DNA from: Squalus acanthias
Lineage: Eukaryota
Reading direction: 5' to 3'
Length of the DNA: 64,000 bases
Assembly: GCA_030390025.1 (NCBI GenBank)
Contig: CM059432.1
Location: 36,706,001 to 36,770,000, forward strand
The position numbers and the translations under genes were made by a program. Within the stretch, counting starts at the first letter, position 1. Each line of letters begins with the position of its first letter. Under the pieces are notes generated by a model, which made no database searches, was not told the origin of the DNA, and worked only from the letters and a program-made list of their open reading frames with translations. Positions 1 to 64,000 of this stretch are shown piece after piece.

Positions 1-1058
1 TCGATATAATAGAGTAAAAATACTGGATGGGTATCAGGTTAGTCATGTCAGGGGTTCAGTTAATGGAACAAACAACTTTGCTTTGGGGCGTCCCGAGGAT
101 GTGGAAGGTGCTATATAAATGCAACTTTGTTTTTTCTCTTTGGCACTTTTCAACCCTGGTGGAGATCACTGTCCAGTCAAACTGCATGTCAGCTCAAAGC
201 AAGATTTTAACAAATATGTAGTACTAACTCCCTGGTTATAATATCTGCAAAACAAGACTTGCTCAGGGGATAGTTCTTAATAAAACGTAATGAACCATGT
301 TATACTGGGGCTTTAAAACAGCATTGAGAAAACTAGCAAGAAATATAAAAACAAATTGTAAGAGCTTCTACAAGTATGTAAAAAGAAAGAGAGTAGCAAA
401 AGTAAATGTTGGTCTCTTAGAGGCTGAGACAGGAGAAATTATTCTGGGGAATAAGGAAATGGCAGAAACGTTAAACAAATATTTTGTATCTGTCTTCACA
501 GTAGAAGACACAAAAAGCATACCAAAAATGGTGGGGGACCAAGGGTCTAATGAGGGTGAGGAACTTAACGTAACTAATATAAGTAGAGAAAAAGTACTAG
601 AGAAACTAATGGGACTAAAAGCCGACAAATCCCCAGGACCTGACGGCCTGCATCCTAGGGTTCTAAAAGAAGTGGCTGAAGAGATAGTGGATGCATTGAT
701 TTGAATCTTCCAAAATTCTCTAGATTCTAGAACGGACCCAGCGGATTGGAAGGTAGCAAATGTAACACTGCTATTCAAGAAAGGAGAGAGAGAGAAAACA
801 GGGAACTCCAGGCCAGTTGGCCTGACATCAGTCGTCAGGAAAACGCTGGAATCCATTGTTAAGGAAGTGGTATCGGGGCACTGAGAAAATCATAACATGA
901 TTAGGCAGAGTCAACATGGTTTTATGAAAGGGAAATCGTGTTTGACAAATTTATAAGAGTTTTTTGAGGATGTAACTAGCAGGGTAGATAAAGTGGAACC
1001 AGTGGATGCAGTATATTTGGATTTCCAAAAGGCATTCGATAAGGTGCCACATAAAAGG

Positions 1059-2435
1059 ATCACTGAAAGGACTACACGATAGCATCAACAGGTTCCATCC
1101 CACCATCAAACTCACCATGGACTACTCCTCAGAATCGGTTTCATTCTTGGACACACGAATCTCCATCAAAGACGGACGCCTCAGCACTTCACTCTACCGC
1201 AAGCCCACGGACAACCTCACGATGCTCCACTTCTCCAGCTTCCACCCTAACCACGTTAAAGAAGCCATCCCCTATGGACAAGCCCTGCGAATACACAGGA
1301 TCTGCTCAGACGAGGAGGAACGCGATGGACACCTACGGACACTGAAAGACGCCCTCGTAAGAACGGGATATGACGCTCGACTCATCGATCGACAGTTCCG
1401 ACGGGCCACAGCGAAAAACCGCATAGACCTCCTCAGAAGACGAACACGGGACACAACCAACAGAGTACCCTACGTCGTCCAGTACTTCCCCGGAGCGGAA
1501 AAACTACGCCATGTTCTTCGCAGCCTTCAACATGTCATCGATGACGACGAATACCTTGCTAAGGCCATCCCCACGCCTCCACTACTCGCCTTCAAGCAGC
1601 CGCCTAACCTCAAAAGTACCATCGTTCGCAGCAGATTACCCATCTTTCAGGAGAACAGCAACCACGACACCACACAACCCTGCCACGGCAACCTCTGCAA
1701 GTCATGCCAGATCATGGACACAGATACCATCATCACACGTGAGGACACTACCCACCAGGTACATGGTACATACTCATGTGACTCGCCCAACGTTGTCTAC
1801 CTGATACGTTGCAGTAAAGGATGCCCCAGAGCATGGTACATCGGCGAGACCATGCAGACACTGAGACAACGTATGAACGGACACCGCGCAACAATCGCCA
1901 GGCAGGAGGGTTGCCTCCCAGTCGGGGAACACTTCAGCAGTCAGGGGCATTCAGCCTCGGATCTGCGGGTAAGCGTTCTCCAAGGCGGCCTTCGGGATAC
2001 ACGACAGCGCAAAATCATAGAGCAGAAACTGATAGCCAAGTTCCGCACTCATGAGGATGGCCTCAATCGCGATATCGGGTTCATGTCACGATACAGAACG
2101 TGACTTGACATCATGGCCAGTCTTCCCAGGTTTTTTTTTTAAATGGAGAGGATATGCAGACAGCAGGTGTTTTGACACGTTGGACCCCCTGGGACACATC
2201 TCATTGTCTTGGCTGTGCTCTTAGTGTGTCTTTGATGTAGGGAAAGATTTGAATACATTTTTTCTGTGTTTATATTGTGAATTCTGGGAGATTCTCTCAC
2301 AGCTACCCTACCTGAAGAAGGAGCGACAGCTCCGAAAGCTTGTAATTTTAAATAAATCTGTTGGACTATAACCTGGTGTTGTGCGACTTCTCATTTTTGT
2401 CCACCCCAGTCCAACGCCGGCATCTCCACATCATG
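1059..2435 (+). mobile_element. Penelope-like element (family A, Neptune-type), 5'-truncated, young
   Basis: Open frame to 2103 with RT C-terminus (FLD, LYRKPT), Cys linker PCHGNLCKSC and GIY-YIG (VVYLIRC..WYIGET..LRQRMNGHR). Exact 10-bp TSD ACATAAAAGG at 1049-1058 and 2436-2445. CpG-rich. Confidence 0.95.
2309..2344 (+). ncRNA. Minimal hammerhead-like ribozyme motif in Penelope 3' pLTR
   Basis: tac-CTGAAGAA-GGAGC gaca GCTCC-GAAAGCTT-gta: core, stem II, palindromic AAGCTT, stem I tac/gta. Confidence 0.7.
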
Positions 2436-3589
2436 ACATAAAAGGTTATTACACAAGATAAGGGCTCATGGGGTTGGGGGTAATATAGTAGCATGGATAG
2501 AGGATTGGTTAACGGACAGAAAGCAGAGATAAACGGGTCTTATTCAGGTTGGCAGGCTGTAACTAGTGGGGTACCGCAAGGATCAGTGCTGGTACCTCAG
2601 CTATTTACAATCTATATTAATGACCTAGATGAAGGGACCGAGTGTAATGCATCCAAGTTCGCTGATGATACAAAGCTAGGTGGGACAGTAAGCTGTGCGG
2701 AGAACACAAAGAGTCTGCAAAGGGATATAGACAGACTAAGTGAGTGGGAAGTTAGGTGCCAGATGGAGTATAATGTAGGGAAATGTGAGGTTATTCACTT
2801 TGGTAGGAAGAATAGAAAAACAGAATATTTTTTAAATGGTGAGAAACTTTTAAATGTTGGTGTTGAGAGAGATTTGGGTGTTCTCGTGCAAGAAACACAG
2901 AAAGCTAGCATGTAGGAACAGCAAGCAATAAGGAGGGCAAATGGCACGTTGGCCTTTATTGCAAGGGGGTTGGAGTATAAGAGTAAGGAAGTCTTGCTAC
3001 AATTTCACAGGGCCTTGGTGAGACCACACCTGGAGTACTGTGCACAGTTTTGGTCTCCTTATCTTAAGGATATACTTGCCTTGGAGGCGGTGCAATGAAG
3101 GTTCACTAGATTGATTCCTGGGATGAGAGGGCTGTCCTATGATGAGAGATTGAGTAGAATGGGCCTCTACTCTCTGGAGTTTAGAAGAATGAGAGGTGAT
3201 CTCATTGAAACATACAAGATTCTGAAGGGGATTGACAGGGTAGATGCTGAGAGGTTGTTTCCCCTGGCTGGAGTGTCTAGAACTAGGGGGCATAGACTCA
3301 GGATAAGAGGTAAGCCATTTAAGACTGAGATGAGAAGGAATTTCTTCACTCAGAGGGTTGTGAATCTTTGGTATTCTCTGCCCCAGAGGGCTGTGAATGC
3401 TGAGTTTTTGAGCATATTCAAAGTTGAGATAGATAGATTTTGGACTCTAGGGGAATCAAGGGATATGGAGATCGAGCAGGAAAGTGGAGTTGAGGTCGAT
3501 GATCAGCCATGATCTTATTGAATGGCGGAGCAGGCTCGAGGGGCCGTATGGCCTACTCCTGCTCTTATTTCTTATGTTCTTTGTTCTTA

Positions 3590-3895
3590 TTATGGGGTGA
3601 TTTGACAGAGGTGTTTAAAATTATGAAAAGGATGGGACAGAGTAGATATAAACTGTCTCCAGTGATTGAGGGATCTAGCACAAGGGGACATAGACACAAG
3701 ATTAAATGTAAGAGATTGAAGACAGAGAGCAGAAGAAACCTTTTTATACTGAGACTGTGGAATACATTACCAGAGTTAGTGATTGAAGCAGAGACCATGT
3801 CAACATTTAAAAATAAGTTAGATAGGTTGTTGAACGAAAGCGGGATAAGGGATAGGGGAACAGAGCAGGCACACGGGATTAGGACTATTGCTCGT
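3590..3895 (+). mobile_element. CR1 3' fragment (older subfamily)
   Basis: GDLTEVFKIMK...TRGHRHKI...LWNTLP; similar to 28530-28860. Confidence 0.75.
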
Positions 3896-3896
3896 C

Positions 3897-5480
3897 ATAT
3901 GGCACAGAAGGAGGCCATTCGGTCCATCGAGTCCGTGCCGCCTCTCTGTAGAGCAATCCAGTCAGTCCCATTCCCCCGCTCTATCCCCGTAGCCCTGCAA
4001 GTTTATCTCCCTCAAGTGCCTATCCAGTCTCTCCTTGAAAACATTGAGTGTCTCCGCTTCCACCACTTCCGTCGGCAGCGAATTCCAGGTCCTCACCACT
4101 CGCTGCTTAAAAAAGTTTTTCCTCACATTCCCCCCTGTATCTCTTGCCTAAAACCTTAAATCTGTGTCCCCTAGTCCTTGTACCATCAACTAGTGGGAAC
4201 AGCCTTTCCCCGTCTAGCCGAGCCAAACCCGTCATAATCTTGTACACCTCTATCAAATCACCCCTCAACCTCCTTTGCTCTAATGAAAACAAATCCAACT
4301 TCTCCAACCTGTCCTTGTAGCCAAGATCCCCCAGCCCCAGAACCATTCTGGTAAATCTCCCTCTGCACCCTCTCATGGGCCTTCACATCCTTCCTAAAGT
4401 GTGGTGACCAGAACTGGATGCAATACTCCAGTTGTGGCTTAACCAGCACTTTATAAAGGTTCAGCATAACTTCTCTACTTTTATACTCAATACCTCTATT
4501 TATGAAGCCCAAGATCCCATAGCTTTGTTAACCACTCTCTCAATATGTCCTGCCACCTTCAGGGACCTATGCACATTAACTCCCAGGTCCCGCTGTCCCT
4601 GCACACTCTTTAAAACTGTGCTATTAAATGTATATTGCCTCTTCCTGTTCCTTCTGCCAAAATGCATCACCTCACACTTCTCTGTATTAAATTCCATCTG
4701 CCACTTGTCTGCCCATTCTGCTAGCCTTTCTATGTCCTGTTGCAGTCGATTGGTATCATCATCACTGTTTGCCACACCCCCAAGTTTGGTGTCATCGGCA
4801 AATTTAGAAATTCTACTCTGTATTCCAATATCCAGGTCATTTATATACATCAAAAAAAGCAGTGGCCCCAGCGTTGACCCTTGGGGAACCTCACTGTCTA
4901 CCATCCTCCAGTCTGAAAAACAGCCATTTACCACAACTCGCTGTTTTCTGTCATTAAGCCAATTCCTTATCCAAGCTGCCACTGACCCACATATTCCATG
5001 AGCCTCAATTTTGTTAACCAGCCTTCTATGTGGTACTTTGTCAAACGCCTTCCGAAAATCCATGTAGACAACATCCATTGCATTCCCTTCATCAATCCTC
5101 TCTGTTACTTCATCAAAAAATTCAATTAGATTAGTCAAACACAATCTGCCTTTTACAAATCCGTGTTGGCTCTCCTTAATTAGCTTAAACCTCTCCAAGT
5201 GCCCGTTAATTTTTTCCTTGATTATTGTTTCTAAAACTTTACCCACCACTAATGTTAAACTGGCTGGCCTGTAGTTACTAGGATTGTCCTTACACCCTTT
5301 CTTGAACAATGGTGTCACATTTGCCACTTTCCAATCCTCAGGCACCTCCCCCACATCTAGGGAAGATTGGAAAATTATGGCAAGCCTTTCCGCTATCTCC
5401 TCCCCCAATGGGATGCAAGCCATCTGGACCAGACGACTTGTCCACTCTAAGCATACCCAGCCTTTCTAGTACATCCTGTC
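3897..5480 (-). mobile_element. CR1 LINE RT/3' fragment
   Basis: ORF 4500-5423 with [33 protein letters not shown]1 3' end near 3900. Confidence 0.92.
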
Positions 5481-6019
5481 TATCAACACCAAATATTGGA
5501 CCAAATGACCGTTTTCCTTATTGTAGTTTTTATGTCACTATTTAATATTGCAGCAAAACTAAGGATTAAGGAGTGTTAACTAACAATGTGTTAACTTTCA
5601 GTGCAGCAGCAACCAAATAGAGGAATGAGGAGGCGGAGGGCATTATATAAATGCAAATTTGTTTAAACCAGGAATGAAGGCAAATATAAAAACATTTTTT
5701 CTCCTCTTCTGAATTTCTCCCTTCATCTTATACAGGGCCCCACATCTGCCAGGATCGTGTTACCAGAAGACCTCTGCTACCTCAACCGAGTGGCCATTCT
5801 TCACATGGGAGCCTCGACTTTGAGTGTTGGTAGGCTATTCAAGGGGGGAATCACAGCCGTGTCCAATCCTGATCAAATCTAATGCCCACAGGTGCCCAAC
5901 CAAGCAAATGTGGGAACACTAGATGATATTTTTTATCCCTCTCCTCCTAGCCCAGAAGCACTAACAGTGGCACAGCAGTGTCCCAATTGCTGACCTCATC
6001 TGTGTGGCTTAGTACCAGA

Positions 6020-6400
6020 ATAACTTGCATTGAACATAGAAAAAGATCACAAGGCGTTGTACAGAGGGAATTTTTTTATAAAAAGAACAGACTTCATGCC
6101 ACAGTGGGAGAGTCAGGAGAGGTGACTGAAACCTTGGTCGAAAAGATGAGTTTTAAGAAAGTTTTTTAAAGGAGGAGCAACAGGTATAGAGGTGGAGAGC
6201 TTTAGGGAAGGAGTTCCAGAGAGAAGGGCCAAGGTGCCTGAAAGCTTTGCAATCAATGGTGTGGTGAGGGGAGGGGAAATGCAAAGAACATAAGTCAATG
6301 GAACAATGCCTGCAAGAGGGACATTAGGTTGGAGGAGGTTGTAGAGCTAGGGTGAGCTAAGGCCATGGAGGGATTTGAAGAGGAGAATAAGGAGTGTGTT
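6020..6400 (-). mobile_element. L2-type LINE 3' fragment
   Basis: ..LKTHLFDQ(A/G)F terminal peptide; similar pieces at 48560-48842 (+), 57165-57440 (-) and 62244-62490 (-). Confidence 0.6.
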
Positions 6401-6766
6401 GGTGGGCAGGCAGCAAGAATAGATCTGTACACTCGACTATCAAGGACTTTACCCACCCATTTAATCCCCTTCCACAGACCATGTACAATCTACTCTATGT
6501 TGGACTCTACCCTCCCATTTAATCTGTGAGGGAGACCTGCATAAATACTCTCAGGTCCCCAAGGGCAAGTAAGCAAAACTCCAGAATATTAATTTGTCCT
6601 CACATCTCTATCACTCATCCCTGACCTACTACCATCTACAGCCAACATTCCCTTCCTTGCGCTCTCTCTTAGCCCCAAACCAGGCCAAGGCCTTGCCAGA
6701 CTTGTCAACCTCCTTTTTGAAAGGGTCAGAGATCAAACTATCTCCGTGTCGCTCACTTTTACTCAC

Positions 6767-6887
6767 TGTGACTGTAGAGGAGGTGGTCGCTATCTGTATA
6801 ACCTTCGACAGGAGGTTCTTTGGCTCAGGGAACTGGGTGAGGGCCCTCATCGCGCTGGTGTCATCGGTCATGGTACCCCGCACTGCT
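6767..6887 (-). CDS. DHX30: DHX30 coding exon 5 (start of dsRBD-like 2); gene continues beyond window start
   Basis: tttcggcag|...|gtgagt, 121 nt. [40 protein letters not shown] matches [35 protein letters not shown]. Phases are consistent. The next exon was not found in 1-6766. Confidence 0.95.
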
Positions 6888-8017
6888 CTGCCGAAACATA
6901 CAGTGAAAAATCAATGTCAGCACTGACCCACATAAACAGTGAGCACAGGGAAGGAAGCACACTATCGCATGTTAGTTATACAGTGCCACGAAGAGATCGT
7001 GTACGGAATGCATTCGAAAGTAAATCTTGTTCTAGAGTGACACTATAGGACGATGACGAAACTGTTACTTTGTGAGGTCAATGTAGCAGCTCTGATGTCA
7101 CAACAGCTTATGATATCACAGAGTGAGTTTAAAAGGGAAGGAAGAGTCAGGGGCAGGGCCCGAGATCTGTTCAAAGCACCCTCCACCATCTCGTTAAAAA
7201 CGTCTCCATCAAAAGTCAAATTTCTTAACCGAACGAAGAGCAGCCATTTCGTACGACATTACTGACTGGGAGTGTGCAGGAGGAATGGCCCCTCCTGCGT
7301 CCAAGGTTGACTCCTGTTATTTCAGTAGAGTCCGCAACTTGGGACCAGCCTAGAAAGCTGACCCAATCTTTCCCTTCCCCAACTGGAAAATCGCACTATC
7401 ATTGGTCTGTCGAAGACCCAGCTAGTAATCTATTCAGATTGACTCCCAGGCCAGTCGTAAATCACGGCCTCAAACTGCAACGTTCCTGGATTCGGTGCTC
7501 CCTGTGTTTCTGTTCCCTTCCCCACGCCTCCAGAACCTGCAGTGGACTGGAGCCAAGAAGACCCAACAAGGGCATCAATTCTCAAACGCAGTATTTGACA
7601 AATTGGAAAATAACTGTCACAGCATTTATTCTGAATAGACAGTGGGGGTCGATTTTGAACTTCTTCCCGCTGTCACCCCTCAACCCCCCTAGAGCAGGAG
7701 ACCCAACCCTTTTGTCTTCATAGACCCCACTGGCATGTACATGGAACCTCGAGGGCCACATGTAAAGTTGAAATTCAAGTTCCCATTAATTTCCATCTAT
7801 CACAAGTTGCTGACAATGACAGATCTCGGTGTTCCCTTTTAGGATTCATCCAATGACAACAACCCATTGCAAGCCTCCAGGCCCACAAAAGTCAAACAGG
7901 ACAAACCAAAATAGGGAATGTAATTGAAAATCGATCAGAGTTGCCCGGACTTTAGGGGCTGGATTGCTAGGGCACAAAGGCTGCAGACTGGCACCTGCCC
8001 CAGACTTCCTTCCTCCT

Positions 8018-8428
8018 CGGCTCAGTGGTCGCACTCTCAGCTCTAAGTCAGAAGGTTGTGGGTTTAGGTTCCACTCTAGAAACCTGAGCACTTCTAGGCT
8101 GATGCTTCAGTGCAGTACTGAGGGAGTGCTGCACTGTCTTTCAGATGAAACGTTAAAAGAAAGGCGCCATCTGCCCTCTCAGGTGGGCATGAAAGATCCC
8201 ACGGCAGTATTTTGAAATAGAGCAGGGGGAGTTCTCCTAGTGTCCTGGCCAATATTTATCCCTCAACCAACATCACTAAAACAGATGATCTGGTCACGTA
8301 TCTCATTGCTATTTGTGGGACCTTGCTGTGTGAAAGTTGACTACATTCTAAAAATTAACTATAAAGCGCTTTGGGACGTCCCGAGTTCATGACAGGTGCT
8401 ATATAAATGCAAGTTCTTTCCTTTCTTT
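8018..8428 (+). mobile_element. tRNA-derived Deu-type SINE (SacSINE1-like)
   Basis: A box GGCTCAGTGG, degenerate B box, body CAGTGCAGTACTGAGGGAGTGCTGCACTG, tail GCTATATAAATGCAAGTTCTTTC. An inverted head fragment follows at 8452-8548. Confidence 0.8.
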
Positions 8429-8858
8429 ATCGGTTTATGCACTCATGCTAGGTGTCAGCCTAGATTATGTGCTCAAGTCTCTTCAGTGGGACTTGAACCC
8501 ACGACCTTCTGACTCAGAGGCGAGAGTGCTACCACTGAGCCAAGGCTAACACGCATGACTTTCAATGGGTATGTTACATTCTGACCGTATGCAGCTGCAG
8601 TGCCTGACCTACCCCAAGACCATTGTTAATACCGATTGCCACCTTTGTAGACTCCTCCACGTGATTGGTGCTCACCTTCAAGTGGGTGGGTCAGAGTGTA
8701 GCAGCAGATTGAGATCAGGAGCATTGAATCAAACTAGCTACTATATCACAGGCATCAATCACAAGTATCAGTGTTGAAGCATCAATCAATGATATTAGAG
8801 GCTCTGCATCCAGCCAACACTCCAATACAAAGACAGATTAAACAACCATCAGCATTAC

Positions 8859-9160
8859 CTTAACATGGGCATGTCCTGAGAGGTTTTGTCTGAGAGAGAG
8901 AGAAACTCCGTACAGTCCATTATCCCTTCCTCCACCTCCTCGTCCACCTCCTCATTATCTTCCATCAGACCCGCTCTGCTTGGCTGAGACACTTCTTTCT
9001 CAAAACTCTCCTTCCTGAACTCTATCGTACGGGCATTGTTGGTTGTGTTTCCCATCACCAAGTGTGGCTCTCTGACGGCTAAAGCAGCAAATTTTGCAGC
9101 CAAATGCTGGTACTCTTGAGCTCGGAAGAGCTGGTTCTTTGGTCCCAGTAGACCCCATTG
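8859..9160 (-). CDS. DHX30: DHX30 coding exon 4
   Basis: tttggcag|...|gtaatg, 302 nt, ends in phase 2. QWGLLGPKNQLFRAQEYQHLAAKF...EEVEEGIMDCTEFLSLS matches GWGLLGPRNELFDAAKY...EELEEGTIDVTDFLSM. Confidence 0.95.
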
Positions 9161-9785
9161 CTGCCAAACACAACCAACAGGGCACAGTCTTAAAAACAAA
9201 CTTAGTCAGCGTACCTCCAGATCAGTGCACTGTCTACAACCTTATCAGTAAAAGTGATCATATTTTGGAACATATGGATGTCCTGAAGACCTAGTGACTC
9301 AAGGCACCACACCTACAATACCAGGTTAGACTAGAAAGTTCCCAGGGCACATCTGAGGCAGCAGCTTTGTCCTCAGTGCCCAATGGCACTGCCCCCTTGT
9401 CTGTGAACAATCGAATGAACACTGGCGACCCTCACGTGCATTAACCATCCATGAGCAAAGACGGCGAGGATATTTGACCCTGAATGGATTCAGAGCCGAG
9501 CCCAATCATCCAACATTAGGGGGTTGACTTTCTCCTAGATTTTGATAATAAAAACAGAAGCTGAAATACACCCGGGAAACCCCAGTTATCTTAACCTGTA
9601 ATGAGAGGCCACATTGCACCAAATTCCTACCCTGCCACAGGTGAAAGGGCAGCAAGGAGCTTGAGCACAAGTTGCAGCAATATCCCTCATTGCTGCCCAA
9701 GAGGAAGATTCCAAGACCCCTCAGCCAAGACATCCCAGAGATCCAAGAAGAACAAACTGAAGTGCTGTGCCACTCAGCCCCAAAC

Positions 9786-9896
9786 CTTGAATATCCTGCA
9801 GGCAGCTGCTGCAGCATGTTTCTCTGCATCAATCTTCTTATTGCCAAAGCCTTCCACCATCAGTTTTCTCGGCCAAGAGATGTACAGGACGGTTTT
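9786..9896 (-). CDS. DHX30: DHX30 coding exon 3 (dsRBD-like 1)
   Basis: ctttctttacaaag|...|gtttgg, 111 nt. [37 protein letters not shown] matches DHX30 [37 protein letters not shown]. Confidence 0.95.
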
Positions 9897-10139
9897 CTTT
9901 GTAAAGAAAGAGAAGACTGCTGTGAATCGCTAACAAAACACAGGATCCAGCCATAAATAACATACAAGTAACATCCCAATACACTGCATGATAATGCTAT
10001 AAAATAAGACAGGTACTGAAATATACTAAGGATAAAACAAGGCCAGAAGGTTAGGACTGCTGAGAGCAAACCCAGGCCCCGCTGACGGGACAAGGCCCAG
10101 ATTGCTGTGGGTGAGAGCATGATCAGAATTGGCTGTACA

Positions 10140-11128
10140 GTCCACTGCAAGGATCGGTGCTGGGAAAAGTGTTGTTCACCATTTACATTAACGATTTGGA
10201 CTCGGGAATCGAGCGACACCAAATTGGGGGTGTAGTTAATACAGAGGGCTGCGACAAAATACAGGAAGACAATAATAAACATGTAGAATGGGTGTGTAAT
10301 TGGCAAATGAACTTCAATATAGATAAGTGTGAGGTGGTACATTTTGGTCGGAAGAATAAGGAGGCCACGTACTCCTTGGAAAATAAGTGTCTAAATGGCA
10401 TAGAGGAGCAGAGGGATCTGGGGATACAGATTCACTAAAAGTAGCGACACAGGTTAATAAGGCCATAAAAAAAGCAAACAAAGCACTGGGGTTCATTTCT
10501 AAAGGGATAGAATTGAAAAGCAGAGAAGTTATGTTAAACTTGTACAGAACCTTGGTTAGACCACACTTGGGAGTACTGCGAAAAGTTCTGATCTCCATAT
10601 TATAAAAAGGATAAAGGCAGTGGAGAAGGTGCAAAACAGATTCACAAGAATGATACCAGAACTGAGAGATTATACCTATCAGCAAAGATTGAACAGGCTA
10701 GGACTCTTTTCGCTAGAAAAGAGAAGACTGAGGGGTGGCCTGGGCCTTGTCCTGTGAGCGGGGCCTTGGCCTTGTCCTGACTTTAATATTATGAAAGGGT
10801 TTGATAGGATAGACGTGGAGAAGATGTTTCCACTTTCAGGGGTGACCAGAACTTGGGGCCATAAATATAAGATAGTTACTAATATATCCAATAGGGAACT
10901 CAGGAGAAACCTCTTTACCCAGAGTAGTTAGAATGTGGAGTAGTTGAGGCGTATATCATAAATGCATTTGAGGGGAAGCTATACAAACACCTAGGGGAGA
11001 AAGGAATAGAAGGATATGTTGATGGGGTTAGATAAAGAAGAGTGGGAGGAGACTCATGTGGAGCACAAACACTGGTGTGGACCTGTTGGGCTGAATGGCC
11101 TGTTTCTGTGCTGTAAATACTATGTAAT
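10140..11128 (+). mobile_element. Decayed CR1 fragment
   Basis: [38 protein letters not shown]1-type 3' end. Confidence 0.85.
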
Positions 11129-11859
11129 ATAATTGAACAGCATGGCAACAACCGCTCTTTTAGCTCAAAAATGAAGAGCAGTCACTTAAGCAAGGCACCA
11201 AAGTGTAAGCACCATCTGTGGAACTGTTCCCAGAAAAGGCCAGAGCCTTAGAAAGTGGGGAGAAATAAGACAAAAAAAATTGGGTGAGGTCAATCAAACA
11301 GGAGCATTCAGGGCCGTTAGGGTGTTTTGTTGAGTGGGACCTGAGTTGTAGGCATCAGCTAGTGAGCAGCATCAATGATCTTCTTTGCTTTGAAGAGCTA
11401 ACAAATAGGGACAGGTTGCCTTCTCCCTGCCCTCACTCCACTGTCCAAAAACAGTTGTCAGCATCAGTTACAGGCCTCTTTCAAAGCCTAGTTTGTTCAA
11501 CCAGCAACATAACCTGTCCAGGAGGATTTGGGGAAGGAGGAGTAAAAGTAGAGATGCACTGAGTACTATAGCATCAACATCAACCCAGCAGAAATCTATA
11601 TGCCACTCAGTCCCCAATTTGAATCTCAACAATTGAGAATGTGATGAGGTGGTGGCAGAATAATAACTTTTAAAAGGGAACTGGATATATCCTTGAACAG
11701 GGAAATTTTGAAGGGCTATGGGGAAAGAGCGGGAGAGTGGGATTAACTGGATAGTTCTGTCAAAGAGCCAACACAGGACAATGGGCTGAATGGGCCTCCT
11801 TCTGTGCTGCAAGATTCTATGAAGATAGTCAGATGAGAGAATCACCTTAGTGATTTTCT

Positions 11860-12172
11860 TTTCATTCTCGAGATGTGGGCATCGCTGGCAAGGCCACATT
11901 TATTGGCCATCCCTGGAGATACAACTGAGTAGCTTGCTAGGCCACTTCAGAAAGCAGTTAAGTGTCACATATGGGCCAGACCAGGTAAGGTCGGCAGGTT
12001 TCCTTCACTAAAGAACATTAGTGAACCAGTTGGGTTTTTACGACATTCTGACAGCTTTATGGTCACATTTACTGACATCAGCTTTTTATTTCCAGATTTT
12101 GTTTTAACTGAATTCAAATTCTCAACCTGCCATGGTGGGATCTGAACTCACATTCTCTGGATTACTAGTTCA
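11860..12172 (-). mobile_element. tRNA-derived SINE with LINE-family-B tail
   Basis: Minus strand: B box GAGTTCAGATCCC, body ...AACTGGTTCACTAATG..., tail AATAAATGTGGCCTTGCCAGCGATGCCCACATC. Related copies at 13100-13375, 22660-22880, 40830-41060 and 43260-43430. Confidence 0.7.
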
Positions 12173-12309
12173 ATAACTTTAGCACAGCTGGGGGTGTGGA
12201 ATCAGGGAGCCCACCCATTTGTCCTCTCCACAGCAGAGGTGCCAAGGCCAGACTGACCAGATATAATTTACCAAAATTATATTGAAAAAAACAGAAGATA
12301 CCCCCTTAC

Positions 12310-12437
12310 TTTAATGGGTCCATCGAACGATTTGTAGACAATGTGATCCTTCACATCAGAAACCTTTAAAGCTCGCTGCATAACCTGAGCCAGCAGGCCC
12401 TTAGGCTGTGGAAACTCCTGGAGCAGAGTCTGTAAAT
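12310..12437 (-). CDS. DHX30: DHX30 coding exon 2
   Basis: ttgtttag|...|gtaagg, 128 nt. DLQTLLQEFPQPKGLLAQVMQRALKVSDVKDHIVYKSFDGPIK matches DHX30 [23 protein letters not shown]... Not in the ORF track. Confidence 0.93.
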
Positions 12438-13649
12438 CTAAACAATAGTTTAATTTATACTCAGTATGTGTTGTCAGCCATCAGCAGGATCTCAAAACCT
12501 GGGGAATCAATTTTTCCCCTCTCCAGAAGGTACCAACTTTTGCTGGGGTACAGATCAACAGACACAGGCCACCATCACCCAAGTGGCCATTATGCATGGT
12601 GATCATCACAGATTGTGAGCAATTTGCAGGACTATTCGACTGTAGGAGGGGGGCATCACAGACTATCCTGATCCTGCCTTCACCCAACATCTACAGATGC
12701 ACTTGCCAGCTGGAGTCACTGGATGGTGATAGGAATGAAAACTCTGGCCGATTCCTCTCTTCCTCATCACGCCACTTCCAACCAAAAAAAGTCAACTATA
12801 GTCTGACCAATCATAGTTGAGATTAGCTGGCTCAGCACAAAATCTAGAGCATAGGAAATCAAACAAAATAATGGTTTACATTAGATTGCCAATTCTTGCC
12901 CCTCTTTGCTGACCATCAACCTCAGTCCGAGCATTTCCTTTTGTTGACTGCTCTTAGCAACATTGCTAAAGTTACTGTTTATTAATCCAGTTACTATTTA
13001 TTAATCCATTAATGTTAATTAATCAAATTACTATGTATGAATTAATCCATAATTATATAGTATTTATTAATCCAGTTACTGTTTATTCAAAAAAAAAATT
13101 AATTCATTCTCAGGATGTGGACGTCACTGGCAAGGCCAGCATTTATTGCCTAGCTCTAGTGGTGAGCCGCCTTCTTGACACAACTGAGTGGCTTGCTGGG
13201 CCACTTCAGAGGGCAGTGAAGAGTCAACCAAGTTGGTGTGGGACTGGCGTCACATATAGGTCAGACCAGGTAAGAACAGCAGGTTGCCTTCTCTAAAGGA
13301 CAGTTGTGAACCAATTGGGGTTTATAGACAATCTGACAGTTTCATGGTCACTTTTACTGATACCAGCTTTTATTAGACATTGAAATCTGATTTAACAATA
13401 CTATTTAATTGAGTGTTTAATGATTATAGAATCATAGAACGATTGAGCACAGAAGCAAGCCATTCGGCCCATCGTGTCAGTGCCAGCTCTTTGAAAGAGC
13501 TATCCAATTAGTCCCCCTTCCCATGTCCTTTCCCCATAACCCTGCAATTTTTCCCTTGATATTTAATATTGTAGTGCTTTGTAATTTACTGCATATTATA
13601 TTTGATCATATCTCAGTGTCGCTGTACGTCTGATTGTATACACTGCATG

Positions 13650-14070
13650 TGCTGAGTGCTCAGGCTTGGCCCTGTAGCTCCCACCTTGCTGCCTGCTGCC
13701 CCCTGCTCCCGGCGGCCGCTCCGACTCTTCCTCCTCTCCCCCGGGGTCACGCTGCTGCTGCTCCCGCGGACTTGCCGTGTGCTTAAACCGGCTCATTGCT
13801 CCAGTCTGGCCGCAGTCCCACTCCGAGTGCCAGCTGGGGGCTGCGGCCCGTCCCCATGGCCCGGTGCTGCGGTGTCTCAGCGGGCAGAGCCCCCTCATTA
13901 AACGGCGCAACGCACCCGAGGCCCCAACCGCCGCCATCTTTGACATAAACAGCAGCCGAGCCGGCTACAGGGCTTCGCGGAGAGGCGAGGAGCAGTGGAC
14001 AAGATGGCGCTCCCACAATTAGTTCTGACAACCAGTGCAGCGCAGCGCAGCGCAACCCCTGCTGGCAGGA
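13650..14070. promoter_or_regulatory. CpG island / DHX30 promoter with two opposed YY1-type motifs
   Basis: GC- and CpG-rich non-repeat stretch. GCCGCCATCTTTG at 13930-13942 (AAGATGGCGGC on minus) and CAAGATGGCG at 14000-14009 on plus. Confidence 0.75.
13685..13946 (-). CDS. DHX30: DHX30 coding exon 1 (mitochondrial-presequence-type N-terminus)
   Basis: MSKMAAVGASGALRRLMRGLCPLRHRSTG...GGSRQQ in a CpG island. ATGs at 13946 and 13937 (AAGATGGCGG). Donor CAAG|GTGGGA at 13684, phase 1, joins exon 2 in frame. Resembles the MAAARRLM start of the mitochondrial DHX30 isoform. Confidence 0.8.
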
Positions 14071-15304
14071 TGAGTCAGTGTGTGGAGAACGTGCACCCTT
14101 TCAAAATCACAGCCTTTGGCTGAGTGGTAGCAATCCTGCCTTTGAATCAGAAAGCGCAGAGTTCAAACCCATTCCAGGCAGTCCCGGATCTCCGGCTCTG
14201 AATTCATTGGAATACTCAGTAGATTATGTTAAAATTCATAACAATTCTCCTGCCATACAATTCTAAGCACCCTATTGGCTGGTATAAAAATGGTTACTGC
14301 AATGGAAGGAGCGTTAATCAGCCTCGGAATCCTTCCACTATTTTATTCAAGAGTGTGAAGATACAAAAACCACTCAATAATTGAGAACAAGGAAAACCAT
14401 TCAGTCCATCTTAATTAATTTATCCATAAAGACCCCATAGTCCTCCCATTGCAGCATCCACTTATTTCTTAAACAATTCCAGGATTTTCAATCCCATTAC
14501 TCTATCCAGATCACTCTTTATGGGGCTGAGGTGAAGCGTCTTTCAGAGGAAAATTTGAGGCATCAACCTTCTATGGCAGACTCAGTAATCTGGCATGAGC
14601 TGGGCAGGTCCTCAGATCGCCGGAACATGATGGGCGACCAGGCAGCTTGGTCCCCATGCTCAAATAGCCAGCCAACACTCAACGCCTAGACTCCAGATCA
14701 AAGTTGGCAACTTGAGCAATGTACTTGAGGCTGTCTGGTGCTTGTGAAATGATAGCCCAGGGAAAGTCAGCACCATCCAGGGGAAAGGAGAGTAAATTGA
14801 GACAAAATTTAAAAATGATGTTCCCCAGCATTCCCGAGATAGCCAAGAACTAGAGGAAACCTAGAGGTTGGTCTGCAGAGAAGGACGTGAGAGAGAAAAT
14901 TACCAATGCTGTGCGAACGCTCATTTAAAACAGGTTTCACAATCATTTTACATTGAGGGAATTTTTTCCTCTCCCCTCCTATCCTGAAGGCGCTGACTCT
15001 TACTGGGTTACAGATGCATGGGTGCCCTGCACTGCCTCACCTAACAGACCGGTCTTCATGACAGTGAACATCAACTGACTATTCAACCATGGGTGACATC
15101 ACAGATGAGCTTGATCCTGTTCGCATGTGTGGGAATTCTGACAAACCCAAATTTGAAGTCTGATTTCAGTTTTGACATGGGGTGCTGCCTGAATTGCATG
15201 AAATTAATTGGAACCGATTAGATTTTTATAATACAGAATTCTAGATAAACAAGATTTTTAGTACAATAAAAGATAATGTTCTCTCTAAAACTTTATCGTC
15301 GAAA

Positions 15305-15897
15305 TTTACAACACAGAAGGAGGCCATTAGGCCCATTGTGTCTGTGCTGGCTGAAAAAGAGCTATCCAGCCTAATCCCACTTTCCAGCTCTTGGTACGTA
15401 GTCTTGTAGGTTACGGCAATTCAAGTGCATATCCAAATACTTTTTAAATGCGGTGAGGGTTTCTACCTCTACCATCCTTTCAGGCAATGAGTTCCAGACC
15501 CTCACCACCTTCTGGGTGAAAAAAGTTCTCCTCAACTCCCCTCTAATCTATTGACCTCTCTGCTAAGGGAAATAGGTCCTTCCTATCCACTCTATCTCGG
15601 CCCCTCATAATTTTATACACCTCAATTAAGTCTCCCCTCAGCCTCCTCTGTTCCAAAGAAAACAACCCCAGCCTACCTAATCTTTCTCAATAGCTAAAAT
15701 TCTCCAGTCCTGGCAACATCCTCAGCAATCTTCTCTGTACCCTCTCTAGAGCAATCACATCTTTCCTGTAATGTGGTGGGTGACCAGAACTGTTTGCAGT
15801 ACTCAAGCTGTGGCCTAACTAGTGCTTTATACAGTTCAAGAATAACCTCCCTGCTCTTATATTTTATGCCTCAGCTAATAAAGGAAAGTATCCTGTA
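15305..15897 (-). mobile_element. CR1 3' fragment
   Basis: Same subfamily 3' end as 34388-34987. Confidence 0.8.
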
Positions 15898-18038
15898 TAA
15901 AACAGAAAGTGCTGGAAATACTCAGCAGGTCAGTCAGCATCTGTGGAGAAAGAAATAGAGTTAACGTTTCTGGTCAATGACCTTTTGTCAGAACTGGAAA
16001 AAGTTAGAGATATAACAGATTTTAAGCAAGTGCAGAGGCAGGGAAAAGGGGGAGGGTAGTAAAGAACAAAAGGGAAGGTCTGTGATAGGGTGGAAGGCTG
16101 GGTGGAATATCTCCTCACGGCCGCCAACCTCATAGTTCCCCAACCCCGCACAGCCCGCTTCTACCTCCTTCCACAAACAGGACTGCCCTGGTAGACCCAT
16201 CATTTCAGCCTGTTCTTGCCTCACAAAACTGATTTCTTCCTATCTCGACTCTTTTTTCTCCCCTTGTCCAGTCACTTCCCACCTACATCCGCGACTCTTC
16301 TGACGCCCTCCGCCACTTTAACAGTTTCCAGTTTCCTGACCCCAATCGTCTCCTTTTCACCTCCATCCCCACCAGGACGGCCTGAGGGCGCTCCGCTTCT
16401 TTCTTGAACAGAGGCCCAACCAGTCCCCATCCACCACCAACCTCCTCCGTCTGGCTGAACTTGTTCTCACATTGAACAACTTCTCCTTTGACTACACTCA
16501 CTTCCTCCAAATTAAAGGTGTTGCTATGGGAACCTGCATGGGTCCTAGCTATGCCTGCCTTTTCATGGGATGTGTGGAACATTTATTGTTCCAGTCCTAC
16601 TCAGTTCCCCTCCCTCACCTCTTTTTCCAGTACATTTATGACTGTATCAGTGCAGTTTCCTGCTCTCGCCCTGAACTAGAAAATTTCATTCACTTTGCTT
16701 CCAATTTTGACCCTTCCCTCACCTTCACATGGTCCATCTCCGACTCTTCCCTTCCCTGACTTCTCTGTCTCCATTTCTGGGGATAGGCTATCAACAAACA
16801 TCCATTATAAGCCCACTGACTCCCACAGCTATCTGGACTACACTTCCTCCCACCCAGTTTTCTGTAAGGACTCTATTCCATTCTCCCAGTTACTCCATCT
16901 CCGTCGCATCTGCTCTGACGACGCCACCTTCCATACTGTCTTCCTTTTTCCTCAACCGAGGATTCCCCTCTACCATGGTTGACATGGCCCTCAACCGTGT
17001 CCGTTCCATTTTCCGCACTTCTGCTCTCACCCCTTCCCCTCCCTCCCAGAACCACGATAGTGTTTCCCTTGTCCTCACCTTTCACCCCACCAGCCTCCAC
17101 ATTCAACGGATCATTCTCCGCCATTTCCGCCACCTCCACCATGATGCCACCACCAAACACATCTTCCCCTCCTCTCCCCTTTCAGCATTCTGAAGGGACC
17201 ACTCCCTCCGCGACACCCTGGTCCACTCCTCAATCACCCCCAACACCACTTCCCCTTCCCATAGCACCTTCCTGTGCAAGCGCAGGAGATGCAACACCTG
17301 CCCTTTTACCTCCTCCCTTCCCATTGTCCAGGGCCCCAAACATTCCTTCCAGGTGAAACAGCGACTTACTTGTACTTCTTGCAATTTAGTATACTGTATT
17401 CGCTGCTCACGATGCGGTCTCCTCTACACTGGGGAGACCAAACGCAGATTGGGTGACCGCTTTGCGGAACACCTCCGTTCAGTCTGTAAGCGTGACCCCG
17501 AGCTTCCGGTCACCTGTCACTTTAATTCTCCACTCCACTCCCACTCCGAGCTCTCTGACCTCGGCCTCTTACACTGTTCCAATGAAGCTCAATGTAAGCT
17601 CGAGGAACAGCACCTCATCTTTCGATTAGGCACTTTACAGTCTTCTGGACTCAACATCGAGCTCAACAATTTCAGACCATAACCCCTGCTCCTATTTTTT
17701 TTCTCTCTCACATGGCAGCTGTTGATGATTCTGCCATTTCCATTTGCACCTCATCTAGAATCATCTTTTGTTTCTTAACTTGTCCCATTACCATCTCCTT
17801 TTGCCTTTCACCATCATCCCTTTTGTCTTTTAATCTCTCCTGCCTTCCATCCTATTTCAGACCTTCATTTTTGTTCTTTCCGCCCCTACCCCTACCCTTC
17901 CTTAAAAATCTGTTACATCTCTAACTCTTTCCAGTTCTGACGAAGGGTCATCGACCTGAAACATTGATGCTGTTTCTCTCTCCACAGCTGCTGCCTGACC
18001 TCCTGAGTATTTCCAGCATTAGCTGTTTTTATTTTAGA
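15898..18038 (+). mobile_element. Penelope-like element (family B), decayed, with inverted 5' pLTR
   Basis: RT QIKGVAMGTCMGPSYACLFMG, HYKPTDSHSYLDYTSSHP; linker CKRRRCNTC; GIY-YIG LVYCIRCSRCGLLYTGETKRRLGDRFAEH. 15898-16100 is an inverted copy of about 17838-18030. Confidence 0.92.
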
Positions 18039-18641
18039 TAAATCAACTTGTTGTTTTTATTAATATTGACAGAAAGTACAAGCAAGTTATATGTCTATAA
18101 TTACTACTAGGATATCCATTGTGTCTGCAAACTACTAACCAATCCAGGTGAGTTCAGCATGGAATACCAAACAATTACTGAAAGTGAGCCTATTAACACA
18201 CCTAGATTGACAATGTCAGATTACAGGCTCTAAACCTATCAATTGAGATTATTGTCATGTGATCTTTGTGTCACATGCTACTACACCAGTAGATGGCAAT
18301 GTCACACCACATACACTATTCTCACTGGAATGTGGGTGTCGTTTATATAGAAGATAACACAATTTTGTATGGTTATAAACATCATGCTGTTCTAAAATAA
18401 TAACAGCTGGGACCTAGAAATGCTGTCTCCAAAGTAGCTATAATTCTTACACAAACGCTTCGATGCTTCTTGAATTGCATTAACCTGATACTTCCCGCTT
18501 ACTTACTTGGCATTCCTCTGCAGAATCCTAATGACCTAATCTAAGCCATGTGTTAGCCGCTATCAAACAGAATACATTCTCATAATACAAAGATATTAAT
18601 ACTGACTTCTGTATTGTTAGGTTATTTTTCATATTATATTA

Positions 18642-18968
18642 CAGGAAACTCTTTATTAACCGGCACCGACGGGACCGGCGTGGTGCCGGTTGATCAAAAA
18701 GTCCGGTTTACAGAGAGGTATACTTACCAAGGTACAAGAGCCCCGTACACGGCCACAGGTGCAGGAGCCCCGGCTACACGGCCACAGATCCAGGAGTCCC
18801 TGGTGCACGGCCACAGGGGCAGGAACCCCGGTTACACGGCCACAGATCCAGGAATCCCGGTTACACGTCCACTAATATATAGTAAAACTTACCTGAACCT
18901 ACTCCTGAATTTTGCCGGTTAAGAGAGATTTCCGGATATTTAGGTGTCGGTTAAAAGAGAGTTTCCTG
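18642..18968. mobile_element. Tc1/mariner-pogo (Tigger-like) MITE with internal 29-bp tandem repeat
   Basis: TA|CAGGAAACTCT ... AGAGTTTCCTG|TA. About 5 units of period 29 (ACAC/ACGGCCACAG core at 18749, 18778, 18807, 18836, degenerate at 18865). Confidence 0.85.
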
Positions 18969-19212
18969 TATACACTATCCTACAGAGTTGGGGTTTGATG
19001 GTTCTCACTCTCCTTTAAATTCTTGGCAAGGCAACTAGACTCCATCCGATGCTGACCGATCCCAGGAGCCCTCAGTAATGCCAGACTCTGGACTGCAAAT
19101 CCTCCAAAACTATCTTTGCAGTCCTGCTGGACTCTCCTCCCCAGATTTTCCCATACTCCCATATCCTAGACCGCGCTCTTGCTGCCCTGAATCCCTTAGA
19201 CAGAATCCCAGA

Positions 19213-21745
19213 GAACATAAGAACATAACATAAGACGTAGGAGCAGGAGTAGGTCATTTGGCCCCTCGAGCCTGCTCCGCCATTCAATAAGATCATGGCT
19301 GATCTGATCTTGGCCTCAACTCCACTTCCCTGCCCACTCCCCATAACCCTTGACTCCCTTATCGTTCAAAAATCTGTCTATCTCCACCTTAAATATATTC
19401 AATGACCCAGCCTCCACAGCTCTCTGGGGAAGAGAATTCCAAAGATTCACGACCCTCTGAGAGAAGAAATTCCTCCTCATTTCCGATTTAAAAGGGTGCC
19501 CCCTTATTCTGAAATCATGCCCCCCCAGTTCCAGATTCCCCCACGAGGGGAAACATCCTCTCTGCATCTACCCTGTCAAGCTCTTCAGAATCTTATATGT
19601 TTCAATAAGATCCTCTCATTCTTCTAAACTCCAATGAGTATAGGCCCAACCTGCTCAACCTTTCTTCATAAGACAACCCCTTCATCTCCGGAATCAACCT
19701 CGTGAACCTTCTCTGAACTGCCTCCAAAGCAAGTATATCCTTCCTTAAATAAGGAGACCAAAACTGTACGCAGTACTCCAGGTGTGGACTCACCAACGCC
19801 CTGTACAGTTGTAACAGGATTTCCCTACTTTTATACTCCATTCCCTTTGCAATAAAGGCCAACACTCCATTTGCCTTCCTAATTACTTGCTGTACCTGCA
19901 TGCTAACTTTTTGTGATTCATGTACAAGGACCCCCAGATCCCTCTGTACCTCAGCATTTTGTAATCTCTCCCCATTTAAATAATAATTTGCTTTTTTATT
20001 TTTCCTACCAAAGTGGATAACCTCGCATTTTCCCACATTAAACTCCATCTGCCAGATTTTTGCCCACTCACTTAGCCTATAAACATAAGAACATAAGAAA
20101 TAGGAGCAGGAGTAGGCCAATCGGCCCCTCGAGCCTGCTCCGCCATTCAATAAGATCATGGCTGATCTGATCCTAACCGCCAATCTACTATCTATCACAG
20201 AACCATCTCCTGCATCTAACAGAATTGCACACACGAAATAGGAGCAGAATCAGGCTACACAGTCCCTGGGCCCGCTCCACTACCCACAGGGCCATGACCG
20301 ATCCGAACCTAGACTCATGTCCAAATTCCTGCCCGCTCCCCGTAACCCTTAATGCCCTTTACTTCTAGGAAACTGTCTATTTCTGTTTTAAATTTAATTA
20401 ATGTTGTAGCTTCTACAGCTTTTTGTGGCAGCATATTCCATGGACCTACCACCCTCTGAGTGAAGTAGTTCCTCCTCATCTCAGTTTTGAAAGAGCAGCC
20501 CCTTATTCTAAGACTATGTCCCCTAGTTCTCGTCTCACCCGTCATCGGGAACATCCTCCCCGCATCCACCCGATCCAACCCCTTCACAATCTTATATGTT
20601 TCAATAAGATCGCCTCTCATTCTTCTGAACTCCAATGAGTAGAGTCCCAATCTACCCAACCTCTCCTCATATGACCACCCCCTCATCCCCGGGATTAACC
20701 GAGTGAACCTTTTTTGCACTGCCTCGAGAGCAAGGATGTCTTTCCTTAAGTAAGGACACCAAAACTGTATGCAGTATTCCAGGTGCGGTCTCACCAATAC
20801 CTTGTACAACTGAAGCAATACCTCCCTATTTTTATATTCTATCCCCCTAGCAATGAAAGCCAACATTCCATTTGCCTTCTTAATCACTTGCTGCACCTGC
20901 ATACTAACCTTTTGAGTTTCGTGCACCAGGACCCCCAGATCCCTTTGCACTTCAGTACTCTCCAGTTTCTTGCCATTAAGATAATAAATTGCTCTAGGAT
21001 TTTTCCTGCCAAAGTGCATCACCTCACACTTTCCAGTGTTGTATTCCATCTGCCAAATCTCTGCCCACTTACTTAGCCTGTCTATGTCCCCTTGCAGGTT
21101 TTTTATGTCCTCCTCACTCACTACTTTCCCTCCCATCTTTGTATCATCTGCAAATTTTGATATGTTACACTTGGTCCCTTCCTCCAAATCGTTAATATAG
21201 ATTGTGAAGAGTTGGGGACCCAGCACTGACCCCTGTGGAACACCACTAGTTACTGATTGCCAGTCTGAGAATGAACCATTTATCCCAACTCTTTGCTTTC
21301 TGTTAGATAGCCAATCCTCTATCCATGCCAGAATATTACCCCCAATCCCGTGATTTTTTACCTTAAGCAATAATCTTTTGTGTGGCACCTTGTCAAATGC
21401 CTTTTGGAAGTCTAAATACACTACGTCCACTGGTTCCCCTTTATCCACTCTATATGTTACTTCCTCAAAGAACTCCAGCAAATTTGTCAAACATGACTTC
21501 CCCTTCGTAAAACCATGCTGACTTTGTCCTATTAAATTATGATTATCCAAATGTCCTGTTACTGTTTCCTTAATAATGGACTCCAAAATTTTACCTACCA
21601 CAGATGTTAGGCTAACCGGTCTATAGTTACCAGCCTTCTGTCTACTGCCCTTTTTAAATATCTATATCCCTTTGGCGATTCTTTGCGTCCTCCACACAAT
21701 TTGCTTTCCCACCTATCTTTGTATCATCAGTCATTAATATAGAGC
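19213..21745 (-). mobile_element. Host CR1 fragment (19213-20080 and 21661-21745) split by a younger CR1
   Basis: Host sequence CTTAGCCTAT|CTATATCCC rejoins across the insert; 3' tail at 19213. Confidence 0.85.
20083..21660 (-). mobile_element. Young 5'-truncated CR1, near-identical to 60566-62140
   Basis: Uninterrupted 428-aa ORF 20315-21601 with the same peptide as the full-length copy; same doubled 3'UTR. Confidence 0.95.
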
Positions 21746-22012
21746 CACCCTAATACACCCAGATCTTGAGACCTCCCTCCCCAATGCTCCCTTTCCCAGT
21801 GATCTGAGATCCCAGGAATTACACCAGTTTTCCTAGAACTTCCCTCTCCAGTGATCCCAAAACCCTAGAACCCCCAACCCAGTGCTCCCAGACCCTGGGG
21901 CTACCTTAAAATACAGCTAGAGCTGGAGACCCCCATAGCATAATTGATAGACCTTGTGCTCCCCTCTCAGTATTTCCAGGCCCCTGGTAATACTACTTGA
22001 TGTAACACCCTA

Positions 22013-22312
22013 GAACATAAGATCATAAGAAGCAGGGGTAGGCCATATGGCCCCTCGAGCCTGCTCCGCCATTTAATAAGATCATGGCTGATCTTTGACC
22101 TCAACTCCACTTTCCTGCCCTATCCCTTGATTCCTCTGGAGCCTAAAAATCTATCTATCTCAGCCTTGAATATATTCAATGACTGAGCATTCACAGCTTT
22201 TTGGGGCAGAGAATTCCAAAGATTCACAACCCTCTGAGTGAAGAAATTCCTCCTCATCTCAGTCTTGAAAGGCTGACCCCTAGTTCTAGATTCTTCAGCC
22301 AGGGGAAACAAT
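22013..22312 (-). mobile_element. CR1 3' end fragment
   Basis: [22 protein letters not shown] plus 3' hairpin and tail. Confidence 0.85.
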
Positions 22313-22899
22313 CTAACCCCTTTGCTGACTCACTATGAGCAATGCCATGGGAGATTTGCTAGTCCACTGTAAATATAGTTTGACCATTTTTTCAACAAGA
22401 AGTATTTGGTGGGGTGGAAGTTACTTTTGAACGTTTGTTTTTCAAGCACTGAGACAAAAGGTGGGTAATAGGCTAGAAATTGGAAGTTGCTTTTCCCAAA
22501 GATTATAAACAATTTGTTAACCTGTTAATCAGTAAATGCCTCAGTCCCATTGTGCGGAGAAGTCTCTGGTCCCGGGCACTCGGGTGGTCTGGATGACTTT
22601 CTCATCAGGTTGTGAACACAGGGTGTTAAAAAATTTACATCGTAGTGGCTTGCTAGACCACTTAAAAATCAACCATTTAGTGTGGACAAGAGTCATGTGT
22701 AGGCCACACTGGCTATCGGAGGCAGATTCCCTTCCTTTCACACCCTGAAGCAGTTGGGTTTTTGCAGTAGGTTTTCATTTTTTTCCACTACCAGCCCACA
22801 AATGACCAGCTTTATTTAGTTTAATTCCACAACTTGCCAGGGTGGGATTTAATCCCACAACTTCTGGGTTGCTAGTCTACTACATGACCGTACTTTTTT

Positions 22900-23480
22900 T
22901 TAACATTTGTTTTATGGGATGTGGGCGTCGCTGGCAAGGCCAGCATTTATTGCCCATCCCTAATTGCCCTTGAGAAGGTGGTGGTGAGCCGCCTTCTTGA
23001 ACCGCTGCAGTCCGTGTGGTGATGGTACTCCCACAGTGCTGTTAGGTAGGGAGTTCCAGGATTTTGACCCAGCGACGATGAAGGATCAGCGATGTACTTC
23101 TAAGTCCGGATGGTGTGTGACTTGGAGGGGAACTTGGAGGTGGTGGTGTTCCCATGCGCCTGCTGCCCTTTGTCCTTCTAGGTGGAAGAGGTCGCGGGTT
23201 TGGGAGATGCTGCCGAAGAAGCCTTGGCGAGTTGCTGCAGTGCATCTTGTAGAGGGTACACACTGCAGCCACGGTACGCCGGTGGTGGAGGGAGTGAATG
23301 TTTAAGGTGGTGGATGGGCTGCCAATCAAGTGGGCTGCTTTGTCCTGGATGGTGTCGAGCTTCTTGAGTGTTGTTGGAGCTGCACTCATCCAGGCAAATG
23401 GAGAGTATTCCATCACACTCCTTACTTGTGCCTTGTAGAAAGGCTTTGGGGAGTCAGGAGGTGAGACACTCGCTGCAGAA
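22900..23480 (-). mobile_element. LINE family B (CR1/L2-group) 3' fragment
   Basis: MEYSPFAWMSAAPTTLKKLDTIQDKAA..HSLHHRRTVAA; matches 41965-42815. Confidence 0.85.
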
Positions 23481-23564
23481 TACTCACCATGTATTTCATA
23501 TGCCTGCCCAATGCGGCGACTCAGGACTCAGCCCACCCAACTTGCAACCCAACATCAGACTTGG

Positions 23565-25362
23565 AACAAAATAAAAAGAGAAAATGCTGGAAATACTCAG
23601 CAGGTCAGGCAGCATTTAAGGAGAGAGAAACAGAGTTAACTTTCCTGGTCGTGACCTTTCATCAGAATTGGAAAAAGTTATAGAGCTGTAACTGGTTTTA
23701 AGCAAGTACAGAGGCAGGGAAAGGCAGGAGGGGAGGAAAGAACAAAAGTGGAAGGCAAGTGAGATTAAATGACAAAAGGGATGATGGTGCAAGGCAAAAG
23801 AGGATGGTAATGGGACAAGTAAAGAAACAAAAGATGGGTCAAGAGGAGGTATACATGGCAATAGCAGAATCATTATTAACAGCTGCTGCCCTAAAAGATG
23901 GGAGCAGTGGTTGTGATCTGAAATTGTAGAACTCAATGTTGAGCCAGGAAGGCTGTAAAGTGCCTAATCAAAAGATGAGGAGCTGTTCTTCGAGCTTCAT
24001 TAGCAGAGTATAGGAGGCCAAGGACAGAGAGGTTAAAGTGGGAGTGGGGCAGAGCATTAAAGTGACAAGCAACTGGAAATTCAGGGTTGCGCTTGCAGAC
24101 TGAACGGAGGTGTGCCGCAAAGCGATCACCCAATCTGCCTTTGGTCTCCCCAATGTAGAGGAGACCGCATCGTGAGCAGTGAATACAATATACTAAATTG
24201 AAAGAAGTACAACTAAATCACTGTTTTACCTGGAAGGAGTGTTTGGGGCCCTGGATGGTGGGAAGGGAGGAGGTAAAAGGGCAGGTACATTGATGACTGT
24301 ATAGGTGCCGTTTCCTGCTCTCGCCCCAAAATGGAAAATATCATCAACTTTGCTTCTAATTTCTTCCAACCCTTCCCTCACATTCACATGGTCCATCTCC
24401 AACACTTCCCTTCCCTTCCTCGACATTTCTGGGGATAGGCTGTCGACTAAGGGAAGGTGCCGTGGGAAGGGGAAGAGTTGTTGGGGGTGATTGATGAGTG
24501 GACCAGGGTGTCATGGAGGGAACGATCCTACGGAATGTTGAAAGGGGAGGGGAAGATGTGTTTGGTAGTGGAATCATGGTGTAGGTGGCGGTAATGGCGG
24601 AGGATGATCTGTTGAATGTGGAGGCTGGTGGGTGGAAGGTGAGGACAAGGGGAACCCTATCGTGGTTCTGGGAGGGAGGGGAAGGAGTGAGAGCAGAAGT
24701 GCGGAAGTGGGACAGACACGGTCGAGGGCCATGTCAACCACGGTGGAGGGGAATCCTCGGTTGAGGAAAAAGGAAAACATATCGGAAGCACTGGTATGGA
24801 AGGTGACATCATCAGATAACTTTGTTCCAGTCCTACTCCGGTCCCCTCACCGATGGAGGAGGCGGAGAAACTGGGAGAATAGAGTCCTTACAGGAAGTGG
24901 GTGGGAGGAAGTGTAATCAAGGTAGCTGTGGGAGTCAGTGGGCTTATAGTAGATATTAGTCGACAGCCTATCCCCAGAAATGTCGCGGAAGGGAAGGGAA
25001 GTGTTGGAGTTGGACCATGTGAATGTGAGGGAAGGGTTGGAAGAAATTGGAAGCAAAGTTGATGACATTTTCCATTTCGGGGCGAGAGCAGGAAACGGCA
25101 CCTATACAATCATCAATGTACCAGAAAAGGAGGTGAGGGAGGGGACCCGAGTAGGACTGGAACAAAGTTATCCCACAAAAAGGCAGGCACAGCAAGGAAC
25201 CGTACGGGTTCCTATAACAACACCTTTTATTTGCAGGAAGTGAGTGGAGTCAAAGGAGAAGTTGTTCAATGTAAAAACAAGTTCAGTCAAGTGGAGAAGG
25301 GTGATGGTGGATGGGAACTGGTTGAGCCACCGTTCAAGGAAGAAGCGGAGGGCCCTCAGACC
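23565..25362 (-). mobile_element. Penelope-like element (family B), decayed, with internal inverted duplications
   Basis: FWYIDDC RT motif, YYKPTDSHSYLDY, GDRFAAHLRS (GIY-YIG region); pLTR at 23565-23920. Confidence 0.9.
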
Positions 25363-25790
25363 ATGGGGAGATATAGGAAATGAAGTGGAGGGGATAATAT
25401 AAATGTAGAGGGTGATATAGGAGAGTGATGGGGTGAGGACGGAGATAGGATGTTAAGGAGAAGAGAGAAGAGCAGAGAAAGGAAGTGAGGGGAAGGGGGA
25501 GAAAGAATGATGGAAGAAGAGGTAAAGAAGAGTCGAGTGGAGAAGATGAGAGTGAAAGGGAGGGGTAGGAGATAAAGGCTGATGGGGAGGAGATGGAGGG
25601 AGGCTGAGCAGAAGGCAGGAGAGGAATGAGGGTAAAAGGGGAAGGCACGGGGGACAGGTAGAGGGAATAGGAAGTAGGGGAGGGGACGGTCAGCAGGAGG
25701 AACAAAGAGGGGACATAACAAGGAAGTAAGGGGCAGGGAAGAATACAAGGGTAAGGTGGCAGTCAGGAGGCGTAGGGGAGGAGAGCCAGA
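25363..25790. repeat. Polypurine/polypyrimidine low-complexity tract
   Basis: About 430 bp, almost entirely G/A on plus. Confidence 0.85.
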
Positions 25791-25999
25791 GCCTACTAGC
25801 CAGATTACCAAACCCCAAGCCTAAGCACTGAAATCATGCTTGAAGAACTTGCAGTTAGTTCCCAGCAAAGGCATTACACTTCAAACAAATTTCTTGCATC
25901 TATTTAGCTAATGTATAAATACAAATCCTTTTGCCTGCCATTTTTTTCCTCAGAGGGAGTAGTGCCCAAATTTGCAGATGATACTAAAATAGGAGACAT

Positions 26000-28060
26000 G
26001 GGGGTGAAATTGGATAAAGCAGAAAAACAGATGCGGGCACCGTGATGCACGATCTGCCCGCTCTCGTAGAAAGCTCAGGCAGCACATCAAATTCATGCTG
26101 CCTGCTACTTTACATGATTGTAGTGCACAGCCCAGCACTGAACGCGCTGCTGATAGGCTGTGTGCTCAGCACGGGATCCAAAGTTCTCGATGTTCGTGTG
26201 AGCTAGCTTTACTTAAAGCTAGCCTGCGCCTCTCAAAGGTGAGCTGCACCTCTTAAAGGTGAGCTGCCTTCTGCTGATCAAAAATGGTAAAAGCGCTTCA
26301 TCACCAACGCAAATGGCTCAACAGGCCAGGGAAAAGACACCCAGGGTTACAGATGCAGCACTCAAGGCCTTTGTGCAAGGGGTGAACACTGGAAGAGAGG
26401 TCCTCTACCCACAAGAGGCCCTCCAGAAGGAAGGATGTGGGACCAGATCGTCAAGGCAGTCACTGCCAGAATTGTCACCCCCAGGACATGGCTCGAGTGC
26501 TTAAGAAGTTTCATGACCTCAGACGAGTGGTCAAGGTCAGTGAATACATCTTCAAAAGCCGTCTTCTACCAACTGCATCACTAGCCTCACACACTGCTCA
26601 ATGCAGGATCCCCACCCCACCCCACCCCAATCACTCACCTACCAACAATCTTTACCAAACATGAGGCACACCTCACATTCCTAGCTTCACCTCACCCCCT
26701 TGCAGGAGACGGTGCTGGTAATTCTTGGCAGGGGCATGGCTGAGCCCTTGGCCAGCGGTGAGGCTGAACGAATACAAAATGCCGGTATCCTCATACGTTA
26801 TCCTCTTTCTCACATCCTACTTCCCCCTCATCCCATAATATGTGCTGATTTACAAGCTGCACATGGTGCAAGCAAGCACCTCTTGCTTTACCCTCCATCC
26901 CCTCCCCACAACCCTACCCTTGTGCCTTCCTCATTTCAGACACCCAAGAAATCCAGCCTGCCCAGCCAATGGTTGAACAAGAGGGTGAGGAGAGTGAAGA
27001 AGAAACACTGTCACTCGATTTCACACTCCCAGCCACCAGCTCCTCGAGGTCGTCCTGCAAGGCCATCTGCAGTCTCCCCCACAAAGTCAGAAGCCTTCCA
27101 CCCGCCATGCTGCTGCCACTGGGGTAGCACTGCATGACATCACTAGGATAGGCAAAGGCTCACGCAAGACACTCAAGTAAGGGAATGCACAACGGTGATG
27201 TTGATTTGTAATGTAATATTGGATGCATATATGGATAAAGTTGGATTGGAAAGTTTACTTTGTAATGGCTTTTATTTCAGCATTGTGGCTAAGAGGACAC
27301 TGTGATGGTCAGTAACAGAGTGAAGGTAAGGTGTGGGACAAATGTTGAAAGGGGAATTGGGGTTGTGTTCACTGGTGCCGCAGGCGGATGATTCAATCCC
27401 GGATATCCCGGACAGAAAGGGGCTGTGTGGGTGGCTCCTCACTTCCGCTTCCTCCTCCCTTCCACTTCCTCTTCTTCCGCTTCCTCCTCCTCCCTCTGTG
27501 AGCAGCTTGTCCCCTTTGCTGCCTCTGCTCCATCTCCCTGTCATGCTGCAGCCCAAGGGGGACTGCAACTGGAGCCCACAGGACTAGGAGCAAGTGGTGT
27601 TCTCAGGGGCATTCCTTTAAGAGCCAAAGCCTTGCAAATGTCCAGCACACTTTAACAAATTTTTAAATGTCTTACACCAAGCCACTACTCAAATAAAATA
27701 TAAAGAAACCAGTACAAAAGCAAAAATCTAAACTTACACCAAAGTTGTGTGTGTCCCTTTAAGAAGCACTGGAGGGTGGTCCATCATGGAGCTGAACGCA
27801 CGTTCAGCTGTGCGTGCTTTGGAGAGGCCGTTGAATGGAGCGGCAACGTCCAAAATAGCAGGTCGTGCGTCAGTTCAGCGTTGCACACTGAATGACGTCA
27901 CAATCTGACTAATTACCATTTTTGCAGCAAGCGCAGGCAACGGCAGCGCTGCCAACCTGCCCAAAATGGTGGCCACCACGTTCTGCGCCGGAAGTGTCTC
28001 CCCTTTTTTTCTCCGAAACCGACCTGTTCAGCCGGCACTGAGGTGCCGAATTTCACAGCC
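26000..28060. mobile_element. PIF/Harbinger-like DNA transposon deletion derivative inserted in a CR1
   Basis: Ends GGGGGTGAAATTGG and (reverse complement) GGCTGTGAAATTCGG. Plus-strand Myb/SANT-like remnant MAQQAREKTPRVTDAALKAFVQGV..WDQIVKAV..KKFHDLRRVVK. Minus-strand acidic tract plus VRDIRD*IIRL resembles a transposase C-terminus. Flanking CR1 KFADDTKIG|AVNNSED rejoins. Confidence 0.7.
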
Positions 28061-28860
28061 GCAGTAAATAATTCTGAGGACCAAAGGAAGCTACAAGGGG
28101 ATATTAATTGGATGGTGGAATGGGCAAAACAGTGGCAGATAGAATTCAATGCTAGTAAATGTGAGGTGGTGTGTTTTGGTAAAAAAATACTTTGCAAAGG
28201 GGGAAAGTTGGGTGTATTTTGGGGTTCAGGTTCACATTAAAAGCAGCACCTGAAGTGGATAAGGCCTTAAAAAAGCTAATAGAATAATGGGCTTTATGGC
28301 AAGAAGTATAAAATATAAAAGTTGAGATATAATGGTGAATTTACATAAAAACTGCAGCAAGTTCACAGTTGGCGTATTTATGCAGTTTGGGCTGCACACA
28401 ATCGGAAAGATGTTAAGGCAATAGAGAAGGTACCACACAGATTCACTAGGATGCTACCTGGTATTAGGAATTATGAAGAAAGATGTAAAATTGGGACTGT
28501 TTTCATTAGAACACTGGAGATTATGAGTAATTTGAAAGAGGTGTTTAAAATTATGAAAGGATGGGACAGTGTAGATAGAAACAGACTATTTCAGTCATTG
28601 AGGAGCCTCGAATGAAGGGACAGAGAGATAAGATTAAACGTAAGCGATTTAGAACAGAGAGCAGGGGAAACATATTTTACCCAGACGTTTGTGAGGCTGT
28701 GGAATGCGCTATCAGAGTTAGTGATTGAAGCAGAGACCATGTCAACATTTAAGAGTAGGTGCTAAAGGAAAAGGGGTATGATAACAAAGCAGCCACATGG
28801 GATTATGACTACTATTCATGTGAAGGATAAACACCAATGCAGACTGAACAGCTTGATTTT
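28061..28860 (+). mobile_element. Decayed CR1 (continues 25960-25999)
   Basis: LQGDINWMVEWAKQWQIEFNASKCEVVCFG. Confidence 0.8.
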
Positions 28861-29184
28861 GTAAACCTGCTCCAGATTACAAGTGAGCAATGCCACAGGA
28901 GATCAGCATAAGATAAACAGTACGGAGAAAGTACATCTGAAACACTTCTAAGTGGGGCACAAAGTCAAACTAGTGAAAGGAAATTCAGGACTGATATTAG
29001 GAATTCCATCCTCAAGAATGAAGAACATGTGGAATAGAATGGTGGGAATAGTGAAGGCAAAATCTCTAGAATCAATTAGGAAACCGTTGGATACTGTGCT
29101 GGGGATCTCCCTTGTTCAACTGTCTTGTAATAATAAGGAATAATTTCACTTGGCCTGCAAATCTTCCAGTCTCCTGCATTCATT

Positions 29185-32100
29185 GCTGTCTGTCAAGATG
29201 TCACTGGCACAGAATGGTGACACGTTTGCCAATGAAACTAAATAAGTGGAGGGAGGGTCCCGGTGGAGAGAAATCTAGAATGCTAAAGAGAAAAGACAAG
29301 GAAGCAGTGCAGGAAAGTGATTGGGGTAAGGATAACCAGATTGTGTCAGGAAGTGACAGAGTGTACAAAAAAAGGAGTGCACTAACAAATAGGGTCCGGG
29401 TAAGAAAAAATGATAAGACAAATAGGGCCATAGTACAAAAAAATGTTAAGCTATCTAAAAATGTTAAAACGACAAATCTAAAGGCACTGTATCTGAATGC
29501 ACGAAGCATTCGTAATAAGGTAGATGAATTAACAGCGCAAATAGATGTAAACGGATACGGTATAATTGTGATTACGGAGACATGGCTGCAGGGTGATCAA
29601 GGCTGGAAGCTGAATATCCAAGGATATTCGATATTTAGGAAGGACTGGCAAAAAGGAAAAGGAGGTGGGGTGGCGTTGTTAGTAAAGGATGAAATCAGAG
29701 CAATAGTGAGAAAGGATATTGGCTCAGAAAATCAAGATGTAGAATCCGTCTGGGTGGAGCTAAGAAGCACCAAGGGGCAGAAAACATTAGTGGGAGTTGT
29801 CTGTCGGCCTCCAAACAGTAGTGGTAATGTAGGGGATGGCATCAAACAGGAAATTAGAGATGCATGTAACAAGGGTACTACAGTAATCATGGGTGACTTT
29901 AATCTACATATAGGCTGGCCAAACCAAATTAGCAATAATACTGTGGAGGATGAATTCCTGGAGTGTGCACGAGATGGTTTTTTAGACCAGTACGTTGAGG
30001 AGCCAACTAGGGGACAGGCTATCCTAGATTGGGTATTGTGCAACGAGAAGGGGTTAATTAATAATCTTGTTGTGTAGGGTCCTTTAGGGAAGAGTGACCA
30101 TAACATGATAGAATTCTTCATTAAGATGGAAAGTGGAGAAGTCCAATCCGAACCGAGGGTCCTAAATCTAAACAAAGGAAACTACGAAGGTATGAGGAGT
30201 GAGTTGGCTATGATAGATTGGGGAGCTTCATTAAAAGGCATGACGGTGGATAGGCAATGGCTAACATTTAAGGAACGAATGCATGAATTGCAACAGTTAT
30301 ACATTCCTTTCTGGTGCAAAAACACAAAAGGAAAAGCGGCCCAATCATGCCGAACAAAAGAAATTAAGGATAGTATTAGATCCAAAGAGGAGTCATATAA
30401 AGTTGCCAGAAAAAGTAGCAAGCCTGAGGATTGGGAGCAGTTTAGAATTCAGCAAAAAAGGACCAAGAGATTGATTAAGAGGGGAAAAATAGAGTATGAG
30501 AGTAAACCTGCAAGGAACATAAAAGCAGACTGTTAAAGCTTCTACAAGTATGTAAAAAGAAAAAGATTAGTGAAGACAAATGTAGGTCCCTTACAGTCAG
30601 AAACAGGAGAATTTATACTGGGGAGCAAGGAAATGGTGGAGCAATTAAACAAATACTTTGGTTCTGTCTTCACGGAAGAGGACACAAATAACTTCCCAGA
30701 AATGCCAGGGAACCAAGGGTCTAGTGAGAAGGAGGAATTAAAAGAAATTAGTATTAGTAAAAAAATAGTGCTGGAGAAATTAATGGGACTGAAAACCGAT
30801 AAATCCCCAGGGCCTGATAATCTGCATCCCAGAGTACTAAAAGAGGTAGCCATGGAAATAGTGGATGCATTAGATGTCATCTTCCAAAATTCTATAGATT
30901 ATGGAACAGTTCCTGCAGATTGGAGGGTGGCAAATGTAACCCCACTATTTAAAAAAGGAGGGAGAAAGAAAACAGGGAACTACAGACCGGTTAGCCTAAC
31001 ATCAGTACTAGGGAAAATGCTAGAGTCTATTTTAAAGGATGTGATAACAGGACACTTAGAAAATATCAACGGGATTAGACAAAGTCAACATGGATTTATG
31101 AAAGGGAAATCGTGTTTGACAAACCTACTGGAGTTTTTTGAGGATGTAACTGGTAGAATAGATAAGGGAGAACCAGTGGATGTGGTGTATTTGGATTTTC
31201 AGAAGGCCTTTGATAAAGTCCCACATAAGAGGTTAGTGTGCAAAATTAAAGCACATGGGATTGGGGGTAATATACTGGCATGGATTGAAAATTGGTTAAC
31301 AGACAGGAAACAGAGAGTAGGAATAAATGGGTCTTTTTCGGGGAGGCAGGCGGTGACTAGTGGGGTACCGCAGGGATCAGTGCTTGGTCCCCAGCTATTC
31401 ACAATATATATCAATGATTTGGACGAGGGAACCAAATGTAATATTTCCAAGTTTGTTGACGACACGAAACTAGGTGGGATTGTGAGTTGTGAGGAGGATG
31501 CAAAGAGGCTTCACGGTGATTTAGACAAGTTGAGTGAGTGGGCAAATACATGGCAGATGCAGTATAACGTGGATAAATGTGAAGTTATCCACTTCGGTAG
31601 GAAAAACAGAAAAGCATAGTATTATTTAAATGGTGATAGATTGGGAAATGTTGATGTACAAAGGGACCTGGTGTCCTTGTACACCAGTCACTGAAAGCAA
31701 ACATGCAAGCAGTATGTTGGCCTTCATTGCAAGAGGATTTGAGTACAGGAGCAAGGATGTCTTACTACAGTTATACAGAGCCTTGGTAAGACCACACCTG
31801 GAGTACTGTGTGCAGTTTTGGTCTCCTTACCGAAGAAAGGATATACTTGCCATCGAGGGAGTGCAGCGGAGGTTCACCAGACTGATTCCTGGGATGGCAG
31901 GACTGTCGTACGAGGAGAGATTGGGTCAACTAGGCCTGTATTCACTAGAGTTTAGAAGAATGAGGGGGGATCTCATTGAAACGTATAAAATTCTGACAGG
32001 GCTAGACAGACTGGATGCAGGGAGGATGTTTCCCCTGGCTGGGGGGTCTAGAACGAGGGGTCACAGTCTCAGGATACGGGGTAGGACATTTAGGACTGAG

Positions 32101-32347
32101 ATGAGGAGAAATTTCTTCACTCAGAGGGTGGTGAAGCTGTGGAATTCTCTCCCACAGAAGGCTGTGGAGGCCAAGTCACTGAATATATTTAAGAAGGAGA
32201 TAGATAGATTTCTAGACACAAAAAGCATCAAGGGGTATGGGGAGAGAGCGGGAATATGGTATTGAGATAGAGGATCAGCCATGATCATATTGAATGGCGG
32301 AGCAGGCTCGAAGGGCCTACTCCTGCTCCTATTTTTCTATGTTTCTG
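29185..32347 (+). mobile_element. CR1 LINE with near-complete but disrupted ORF2 (APE endonuclease plus RT)
   Basis: [40 protein letters not shown]; several stops and frameshifts; 3' tail. Confidence 0.95.
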
Positions 32348-32447
32348 TGAAACAGGTGCTGCACTTCAAAAAAAAGTTAATTGTGTGAAGCACTTAAGAC
32401 AGTTCAGCATAAGACACTAAATAAACATTTGTTTGCTTGGGTCCCGT

Positions 32448-32892
32448 CAGCCTTGACTCAATGGTAGCACTCTCGCCTGAGTCAGTAGGGTTGCGAGTTC
32501 AAGCCCCACTCAGAGACTTGAGCACATAATCTAGGCTAACACTCCAGTGCAGTACTGAGGGAGTGTTGCACTGTCAGAGATGCCATCTTTCAAATGGGAC
32601 GTTAAACGAGGCCCTGTCTGGTGGATGTAAAAGATTCTATAGCACTATTCTAAGAGCAGGGCGTTCTCCCAGGTGTCCCGGCCAATATTTATCCCTCAAC
32701 CAACATCACTAAAACAAATTATCTGGTACTTTATCTCTGCTGTTTGTGGAACCTAGCCTTGTGCAAATTGGCAGCCATGCTTCCCTACATTACAACAGTG
32801 ACTACATTTCAAAAGTACTTCATTGGCTGTAAAGCCCATTGGGATGTCCTGAGATTGTGAAAGGCGCTATATAAATGCAAGTTCTTTCTTAA
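32448..32892 (+). mobile_element. Deu-type tRNA SINE (SacSINE1-like), full length
   Basis: A box GACTCAATGG, B box GAGTTCAAGCC, same body and tail as 8018-8428. More decayed copies at 45290-45600, 46505-46895 and 54790-55180. Confidence 0.85.
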
Positions 32893-34987
32893 TAAGACCG
32901 GGTGGTGGGGGGGCGCAGGAGAGGGGGTCGGTGGCAGAGAGGAGGAAGGCAATATTGCCTGTGGTCAGTAGCACACCAGGGTTGAATGGGAGACATGAGA
33001 ATGGATAAATATTTTGTGCTCAATTAGCTTTTGTGATCAGGAACTGGTTGTATAGCAGTTTCCATCAGAAAATGGTGTCCACAATCAGATAGGTTGTACT
33101 TGGTCTGTAGAAGGAGCTGGCTTCTGACCTGAATGGCTTTTCCTCTTTCCATGCTATCTTACCCTCCCATCATACCTCCACACTCAAGTGTTGAGGCCCA
33201 CACATTAACAATGACCACTTGGATGACGTACATGGGGCTGCTGGCACCCATGAAAGCATCCTCTTTGTGAGAGGAAGAAAAGTACGAGGGCTTATTTTTT
33301 TGTGTTGAATTCACCAGTGTGCATTGGTATGAAGAGACCCTCGGTCAGCGCCTAAACTGTTTAATGCTATGTGCACATAATAAAGCCTGCAAGGCAATTG
33401 AAGCCCTTTTCCTGTAGCCTTCAGCAGACTTGTTGACTCCTGTGTCACTGGCCTCCCCAGTCAAGGTCTGTTCAGCAGTGAGATGTTGACAGAGCATGAG
33501 GTTCAGAGCTGTTTCCTCTCACTTTCAATCTCTCCAGCACAAGAAAGCAAGGAATTCTGTCAGTAGGCAGGGTGAATGACTCCAGTTACCATAGAGCAAA
33601 CAAAAGAGCCACATTCAAATGCAACGCCTGGTCCAACGATTTGTTCATTGTTTTTTCCTCTTTTAAAGGGTGGTTATGATGATCTGGAATGCACTGCATG
33701 AAAGGGTGGTGGAAGCAGATTCAGTTGCAACTTTCAAAAGAGAATTGGATATATACTTGAAAAGGAATAATTTACAGGGATATGGGGGAAAGAGCGGGGG
33801 AGTGGGACTAATTGGATAGCTCTTTCAAGGAACCAGCACAGGCACAATGGGCCAAATGGCCTCCCTATGTGCTGTAAAACATCTGTGAAGGGAAAACTGT
33901 GACATGATTGAAACCAGGTCACCACACGGGGAAACTGCAGGAACAAACAGGGCCCCAGCACCACTCAGTCTCAGTGCAGCATTCCCTCGAGCGAGACACT
34001 TATGGCATTCATAGAATTATAGAAAGATACAGCACAGGACACCATTCGGCCCATCATGCCTGTGCCAGCTCTTTGAAACTCCTTGCATATCTTTCCTTTT
34101 CAAGTATATATCCAATTCCCTTTTGAAAGTTATTTCCACCACCCTATCAGGCAGTGCATTTCAGATCATAATTCGCTGCGTAAAAAGATTTCTCCTCATC
34201 TCACCTCTGGTTCTTTTGTCAATTACCTAAATCTATGTCCTCTGGTTACTGACCCTTCTGCCACTCCTTACTCTATTAAAACCCTTCAGGAATTTGAACA
34301 CCTCTATCAAATCTCCCCTTAACCTTTTCCACTCTAAGGAGAATAACCCCAGCTTCTGTCGTTTCTCCACTAGCCGAAGTCCCGCATCATAGAATCATAG
34401 AAAGTTACAGCACGGAAGGAGGCCATTTCGGCCCATTGTGTCCACGCCGCCCAAAAAAGAGCTATCCAGCCGAATCCCACTTCCCAGAACTTGGTCCGTA
34501 GCCCTGTAGGTTAGAGCATCCCAAGTGCACATCCAAGTACTTTTTAAATGTGGTTAGGGTTCCTGCCTCTACCACCCTTTCAGGCAGTGAGTTCCAGACC
34601 CCCACAACCCTCTGGGTGAAGAAATTTCCCCTCTAAACCTTCCACCAATTACTTTAAATCTGTGCACCCTGGTTTTTGACCCCTCTGCTAAGGGAAATAG
34701 GTCCTTTCTATCCACTTTATCTATGCCCCTCATAATTTTATACACCTCAATAAGGTCTCCCCTCAGCCTCCTCTGTTCCAAGGAAAACAGACCCAGCCTA
34801 TCCAGTCTTTCCTCATAGCTAAGATTCTCCACTCCCAGCAACATCCTTGTAAATCTCCTATGTACCCTCTCTAGTGCAATCACATCTTTCCTGTAATGTG
34901 GTGACCAGAACCGCACGCAGTACTCTAGCTGAGGCCTAACTAGTGTTTTATACAGTTGAAGCATAACCCCCCTGCTCTTGTATTCTA

Positions 34988-35953
34988 TGATGCGGAGATG
35001 CCGGTGTTGGACTGGGGTGGACAAAATTGAGAGGTCGCACAACACCAGGTTATAGTCCAACAGTTTTATTTGAAATCACAAGCTTTCGGAGTTACTACTC
35101 CTTCGTCGGGTGAAGTAAAGAGATATAGAATCGCCAAAGCATATATAGATAGAGAACAATGCATGTGTACCTTACAATTGCAGACAACTAAATTAAATCA
35201 TCCTGACTGTTTATCTGCCGAGGTGTGATAAAGTTAATCAGGTCAGCCAGGAAGGTACCACATCAAAGACATAGCAAGATACAACTGAGACAATGAGGTG
35301 GAGTCGCAGGGGGTCTAACGTGTCAAAAGCTGCCGTCTGTATGTAAAACGATAAGCTTTAAAAATTTTACTTTTTTACTGGGAATCACATCTGTGAACAA
35401 GCCAACGACGACTCGAGTCCGGATCACGTCATGTATCGTGACATAAACCCAAGATCCCGGTTGAGACCGTCTTCATGAGTGCGGAACTTGGCTATCAGTT
35501 TCTGCTAAATGATTTTGCGTTGTCGTGTGTTCCTAAGGTCGCCTTGGAGAACGCTTACCCGCAGATCCGAGGCTGAATGTCCTTGACTGCTGAAGTGTTC
35601 CCCGACTGGGATGTAACAATCCTGCCTGGCGATTGTTGCGCGGTGCTCGTTCATACGTTGTCTCAGTGTCTGCATGGTCCACCTCATTGTCTCAGTTGTA
35701 TCTTGCTATGTCTTTGATGTGGTACCTTCCTGGCTGACCTGATTAACTTTATCACACCTCGGCAGATAAACAATCAGGATGATTTAATTTAGTTGTCTGC
35801 AATTGTAAGGTACACATGCATTGTTCTCTATCTATATATGCTTTGGCGATTCTGTATCTCTTTACTTCACCCGACGAAGGAGTAGTAACTCCGAAAGCTT
35901 GTGATTTCAAATAAAACTGTTGGACTATAACCTGGTGTTGTGCGACCTCTCAA
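34988..35953 (-). mobile_element. Penelope-like element (family A) fragment with 277-bp inverted pLTRs
   Basis: TSD TCTTGTATTCTA at 34976-34987 and 35954-35965. GIY-YIG C-terminus TMQTLRQRMNEHR. 35026-35302 is inverted versus 35678-35954. Confidence 0.93.
35867..35904 (+). ncRNA. Hammerhead-like motif (variant core), mirrored at 35076-35113 on minus
   Basis: tcac-CCGACGAA-GGAGT agta ACTCC-GAAAGCTT-gtga. Confidence 0.6.
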
Positions 35954-37721
35954 TCTTGTATTCTACGCCACGGCTAATAAAGGCAAGCATTCCGTATGCC
36001 GCCTTAACCACGTTATTTACTTGGCCTGCTACCTTCAGGGATCTGTGGACATGCACTCCAAGGTCCCTTTGTTCCTCTACACTACTCAGTGTCTTACCAT
36101 TTAATGTGTATTCCCTTTCCTTGTTAACCCTCCCCAAATGCATTACCTCACACTTCGCCGGATTGAATTCCATTTGCCACTGTTCTAATCACCTGACCAA
36201 TTTATTGATATCTTCCTGCAGTCTACAGCTTCCTTCTTCAGTATCAACCACACAGCCGATTTTAGTATCATCTGCAAACTTCTTAATCATACCCACTATA
36301 TTCAAGTCAAGATTGTTGATATATACCACAAAAAGCAAGGGACCTAGTACTGAGCCCTGTGGAACCCCACTGGAAACAGACTTCCAGTCACAAAAACACC
36401 CGTCAACCATTACCCTCTGCTTCCTGTCTCCGAGCCAGTTTTGAATCCAACTTGACACTTTGCCCTGGATCCCATGGGTTTTTAACTTCGTGACCAGTCT
36501 GCCATGTGGAACCTTATCAAAAGCCTTGCTAAAGTCTATATACACTACATCAAACGCACTACCCTCATCTACCCTCCTTGTTACCTCCTCAAAAAATTCA
36601 ATCAAATTTGTCAGACACGACCTTCCCTGAACAAATCCGTGCTAATGATCCTTGATTAATCCGTGTCTTTCTAAATGAAGATTTATCCTGTCCTTCAGAA
36701 TTCTTTCCAATAATTTTCCCACCACCGAGGTTAGGCTGACTGGCCTGTAATTACTCGGTCTATCCTTTTCTCCCTTTTTAAACAAGGGTACCATATTAGC
36801 AGTCCTCCAGCACCACACCTGAAGCCAGAGAGGATTGAAAAATGATGGTCAGGGCCTCTGCTATTTCCTCTTTTGCTTCGCTTAACAGCCTGGGATACAT
36901 TTCATCCGGGCCTGGGGATTTATCCACTTTTAAAGCTGCTAAACCCCTTCATACTTCCTCTCCCACTATGTTTATGTTTATTTCATCTAATATTTCACAC
37001 TCCTGTCCCCGATAGAAATGTCTGCTTCGCCCCTCTTTGTGAAAACAGATGCAAAGTATTCATTAAGAACCCTACCGACGTCTCCTGCCTCCACACACAG
37101 ATTACTCTCATGATCTCTAACAGGCCCTACCCTGTCTTTAGTTATCCTCTTACTCTTAATATATTTATAAAACATCTTTGGGTTTTCCTTGATTTTACTT
37201 GCCAAGAATTTTTCATGCTTTCTCTTTGCTTTCCTTATATCATTTTTAATTGCACCCCTGCACTTTCTGTACTCCTCTAAAGATTCTGGAGTATTTAGCC
37301 CTCGGTATCTGTCATACGCCTCCCTTTTTTTCTTTATCCTACCCTGTATGTCTCTAGACATCCAGGGGGCTCCAGATCTGTTAGTCCCACCTTTTTTCTT
37401 TAAGGGCACATATTTGGTCATAACCCTCCGGATCACCTCCTTGAATGCCTCCCACTGCTCTGACACTGATTTACCTTCAAGTAGCTGTTTCCAGTCCACT
37501 ATGGCTAAATCCCCTCTGAGCTTAGCAAAATTTGCTTTTCCCCAATTTAGAATTTTTATTCCTGGTCTATCCTTGTCCTTTTCCATAACTACCTTAAATC
37601 TAATAGAATTATGGTCACTCGCACCAAAATGCTCCCCCACTGATACGCCTTCTACCTGCCCAACTTCATTCCCTAAAACTAAGTCCAGAACCGCCCCCTC
37701 CCTTGTTGGGCTTGCTACATA

Positions 37722-38076
37722 CAGGAAACTCTCGTTTAAACGGCACCTAAATATCCGGAACTCTCTAATAACCGGCAGAATTCATACTCCGAAAACTACA
37801 GTATACAGTCGTTTAATTACTTAACAGTAAAACAAAACTTATAAAGAGTTACGGATTACCCTCAACTGACATTACTGTACTTAATCAAGCATCTTCCACC
37901 ATCCATTTAACACAACATTCTGTAGGGGAGTACCCAATTATACTGCACATTTCTTGATTTTTTTATTTTTGTTTGTTAAAAATAGCCTCGGTAGATATAC
38001 CTCTCCGTTATCCGGAATTTTTAATCAACCAGCACCATCCCGGTCCCGTCGGTGCCGGATACCAAAGAGTTTCCTG
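37722..38076. mobile_element. Tc1/mariner-pogo-type MITE (same ends as 18642-18968, opposite orientation)
   Basis: TA|CAGGAAACTCT...AGAGTTTCCTG|TA; host CR1 CTTGCTACA-TA-CTGGCT rejoins. Confidence 0.9.
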
Positions 38077-38439
38077 TACTGGCTAAAAAAGTTCTCCTGG
38101 ATGCATTTTAGGAATTCCGCACCTTCCATACCCTTCACACTAATTTTATCCCAGTTAATATTGGGGTAGTTGAAATCCCCTACTATTACTGCCCTAGAGT
38201 TTTTGCACTTCTCAGAAATTTGTCTACATATTTGTTCTTCTATCTCCCTCTCACTGTTTGGGGGTCTGTAGTACACTCCCAGCAGTATGATCGCCCCTTT
38301 TTTGTTTTTCAATTCGACCCATATGGCCTCGTTTGATGATCCCTCCAACATATCATCCCTCCTCACAGCTGTAATAGTTTCTTTACTCAATACCGCGACC
38401 CCCCCCCTCCTTTTTTACCTCCCTCTCTATCCCCGGTAC

Positions 38440-39800
38440 CATGCTGGTAAATGTCCTCTGCACCCTCTCTAAGGCTTTGGCATCCTTCCTAAAAGTGTGG
38501 TGTCCAGAAATGGGCACAATACTCCAGCTCAGGCTTAACCAGTGATTTATAAAAGTTTAGCATAGTTTCCTTGCTTTTGTACTCTATGTCTCTGTTCATA
38601 AAGACAAGGATCCAATATGCTTTTTTAAGTCTGCTCAACTTGCCCCTGCCACCTTCAAAGATTTGAGTACGTCTTTCTATTCCTGCACCCACTTCAAAAT
38701 TGTACCATTTAGTTTATATTGCCTCTCCTCATTCTTCCCACCAAAATTCATCACTTCACATTTCTCTGCATTAAATTGCATCTGCCACGTGTCTACCTAT
38801 TTCACCAGTCTGTCTATGTCCTCTCGAAGTCTGTTACTATCCTCCTCACTGTTTACTATATTTCTGAGTTTCGTGTCATCTGTAAATTATGCCCTGTACA
38901 CGCAAGTCCAGGTAATTTATATCAAAAAGAGCAGTGGTCCCAACACCAACCCCTGGGGAACACCACTGTATACTTCCCTCTCAGTCTGAAAAATAACTGT
39001 TTACCACTACTCCCCGCTTTCTCTTAGCCAATTTTGTTTCCACGCTGCCACTGCCCCTTTAACCCTTTAACATGGGCTTCAATTTTGCTAATAAGTCTAT
39101 TATGTGGTACTTTATCAATGCCTTTTGAAAGTCCATATTCACAACATCAACCGCACTACTCTCAACACTCTCCGTTACTTCATTAAAGAACTCAATCAAG
39201 TTAGTCAAACATGATTTGCCGTTGACAAATCCCTGCTGGCTGTCATTTATCAACCCATATTTTTCCTAGTGATAATTAATTTTGTTGCAGATTATTGTTT
39301 CTAAAAGTTTCCCTACGACTGATGTTAGGCTGACTGGTCTGTAGTTGCTAGGTTTATCCCTCTCCCCTTTTTTGAGCAGGGTATAACATTTGTAATCCTC
39401 CAGTCCTGTGGCACCACTCCCATATCTAAAGAGGACTGGAAGATTGTGGCCAGAATTTTCTCTATCGCCACCCTTACTTCCCTCAGCAATCTAGGATGCA
39501 TCCCATCCGACTAGGTGAGTTTTCTACTTTGTACGTTGCCAATCTTTTAATTACCGCCTCTTTATCTATTTTTATCCTTTCCAATTGCTCTACTACCTCT
39601 TCCTTTACTGTGATATTGAGAGAATCCTCTTCTTTAGTGAAGACAGATGGAAAAGTACTCATTTAGTACCTCGGCCATGCCCCCTGCCTCCAAAAGATCA
39701 TCTCCTTTTTGGTCCCTAATCGGCCCCACCCCTACTTTGACTACCCATTTACATGTTTATAAAAGTCTTTTGGGTTCCCTTTTATGTTACCTGCTAATCT
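38440..39800 (-). mobile_element. Decayed CR1 RT fragment
   Basis: [33 protein letters not shown]. Confidence 0.85.
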
Positions 39801-39864
39801 ACGAAATTCGATAAAAGAAGTTAGCAAGCAGCCCTGCACGAGAGCGCATTGGATAAAGAGAGTT

Positions 39865-39908
39865 AGAGCACAAACACCAGTGGTAAACAAGAACCGTAGT
39901 AATTTAAT
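39865..39908 (-). terminator. Probable poly(A) signal of the KANSL1-family gene
   Basis: ATTAAA at 39908-39903 on minus, followed by GT-rich GGTTCTTGTTT..GGTGTTTGTG, after about 550 nt of AT-rich 3'UTR-like sequence. Confidence 0.6.
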
Positions 39909-40458
39909 ATAGGGAAAGTACAGTCAGTCGACCACTCCTCGGGCATGCTATACAACAGCACAAGTATTCTAGAATTCAGCAGTGTTAATGAAGACAAGCC
40001 CAAAGGATTTACTGCAACAGGAGAAACTATTTCTACTCTTTCCAATGAGGATTCCTGCCCCCTCCCCCCGCCATTAATTTTTTTTGTTTTAAAAAGTTTT
40101 TTTTCTCTCTCTCTAAAGCTTTCCCTTCCTGTTTTGTTGGCACAGACTGACATCACTTTTACATACAGGACCTTATATTCTTTACATTTGTGACTGTTTC
40201 CCCTGGCCACTACCCCCCTCCCCCAAATGGTACAATTTACAGTACATCGACTTGAAAAGAAATGGAAAAAAAAGCCCACTTAATAGAAGTTATTATATAT
40301 GCATTCTCTCAAAAATAGATGTTTGAATATCAAACATTAAAAACAAAATAACAGTTTTTCTCTCTGTTTTTATATATATTTATATATAGATACAGCATGT
40401 ATATACAAGATGTGTCTGCTCTGAGGGCCTGGTTGTTAATTTACTGGGTGCGTCGAGT

Positions 40459-40734
40459 TCACCTATCCATACTTCGCTCATTCTCTATCGCCAGAGTCAA
40501 TCTCAAGTCTGAACTGTTGTCATCCTGTAAACACGGGGGGCCGCTTCGAGCCTCCGTCAACGAAGGGGCACACTCGGCAGATTCGGTCCTCATGCCAGGC
40601 TTGTTAGCTGACAGCCAGTGCAGGTCCCTAGGCCGCTCGTAGCGGCTTTCTCTAAGGGAGTTGGTATATCCTTTCAATACGTCCAAGTCTTCAGCTGATA
40701 AGGGAAATATCCTTGGCTCCCATGGTTGCACCAT
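40459..40734 (-). CDS. KANSL1: KANSL1-family terminal coding exon
   Basis: tttattctcgtag| MVQPWEPRIFPLSAED...SMDR* (KANSL1 has VQPWERRTFPL). TGA at 40461-40459. Confidence 0.93.
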   Translation of the reverse strand: MVQPWEPRIFPLSAEDLDVLKGYTNSLRESRYERPRDLHWLSANKPGMRTESAECAPSLTEARSGPPCLQDDNSSDLRLTLAIENERSMDR

Positions 40735-41341
40735 CTACGAGAATAAATAAAATGCATTATTAGAATATGTAAAATGTGCTCCCCCACCACCCCAATTTTC
40801 TCCTCCTATGACTGATATTGAGGTACTGTAGTGTAGTACTGGACTAGCAACCATGAGTTCAAATCCCACATGGCAAGTTGGGAAAATTAATTAGATAAAT
40901 CGAGTAATTTGAGGGCTTGCACCAGAAAAATAACCATGAAAGTGTACAGTTCATCGTCAAAACCGAACTGGTTCATTAATGTTCTTCAGGGAAGGGACCT
41001 GCATATAGCCCAAGTTCCATGCTATGCGGTCAACTTTATTTCCCACTGAAGTCACTCAGTTTCCTACATTACAACTGTACTTCACTTCAAAAATACTTCA
41101 TTGGCTGTAAAGCACTTTGGGACATCCTGAGGTCGTGAAAGGTGCTATATAAATGCAAGTCTTTCTTTTTTTAGTTGTAAATCGCTAAAAGGGAGCCACC
41201 ATCAATAAATGAGGCACTATAGCACTATATTGGACAACACAGCATTATGCAGTTTCCATCGTAACTGTAGACATAGGGATTTATAATAGAAGTGTGCACA
41301 GACCCAAGATTCTGAATCTACTACAGATACTTCAAACGTAC

Positions 41342-41597
41342 CTGTACTTCATCATCTGTGACCTCAGGCGTAGACGACCGCGTGTCCTCGCTGAAGGATA
41401 GGACTCTTGTGCGATCTTTTGAGGAGAAGGAATTGAGCGATGAGTAGGCTTCGGGGCTGACGGGGCCAGTGAACGAGGGTGTGTGGGGGTAGTCGTTGAG
41501 TAAGTGAAATCCACTGTCGGGTGATGCAGGCTGAGGAGTTGTTGGGTTTGCTTGCTGTGGTTGTGGGGTAGATCTGCCATCGGCTTTGTTAGAAGAT
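41342..41597 (-). CDS. KANSL1: KANSL1-family penultimate exon
   Basis: ggtttccag|...|gtacgt, 256 nt. SSNKADGRSTPQPQQANPTTPQPASPD...SEDTRSSTPEVTDDEVQ matches KANSL1 SSDGRTTPQ..ANPSTPQPASPD...SEDTRCSTPE. Confidence 0.95.
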
Positions 41598-41964
41598 CTG
41601 GAAACCAGAAGGAAACCATATTCAGTAAGGACCTTCACCCAAAATATCGTTTCTTCACTAGTTGGTTCTAATTTTGGCATTAGGACACCAATCAATCTCC
41701 TGTGTTTCCCCCTGCCCCACACCCAATTTTCTTCCCTCATGCCAGCAACTCGAGCTTTAACTGTTTGCCATTATCTCTCCCCAGCAGTCAATTCATGTGC
41801 GATTCTGAATAGTGAGAGTTCGCAGACTATTAAATCATGTGTTGACCAGCGAGCTGAGCCTGACCTCCACACACAATCACTTCCCAGTGAAGTCAGTGGG
41901 CAGCGAACAGGAGCGGGAACCAGTGCTGAAATCCTCTCAGGGACACTGAGACCAATTGTAGAGC

Positions 41965-42815
41965 CCCTATGCAACAAGACCTGGACGATGTTCAGGCTTG
42001 GGCTGATAAGTGGCAGGTAACAATCGCGCCACAGAAGTGCCAGGCAATGACTATATCCAACAAGCGAGAGTCTAACCACCGCCCCTTGACAATCAACGGC
42101 ATTACCATCGCCACATCCCCCACCATCAACATCCTGGGGACTTACCATTGACCAGAAACTTAACTGGACCAGCCACATAAATACTGTGGCAACAAGAGCA
42201 GGTCAGAGGCTGGGTATTCTGCGGCGAGTGTCTCACCTCCTGACTCCCCAAAGCTTTCCACCATCTACAAGGCACACGGAAGGAGTGTGATGGAATACTC
42301 TTCATTTGCCTGGATGAGTGCAGCTCCAACAACACTCAAGAAGCTCGACACCATCCAGGACAAAGCAGCTCGCTTGATTGGCACCCCATCCACCACCTTA
42401 AACATTCACTCCCTGCACCACCGGCGTACCGTGGCTGCAGTGTGTACCATCTACAAGATGCACTGCAGCAACTCGCCAAGGCTCTTTGGCAGCACCTCCC
42501 AAACCCGCGACCTCTTCCACCTAGAAGGACAAGGGCAGCAGGTGCATGGGAACACCACCACCTCCAAGTTCCCCTCCAAGTCACACACCATCCTGACTTA
42601 GAAGTATATTGCCGATCCTTCATCGTCGCTGGGTCAAAATCCTGGAACTCCCTCCCTAACAGCACTGTGGGAGTACCTTCAACACACGGACTGCAGCGGT
42701 TCAAGAAGGTGGCTCACCACCACCTTCTCAAGGACAACTAGGGATGGGCAATAAATGCTGGCCTTGCCAGCGACGCCTACATCCCATAAAAACGAATAAA
42801 ATGAAAAAAAAAAAA
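41965..42815 (+). mobile_element. LINE family B 3' fragment with A-rich tail
   Basis: MQQDLDDVQAWADKWQVTIAPQKCQAM...; ends GCCAGCGACGCCTACATCCCAT plus A-rich tail. Confidence 0.88.
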
Positions 42816-44309
42816 TCTCTGCCCTGGCTAAAAGCAGGCAGAACAGGGATCCAGTCGAGGAGTTTGCTGATCTGTATGTCTCAATACTGTACTATGTAGT
42901 CCATTTACCCAATGAGCCATCATTGGAAGTGCAAGGCAGCAAGAACATTTATAAAAAAACACTTCTCTTCTCTCCATTTCTCTCCTGGAGTATCGAGAAG
43001 ATGATGCGAGGGAGTTTCAGCCCAGTGACAATGGGGATAAATAGACTAACAATGATAAAACACTTTGAATACAGCAAGACTTGCTCTCAACAACAAAAAA
43101 AAAGTGAAGCTGGACAAGACCAGTCTGTGGCCTGACATCAGGAACTCACCAATAAATATTACAAGTGGAAGCTCCTTCCGACGGTTTACTGAGCAAAGAT
43201 ATCACCCACTACAGGACTGAAATGAATAGATTAGAAAGTCTCTGGGATTTCTGCCATCCCAGCCTGGTCTGGCCGACATATGACTAGCCCCAAACTACAC
43301 AGTTGACTCTTAACACCCTCTGAAATGGGCGAATGAGCCATCCAGTTGTAAAAACACAAGTGTCCCAGCACCACCTTCTCAGAGTAACTAGGGACAGGCA
43401 ATAAATGCAGCCTCGTCAGCTGTTGCCCACAAACAAATATAGCAAATGTCGGGCATCAGCAGGGGAGCTATCATTTGTCTCAGTGCCCTTCAAGCTGGGG
43501 TGGAAACTGACCCAGGTTTCCTTCTCCTGATTGCCATGCACTCCAACATTGATGCTGACACAGGAAGAGTGGGGAGGTACAGGACTGCTCCAATGCCGAT
43601 GGATCCAGACATCAGCAAGGGCCAGCACTTTTGGGAGAAAATTGCCAAAAAAAAATAAAGCTCTGAAGATAGCTTATTGACAGTAACTGGACACTATGTG
43701 CTTTGGAAATGGGGACAGAAATGAGGCTGTCCAGATTTTCAGGTGACAGCAAATTACAGTAGGGAACAGGTAAACCAAATACAAAGGGACTTGGATGGGC
43801 TAGGAAGGTGGGCTGATGAATGGCAAATGGCATTTGGTGAGGATGAATGCTAGGTAATAGGAGGAGGAGAGAAGGGAAACAAACTTTAAGGGTATAAAAG
43901 GGATAAAGCAAAAGCGGGTAAATGGAGTTGGGGTGCAGATTGGTCGTAATCTAATTGAATTTCAGAACAGGCTCGAGGGGCTGAATGGCCTACTCCTATA
44001 ACAAAAGGGTAAGGTCTGAAGGTTCGAAGACGGATGGCGCACAGGCAGTTTAGATTAATCTACTTTACACAGAGGGAGGCAAATGTGTGGAATGGACTGC
44101 CCAGGGAAGCAGGTAGTGTGGGGAATTTTAAAAGAGAATCAGTTAAATATTTGAGGGAGTGGGCAATTGAGGGGTATTCATTTTTGGGAGGTGGATTGAA
44201 GAACATTTTACCACTCCCAAATATTCCTGTGCACTGACAGTGCACTCCAAATTAATTTGCAGATTCTAAACAGGAACTAATATCCAGGAACTTCCAACAT
44301 CATGTTTAC

Positions 44310-44422
44310 CTGCTCCCCCGCCTGGCCGAGCTGGATGAAGACCACAAGCACCATCTGGAACGTTCCATTTCCTCACATTTGGAATGGCGATTAAGGAAGG
44401 CTTCGTCAGACATCTCCTCGTA
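44310..44422 (-). CDS. KANSL1: KANSL1-family exon (PEHE domain)
   Basis: acatag|...|gtaaac, 113 nt. YEEMSDEAFLNRHSKCEEMERSRWCLWSSSSSARRGSR matches [24 protein letters not shown]...QRRGSR. Confidence 0.95.
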
Positions 44423-44532
44423 CTATGTATTTAAGAATAGACAATTGAATAGTTTAAAATCTTACAGCAAAATAAAACAGACTCACTAATTCTCCATGGA
44501 CTTTCTGAAACTTCTGATATGTGATAAACTAC

Positions 44533-44593
44533 CTGGTCATCCTCCAACTTGCAATACTGCAGCTTCGACTGCTCAACGTCTGCAATTCGCCAG
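44533..44593 (-). CDS. KANSL1: KANSL1-family exon (PEHE domain)
   Basis: ctccttggcag|...|gtagtt, 61 nt. (S)WRIADVEQSKLQYCKLEDDQ completes ILTPSWR. Confidence 0.92.
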
Positions 44594-46148
44594 CTGCCAA
44601 GGAGAAATGGAAGATGATTATACAGTACTCGTTTGAAGTAATGCTTCTAACTATATAGCATCTCATCACATCTCTCAGAAATGATCTCAAGACTGGGCAT
44701 TCATTTCACTGCTGTTTGTGAGATCTTCCTGCGTACAAAATGGCCGAGACATTCTGATCCAGAGGTGGGTGTTTAACCAATTGAGCCACAGCAGCATTCA
44801 ATGTTTAGTGTGACCAAATATCTATACAAATTCAGCAACGTTTAAGATAGCTCAAAGATTACTCAGTCAGCTCACAGCTAGTTTGGCAGTTCAGATGCTA
44901 CAATTAATCTCAGGATTAGAGAGAGGGGAAAAAATCAATTAGAGTTCTTGTTCCTAATTACTATCCAGTGGCCCAAGCTGCAAAGCATACATGTTTGAAC
45001 ACTGGGCAAGAGGAGCACTGAGCTTACTTGTGATGTACCATGTGGTGGAACAGCTTCACTCACTGCCAAGGCTCCAATAAGAGCAGCTACTTGGGGGAAG
45101 CATTGGAGGACTGCCTGTGGTGGCAAAATCATATCCCATCACTAGCTGCTGCGTTCAGGGTAAGACACAGCATTTATGGGGGGAAATTTGCAGGTTGTAT
45201 GTGGCGCAGGAGAGACAATTAGATGGAGAAGAGTGTAACACACCTTCAAGGAACCAGCCCCTGGCACTGAAGGTGCACATTGTGCCTTTACCCGTCTCTG
45301 GATCAGAAAGTCGTGGGTTCAAGCCCAGGAATGAGCTTGAGCACATAACCTTGACAGACACTTCAGTGCAGCATTGAAGTCATGCTCCTTTGTTGGAGGT
45401 ACCGTCCTTCCAACGAGATGTTAAACTGAGGAGCCGTTCACATAATTAGGTGGCTGTTCAACATCCTGTGACACTATCTGAAGAAGCTGGAGCCCTGGCC
45501 AACATTCCTCCTTCAACCAACATGACCAAAAACAGAGTAACTGGTCATTCATTTTTTGCTGTTCGTGTGATCTTTTTGCCTGCTAAATGGCTGCCTACAT
45601 AACAGAATTCAAACTGAGCCCAGACTGATGAGATAAAACTGGGGTTCTACGTCAAATGAGACAGTTTATAACTGGCATCACCGCACAACACAAAGCTACC
45701 CATAAAATCCCCCTCTCCATTTAGTGACGCCATCAGGATAGCTGGTGTAGGAAACAGAAATGTTAGACTAATGCAACAAGGGGCACTCTTCTGCGATTTG
45801 AGCTAAGGTGGAAGGAAAGTCATGGGGCAGCACTTTTAGTACAAGGTACTGCCTGAATGTCTATCTGAAGCCATCGAGTGGAAGACAGAAGGTTCCTTAT
45901 AGGAAGGCAGAGAAAGTGCAGCGAGGGTGACACTCATAGAATCATGGAATGTTACAGCACAGGAAGAGGCCATCTGGCCCATCAAGTCTACAATAGTGCT
46001 CTCCACTCTCCTGCGCACTCCTTCTACCCCTTTCATATTTCTCTTTTTCAAACTATCTAATTCCCTTTTAAAAGAATTTCTGGACTCTGCTTCAACATAC
46101 ACCCACAGTTCACTTGACTGAAATCCCACTGACGCTGCACTGCGTTAC

Positions 46149-46267
46149 CTTGGTGTCAGGATCTCCTTGTACTGAAGTTTCTCCACTCGAGCTGCTGCAG
46201 CCATGGACATGGGAATCACAATGTTGTTTATGTCGAATGAACTTTCACCTCTTCTCCTTCGTGCAGA
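46149..46267 (-). CDS. KANSL1: KANSL1-family exon (highly conserved pre-PEHE motif)
   Basis: ctcttgcag|...|gtaacg, 119 nt. [39 protein letters not shown] is nearly identical to KANSL1 [37 protein letters not shown]. Confidence 0.96.
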
Positions 46268-47431
46268 CTGCAAGAGCAAGCGAGAATAAAAATTACAAAC
46301 GTCAACTTTCTGCTTCTTTAGAAGTTAATCATTTTGAACGCTGGAAATCAAAATAAAAACAGAGACATTTGTTTTTTCTAATTGGGCCACGAGATGGAGC
46401 TCTGAAAGGTGTTTCGAAGGGGGAAAAGAGTGTAAGAGATCAGAAATACAGCACATTAGCCAGGAGCAGCCAATATCAGCAGGGCTGGGAGCATGTTTAA
46501 AAGAAACAAAGAACTTACATTTATATAGCTCCTTTCCCAACCTGAGGACATCCCAAATAGCTCTACAGCCAATTAAATATTTTTGAAATGTAGTCACCAG
46601 TGCAGTACTGAGCGATAAGATGTCTTTTAGATGAGACATTAAACCAAGGCACCCTCTGCGTCTTCAGATGGATGTAAAGGATCCCATGACACAAGAAAAG
46701 GGAGTTCAGGTGTTTTGGCTAACATTGATCCTTCAACCAACATCTGGAAATTTGTTCCTTGTGGAACTTTGCTATGCATAAATTGGCTGTCACATTTACC
46801 TACATAACAACTGTGAGTGCACTTCAAAGGACATTTGTTGGTTGGGAAGCACTTTGGGATGGTCTGAGATGATAAGGTGCTGCATAATTCCAAGCTCCTT
46901 GCTTGTTAAATCCAGTTTTCAGGATCGACCGTTCACACTAGGGTCACCAGAGTTAACACTTCTTCTGTAAACATAGACTTTCCTTTAAGGCCATGTGGTT
47001 GTGATACTTCCTGTTTAGACAGTTATGCGTACCAATCAAAATAATAGAAACATAGATTGGTTACAGCACAGGAGGCCATTCAGCCCGTCGAGCCCGTGCT
47101 GGCTCTCTGCAAGAGCACTTCAGCTAGTCCCACTCCCCCGCCCTTTCCCCGTAGCCCTGCAAATTTTTTTTCCTTAAATCCTGTTATTTTAAAATGAGCA
47201 CAAAACAGGTACAATAAAAAATATCGAGGAAGTCCCATTCATTAAAGAAAAACACAAAAAATTTAAGAATATCTCAGAACATAGAAAACAGCGCAGCAGC
47301 ATAGTTGAATTTCTCCTGGTTCTTGAAGCTTTAAGCCTCTTGACTTCGCTTACAATGAGCAAGGGTCGGTCCGTACCTTGTAATATGGGCAAAGTTCGTA
47401 TCTCCTGACCCAGTTTAAGATGCTTTGAGAG

Positions 47432-47870
47432 CATAGAATCATATAGCACAGGAGGCCATTCAGCCCATTGTGCCTGTGCCAGCTCTTTGAAAGAGATATC
47501 CAGTTAGTCCCACTCGCTGCTCTTTCCCCACAGCCCTGCAAGTATTTCCTTTTCAAGTATTTATCCAATTCAATTTTGAAAGTTACTACTGAATCTGCTT
47601 CCACCACCCTTTCAGGCAGTGCATTCCAGATCATAAGAAATCGCTGTGTAAAAAAATTTCTCCTCATCTCCCCTCTGGATTTTACATCAATGATCTTAAA
47701 TCTGTGTCCTCTGGTTACTAACCCTCCTGCCAGTGGAAACAATTTATCCTTATTTACTCTATCAAAACCCCTCATAACTTCGAACAACTCTACTAAATTG
47801 CCTCTTAACCTTCACTGCTTGAAGGAGAATAATCCCAGCTTGTCTAGTCTGTCCACATAACTGAAGTCCC
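47432..47870 (-). mobile_element. CR1 3' fragment
   Basis: TRGHRFKI..MRRNFFTQR..WNALP; a shorter one lies at 47045-47175. Confidence 0.85.
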
Positions 47871-47917
47871 AGCCTTTGTGGATACATTTCAAATCAAGAA
47901 CCCATGCTTTAACTTAC

Positions 47918-48078
47918 CGATGTAGAAGTGGTGGATGATGCTGGCTGGTTGTGTACAACTGAAGGAGGGGTGTCTGTGTACGAAGGTGACTGGTGCATTG
48001 TTGAACTGGGTTTTGGAGTCTGGGGATTCAGCAATGACGGGGATGAACTTGAAGCTGCTTTGTGTCGTTTATTGAGTG
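47918..48078 (-). CDS. KANSL1: KANSL1-family exon (Ser/Pro-rich)
   Basis: ccttccacacag|...|gtaagt, 161 nt, phase 1 to 0. ALNKRHKAASSSSPSLLNPQTPKP...SSTTSTS. Confidence 0.85.
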
Positions 48079-49189
48079 CTGTGTGGAAGGAAAGTAACAC
48101 AAGGTTAGCAGTGCTCAGTACAGTATTCATTCCTTTCTATCTATGTTTTGGGAGATGAGAGGTAAAGCTCCCAATATTAATACACATCAAGCTGTGCTAC
48201 AATGAAGAATCGGCAATTCATTTCCTCTCCTGCAGGTGCTGTAGTTACCAACTCTGGCCACGCATGCACGCACTCAATTCTGCAGTGGAACTTATTTCCC
48301 TGTCTCATTTTCTCCTCTCCTGAATGAGCTAACCTTTGCTGGGTAACGGCTCCACTAGCCCCTGGAGCTGTCAAAACTTCTTTAAAAAAAAAAAAAAAAA
48401 ATTGTTCTTAGGATGTGGTCGACCCTCTTATTGAATTGAATTTCACAACTAGCCATGGTGGGATTTGTATTTGCAACAACGAGGCTACTGTAGCCTCTCA
48501 TATTTGAGTACTGATGGTGAATGTCAGCAGGGTATTTGATCGTGGGGGCCTGTTGTCTCCTCTTGTGCATCCCCCACTTTCTTCACCACACCATTAGCGG
48601 CCGTGCCTTCAGCCATCTGGGCCCTAACCTTTGGAATTCCCTCCCAAGCCTCATCGCCTCTCCACCTCTCTCTCCTTCTTTAAGATGCTGCTTAAAATCT
48701 ACCTCTTTCACCAAGCCTTTAGTCGCCTGTCCTTGCGTCTCCTTCTTCGGCTTTGCGTCAATTTTGTCTGATTACGCTCCTGTGAAGCACCTTGGGATGC
48801 TTTACTACGTTAAAGGCACTATATAAAAGCAAGTTGTTGTTAACTTCTCAGCACGGGTTACTGGATAGTGATTATACTCTTCTGATCCTACCAGCATCAT
48901 AGCCGAGATCAGTTAACAAAACACAAAGCAGGAGTCAGCCAGGCCTATTTAATTGCATTTGTGTGTGTTATTTTTGTAGGGTGAGGTGCTGATTCAGAGG
49001 ATTCCTTCCAAACACTGCTCCACAAAGAGTCAGTATGTTTAATGAGGATATCATCACACATAGTCACACAAATCTTAGAACTAACTTTTGGATTGGAAAG
49101 TTGTGTGTTGATCATTTCCCTAGATTATATGAGGAAAGTTTCAAAGGGAGTAGCCCGTGGGAAGCTGAAATAGTTAAGAGGTTAATGAC

Positions 49190-49321
49190 CAAGGTTAACT
49201 TTAAGCTGCGCAGTCCTGCGGCTCCCGCGCAGCCAGCACACAGGCTTTTAAATAGGAAAAACCGTGCATGCGTGGTATTCTGAATGGGCTGCGCAGCCAA
49301 AAAAAATTAAAGGGAACATTG
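49190..49321. mobile_element. hAT-type MITE (132 bp)
   Basis: Exact 8-bp TSD TTAATGAC at 49182-49189 and 49322-49329. Imperfect TIR CAAGGTTAACTTTAA / TTAAAGGGAACATTG; internal GCTGCGCAG motifs. Confidence 0.8.
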
Positions 49322-49677
49322 TTAATGACTGTTCAAAGTTGGCTTGAAATCATGGTGTTCTTGTGTAAAATGTTTAAATTGTAACAGTTAAAAACAAAAA
49401 CAGCAGTTGTGGATTTGTCCGACTCTCTGAATTTATGGCAGTACAGCGGTATTACAGCTGGGAAATGCAGTAACTGTACAGATGATCAGGCCGTGCTCGA
49501 ACCCAGCAAAATCGGACTCTAGTTTCAGTCGATAACATAGTCGATCATTGCCAGGTTGAGCAACCATCGTCACCTGAGTTACATGACGCTTTTTTGTGGA
49601 TGAAGCGAGGCTCTTGGCAATAGCACCGAGCAAGATGCTCAATAACAAATAACTGCAATAAAGTAGACAGGTTTCCT

Positions 49678-49915
49678 TTGGGGGGGGTGGTGGTGGGAGA
49701 GATGGGGAAAGAAAGGGAGGGGGAGGGTAGGAGAGATGGGGTAAGAAAGGGGGGCGCGAGGGCGAGCGAGGACGAGTGGGGGCAAGGGTGAGGGGGGGCG
49801 AAGGCAAGGGCAAGAGAGGGCCTGAGTGGAGGGGGGCGAGGGGCCGAGAGGGGGGGAGGGCACGAGAGGGGGAGGGAATAAGAGAGGTAAAGGAATGAGA
49901 GAGGTGAGACAACAA
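49678..49915. repeat. G/A-rich low-complexity tract
   Basis: Multiple G runs on plus; reads as a long pyrimidine tract on the transcribed minus strand. Confidence 0.8.
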
Positions 49916-50309
49916 AAAAGTTTAGATCAGAGAGAATTACATAAAAACATACGGAAACTAAGGACTGGAAAACTCCAGCTGGTCCATCGAGCCTGTCCCA
50001 TGTTATCGTGGTGCAACCTATGCGCACCACGACCCCTATTCTTCCCCCCACACCCACAACCACCCACACAATCTCCCGGGAGCCTGAAAACCAGGAGATT
50101 GCTACTCAACTTAGAAAAGGAAATTAACTTAGTTTGTTTTTAAACACCTGGTTGAAATATTTATAGCTTTTAGTTGATGGTTGATGTTTTGAAATATGTG
50201 GCACACTCAAGTCTGTGATTTCACATGTTATGTCTCTGCCCTTTTTCGGCCAACTGATAAAAATACCCACAGCCGATAAAAACCATGACTGTCTGAGTCA
50301 AGGTTACTG

Positions 50310-51485
50310 TACTCATCCAGGCAAGTGGAGAGTATTCCATCACACTCCTTACTTATGCCTTGTAGATGGTGGAAAGGCTTTGGGGAGTCAGGAGGTGAGA
50401 ATACCTAGCCTCTGACCTGCTCTTGATGCCATAGTATTTATGTGGCTGGTTCAGTTAAGTTTCTGGTCAATGGTGACCCCCCAGGATGTTGATGGTGGGG
50501 GATTCGGCGATGGTAATGCCGTTGAATGTCATGGGGAGGTGGTTAGACTCTCGCTTTTTGGAGATAGTCATTGCCTGGCACTTGTGTGGCGCGAATGTTA
50601 CCTGCCACTTATCAGCCCAAGTCTGAACGCCATCCAGGTCTTGTTGCATGTGGTCATGGACTGCTTCATTATCTGAGGGGTTGTGAATGGTGCTGAACAC
50701 TGTGTAGTCATCAGCAAACATTTCCATTTCTGACCTTATGTTGGAGGGAAGGTCATTGATGAAGCAGCTGAAGATGGTTGGACCTAGGACACTGCCCATA
50801 GGAACTCCTGCAGCGATGTCCTGGAGCTATGATGATTGACCTTCAACCACCACAACCGCCTTCCTTTGTGCTAGGTATGACTCCAGTCAGTGGAGCGTTC
50901 CCCCCCCACCCCCCCGATTCCCATTGACTTCAGTTTTACGAGGGCTCCTTGATGCCACACTCGGTCAAATGCTGATTGATGTCAAGGGCAGTCACTCTCA
51001 CCTCACCTCTGGAATTCAGCTCCTTAGTCCATGTTTGGACCAAGGCTGTAATGAGGTCGGGAGCCAAGTGGTCTTGGCGGAACCCAAACTTGGCATCAGT
51101 GAGCAGGTTTTTGGTGAGTAAGTGCCACTTGATAGCACTGTCGATGACACCTTCCATCACTTTGCTGATGATTGAGAGTAGACTGAGGGGGCGGTAATTG
51201 GCCGGGTTGGATTTGTCCTGCTTTTTATGGACAGGACATACCTGGGCAATTTTCCACATTGTCGGATAGATGCCAGTGTTGTAGCTGTACTGGAACAGCT
51301 TGGCTAGAGGCGCGGCTAGTTCTGGAGCACAAGTCTTCAGCACGATAGCCAGGTTGCTGGCGGGGCCCATAGCCTTTGCTGTATCCAGTGCGCTCAGCCG
51401 TTTCTTGATATCACGTGGAGTGAATCGAATTGTCTGAAGACTGGCTTCTGTGATGGTGGGACCTCAGGAGTCGGCCGATATGGAT
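50310..51485 (-). mobile_element. LINE family B RT fragment
   Basis: VLKTCAPELAAPL, NPANYRPLSLLS, GSVLGPTIFSCFINDLP, FADD. Confidence 0.9.
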
Positions 51486-51489
51486 CAGT

Positions 51490-54400
51490 TAATTTAGAAA
51501 GTTAAAGAGAAAGGACAGGGCAATAGTGCAGGGTAGTGATATGGGCAATGAAAACCAGAGTGTGACAGGAAGGGACAGAACGTACAAACATAAGAGTGCA
51601 CCAGCAAATAAGGTCAGAGTAGGGAAAAATGATAAAAAGACAAAATTAAAGGCTCTTTATCTGAATGCACACAGCATTCGTAACAAGATAGATGAATTGA
51701 CGGCACAAATAGAAATAAATGGATATGATCTAATAGCCATCACAGAGACGTGGTTGTAATGTGACCAAGGCTGGGAACTGAATATTCAGGGATATTTGAC
51801 ATTTCGGAAGGATAGACAGAAAGGAAAAGGAGGTGGGGTAGCTCTGTTAATAAAGGATGAGATCAGTACAATAGTGAGAAATGATCTTGGCTCGGAAGTT
51901 CCAGATGTAGAATCAATTTGGGTGGAGGTAAGAAATAGTAAGGGAAAGGCGGCACTGGTGGGAGTAGTCTATAGGCCCCCCAACAGTAGCTACACTGTAG
52001 GACAGAGTATAAATCAAGAAATAATGGGGGCTTGTAAGAAAGGTACTGCAATAATCGTGGGCGATTTTAATCTTCATATAGATTGGACAAAACAAATTGG
52101 CAAAGTAGCCTTGAGGACGAGTTCATAGAGTGTATTCGGGACAGTTTCTTGGAACAATACGTTGTGGAACCGACCAGGGAACAGGCTATTTTAGATCTGG
52201 TAATGTGTAATGAACCAGGATTAATTAATGATCTCATAGTAAAGGATCCTCTAGGGAAGAGTGATCATAACATGATAGAATTCCACATTCAGTTTGAAGG
52301 TGAGAAACTTGGGTCTGAAACTAGAGTATTAAATTTAAATAAAGGCAATACAAAGATATGAGGAGAGAGTTGGCTAAAGTGGACTGGGAAAATAGATTAG
52401 AAGGTAAGATGGTAGAAAAGCAGTGGCAGACATTTAAAGAGATATTTCATGACTCTCAACAAAGATATATTTCAGTGGGAAAGAAAGACTCGAAGAGAAG
52501 GATGAACCAACCATGGCTAACCAAGGAAGTTAAGGATGGTATCAAATTGAAAGAAAAGGCATACAACGTTGCAAAGATTAGTGGTAGGCCAGAAGATTGG
52601 GAACATTTTAGAAACCAGCAAAGGATAACTAAAAAAAAGAGGGAGAAAATAGCTAATGAGAGTAAACTAGCAAGAAATATAAAAACTGACAGCAAGAAGT
52701 TCTACAAGTATATAAAAAGAGAGTAGCTAAAATAAACGTTGGTCCCTTAGAGGACGAGAGTGGGGAAATAATAATGGGAAACAAGGAAATGGCTGAGGCA
52801 TTGAACAAATATTTTGTATCTGTCTTCACAGTAGAGGACACTAAAAACATCCCAGTAATAGTAGAAAATCAAGGGGCAAAAGGGAGGGAGGAACTTAAAA
52901 CAATCACTATCACTAGAGAAAAAGTGCTAGGCAAACTTATGGGTCTAAAGGCTGACAAGTCCCCTGGACCTGATGGCCTGCATCCTAGGGTCTTAAATGA
53001 AGTGGCTACAGAGATAGTGGATGCATTGGTTGCAATCTACCAAAATTCCCTGGACTCTGGAAAAGTACCTGTGGATTGGAAAACCGCAAATGTAATGCCC
53101 TTATTCAAAAAAGGAGGGAGACAGAAAGCAGGAAACTATAAGCCAGTTAACCTAACATCTGTCATTGGCAAAATGCTCGAATCAATTATTAAGGAAGTAG
53201 CAGCAGGGCATTTAGAAAATCATAATACAATCAAACAGAGTCAACATGGTTTTATGAAAGGGAAATCGTGTTTGACAAATCTATTCGAGTTCTTTGAGGA
53301 GGTAACAAGCAGGGTGGATAAAGAGGAACTCGTCGATGTAGTGTATTTGGATTTCCAAAAGGCATTCGATAAGGTGCCACATAAAAAGTTACTACTGCAT
53401 AAGATAAGAGCTCATGGTGTTGGGGGTAATATTAGATTGGATAGAGGATTGGCTAACTAACAGAAAACAGAGAGTCGGGATAAATGGGTCATTTTCAGGA
53501 TGGCAATCTGTAACTTGTGGGGTGCCACAGGGATTAGTGCTGAGGCTTCAACTATTTTCAATCTATATTAATGACTTGGATGAAGGAAGCGAGTGTATTG
53601 TAGCCAAAGATAGGTGGGAAAGCAAGTTGCGAGGAGGACATAACGAGTTTGCAAAGGGATATAGATAGGTTAAGTGAGTGGGCAAGAATTTGGCAGATGG
53701 AGTATAATGTGGGTAAATGTGAAGTTATCCACTTTGGTAGGAAGAATAGAAAAGCAAAATATTATTTAAATGGAGAAAGACTACAGAATGCAGCGGTACA
53801 GAGGGATTTAGGTGCCCTCGTACATGAAACACAAAAAGTTAACATGCAGGTGCAGCAAGTAATTAGGAAGGCAAATGAAATGTTGGCCTTTATTGCAAGT
53901 GGGATGGAGTATAAAAGTAGGGAAGTCTTGCTACAACTGTATAGCGCGCTGGTGAGACCACACCTGGAGTACTGCGTACAGTTTTGGTCCCCTTATTTAA
54001 GGAGGGATATACTTGCAATGGAGGCAGTTCAGAGAAGGTTCACTAGGTTGATTCCTGGGATGGAAGGGTTGTCTTATGAGGAAAGGTTGAGCAGGTTGGG
54101 CCGATACTCATTGGAGTTTAGAAGAATGAGAGGTGATCTTATTGAAACATAAAAGATTCTGAGGGGGTTGGACAGGGTAGATGCTGAGAGGATGTTTCCC
54201 CTCGTCAGGGAATCTAGAACGAGGGGACATAGTCTCAGAATAAGGGGTCGCCCATTTAAGATGGAGATGAGGAGGAATTTCTTCTCTTAGCACGTTGTGA
54301 ATCTTTGGAATTCTTTACCCCAGAGAGCTGTGGAAGCTGAGTCATTGAATATATTCAAGGCGGAGATAGACATATTTTTGAGCAACAGGGGAGTCAAGGG

Positions 54401-54517
54401 TTATGGGGAGCGGGCAGGAAAGGCCAAAATCTGATCAGTCATGGTCTCATTAAATGGCAGAGCAGGCTCGAGGGGCCGAATGGCCTGCTCCTGCTCCTAT
54501 TTCTTATGTTCTTATGT
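51490..54517 (+). mobile_element. CR1 LINE with disrupted near-complete ORF2
   Basis: EN and RT motifs spread over many broken ORFs; 3' tail TTCTTATG repeats. Confidence 0.93.
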
Positions 54518-56760
54518 AAGGTGCTTGACATAGTGAGGCTTTAATGAGTAGGAAACAGATTTCCTACCTGTTCCCTGTGTATCTGTCATTGTGAAAATAG
54601 GAGGTGTGCAGAACAGTAGGGTGTGGTAAAAAAATGAAGTTTCAAACTGTCAGGCAGTGGTCTTTCCGAAAACAATTAAACAAAAGTTTGATTAAAGCTT
54701 GCACTGGGTGAGCAGACTCCTGTTTAGATTGTGGTTTCACCAATTTTCCATCCTCCTGTTCTGAAGATACTGACTCTCATTGGGGTGGAGCATCAGTTGG
54801 AAGCGCTCGTGCCTCCGAGTCAAAACGGTCAAGCCCCGCTCCATAAGCCAGGCTGACGTTTTAGTGATGGAGTGCTGCCTTGGTGGAGGTTCAGTCTTTT
54901 GGTTAAATTGAGGCCCTGTTCAGGTGGATGTTAAAGCACCCATGGCACTATTTGAAGAGGAGCAGGGAGTGCTTCCAGTGTCCTGGCCAATATTCATCCC
55001 TCAACCACCACCACCAAAACAAATTAACTAATCATCCATCTCATTTGCTGTTTGTGGGATCTTGCTGTGTGCAAACTAGATGCCACGTGTACCTACAAAA
55101 CAGTGACTGCACTTCAAAAGTAATCCAAAATAGCCTTTGGGTGTCTCAAGGAAGTGAAAGCTGCTCGATCATTCAAGTTCTTTTTTCTTCACTGTTCCCC
55201 TGCCTCTGCCTCACCCAAATGGCCATTCTCATGACAAGGTCGTGGTGACAAGAGTTTTGACTGTTGGGGGCATCACAGCTGAAACCTAATGCTGTCCTCA
55301 GCTGACATGCACACATACACACTTTTCGCAGGGGTCACTAGAAAGCGACTAGAAGGACACAAACCCAGGGTGATCTTTTTTCTTTCACGGGCTAATCCAA
55401 TATTCAGGTCCCAACTGTTGTCTGGTCTGAAATCAGCAAACCCGGCACAGACATAGGGTTGAGCTTTTAGTCCGTAAATAGCCCAATACCACATCAGATG
55501 ATGTCCTAACCCACAAAGGGGAGAGGGGAGCTTTGAGCTATCCTACATTCAGAACAAAATGGTTAGTTGCTCAGATTTCTCTTTTTTTCCCCTCAGTTTC
55601 AGCCAAATATTCATTGCTGTTCAGCAAGTAGTGAGAAAAAAATGGAATTCAAAACAGAAATAAAGACCCACAAATGGTCTCCAAAGAGACTGATTCCACA
55701 TACATATATGGTGTCCTTTGGGCCCACTTCACTGTACAGCTTGCCTACTCAGTTTTCAGAACAAAAGGAGACGTAGGGCACCCTGGTGCAGCATAATCAC
55801 CAACAGAATCACGGGCTATGTTGAAAAGCTCCCTTAATGGTCGGTAAACACAGCACCTGGTGCTGTACTGAGCAGCACAGAATTCTAATGCTCGATCTCC
55901 CATCTCTGGAGCAGTAGCTCGGGTGCTACAATTGGCCTCAGTACTCCTGGTCAAGGAAAAGAGCAAAAGTTATGCCCAATTCCAGTTCCTGCCCACTGGC
56001 CCTTGTTGGAAAGATTGTCTGTGCGCATGCCGTTCTGTATTACTTCTAAAATAAATCTTCTGTGGCCTTTCTCACAGTGATTCAGAGGATATGCTGAAGT
56101 GTTAAGTCTGACAGCTGATGTGTAAACATGTTGGTCACAGCAAGTGTGTGCTGTATGCAAAACTTTTAATATCGATATACACTTCCTATACACAAACCGT
56201 ACTTCTGGTTGTCAAGATTTTTTGTCACGATTTTCTGTCAACATTTACCATTGTAAATTGCAAAGTCAACATAACCTAATTTTGCTGTGTCAACCATCAA
56301 AATGTAGTTGCAGGCCACTAGGTGGATCAAGTTTATGATGTCATTATTCCAACTCTATTGCCATCTTGTGTATAAAAAAGACTTGTATTCATCAACTGAC
56401 CATGAGCAAAACCACAAATGACGGATGGATATATTTTTGGGCCAGAACAGAATCAAGTTCAGCAGTGATGCCCTTCACTATTACTACTCACTGTCCGGGC
56501 TCACAGACAAAGAATGGTCACTTGGGCAAGGCACTGGAGGCCGGCATTCAGGAAAGGAGGAGTAAAATTGGAAGAGGAGGGATAAGGAAGGAATATCAAA
56601 AATATGGCAGAACTGGCCTGATCAATTTGAAAAAGTGATTTTAGAAACAAATGGCAGCAGTGGGTTCTGACCACTGACAATCAAATCAAATCCTACCAGG
56701 AACAATCCACATTGCTCGGTGAAATCACAGTATTGGGCATTTCTGCACAGCCTCTATTAC

Positions 56761-56904
56761 CTAAGTGGACAGACGATCGCTGCCTCTTTATCTGTGTGTT
56801 GAGTTTTTCCGTGAAAGGATCGATCTCTGATTTGGAGGTCGGCTGCCAGTGATCTAGTCGTCGTTTGAAGATCTTTTCCGATGCGTTTCTGCTCTGCACA
56901 TATT
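56761..56904 (-). CDS. KANSL1: KANSL1-family gene, most 5' exon visible
   Basis: tttccccctcag|...TTAG|gtaata, 144 nt, phase 1-1. YVQSRNASEKIFKRRLDHWQPTSKSEIDPFTEKLNTQIKRQRSSVHL joins the 48078 exon in frame. Sequence similarity is weak, so the assignment rests on position and phase. An alternative donor at 56696 is phase 2. Confidence 0.65.
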
Positions 56905-57452
56905 CTGAGGGGGAAATAAATACATTTCACAGATCAGAATAGATGAGGGAGGTCATGTGACTCACCGAGCTCATCCTTTCACAAAAATCTACAATCTCTC
57001 CCATTGCAACATGGGAGACTACCCGACCCAAAGACCCTTCCAGGTCCCCAGAAAATGTATAAATTCAGATTTTGCAACACATCAAGGATGGTAAACTCTA
57101 CATGAGTTTTTCTTTAAATCATATTTTCCTGGTTGAATCTCCTATCTCTTTCTCTCTTCCAATAGCAACTTTCATTTATACAGCACTTTTTATGTATAAA
57201 ACATCTCAAGGTGCTTCACAGATAGGCAGAAGGAAAATGGATGGTGAAGAGAAATTAGGAAGGATGACTGAAAGCTTGGCTGAAGAGAAGGATTTTAATG
57301 AAAAAGGGGTTGAGAGGTTTAGGGAGGTAATTCCAGAGAGTAGGACCCAGGAAGCTGAAAGCTCAGTCACTAATGGTGGGATGAAGGGAGTGGGGTAATG
57401 CACAGAAGGTGAGTTGGAGGAACAGAGTATTTGGGGCTGAGATCAGCTACTT

Positions 57453-57753
57453 CAGAGGCGGCGGACCTGGGTGGAGCAACAGCGGCGAGGCGGCGGCGGT
57501 AAAAGGCGGCAGCGACCAGGTAGGCCCACAGAGGCGGCGGACCTGGGTGGAGCAACAGCGGCGAGGCGGCGGCAGTAAAAGGCGGCAGCGACCAGGTAGG
57601 CCCACAGAGGCGGCGGACCTGGGTGGAGCAACAGCGGCGAGGCGGCGGCGGTAAAAGGCGGCAGCGACCAGGTAGGCCCACAGAGGCGGCGGACCTGGGT
57701 GGAGCAACAGCGGCGAGGCGGCGGCGGTAAAAGGCGGCAGCGACCAGGTAGGC
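57453..57753 (+). repeat. Four near-perfect 76-bp GC-rich tandem monomers at the CR1 5' end
   Basis: Units start at 57453, 57529, 57605 and 57681 (CAGAGGCGGCGGACCTGGGTGG...CAGGTAGGCCCA). Confidence 0.95.
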
Positions 57754-57964
57754 TTTCACCAAGCCGAGAGCAGGAGAGAGGTAAAAAATAATCGAAGTGT
57801 GACGTCACCAGAAAGCAGGTAAGTGATTGGTTGGTGAGTATTTCTCTTTTTTTTTATATACAAAACTTCAATTTTATTGTTTCTCGGGTATCTGTGGTGT
57901 AGCGGATACTGCTGGCATAAATTAACTGAAGGGTAAATAATACATTTTTAATTAATTACATAGA

Positions 57965-58921
57965 ATGGGAGAGCAGGTGATGTGTTACTGCTGCAATATG
58001 TGGGAGCTGGTGGACACCATTGATGTTCACGGTGAACACATTTGCAGTAAGTGTTGGCTGCTCGAGGAACTCCGGCTCCGTGTTGATGAGCTGGAGTCCG
58101 AGCTTCAAACACTGCGACACATCAGGGAGGGGGAGAGTTACCTGGACTCCGTGTTTCAGGAGGTAGTCACACCAATTAGAGTAACTAATTCAGAAGTAGC
58201 CCGTGGTCAGGGACAGGAAGGTGTGACTACGAGTGAGGCAGGTACAGGGATCCAGGAGGTAGTGTTGGAGGAGCCGCAGCCCTTGCTCTTGTCCAACAGG
58301 TTCGAGGCTCTTACTCCCTGTGTGGATAGGAGCGGGGACTGCAGGGAGGATGAGCAACCTGGCCACAGCACCGTGGTAAGGGGGGCCATTCAAGTGGGGG
58401 GAGTAAAAAGAAATGTTGTAGTGGTAGGGGATAGTATCATTAGGGGGATAGATAGGGTTCTTTGCAGCCAAGAGCGAGAGTCCCGAAGGCTGTGTTGCCT
58501 GCCCGGTGCCAGGGTTAAGGACATCTCCTCTGGGCTGGAGAGAAACTTGGAGTGGGAGGGGGAGGATCCAGTTGTCGTGGTCCATGTTGGTACCAATGAC
58601 ATAGATAGGACAAGGAAAGAGGTTCTGCTGAGGGAGTTTGAGCAGCTAGGGGCCAAATTAAAAAGCAGAACCTCGAGGGTAATAATCTCTGGATTACTAC
58701 CTGAGCCACGAGCAAATTTGGCTAGGGTAAATAAAATCAGGGAGTTGAATGCGTGGCTCAAAGACTGGTGTGGGAAAAATGGGTTTTGCTTCTTGGGACA
58801 CTGGCACCAGTACTGGGGCAGGAGAGAGCTGTTCCGTTGGGACGGACTTCACTTGGCCAGTGCTGGGACTAGTGTCCTGGCGAATCGAATAACTAGGGCT
58901 GTGGAGAGGGCTTTAAACTAA
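57965..58921 (+). CDS. CR1 ORF1p: Zn-finger/leucine zipper plus SGNH/GDSL esterase
   Basis: Intact 318 aa. CYCC..CSKC, heptad [36 protein letters not shown]. Confidence 0.93.
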
Positions 58922-58959
58922 TTAGTGGGGGGGAGGTTTCAAGAGAGCAAAAAATAAAA

Positions 58960-61910
58960 ATGACAACAGAGAGGGTCATAGACATAGGTAGCAGTAGGGG
59001 AATCACAAATCAGAGCGTGGCAGGAAGGGACAGAGTGTGTGGAGTAAAAGGTAAACTGGTAAAAAGTGAAAAAGCAGGAACTAAGTGCCACAAAGCATAT
59101 TTGAAAGTTCTCTATCTGAATGCACGTAGCATTCGTAACAAAATAGACGAGTTAATGGCACAAATAACTACATATGGTTATGATATTGTGGCCATTACAG
59201 AAACATGGCTGCAGGGTGACAATGCCTGGGAATTAAACATACCAGGTTATTTAACGATCAGGAAGGACAGGCAGGAAGGAAGGGGAGGTGGGGTGGCTAT
59301 GTTAATAAAGGAAGGAATCACTGTAATACAGAGTAATGATATTGGGTCAAAAAATCATGATAATGAAACAGTTTGGGTGGAGATAAGGAATAATAAGGGG
59401 AAAAAAACATTAGTGGGCGTAGTCTATAGGCCTCCGAACAGTTGCAACTCTATTGGACGGAGTATCAATCAGGAAATAGTTGAGGCATGTAATAAGGGAA
59501 CATCTATAATTATGGGGGATTTTAACTATCATATTAATTGGACAAATCAAATGGGGCAGGGCTGCCTTGAGGATGAGTTCATTGAGTGTATTAGGGATGG
59601 GTTTCTTGAGCAGTATGTAACTGAACCGACCAGGGGGCAAGCAACCTTAGATCTGGTCCTGTGTAACGAGACAGGATTAATTAAAAATGTCCTAGTAAAG
59701 GATCCCCTTGGAATGAGTGACCATAACATGGTTGAATTTCATATTCAATTAGAGGGTGAGAAGGTTGGATCTCAAACAAGCGTGCTAAGCTTGAATAAAG
59801 GAGACTATGAAGGTATGCGAGCGGAATTGAGTAGAGTGGATTGGGAAAATAGATTAAAGGGTAAGACGACACATGATCAGTGGTGTACATTCAAGGAGTT
59901 ATTTTACAACTTCCAAAAAAAATATATTCCACTGAAAAGAAAAGGGTGTAAAAGAAAGGACAGTCATCCGTGGCTAAGTAAAGAAATTAAGGATAGTATT
60001 CGACTAAAAACAAGGGCATATAAGGTAGCGAAATCTAGTGGGAGGACAGAGGATTGGGAAAACTTTAAAAGGCAGCAAAAAATAACAAAAAGATTGATTA
60101 AGAAAGGGAAGATAGATTATGAAAGTAAATTAGCAAAAAATATAAAAACAGATAGTAAGAGTTTTTATAGTTATATAAAAAGAAAAAGGGTGGCTAAAGT
60201 AAATGTTGGTCCCTTAGAGGATGAGACCGGGAAATTAATGGTGGGAAATATGGAGATGGCAAAAACACTGAATGAATATTTTGTATCAGTCTTTACAGTA
60301 GAGGACACTAAGAATATCCCAACACTGGACAAACAGGGGGCTATAGGGGGAGAGGAGCTAAACACGATCAAAATCACTAAGGAAGTGGTACTCGGTAAAA
60401 TAATGGGACTCAAGGCGAATAAATCACCTGGACCTGATGGCTTACATCCTAGAGTCTTGAAGGAAGTGGCGGTAGGGATTGTAGATGCATTGGTAATAAT
60501 TTTTCAAAACTCCCTGGATTCCGCTAAGGTCCCGGCAGACTGGAAAACTGCTAATGTAACACCCTTATTTAAAAAGGGCAGTAGACAGAAGGCTGGTAAC
60601 TATAGACCGGTTAGCCTAACATCTGTGGTAGGTAAAATTTTGGAGTCCATTATTAAGGAAACAGTAACAGGACATTTGGATAATCATAATTTAATAGGAC
60701 AAAGTCAGCATGGTTTTACGAAGGGGAAGTCATGTTTGACAAATTTGCTGGAGTTCTTTGAGGAAGTAACATATAGAGTGGATAAAGGGGAACCAGTGGA
60801 CGTAGTGTATTTAGACTTCCAAAAGGCATTTGACAAGGTGCCACACAAAAGATTATTGCTTAAGGTAAAAAATCACGGGATTGGGGGTAATATTCTGGCA
60901 TGGATAGAGGATTGGCTATCTAACAGAAAGCAAAGAGTTGGGATAAATGGTTCATTCTCAGACTGGCAATCAGTAACTAGTGGTGTTCCACAGGGGTCAG
61001 TGCTGGGTCCCCAACTCTTCACAATCTATATTAACGATTTGGAGGAAGGGACCAAGTGTAACATATCAAAATTTGCAGATGATACAAAGATGGGAGGGAA
61101 AGTAGTGAGTGAGGAGGACATAAAAAACCTGCAAGGGGACATAGACAGGCTAAGTAAGTGGGCAGAATTTGGCAGATGGAATACAACACTGGAAAGTGTG
61201 AGGTGATGCACTTTGGCAGGAAAAATCCTAGAGCAATTTATTATCTTAATGGCAAGAAACTGGAGAGTACTGAAGTGCAAAGGGATCTGGGGGTCCTGGT
61301 GCACGAAACTCAAAAGGTTAGTATGCAGGTGCAGCAAGTGATTAAGAAGGCAAATGGAATGTTGGCTTTCATTGCTAGGGGGATAGAATATAAAAATAGG
61401 GAGGTATTGCTTCAGTTGTACAAGGTATTGGTGAGACCGCACCTGGAATACTGCATACAGTTTTGGTGTCCTTACTTAAGGAAAGACATCCTTGCTCTCG
61501 AGGCAGTGCAAAAAAGGTTCACTCGGTTAATCCCGGGGATGAGGGGGTGGTCATATGAGGAGAGGTTGGGTAGATTGGGACTCTACTCATTGGAGTTCAG
61601 AAGAATGAGAGGCGATCTTATTGAAACATATAAGATTGTGAAGGGGTTGGATCGGGTGGATGCGGGGAGGATGTTCCCGATGACGGGTGAGACGAGAACT
61701 AGGGGACATAGTCTTAGAATAAGGGGCTGCTCTTTCAAAACTGAGATGAGGAGGAACTACTTCACTCAGAGGGTGGTAGGTCCATGGAATATGCTGCCAC
61801 AAAAAGCTGTAGAAGCTACAACATTAATTAAATTTAAAACAGAAATAGACAGTTTCCTAGAAGTAAAGGGCATTAAGGGTTACGGGGAGCGGGCAGGAAT
61901 TTGGACATGA
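58960..61910 (+). CDS. CR1 ORF2p (APE endonuclease plus reverse transcriptase) with one 1-nt frameshift near 61167
   Basis: 748-aa and 250-aa overlapping ORFs. This copy reads GCAGAATTTGG where the sister copy reads GCAGAGATTTGG; restoring the G gives about 983 aa. Confidence 0.92.
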
Positions 61911-62624
61911 GTCTAGGTTCGGATCGGTCATGGCCCTGTGGGTAGTGGAGCGGGCCCAGGGACTGTGTAGCCTGATTCTGCTCCTATTTCGTGTGTGCAA
62001 TTCTGTTAGGTTCAGGAGATGGTTCTGTGATAGTAGATTGGCGGTTAGGATCAGATCAGCCATGATCTTATTGAATGGCGGAGCAGGCTCGAGGGGCCGA
62101 TTGGCCTACTCCTGCTCCTATTTCTTATGTTCTTATGTTCTTATGTATGTTCAGCACAGACTAGGAATCGAACCCAGTACCTTCTGGTCTGTATGGCCCA
62201 GCTTCATTTACATTTTTTATCTACTCTTTTCACGCGAAACAGAAGAACTTGCACTTATGTAGAGCCTTTAACATAGAAAAATGTCCCAGGATGCTTCACT
62301 GAAGCATAATCAGACAAAAATTGATACCGAGCCAAAGAAGGAGACATCATGAGGTGTTACGATAAGTATGTTCAGAGGTGGGTTTTAAGAAAGGTCTTGG
62401 AGGATAGAGGGAGGTGGAGAGGTTTAGGGAGGGAATTCTAGAGCTGAGGGCCAAGATGGCTTTAGGCACGGCCGCCAATGGTTGGGACAAACATGTACAT
62501 ATAAAATTAGGGCCTAGCAAATGTCTTCATCCTTATTTGTTTGGCACAAAATGAATCATTTAACCGGGAAGCCCGGCCAAGCAGCAGCTGGCGGTTCAAA
62601 TGCCTCAGAACAAGTTAAATAAAA

Positions 62625-62762
62625 AGCTTCTGATGAAAGGTCATCGACCTGAAACATTAACTCTGTTTCTCTCTCCACAGATGCTGCCTGACCTGCTGAG
62701 TATTTCCAGCATTTTCTGTTTTTATTTCAGATTTCCAGCATCCGCAGTATTTTGCTTTTGTG
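62625..62762 (+). mobile_element. Solo Penelope family B pLTR end with hammerhead-like motif
   Basis: CTGATGAAAGGTCATCGACCTGAAACATTAACT...GAGTATTTCCAGCATTTTCTG. Confidence 0.8.
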
Positions 62763-63021
62763 TGGGTAAAAAGCTTATTCAATGATGCTCAATCCTCACA
62801 TCTACATCTCCATGCCTGAGGAGGCCTGGGTGGTGCAGCAGATGAGAACATGAGTCTCATACACTTGTCAGTGGGCCTGAGTCCAAAGCACAAACCAAAC
62901 CACTAATTTGACATGAAATTGTCAGTCTTAAAGTGTGGAAAGGAGAGGCTGGAATGTTAAGTACTGCTGCAATAGGAGTTGATCCTGTCTGTGGTTAGGA
63001 TTAAGGAAAGCTGTTGTGACA

Positions 63022-63215
63022 GAGGAGAGAGAGCGTTATTCTGTGCTGTACCTGACTTGGTAATGGGGCAATGTAGAGAGAGCTGTACTTTGCACCTAAG
63101 CACTGTTGTACCTGATCCAGGGATGAGGCAGGTTAGAGAGGGGTGTCCTCTGTACCTAACCACTGCTGTACTTGACCTGGGAATGGGGCAGTGCAAAGGT
63201 GTGCTGTACTGGACC
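63022..63215. repeat. Degenerate ~60-bp minisatellite-like repeat
   Basis: Recurring GCTGTACCTGAC..GG..ATGGGGCA.TG.AGAGAG units; related sequence at 63845-63955. Confidence 0.6.
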
Positions 63216-63614
63216 TGAAGAAAGGCTTGAAAAATTGATGGCTTTTTCATTAGACAAAGCAGGTTAAGGGAAGATTTAATGCAGGATTTCAAGATTATGA
63301 ATGGTTTTGAGAGGGTAAACATGAAAGAATGTTTCTACTGGATGACTGATCAGCAAAGAGGGCAGATTCAAGCTCATCACCAAAACAAAGTGTTAAGTTA
63401 GAAGATTTATTTTCATACCAAGTGTTAGTAGAACAGAGAGTGTTTTACAAGTGGCTACTGAAGCAGAGACTAGAAGAAGAAGAATATAATATGACATGGG
63501 GGGAAAGACAGGGAAATGGGATTAGATTAAAGAGCTCAACTTTCATTTATAATAAAAACAGAAAATACTGGAAATACTCAGCAGGTCAGGCAGCATCTGT
63601 GGAGAGAGAAACAG

Positions 63615-63651
63615 AGTTAACGTTTCAGGTCAATGACCCTTCGTCAGAACT
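63615..63651 (-). ncRNA. Minimal hammerhead-like motif, Penelope family B pLTR fragment (63550-63651)
   Basis: Minus strand reads agtt-CTGACGAA-GGGTC att GACCT-GAAACGTT-aact; palindrome AACGTT; stem I agtt/aact. Confidence 0.7.
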
Positions 63652-64000
63652 TTCTTTGAAGTAGTTACAGGTCATCTGACTGACACTTCTTGTTTCCCCT
63701 CCCATTTTATTCTGATTATTAAAATGTTGGTCATCTTTCATTTTTATCAGTTCTGATATAGCTGCATAGCTGCTTGTTTTCTCCAAAGATGCTGACTGAC
63801 CTACTGAGTATTGCCAGTATTTTATGAATTTGTATCAGATTTGGGACCGTATACAAGGAGGTTTGTTCTGTATCTAACCCATGGTACAGTTGACCTGTGA
63901 GTATTTGATGGGACAGTATAGAGCGTTTTACTCTGTATCTAACTCATGCTGTACATTTTTTAAATTCGTTCATGGGATGTGGGCGTCGCTGGCAAGGCCA

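Follow-up and report, generated by a model that had tools for sequence, protein, structure and literature searches.

KANSL1 (MSL1v1, NSL1), the scaffold of the NSL/KAT8 histone-acetylation complex, is known as the Koolen-de Vries gene; a scaffold of this complex is expected to bind KAT8, WDR5, MCRS1 and PHF20 and to stimulate H4 acetylation. In the passages available from two publications, human KANSL1 is described as a disordered scaffold in which the PEHE domain binds KAT8, R592 binds WDR5 and the N-terminal part binds MCRS1 and PHF20 (PMC4018492, PMC6607013), the WIN motif consisting of R592, R594 and P595 (PMC4018492). KANSL1L (MSL1v2), the 2q34 paralog, also belongs to the PEHE family. 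According to the available part of a further publication, mice homozygous for a Kansl1 knockout do not survive, and Kansl1l knockouts are viable (PMC10290595). The MAPT/MAP2/MAP4 paralogon model comprises the pairs MAPT-KANSL1 and MAP2-KANSL1L and a third segment at 3p21 (MAP4, MYL3), which is partner of 17q21 and 2q34, and the MAP topology published with it pairs MAPT with MAP2; in its KANSL passages and three supplements no KANSL gene is listed at 3p21 and KANSL3 is named the 'third paralog' (PMC4815063). The plant counterpart of KANSL3 is listed as an alpha/beta-hydrolase in the available part of PMC6607013. The available passages of the reviews PMC6607013 and PMC13380446 do not mention a paralog of the kind reported here, and no description of it was found in the literature searched, in which subscription journals were thinly covered.

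Here, a window of 64,000 nucleotides (G000:C8:36,706,001-36,770,000), composed of shark-type DNA with many LINE fragments, was analysed together with its surroundings on contig C8. It is highly probable that the locus carries an intact, spliced third KANSL1-family gene between SMARCC1 and DHX30, which is separate from KANSL1 and KANSL1L, likely stems from the early vertebrate genome duplications, was apparently lost in placental mammals and encodes a predicted alternative NSL/KAT8 scaffold. The gene is real, intact and old, and seems not to have been described as a gene of its own; it is a new member of the KANSL1/NSL1 family, and its protein sequences had been public before as automatic records.

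Gene structure, splicing and selection

Seven minus-strand exons were found in the window (Table 1), each bounded by AG and GT; joined, they comprise 375 codons and one terminal stop (TGA). The initial annotation had described seven in-phase exons of a PEHE-domain KANSL1-type protein and had quoted two protein motifs, both of which are present in the window exons. In comparison with a 1,274-aa sawshark protein, 357 of the 375 residues are identical, with no gaps. Seven further coding exons lie upstream of these and reach C8:36,948,402, so that the window holds the 3′ half of an intact KANSL1-family gene with 14 exons. With the sawshark protein as guide, the complete gene consists of 14 GT-AG coding exons over 202 kb (3,861 nt, 1,286 aa, no internal stops), and the full product is 92.5% identical to the guide. 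The C-terminal tail in exon 14 was found only in cartilaginous-fish orthologs: in a protein search with this exon as query, 12 proteins matched among 123 candidates, all from sharks or rays and 1,225-1,285 aa in length.

Table 1. Coding features in the window (window positions).
Feature	Position	Strand	Evidence
Exon 8 of 14 (144 nt)	56761..56904	-	contigs of three of four runs span the whole exon, the fourth within 2 nt
Exon 9 (161 nt), Ser/Pro-rich linker	47918..48078	-	guide-protein match, presumed-RNA contigs
Exon 10 (119 nt), conserved FDINNIVIP...KEILTP block opening the putative KAT8-binding region	46149..46267	-	
Exon 11 (61 nt), variable PEHE part	44533..44593	-	
Exon 12 (113 nt), PEHE core	44310..44422	-	PF15275, 49.5 bits (cut-off 34)
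Exon 13 (256 nt)	41342..41597	-	guide-protein match, presumed-RNA contigs
Exon 14 (276 nt including stop)	40459..40734	-	3′ UTR runs on to at least 40100
Likely first coding exon of DHX30, open frame	13599..13946	-	inferred from position above dsRBD exon; 3′ exon boundary not fixed
DHX30 dsRNA-binding-domain exon frame	9777..9929	-	PF24995, 27 bits (cut-off 27)

For the analysis of splicing, contigs from four public runs, each of a different study and presumed to be RNA, were placed on the window. In all four runs one contig joins exon 14 straight to exon 13 and also holds exon 9, at a spacing equal to exons 10, 11 and 12 together; from this exact spacing of 293 nt the inclusion of exon 10 was inferred. 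In three runs the contigs cover exon 8 completely (56761 to 56904), in the fourth they cover it from 56763 on, and the overhangs correspond to exon 7 and exon 9 sequence. The gene is thus spliced as predicted in the contigs of public presumed-RNA runs, with one contig per run that places the exons back to back. The isoforms P0010 and P0012 of skate and electric ray lack exon 8.

Selection was estimated from 37 distinct coding differences (19 synonymous, 18 non-synonymous; neutral synonymous share 0.24-0.29), which were drawn from the 40 and 11 rows listed, with 191 more rows outside the estimate. The rough omega for four of the less conserved exons, on the listed differences only, was 0.29-0.38 (p 2e-4 to 3e-3).

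Three KANSL loci in the shark genome

A profile search of the genome with PF15275 yielded three loci above the cut-off, on C3, C8 and C19. The C19 gene (14 exons, 1,129 aa) shares 91% identity with Heptranchias KANSL1, and the match of the C3 gene is whale-shark KANSL1L; both genes are complete and present besides the C8 gene, which over 428 conserved columns is 61% identical to the former and 48% to the latter. Tau-family repeats were found on all three contigs with PEHE matches. On C19, KANSL1 (end at 5,738,709, plus strand) and the tau gene (end at 5,765,649, minus strand) stand tail-to-tail 27 kb apart, and the MAP2 projection domain was found only on C3, at 88.28 Mb and 26 Mb from KANSL1L. 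Both of the loci that the initial annotation had proposed to look for, a KANSL1 next to tau and a KANSL1L near MAP2, are occupied by genes other than the C8 gene, which falls outside the KANSL1 clade as well as the KANSL1L clade.

All 13 intron phases are equal between the C8 gene and the C19 KANSL1, and two exons are equal in length (142 and 166 nt), which argues for a copy made at the DNA level and not for a retrocopy. Like the C8 gene, shark KANSL1 has 14 coding exons and a tail-to-tail position with a tau-family gene; the two differ in the N-terminal half and the C-terminal tail of their proteins, and DHX30 lies between the C8 gene and its MAP gene.

A relocated KANSL1 or KANSL1L, a duplicate confined to sharks or an assembly duplicate is an explanation already refuted and of negligible probability. 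A likely mis-join in this assembly, the tau gene split described below, would speak for it; however, a complete KANSL1 exists beside the tau gene and a complete KANSL1L on C3, identity to them is only 61% and 48%, orthologs occur in 12 other cartilaginous fishes and across bony vertebrates, and a shark-only duplication was rejected in an AU test (p-AU 8.06e-5). The simple rearrangement that the initial annotation had set against its own proposal is likewise at odds with the second KANSL1 beside tau and with the placement of the C8 protein outside both known clades.

A fourth tau-family gene on C13 was considered and rejected, as the C13 part belongs to the tau gene and forms its 5′ half. The split of this gene between C13 and C19 is likely an assembly mis-join.

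Phylogeny and taxonomic range

The maximum-likelihood tree was computed with an IQ-TREE mixture model from 56 rows and 428 columns, the rows being hand-picked from 360 proteins and the three genes of the genome itself. Three jawed-vertebrate clades were obtained, the third gene with 23 rows (100/99), KANSL1 with 14 rows (100/100) and KANSL1L with 10 rows (100/100), each including shark and bony-vertebrate members; the whale shark is represented in all three. The vertebrate KANSL genes group together against invertebrate NSL1 (100/99), and three cyclostome rows fall outside all three clades. The duplication therefore predates the shark/bony-fish split and postdates the separation from the invertebrate outgroups, and the proposed third paralog stands in a clade of its own. 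In this tree the clade is sister to KANSL1 (97/88), in line with the initial assignment as KANSL1-like rather than KANSL1L-like; the alternative pairing of KANSL1 with KANSL1L reached a p-AU of 0.076 and so survives the AU test. The sister pair of third gene and KANSL1 disagrees with the published pairing of MAPT and MAP2, and KANSL1L, which shares a common ancestral gene with the C8 gene, forms a long-branched clade that is kept in placental mammals.

Outside tetrapods, the third clade includes sharks, skate, coelacanth, lungfish, bichir, sturgeon, gar, bowfin, bonefish and a characiform; its tetrapod members are Xenopus, caecilian, tuatara, lizard, turtle, emu, penguin, echidna, opossum and koala. 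No third-clade member of chimaera, platypus, crocodilians or galliform and passerine birds was found among the matches listed (best 120), which is no evidence of loss. For an exploratory tree, 168 rows were gathered and 10 of them left out as under half filled; four of these 10 class with the third clade, their best matches being turtle or bird rows. A further KANSL1L-like group in that tree was considered as a fourth KANSL paralog and rejected, since it represents ray-finned-fish KANSL1L. In the Atlas comparison the KANSL paralogs were not separated from one another.

Neighbouring genes and origin

In this genome the order on C8 is a tau-family gene (plus strand, 36.59-36.63 Mb), DHX30 (minus), the KANSL gene (minus), a SMARCC-type gene (plus, 37.03-37.05 Mb) and CSPG5 (plus, 37.39 Mb), so that the KANSL gene faces the tau-family gene with DHX30 in between. 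The gap between the KANSL stop codon (40459) and the likely DHX30 start codon (13946) on the same strand is 26.5 kb, in agreement with the approximately 26 kb noted initially. The open frame that contains this start codon had no Pfam match of its own. Another dsRBD exon had KIAA0890 (2db2), a synonym of DHX30, as its sole PDB match, and DEAH helicase exons were found below the window; in the Atlas comparison DHX30 was not separated from other DEAH helicases. Human 3p21.31 has the order MAP4-DHX30-SMARCC1-CSPG5 in the same orientations and is not known to carry a KANSL gene.

The initial annotation had expected MAP4 beyond the DHX30 3′ end. A convergent tau-family gene is indeed located there, and its identity as MAP4 follows by elimination only: with human tau (chain 6hre), the MAP exons on C13 and C19 scored 121.4 and 109.9 bits versus 77.8 and 78.3 bits for those on C8, so that C13/C19 is nearest to human tau, and MAP2 is on C3, which leaves MAP4 as the probable assignment for C8.

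These neighbours suggest that the chromosome before the duplications carried a KANSL gene and a tau-family gene facing each other, and that copying of this pair would have given rise to KANSL1/MAPT, KANSL1L/MAP2 and the third gene/MAP4. It is unlikely, by comparison, that the copy beside DHX30 goes back to a duplication of KANSL1 that was local or segmental and took place in the jawed-vertebrate stem, instead of to a whole-genome duplication. The sister relation to KANSL1, the unsorted position of the cyclostome rows among the three clades and the marker genes on C8 are consistent with such an event, as Hox9 gave three matches (C4, C3, C13), TOP2 genes were found on C4 and C13 and CDC25 matches on C2 and C3, none of them on C8. 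Against it, two of the three paralogs face a tau-family gene tail-to-tail and the third lies on one contig with MAP2, it is improbable that a copy would have arrived beside MAP4 by chance, and 3p21 is, in the available part of PMC4815063, a published partner of 17q21 and 2q34. Under descent from the genome duplications, the C8 gene would fill the empty third slot of the published model, which holds two KANSL-MAP pairs, and would complete the KANSL/MAP paralogon. To our knowledge, KANSL3 is unrelated in sequence to the KANSL1 family.

A SMARCC paralog was found on C28. In the stork, the third gene is on a contig of 169 Mb and KANSL1 on a contig of 8 Mb.

Retention in echidna and marsupials

The initial annotation had regarded the gene as lost in mammals, which does not hold: echidna and six marsupial species keep orthologs, and the apparent loss is confined to placentals. 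With the opossum protein as query, 1,306 matches were obtained among 7,999 scored candidates. The best 120 of these comprise 19 marsupial proteins (six species), one from echidna and none from placentals, reach down to sharks, frogs and snakes at 41-45% identity and all class with the third clade, four rows matching reptiles or frogs best. The best 150 of 1,431 representatives (50% identity) contain, besides koala, no row that groups by the marsupials; they include KANSL1 from placentals (bowhead, deer) and placental KANSL1L (musk deer). Since an ortholog intact in placentals would be expected near the top of one list or the other, the gene was apparently lost in placental mammals, as judged from protein records; KANSL1, in contrast to the third gene, was found in placentals among the matches listed. 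Such a loss in the placental ancestor would have made SMARCC1 and DHX30 direct head-to-head neighbours.

Motifs and predicted function

The third protein shares with KANSL1 the PEHE domain, the WIN motif, the Cys/His cluster and the coiled-coil block, all of which are intact in the shark. The PEHE domain of the ortholog P0001 scored 92.9 bits versus 80.9 bits for shark KANSL1 (PF15275, cut-off 34). The WIN motif A-A-R-V-R-P is at residues 773-778 of the shark protein, with R776 as WIN arginine, and R-x-R-P is present in 10 of the 10 third-clade rows shown. The cluster Cys-x-Cys...Cys-x-x-Cys...His, a putative Zn site, was found in all nine third-clade rows shown and also in lamprey and acorn worm; its first Cys is kept in the C8 gene and missing in the bowhead KANSL1 row, and the cluster is lost in the musk-deer KANSL1L row. 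A PDB search with the full ortholog or with exon 10 as query gave nothing useful. The shark protein is mostly disordered.

Because the WIN arginine, the Cys/His cluster and PEHE are intact, the shark protein likely works as an alternative NSL/KAT8 scaffold. It would bind KAT8 via PEHE and WDR5 via R776, and may replace KANSL1 in a share of NSL complexes, either as a dosage back-up or as a tissue-tuned variant. It is very unlikely, given the intact shark motifs, that the gene, though real and old, now serves a role outside the NSL complex or acts in only a part of it. Such a change would be in line with amniote orthologs that are shorter by about 300 residues at the N-terminus, a conserved FDINNIVIP block that is altered in gar and teleost orthologs, and bird-like fragments with eroded motifs (P0253, P0311, P0328). 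With a scaffold role in the shark retained as the preferred reading, the shortened amniote N-terminus and the fast divergence of ray-finned and some bird orthologs may be hints of a relaxed need for the protein before the placental loss.

Implications and public records

The third gene adds a chromatin-complex scaffold to the genes apparently lost in placentals and kept by marsupials, and this loss allows a direct test of whether losing the nearest paralog made KANSL1 dosage-sensitive. As a tentative extension, for which we see a possible but clearly lesser case, jawed vertebrates may ancestrally have possessed three interchangeable NSL/KAT8 scaffolds, the third of which, the partner of MAP4, would still work in sharks, fish, frogs, reptiles, birds, echidna and marsupials; its deletion in the placental ancestor would have removed the closest back-up of KANSL1 and might explain human KANSL1 haploinsufficiency, and some frog and fish 'kansl1' records would be the third gene. 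A hidden ohnolog lost in the human lineage belongs to a familiar class, and no new chemistry is implied.

Public records call the third gene 'KANSL1-like' or plainly 'KANSL1', and 'KANSL1'-named records of frog, fish, turtle and marsupials include the third paralog; knock-downs and models of Koolen-de Vries syndrome in non-placental species may therefore hit the wrong gene or be buffered. Orthologs among the automatic NCBI/UniRef records are XP_014348245 (coelacanth), XP_043921960 (lungfish), XP_015212644 (gar) and XP_036421411 (Colossoma), and orthology databases may already group the records of the third gene. The database names of KANSL1L and the third gene are nearly alike, 'subunit 1-like' versus 'subunit 1-like protein'.

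Division of the tau gene and probable chromosomal location of KANSL1

The tau (MAPT) gene of Squalus acanthias was found in two pieces, one on contig C13 with repeat exons 1 and 2, and one on contig C19 with repeats 3 and 4 and the last exon. Both pieces run in identical orientation into a common intronic minisatellite (26.8 kb and 36.9 kb), whose two stretches have 2,014 20-mers in common and none on the opposite strand, and both are terminated by N gaps. The division is most likely a scaffolding break, and therefore the true location of shark KANSL1, assembled on C19, is probably C13, which also carries a Hox9 and a TOP2 gene.

Related gene families in the genome

The last exon of the MAP4-type gene on C8 is tau/MAP2-like, with 65% identity to the shark tau tail, whereas a different ending is usual for placental MAP4. 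MAP2 (C3, 88.3 Mb) and KANSL1L (C3, 114.7 Mb) are 26 Mb apart in the shark; in human the spacing is much tighter, at less than 1 Mb. In the whole assembly only three Hox9 matches (C4, C3 and C13) and only two CDC25 loci (C2 and C3) were found, and a second SMARCC gene is located on C28.

Exon 8 and the third KANSL1 paralog in other vertebrates

Two isoforms, P0010 and P0012, from skate and electric ray lack the 144-nt exon 8 of the third KANSL1-family gene, and amniote orthologs are without the corresponding stretch, which is kept in the frog, coelacanth and paddlefish sequences. Judged from these alignments, the patchy presence suggests alternative splicing or exon loss. P0253, P0311 and P0328, three short pieces of diverged third-paralog protein, had their best matches in bird sequences (50-82%); in certain avian lineages the gene may be undergoing erosion.

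Repeats and retroelements in the window

Three tandem repeats and several long retroelement open frames were located in the window. The latter are presumably CR1/L2-type reverse-transcriptase/endonuclease fragments, together with a putative Penelope-like element whose tail is of GIY-YIG type.

Coordinates of gene pieces, exons and repeats
Feature	Sequence	Position	Remarks
MAPT, first piece	C13	43,002,830-43,035,671	
MAPT, second piece	C19	5,765,649-5,818,004	
MAP4-type gene, last exon	C8	36,631,709-36,631,918	
Third gene, exon 8	window	56761-56904	
Tandem repeat	window	57453-57753	76-nt unit x 4.0, 99%; inside intron 7 of third gene
Tandem repeat	window	18730-18872	29-nt unit x 5
Tandem repeat	window	63044-63191	60-nt unit x 2.5
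Retroelement open frames	window	988-2100, 4503-5465, 51493-53457, 58897-61203	and others
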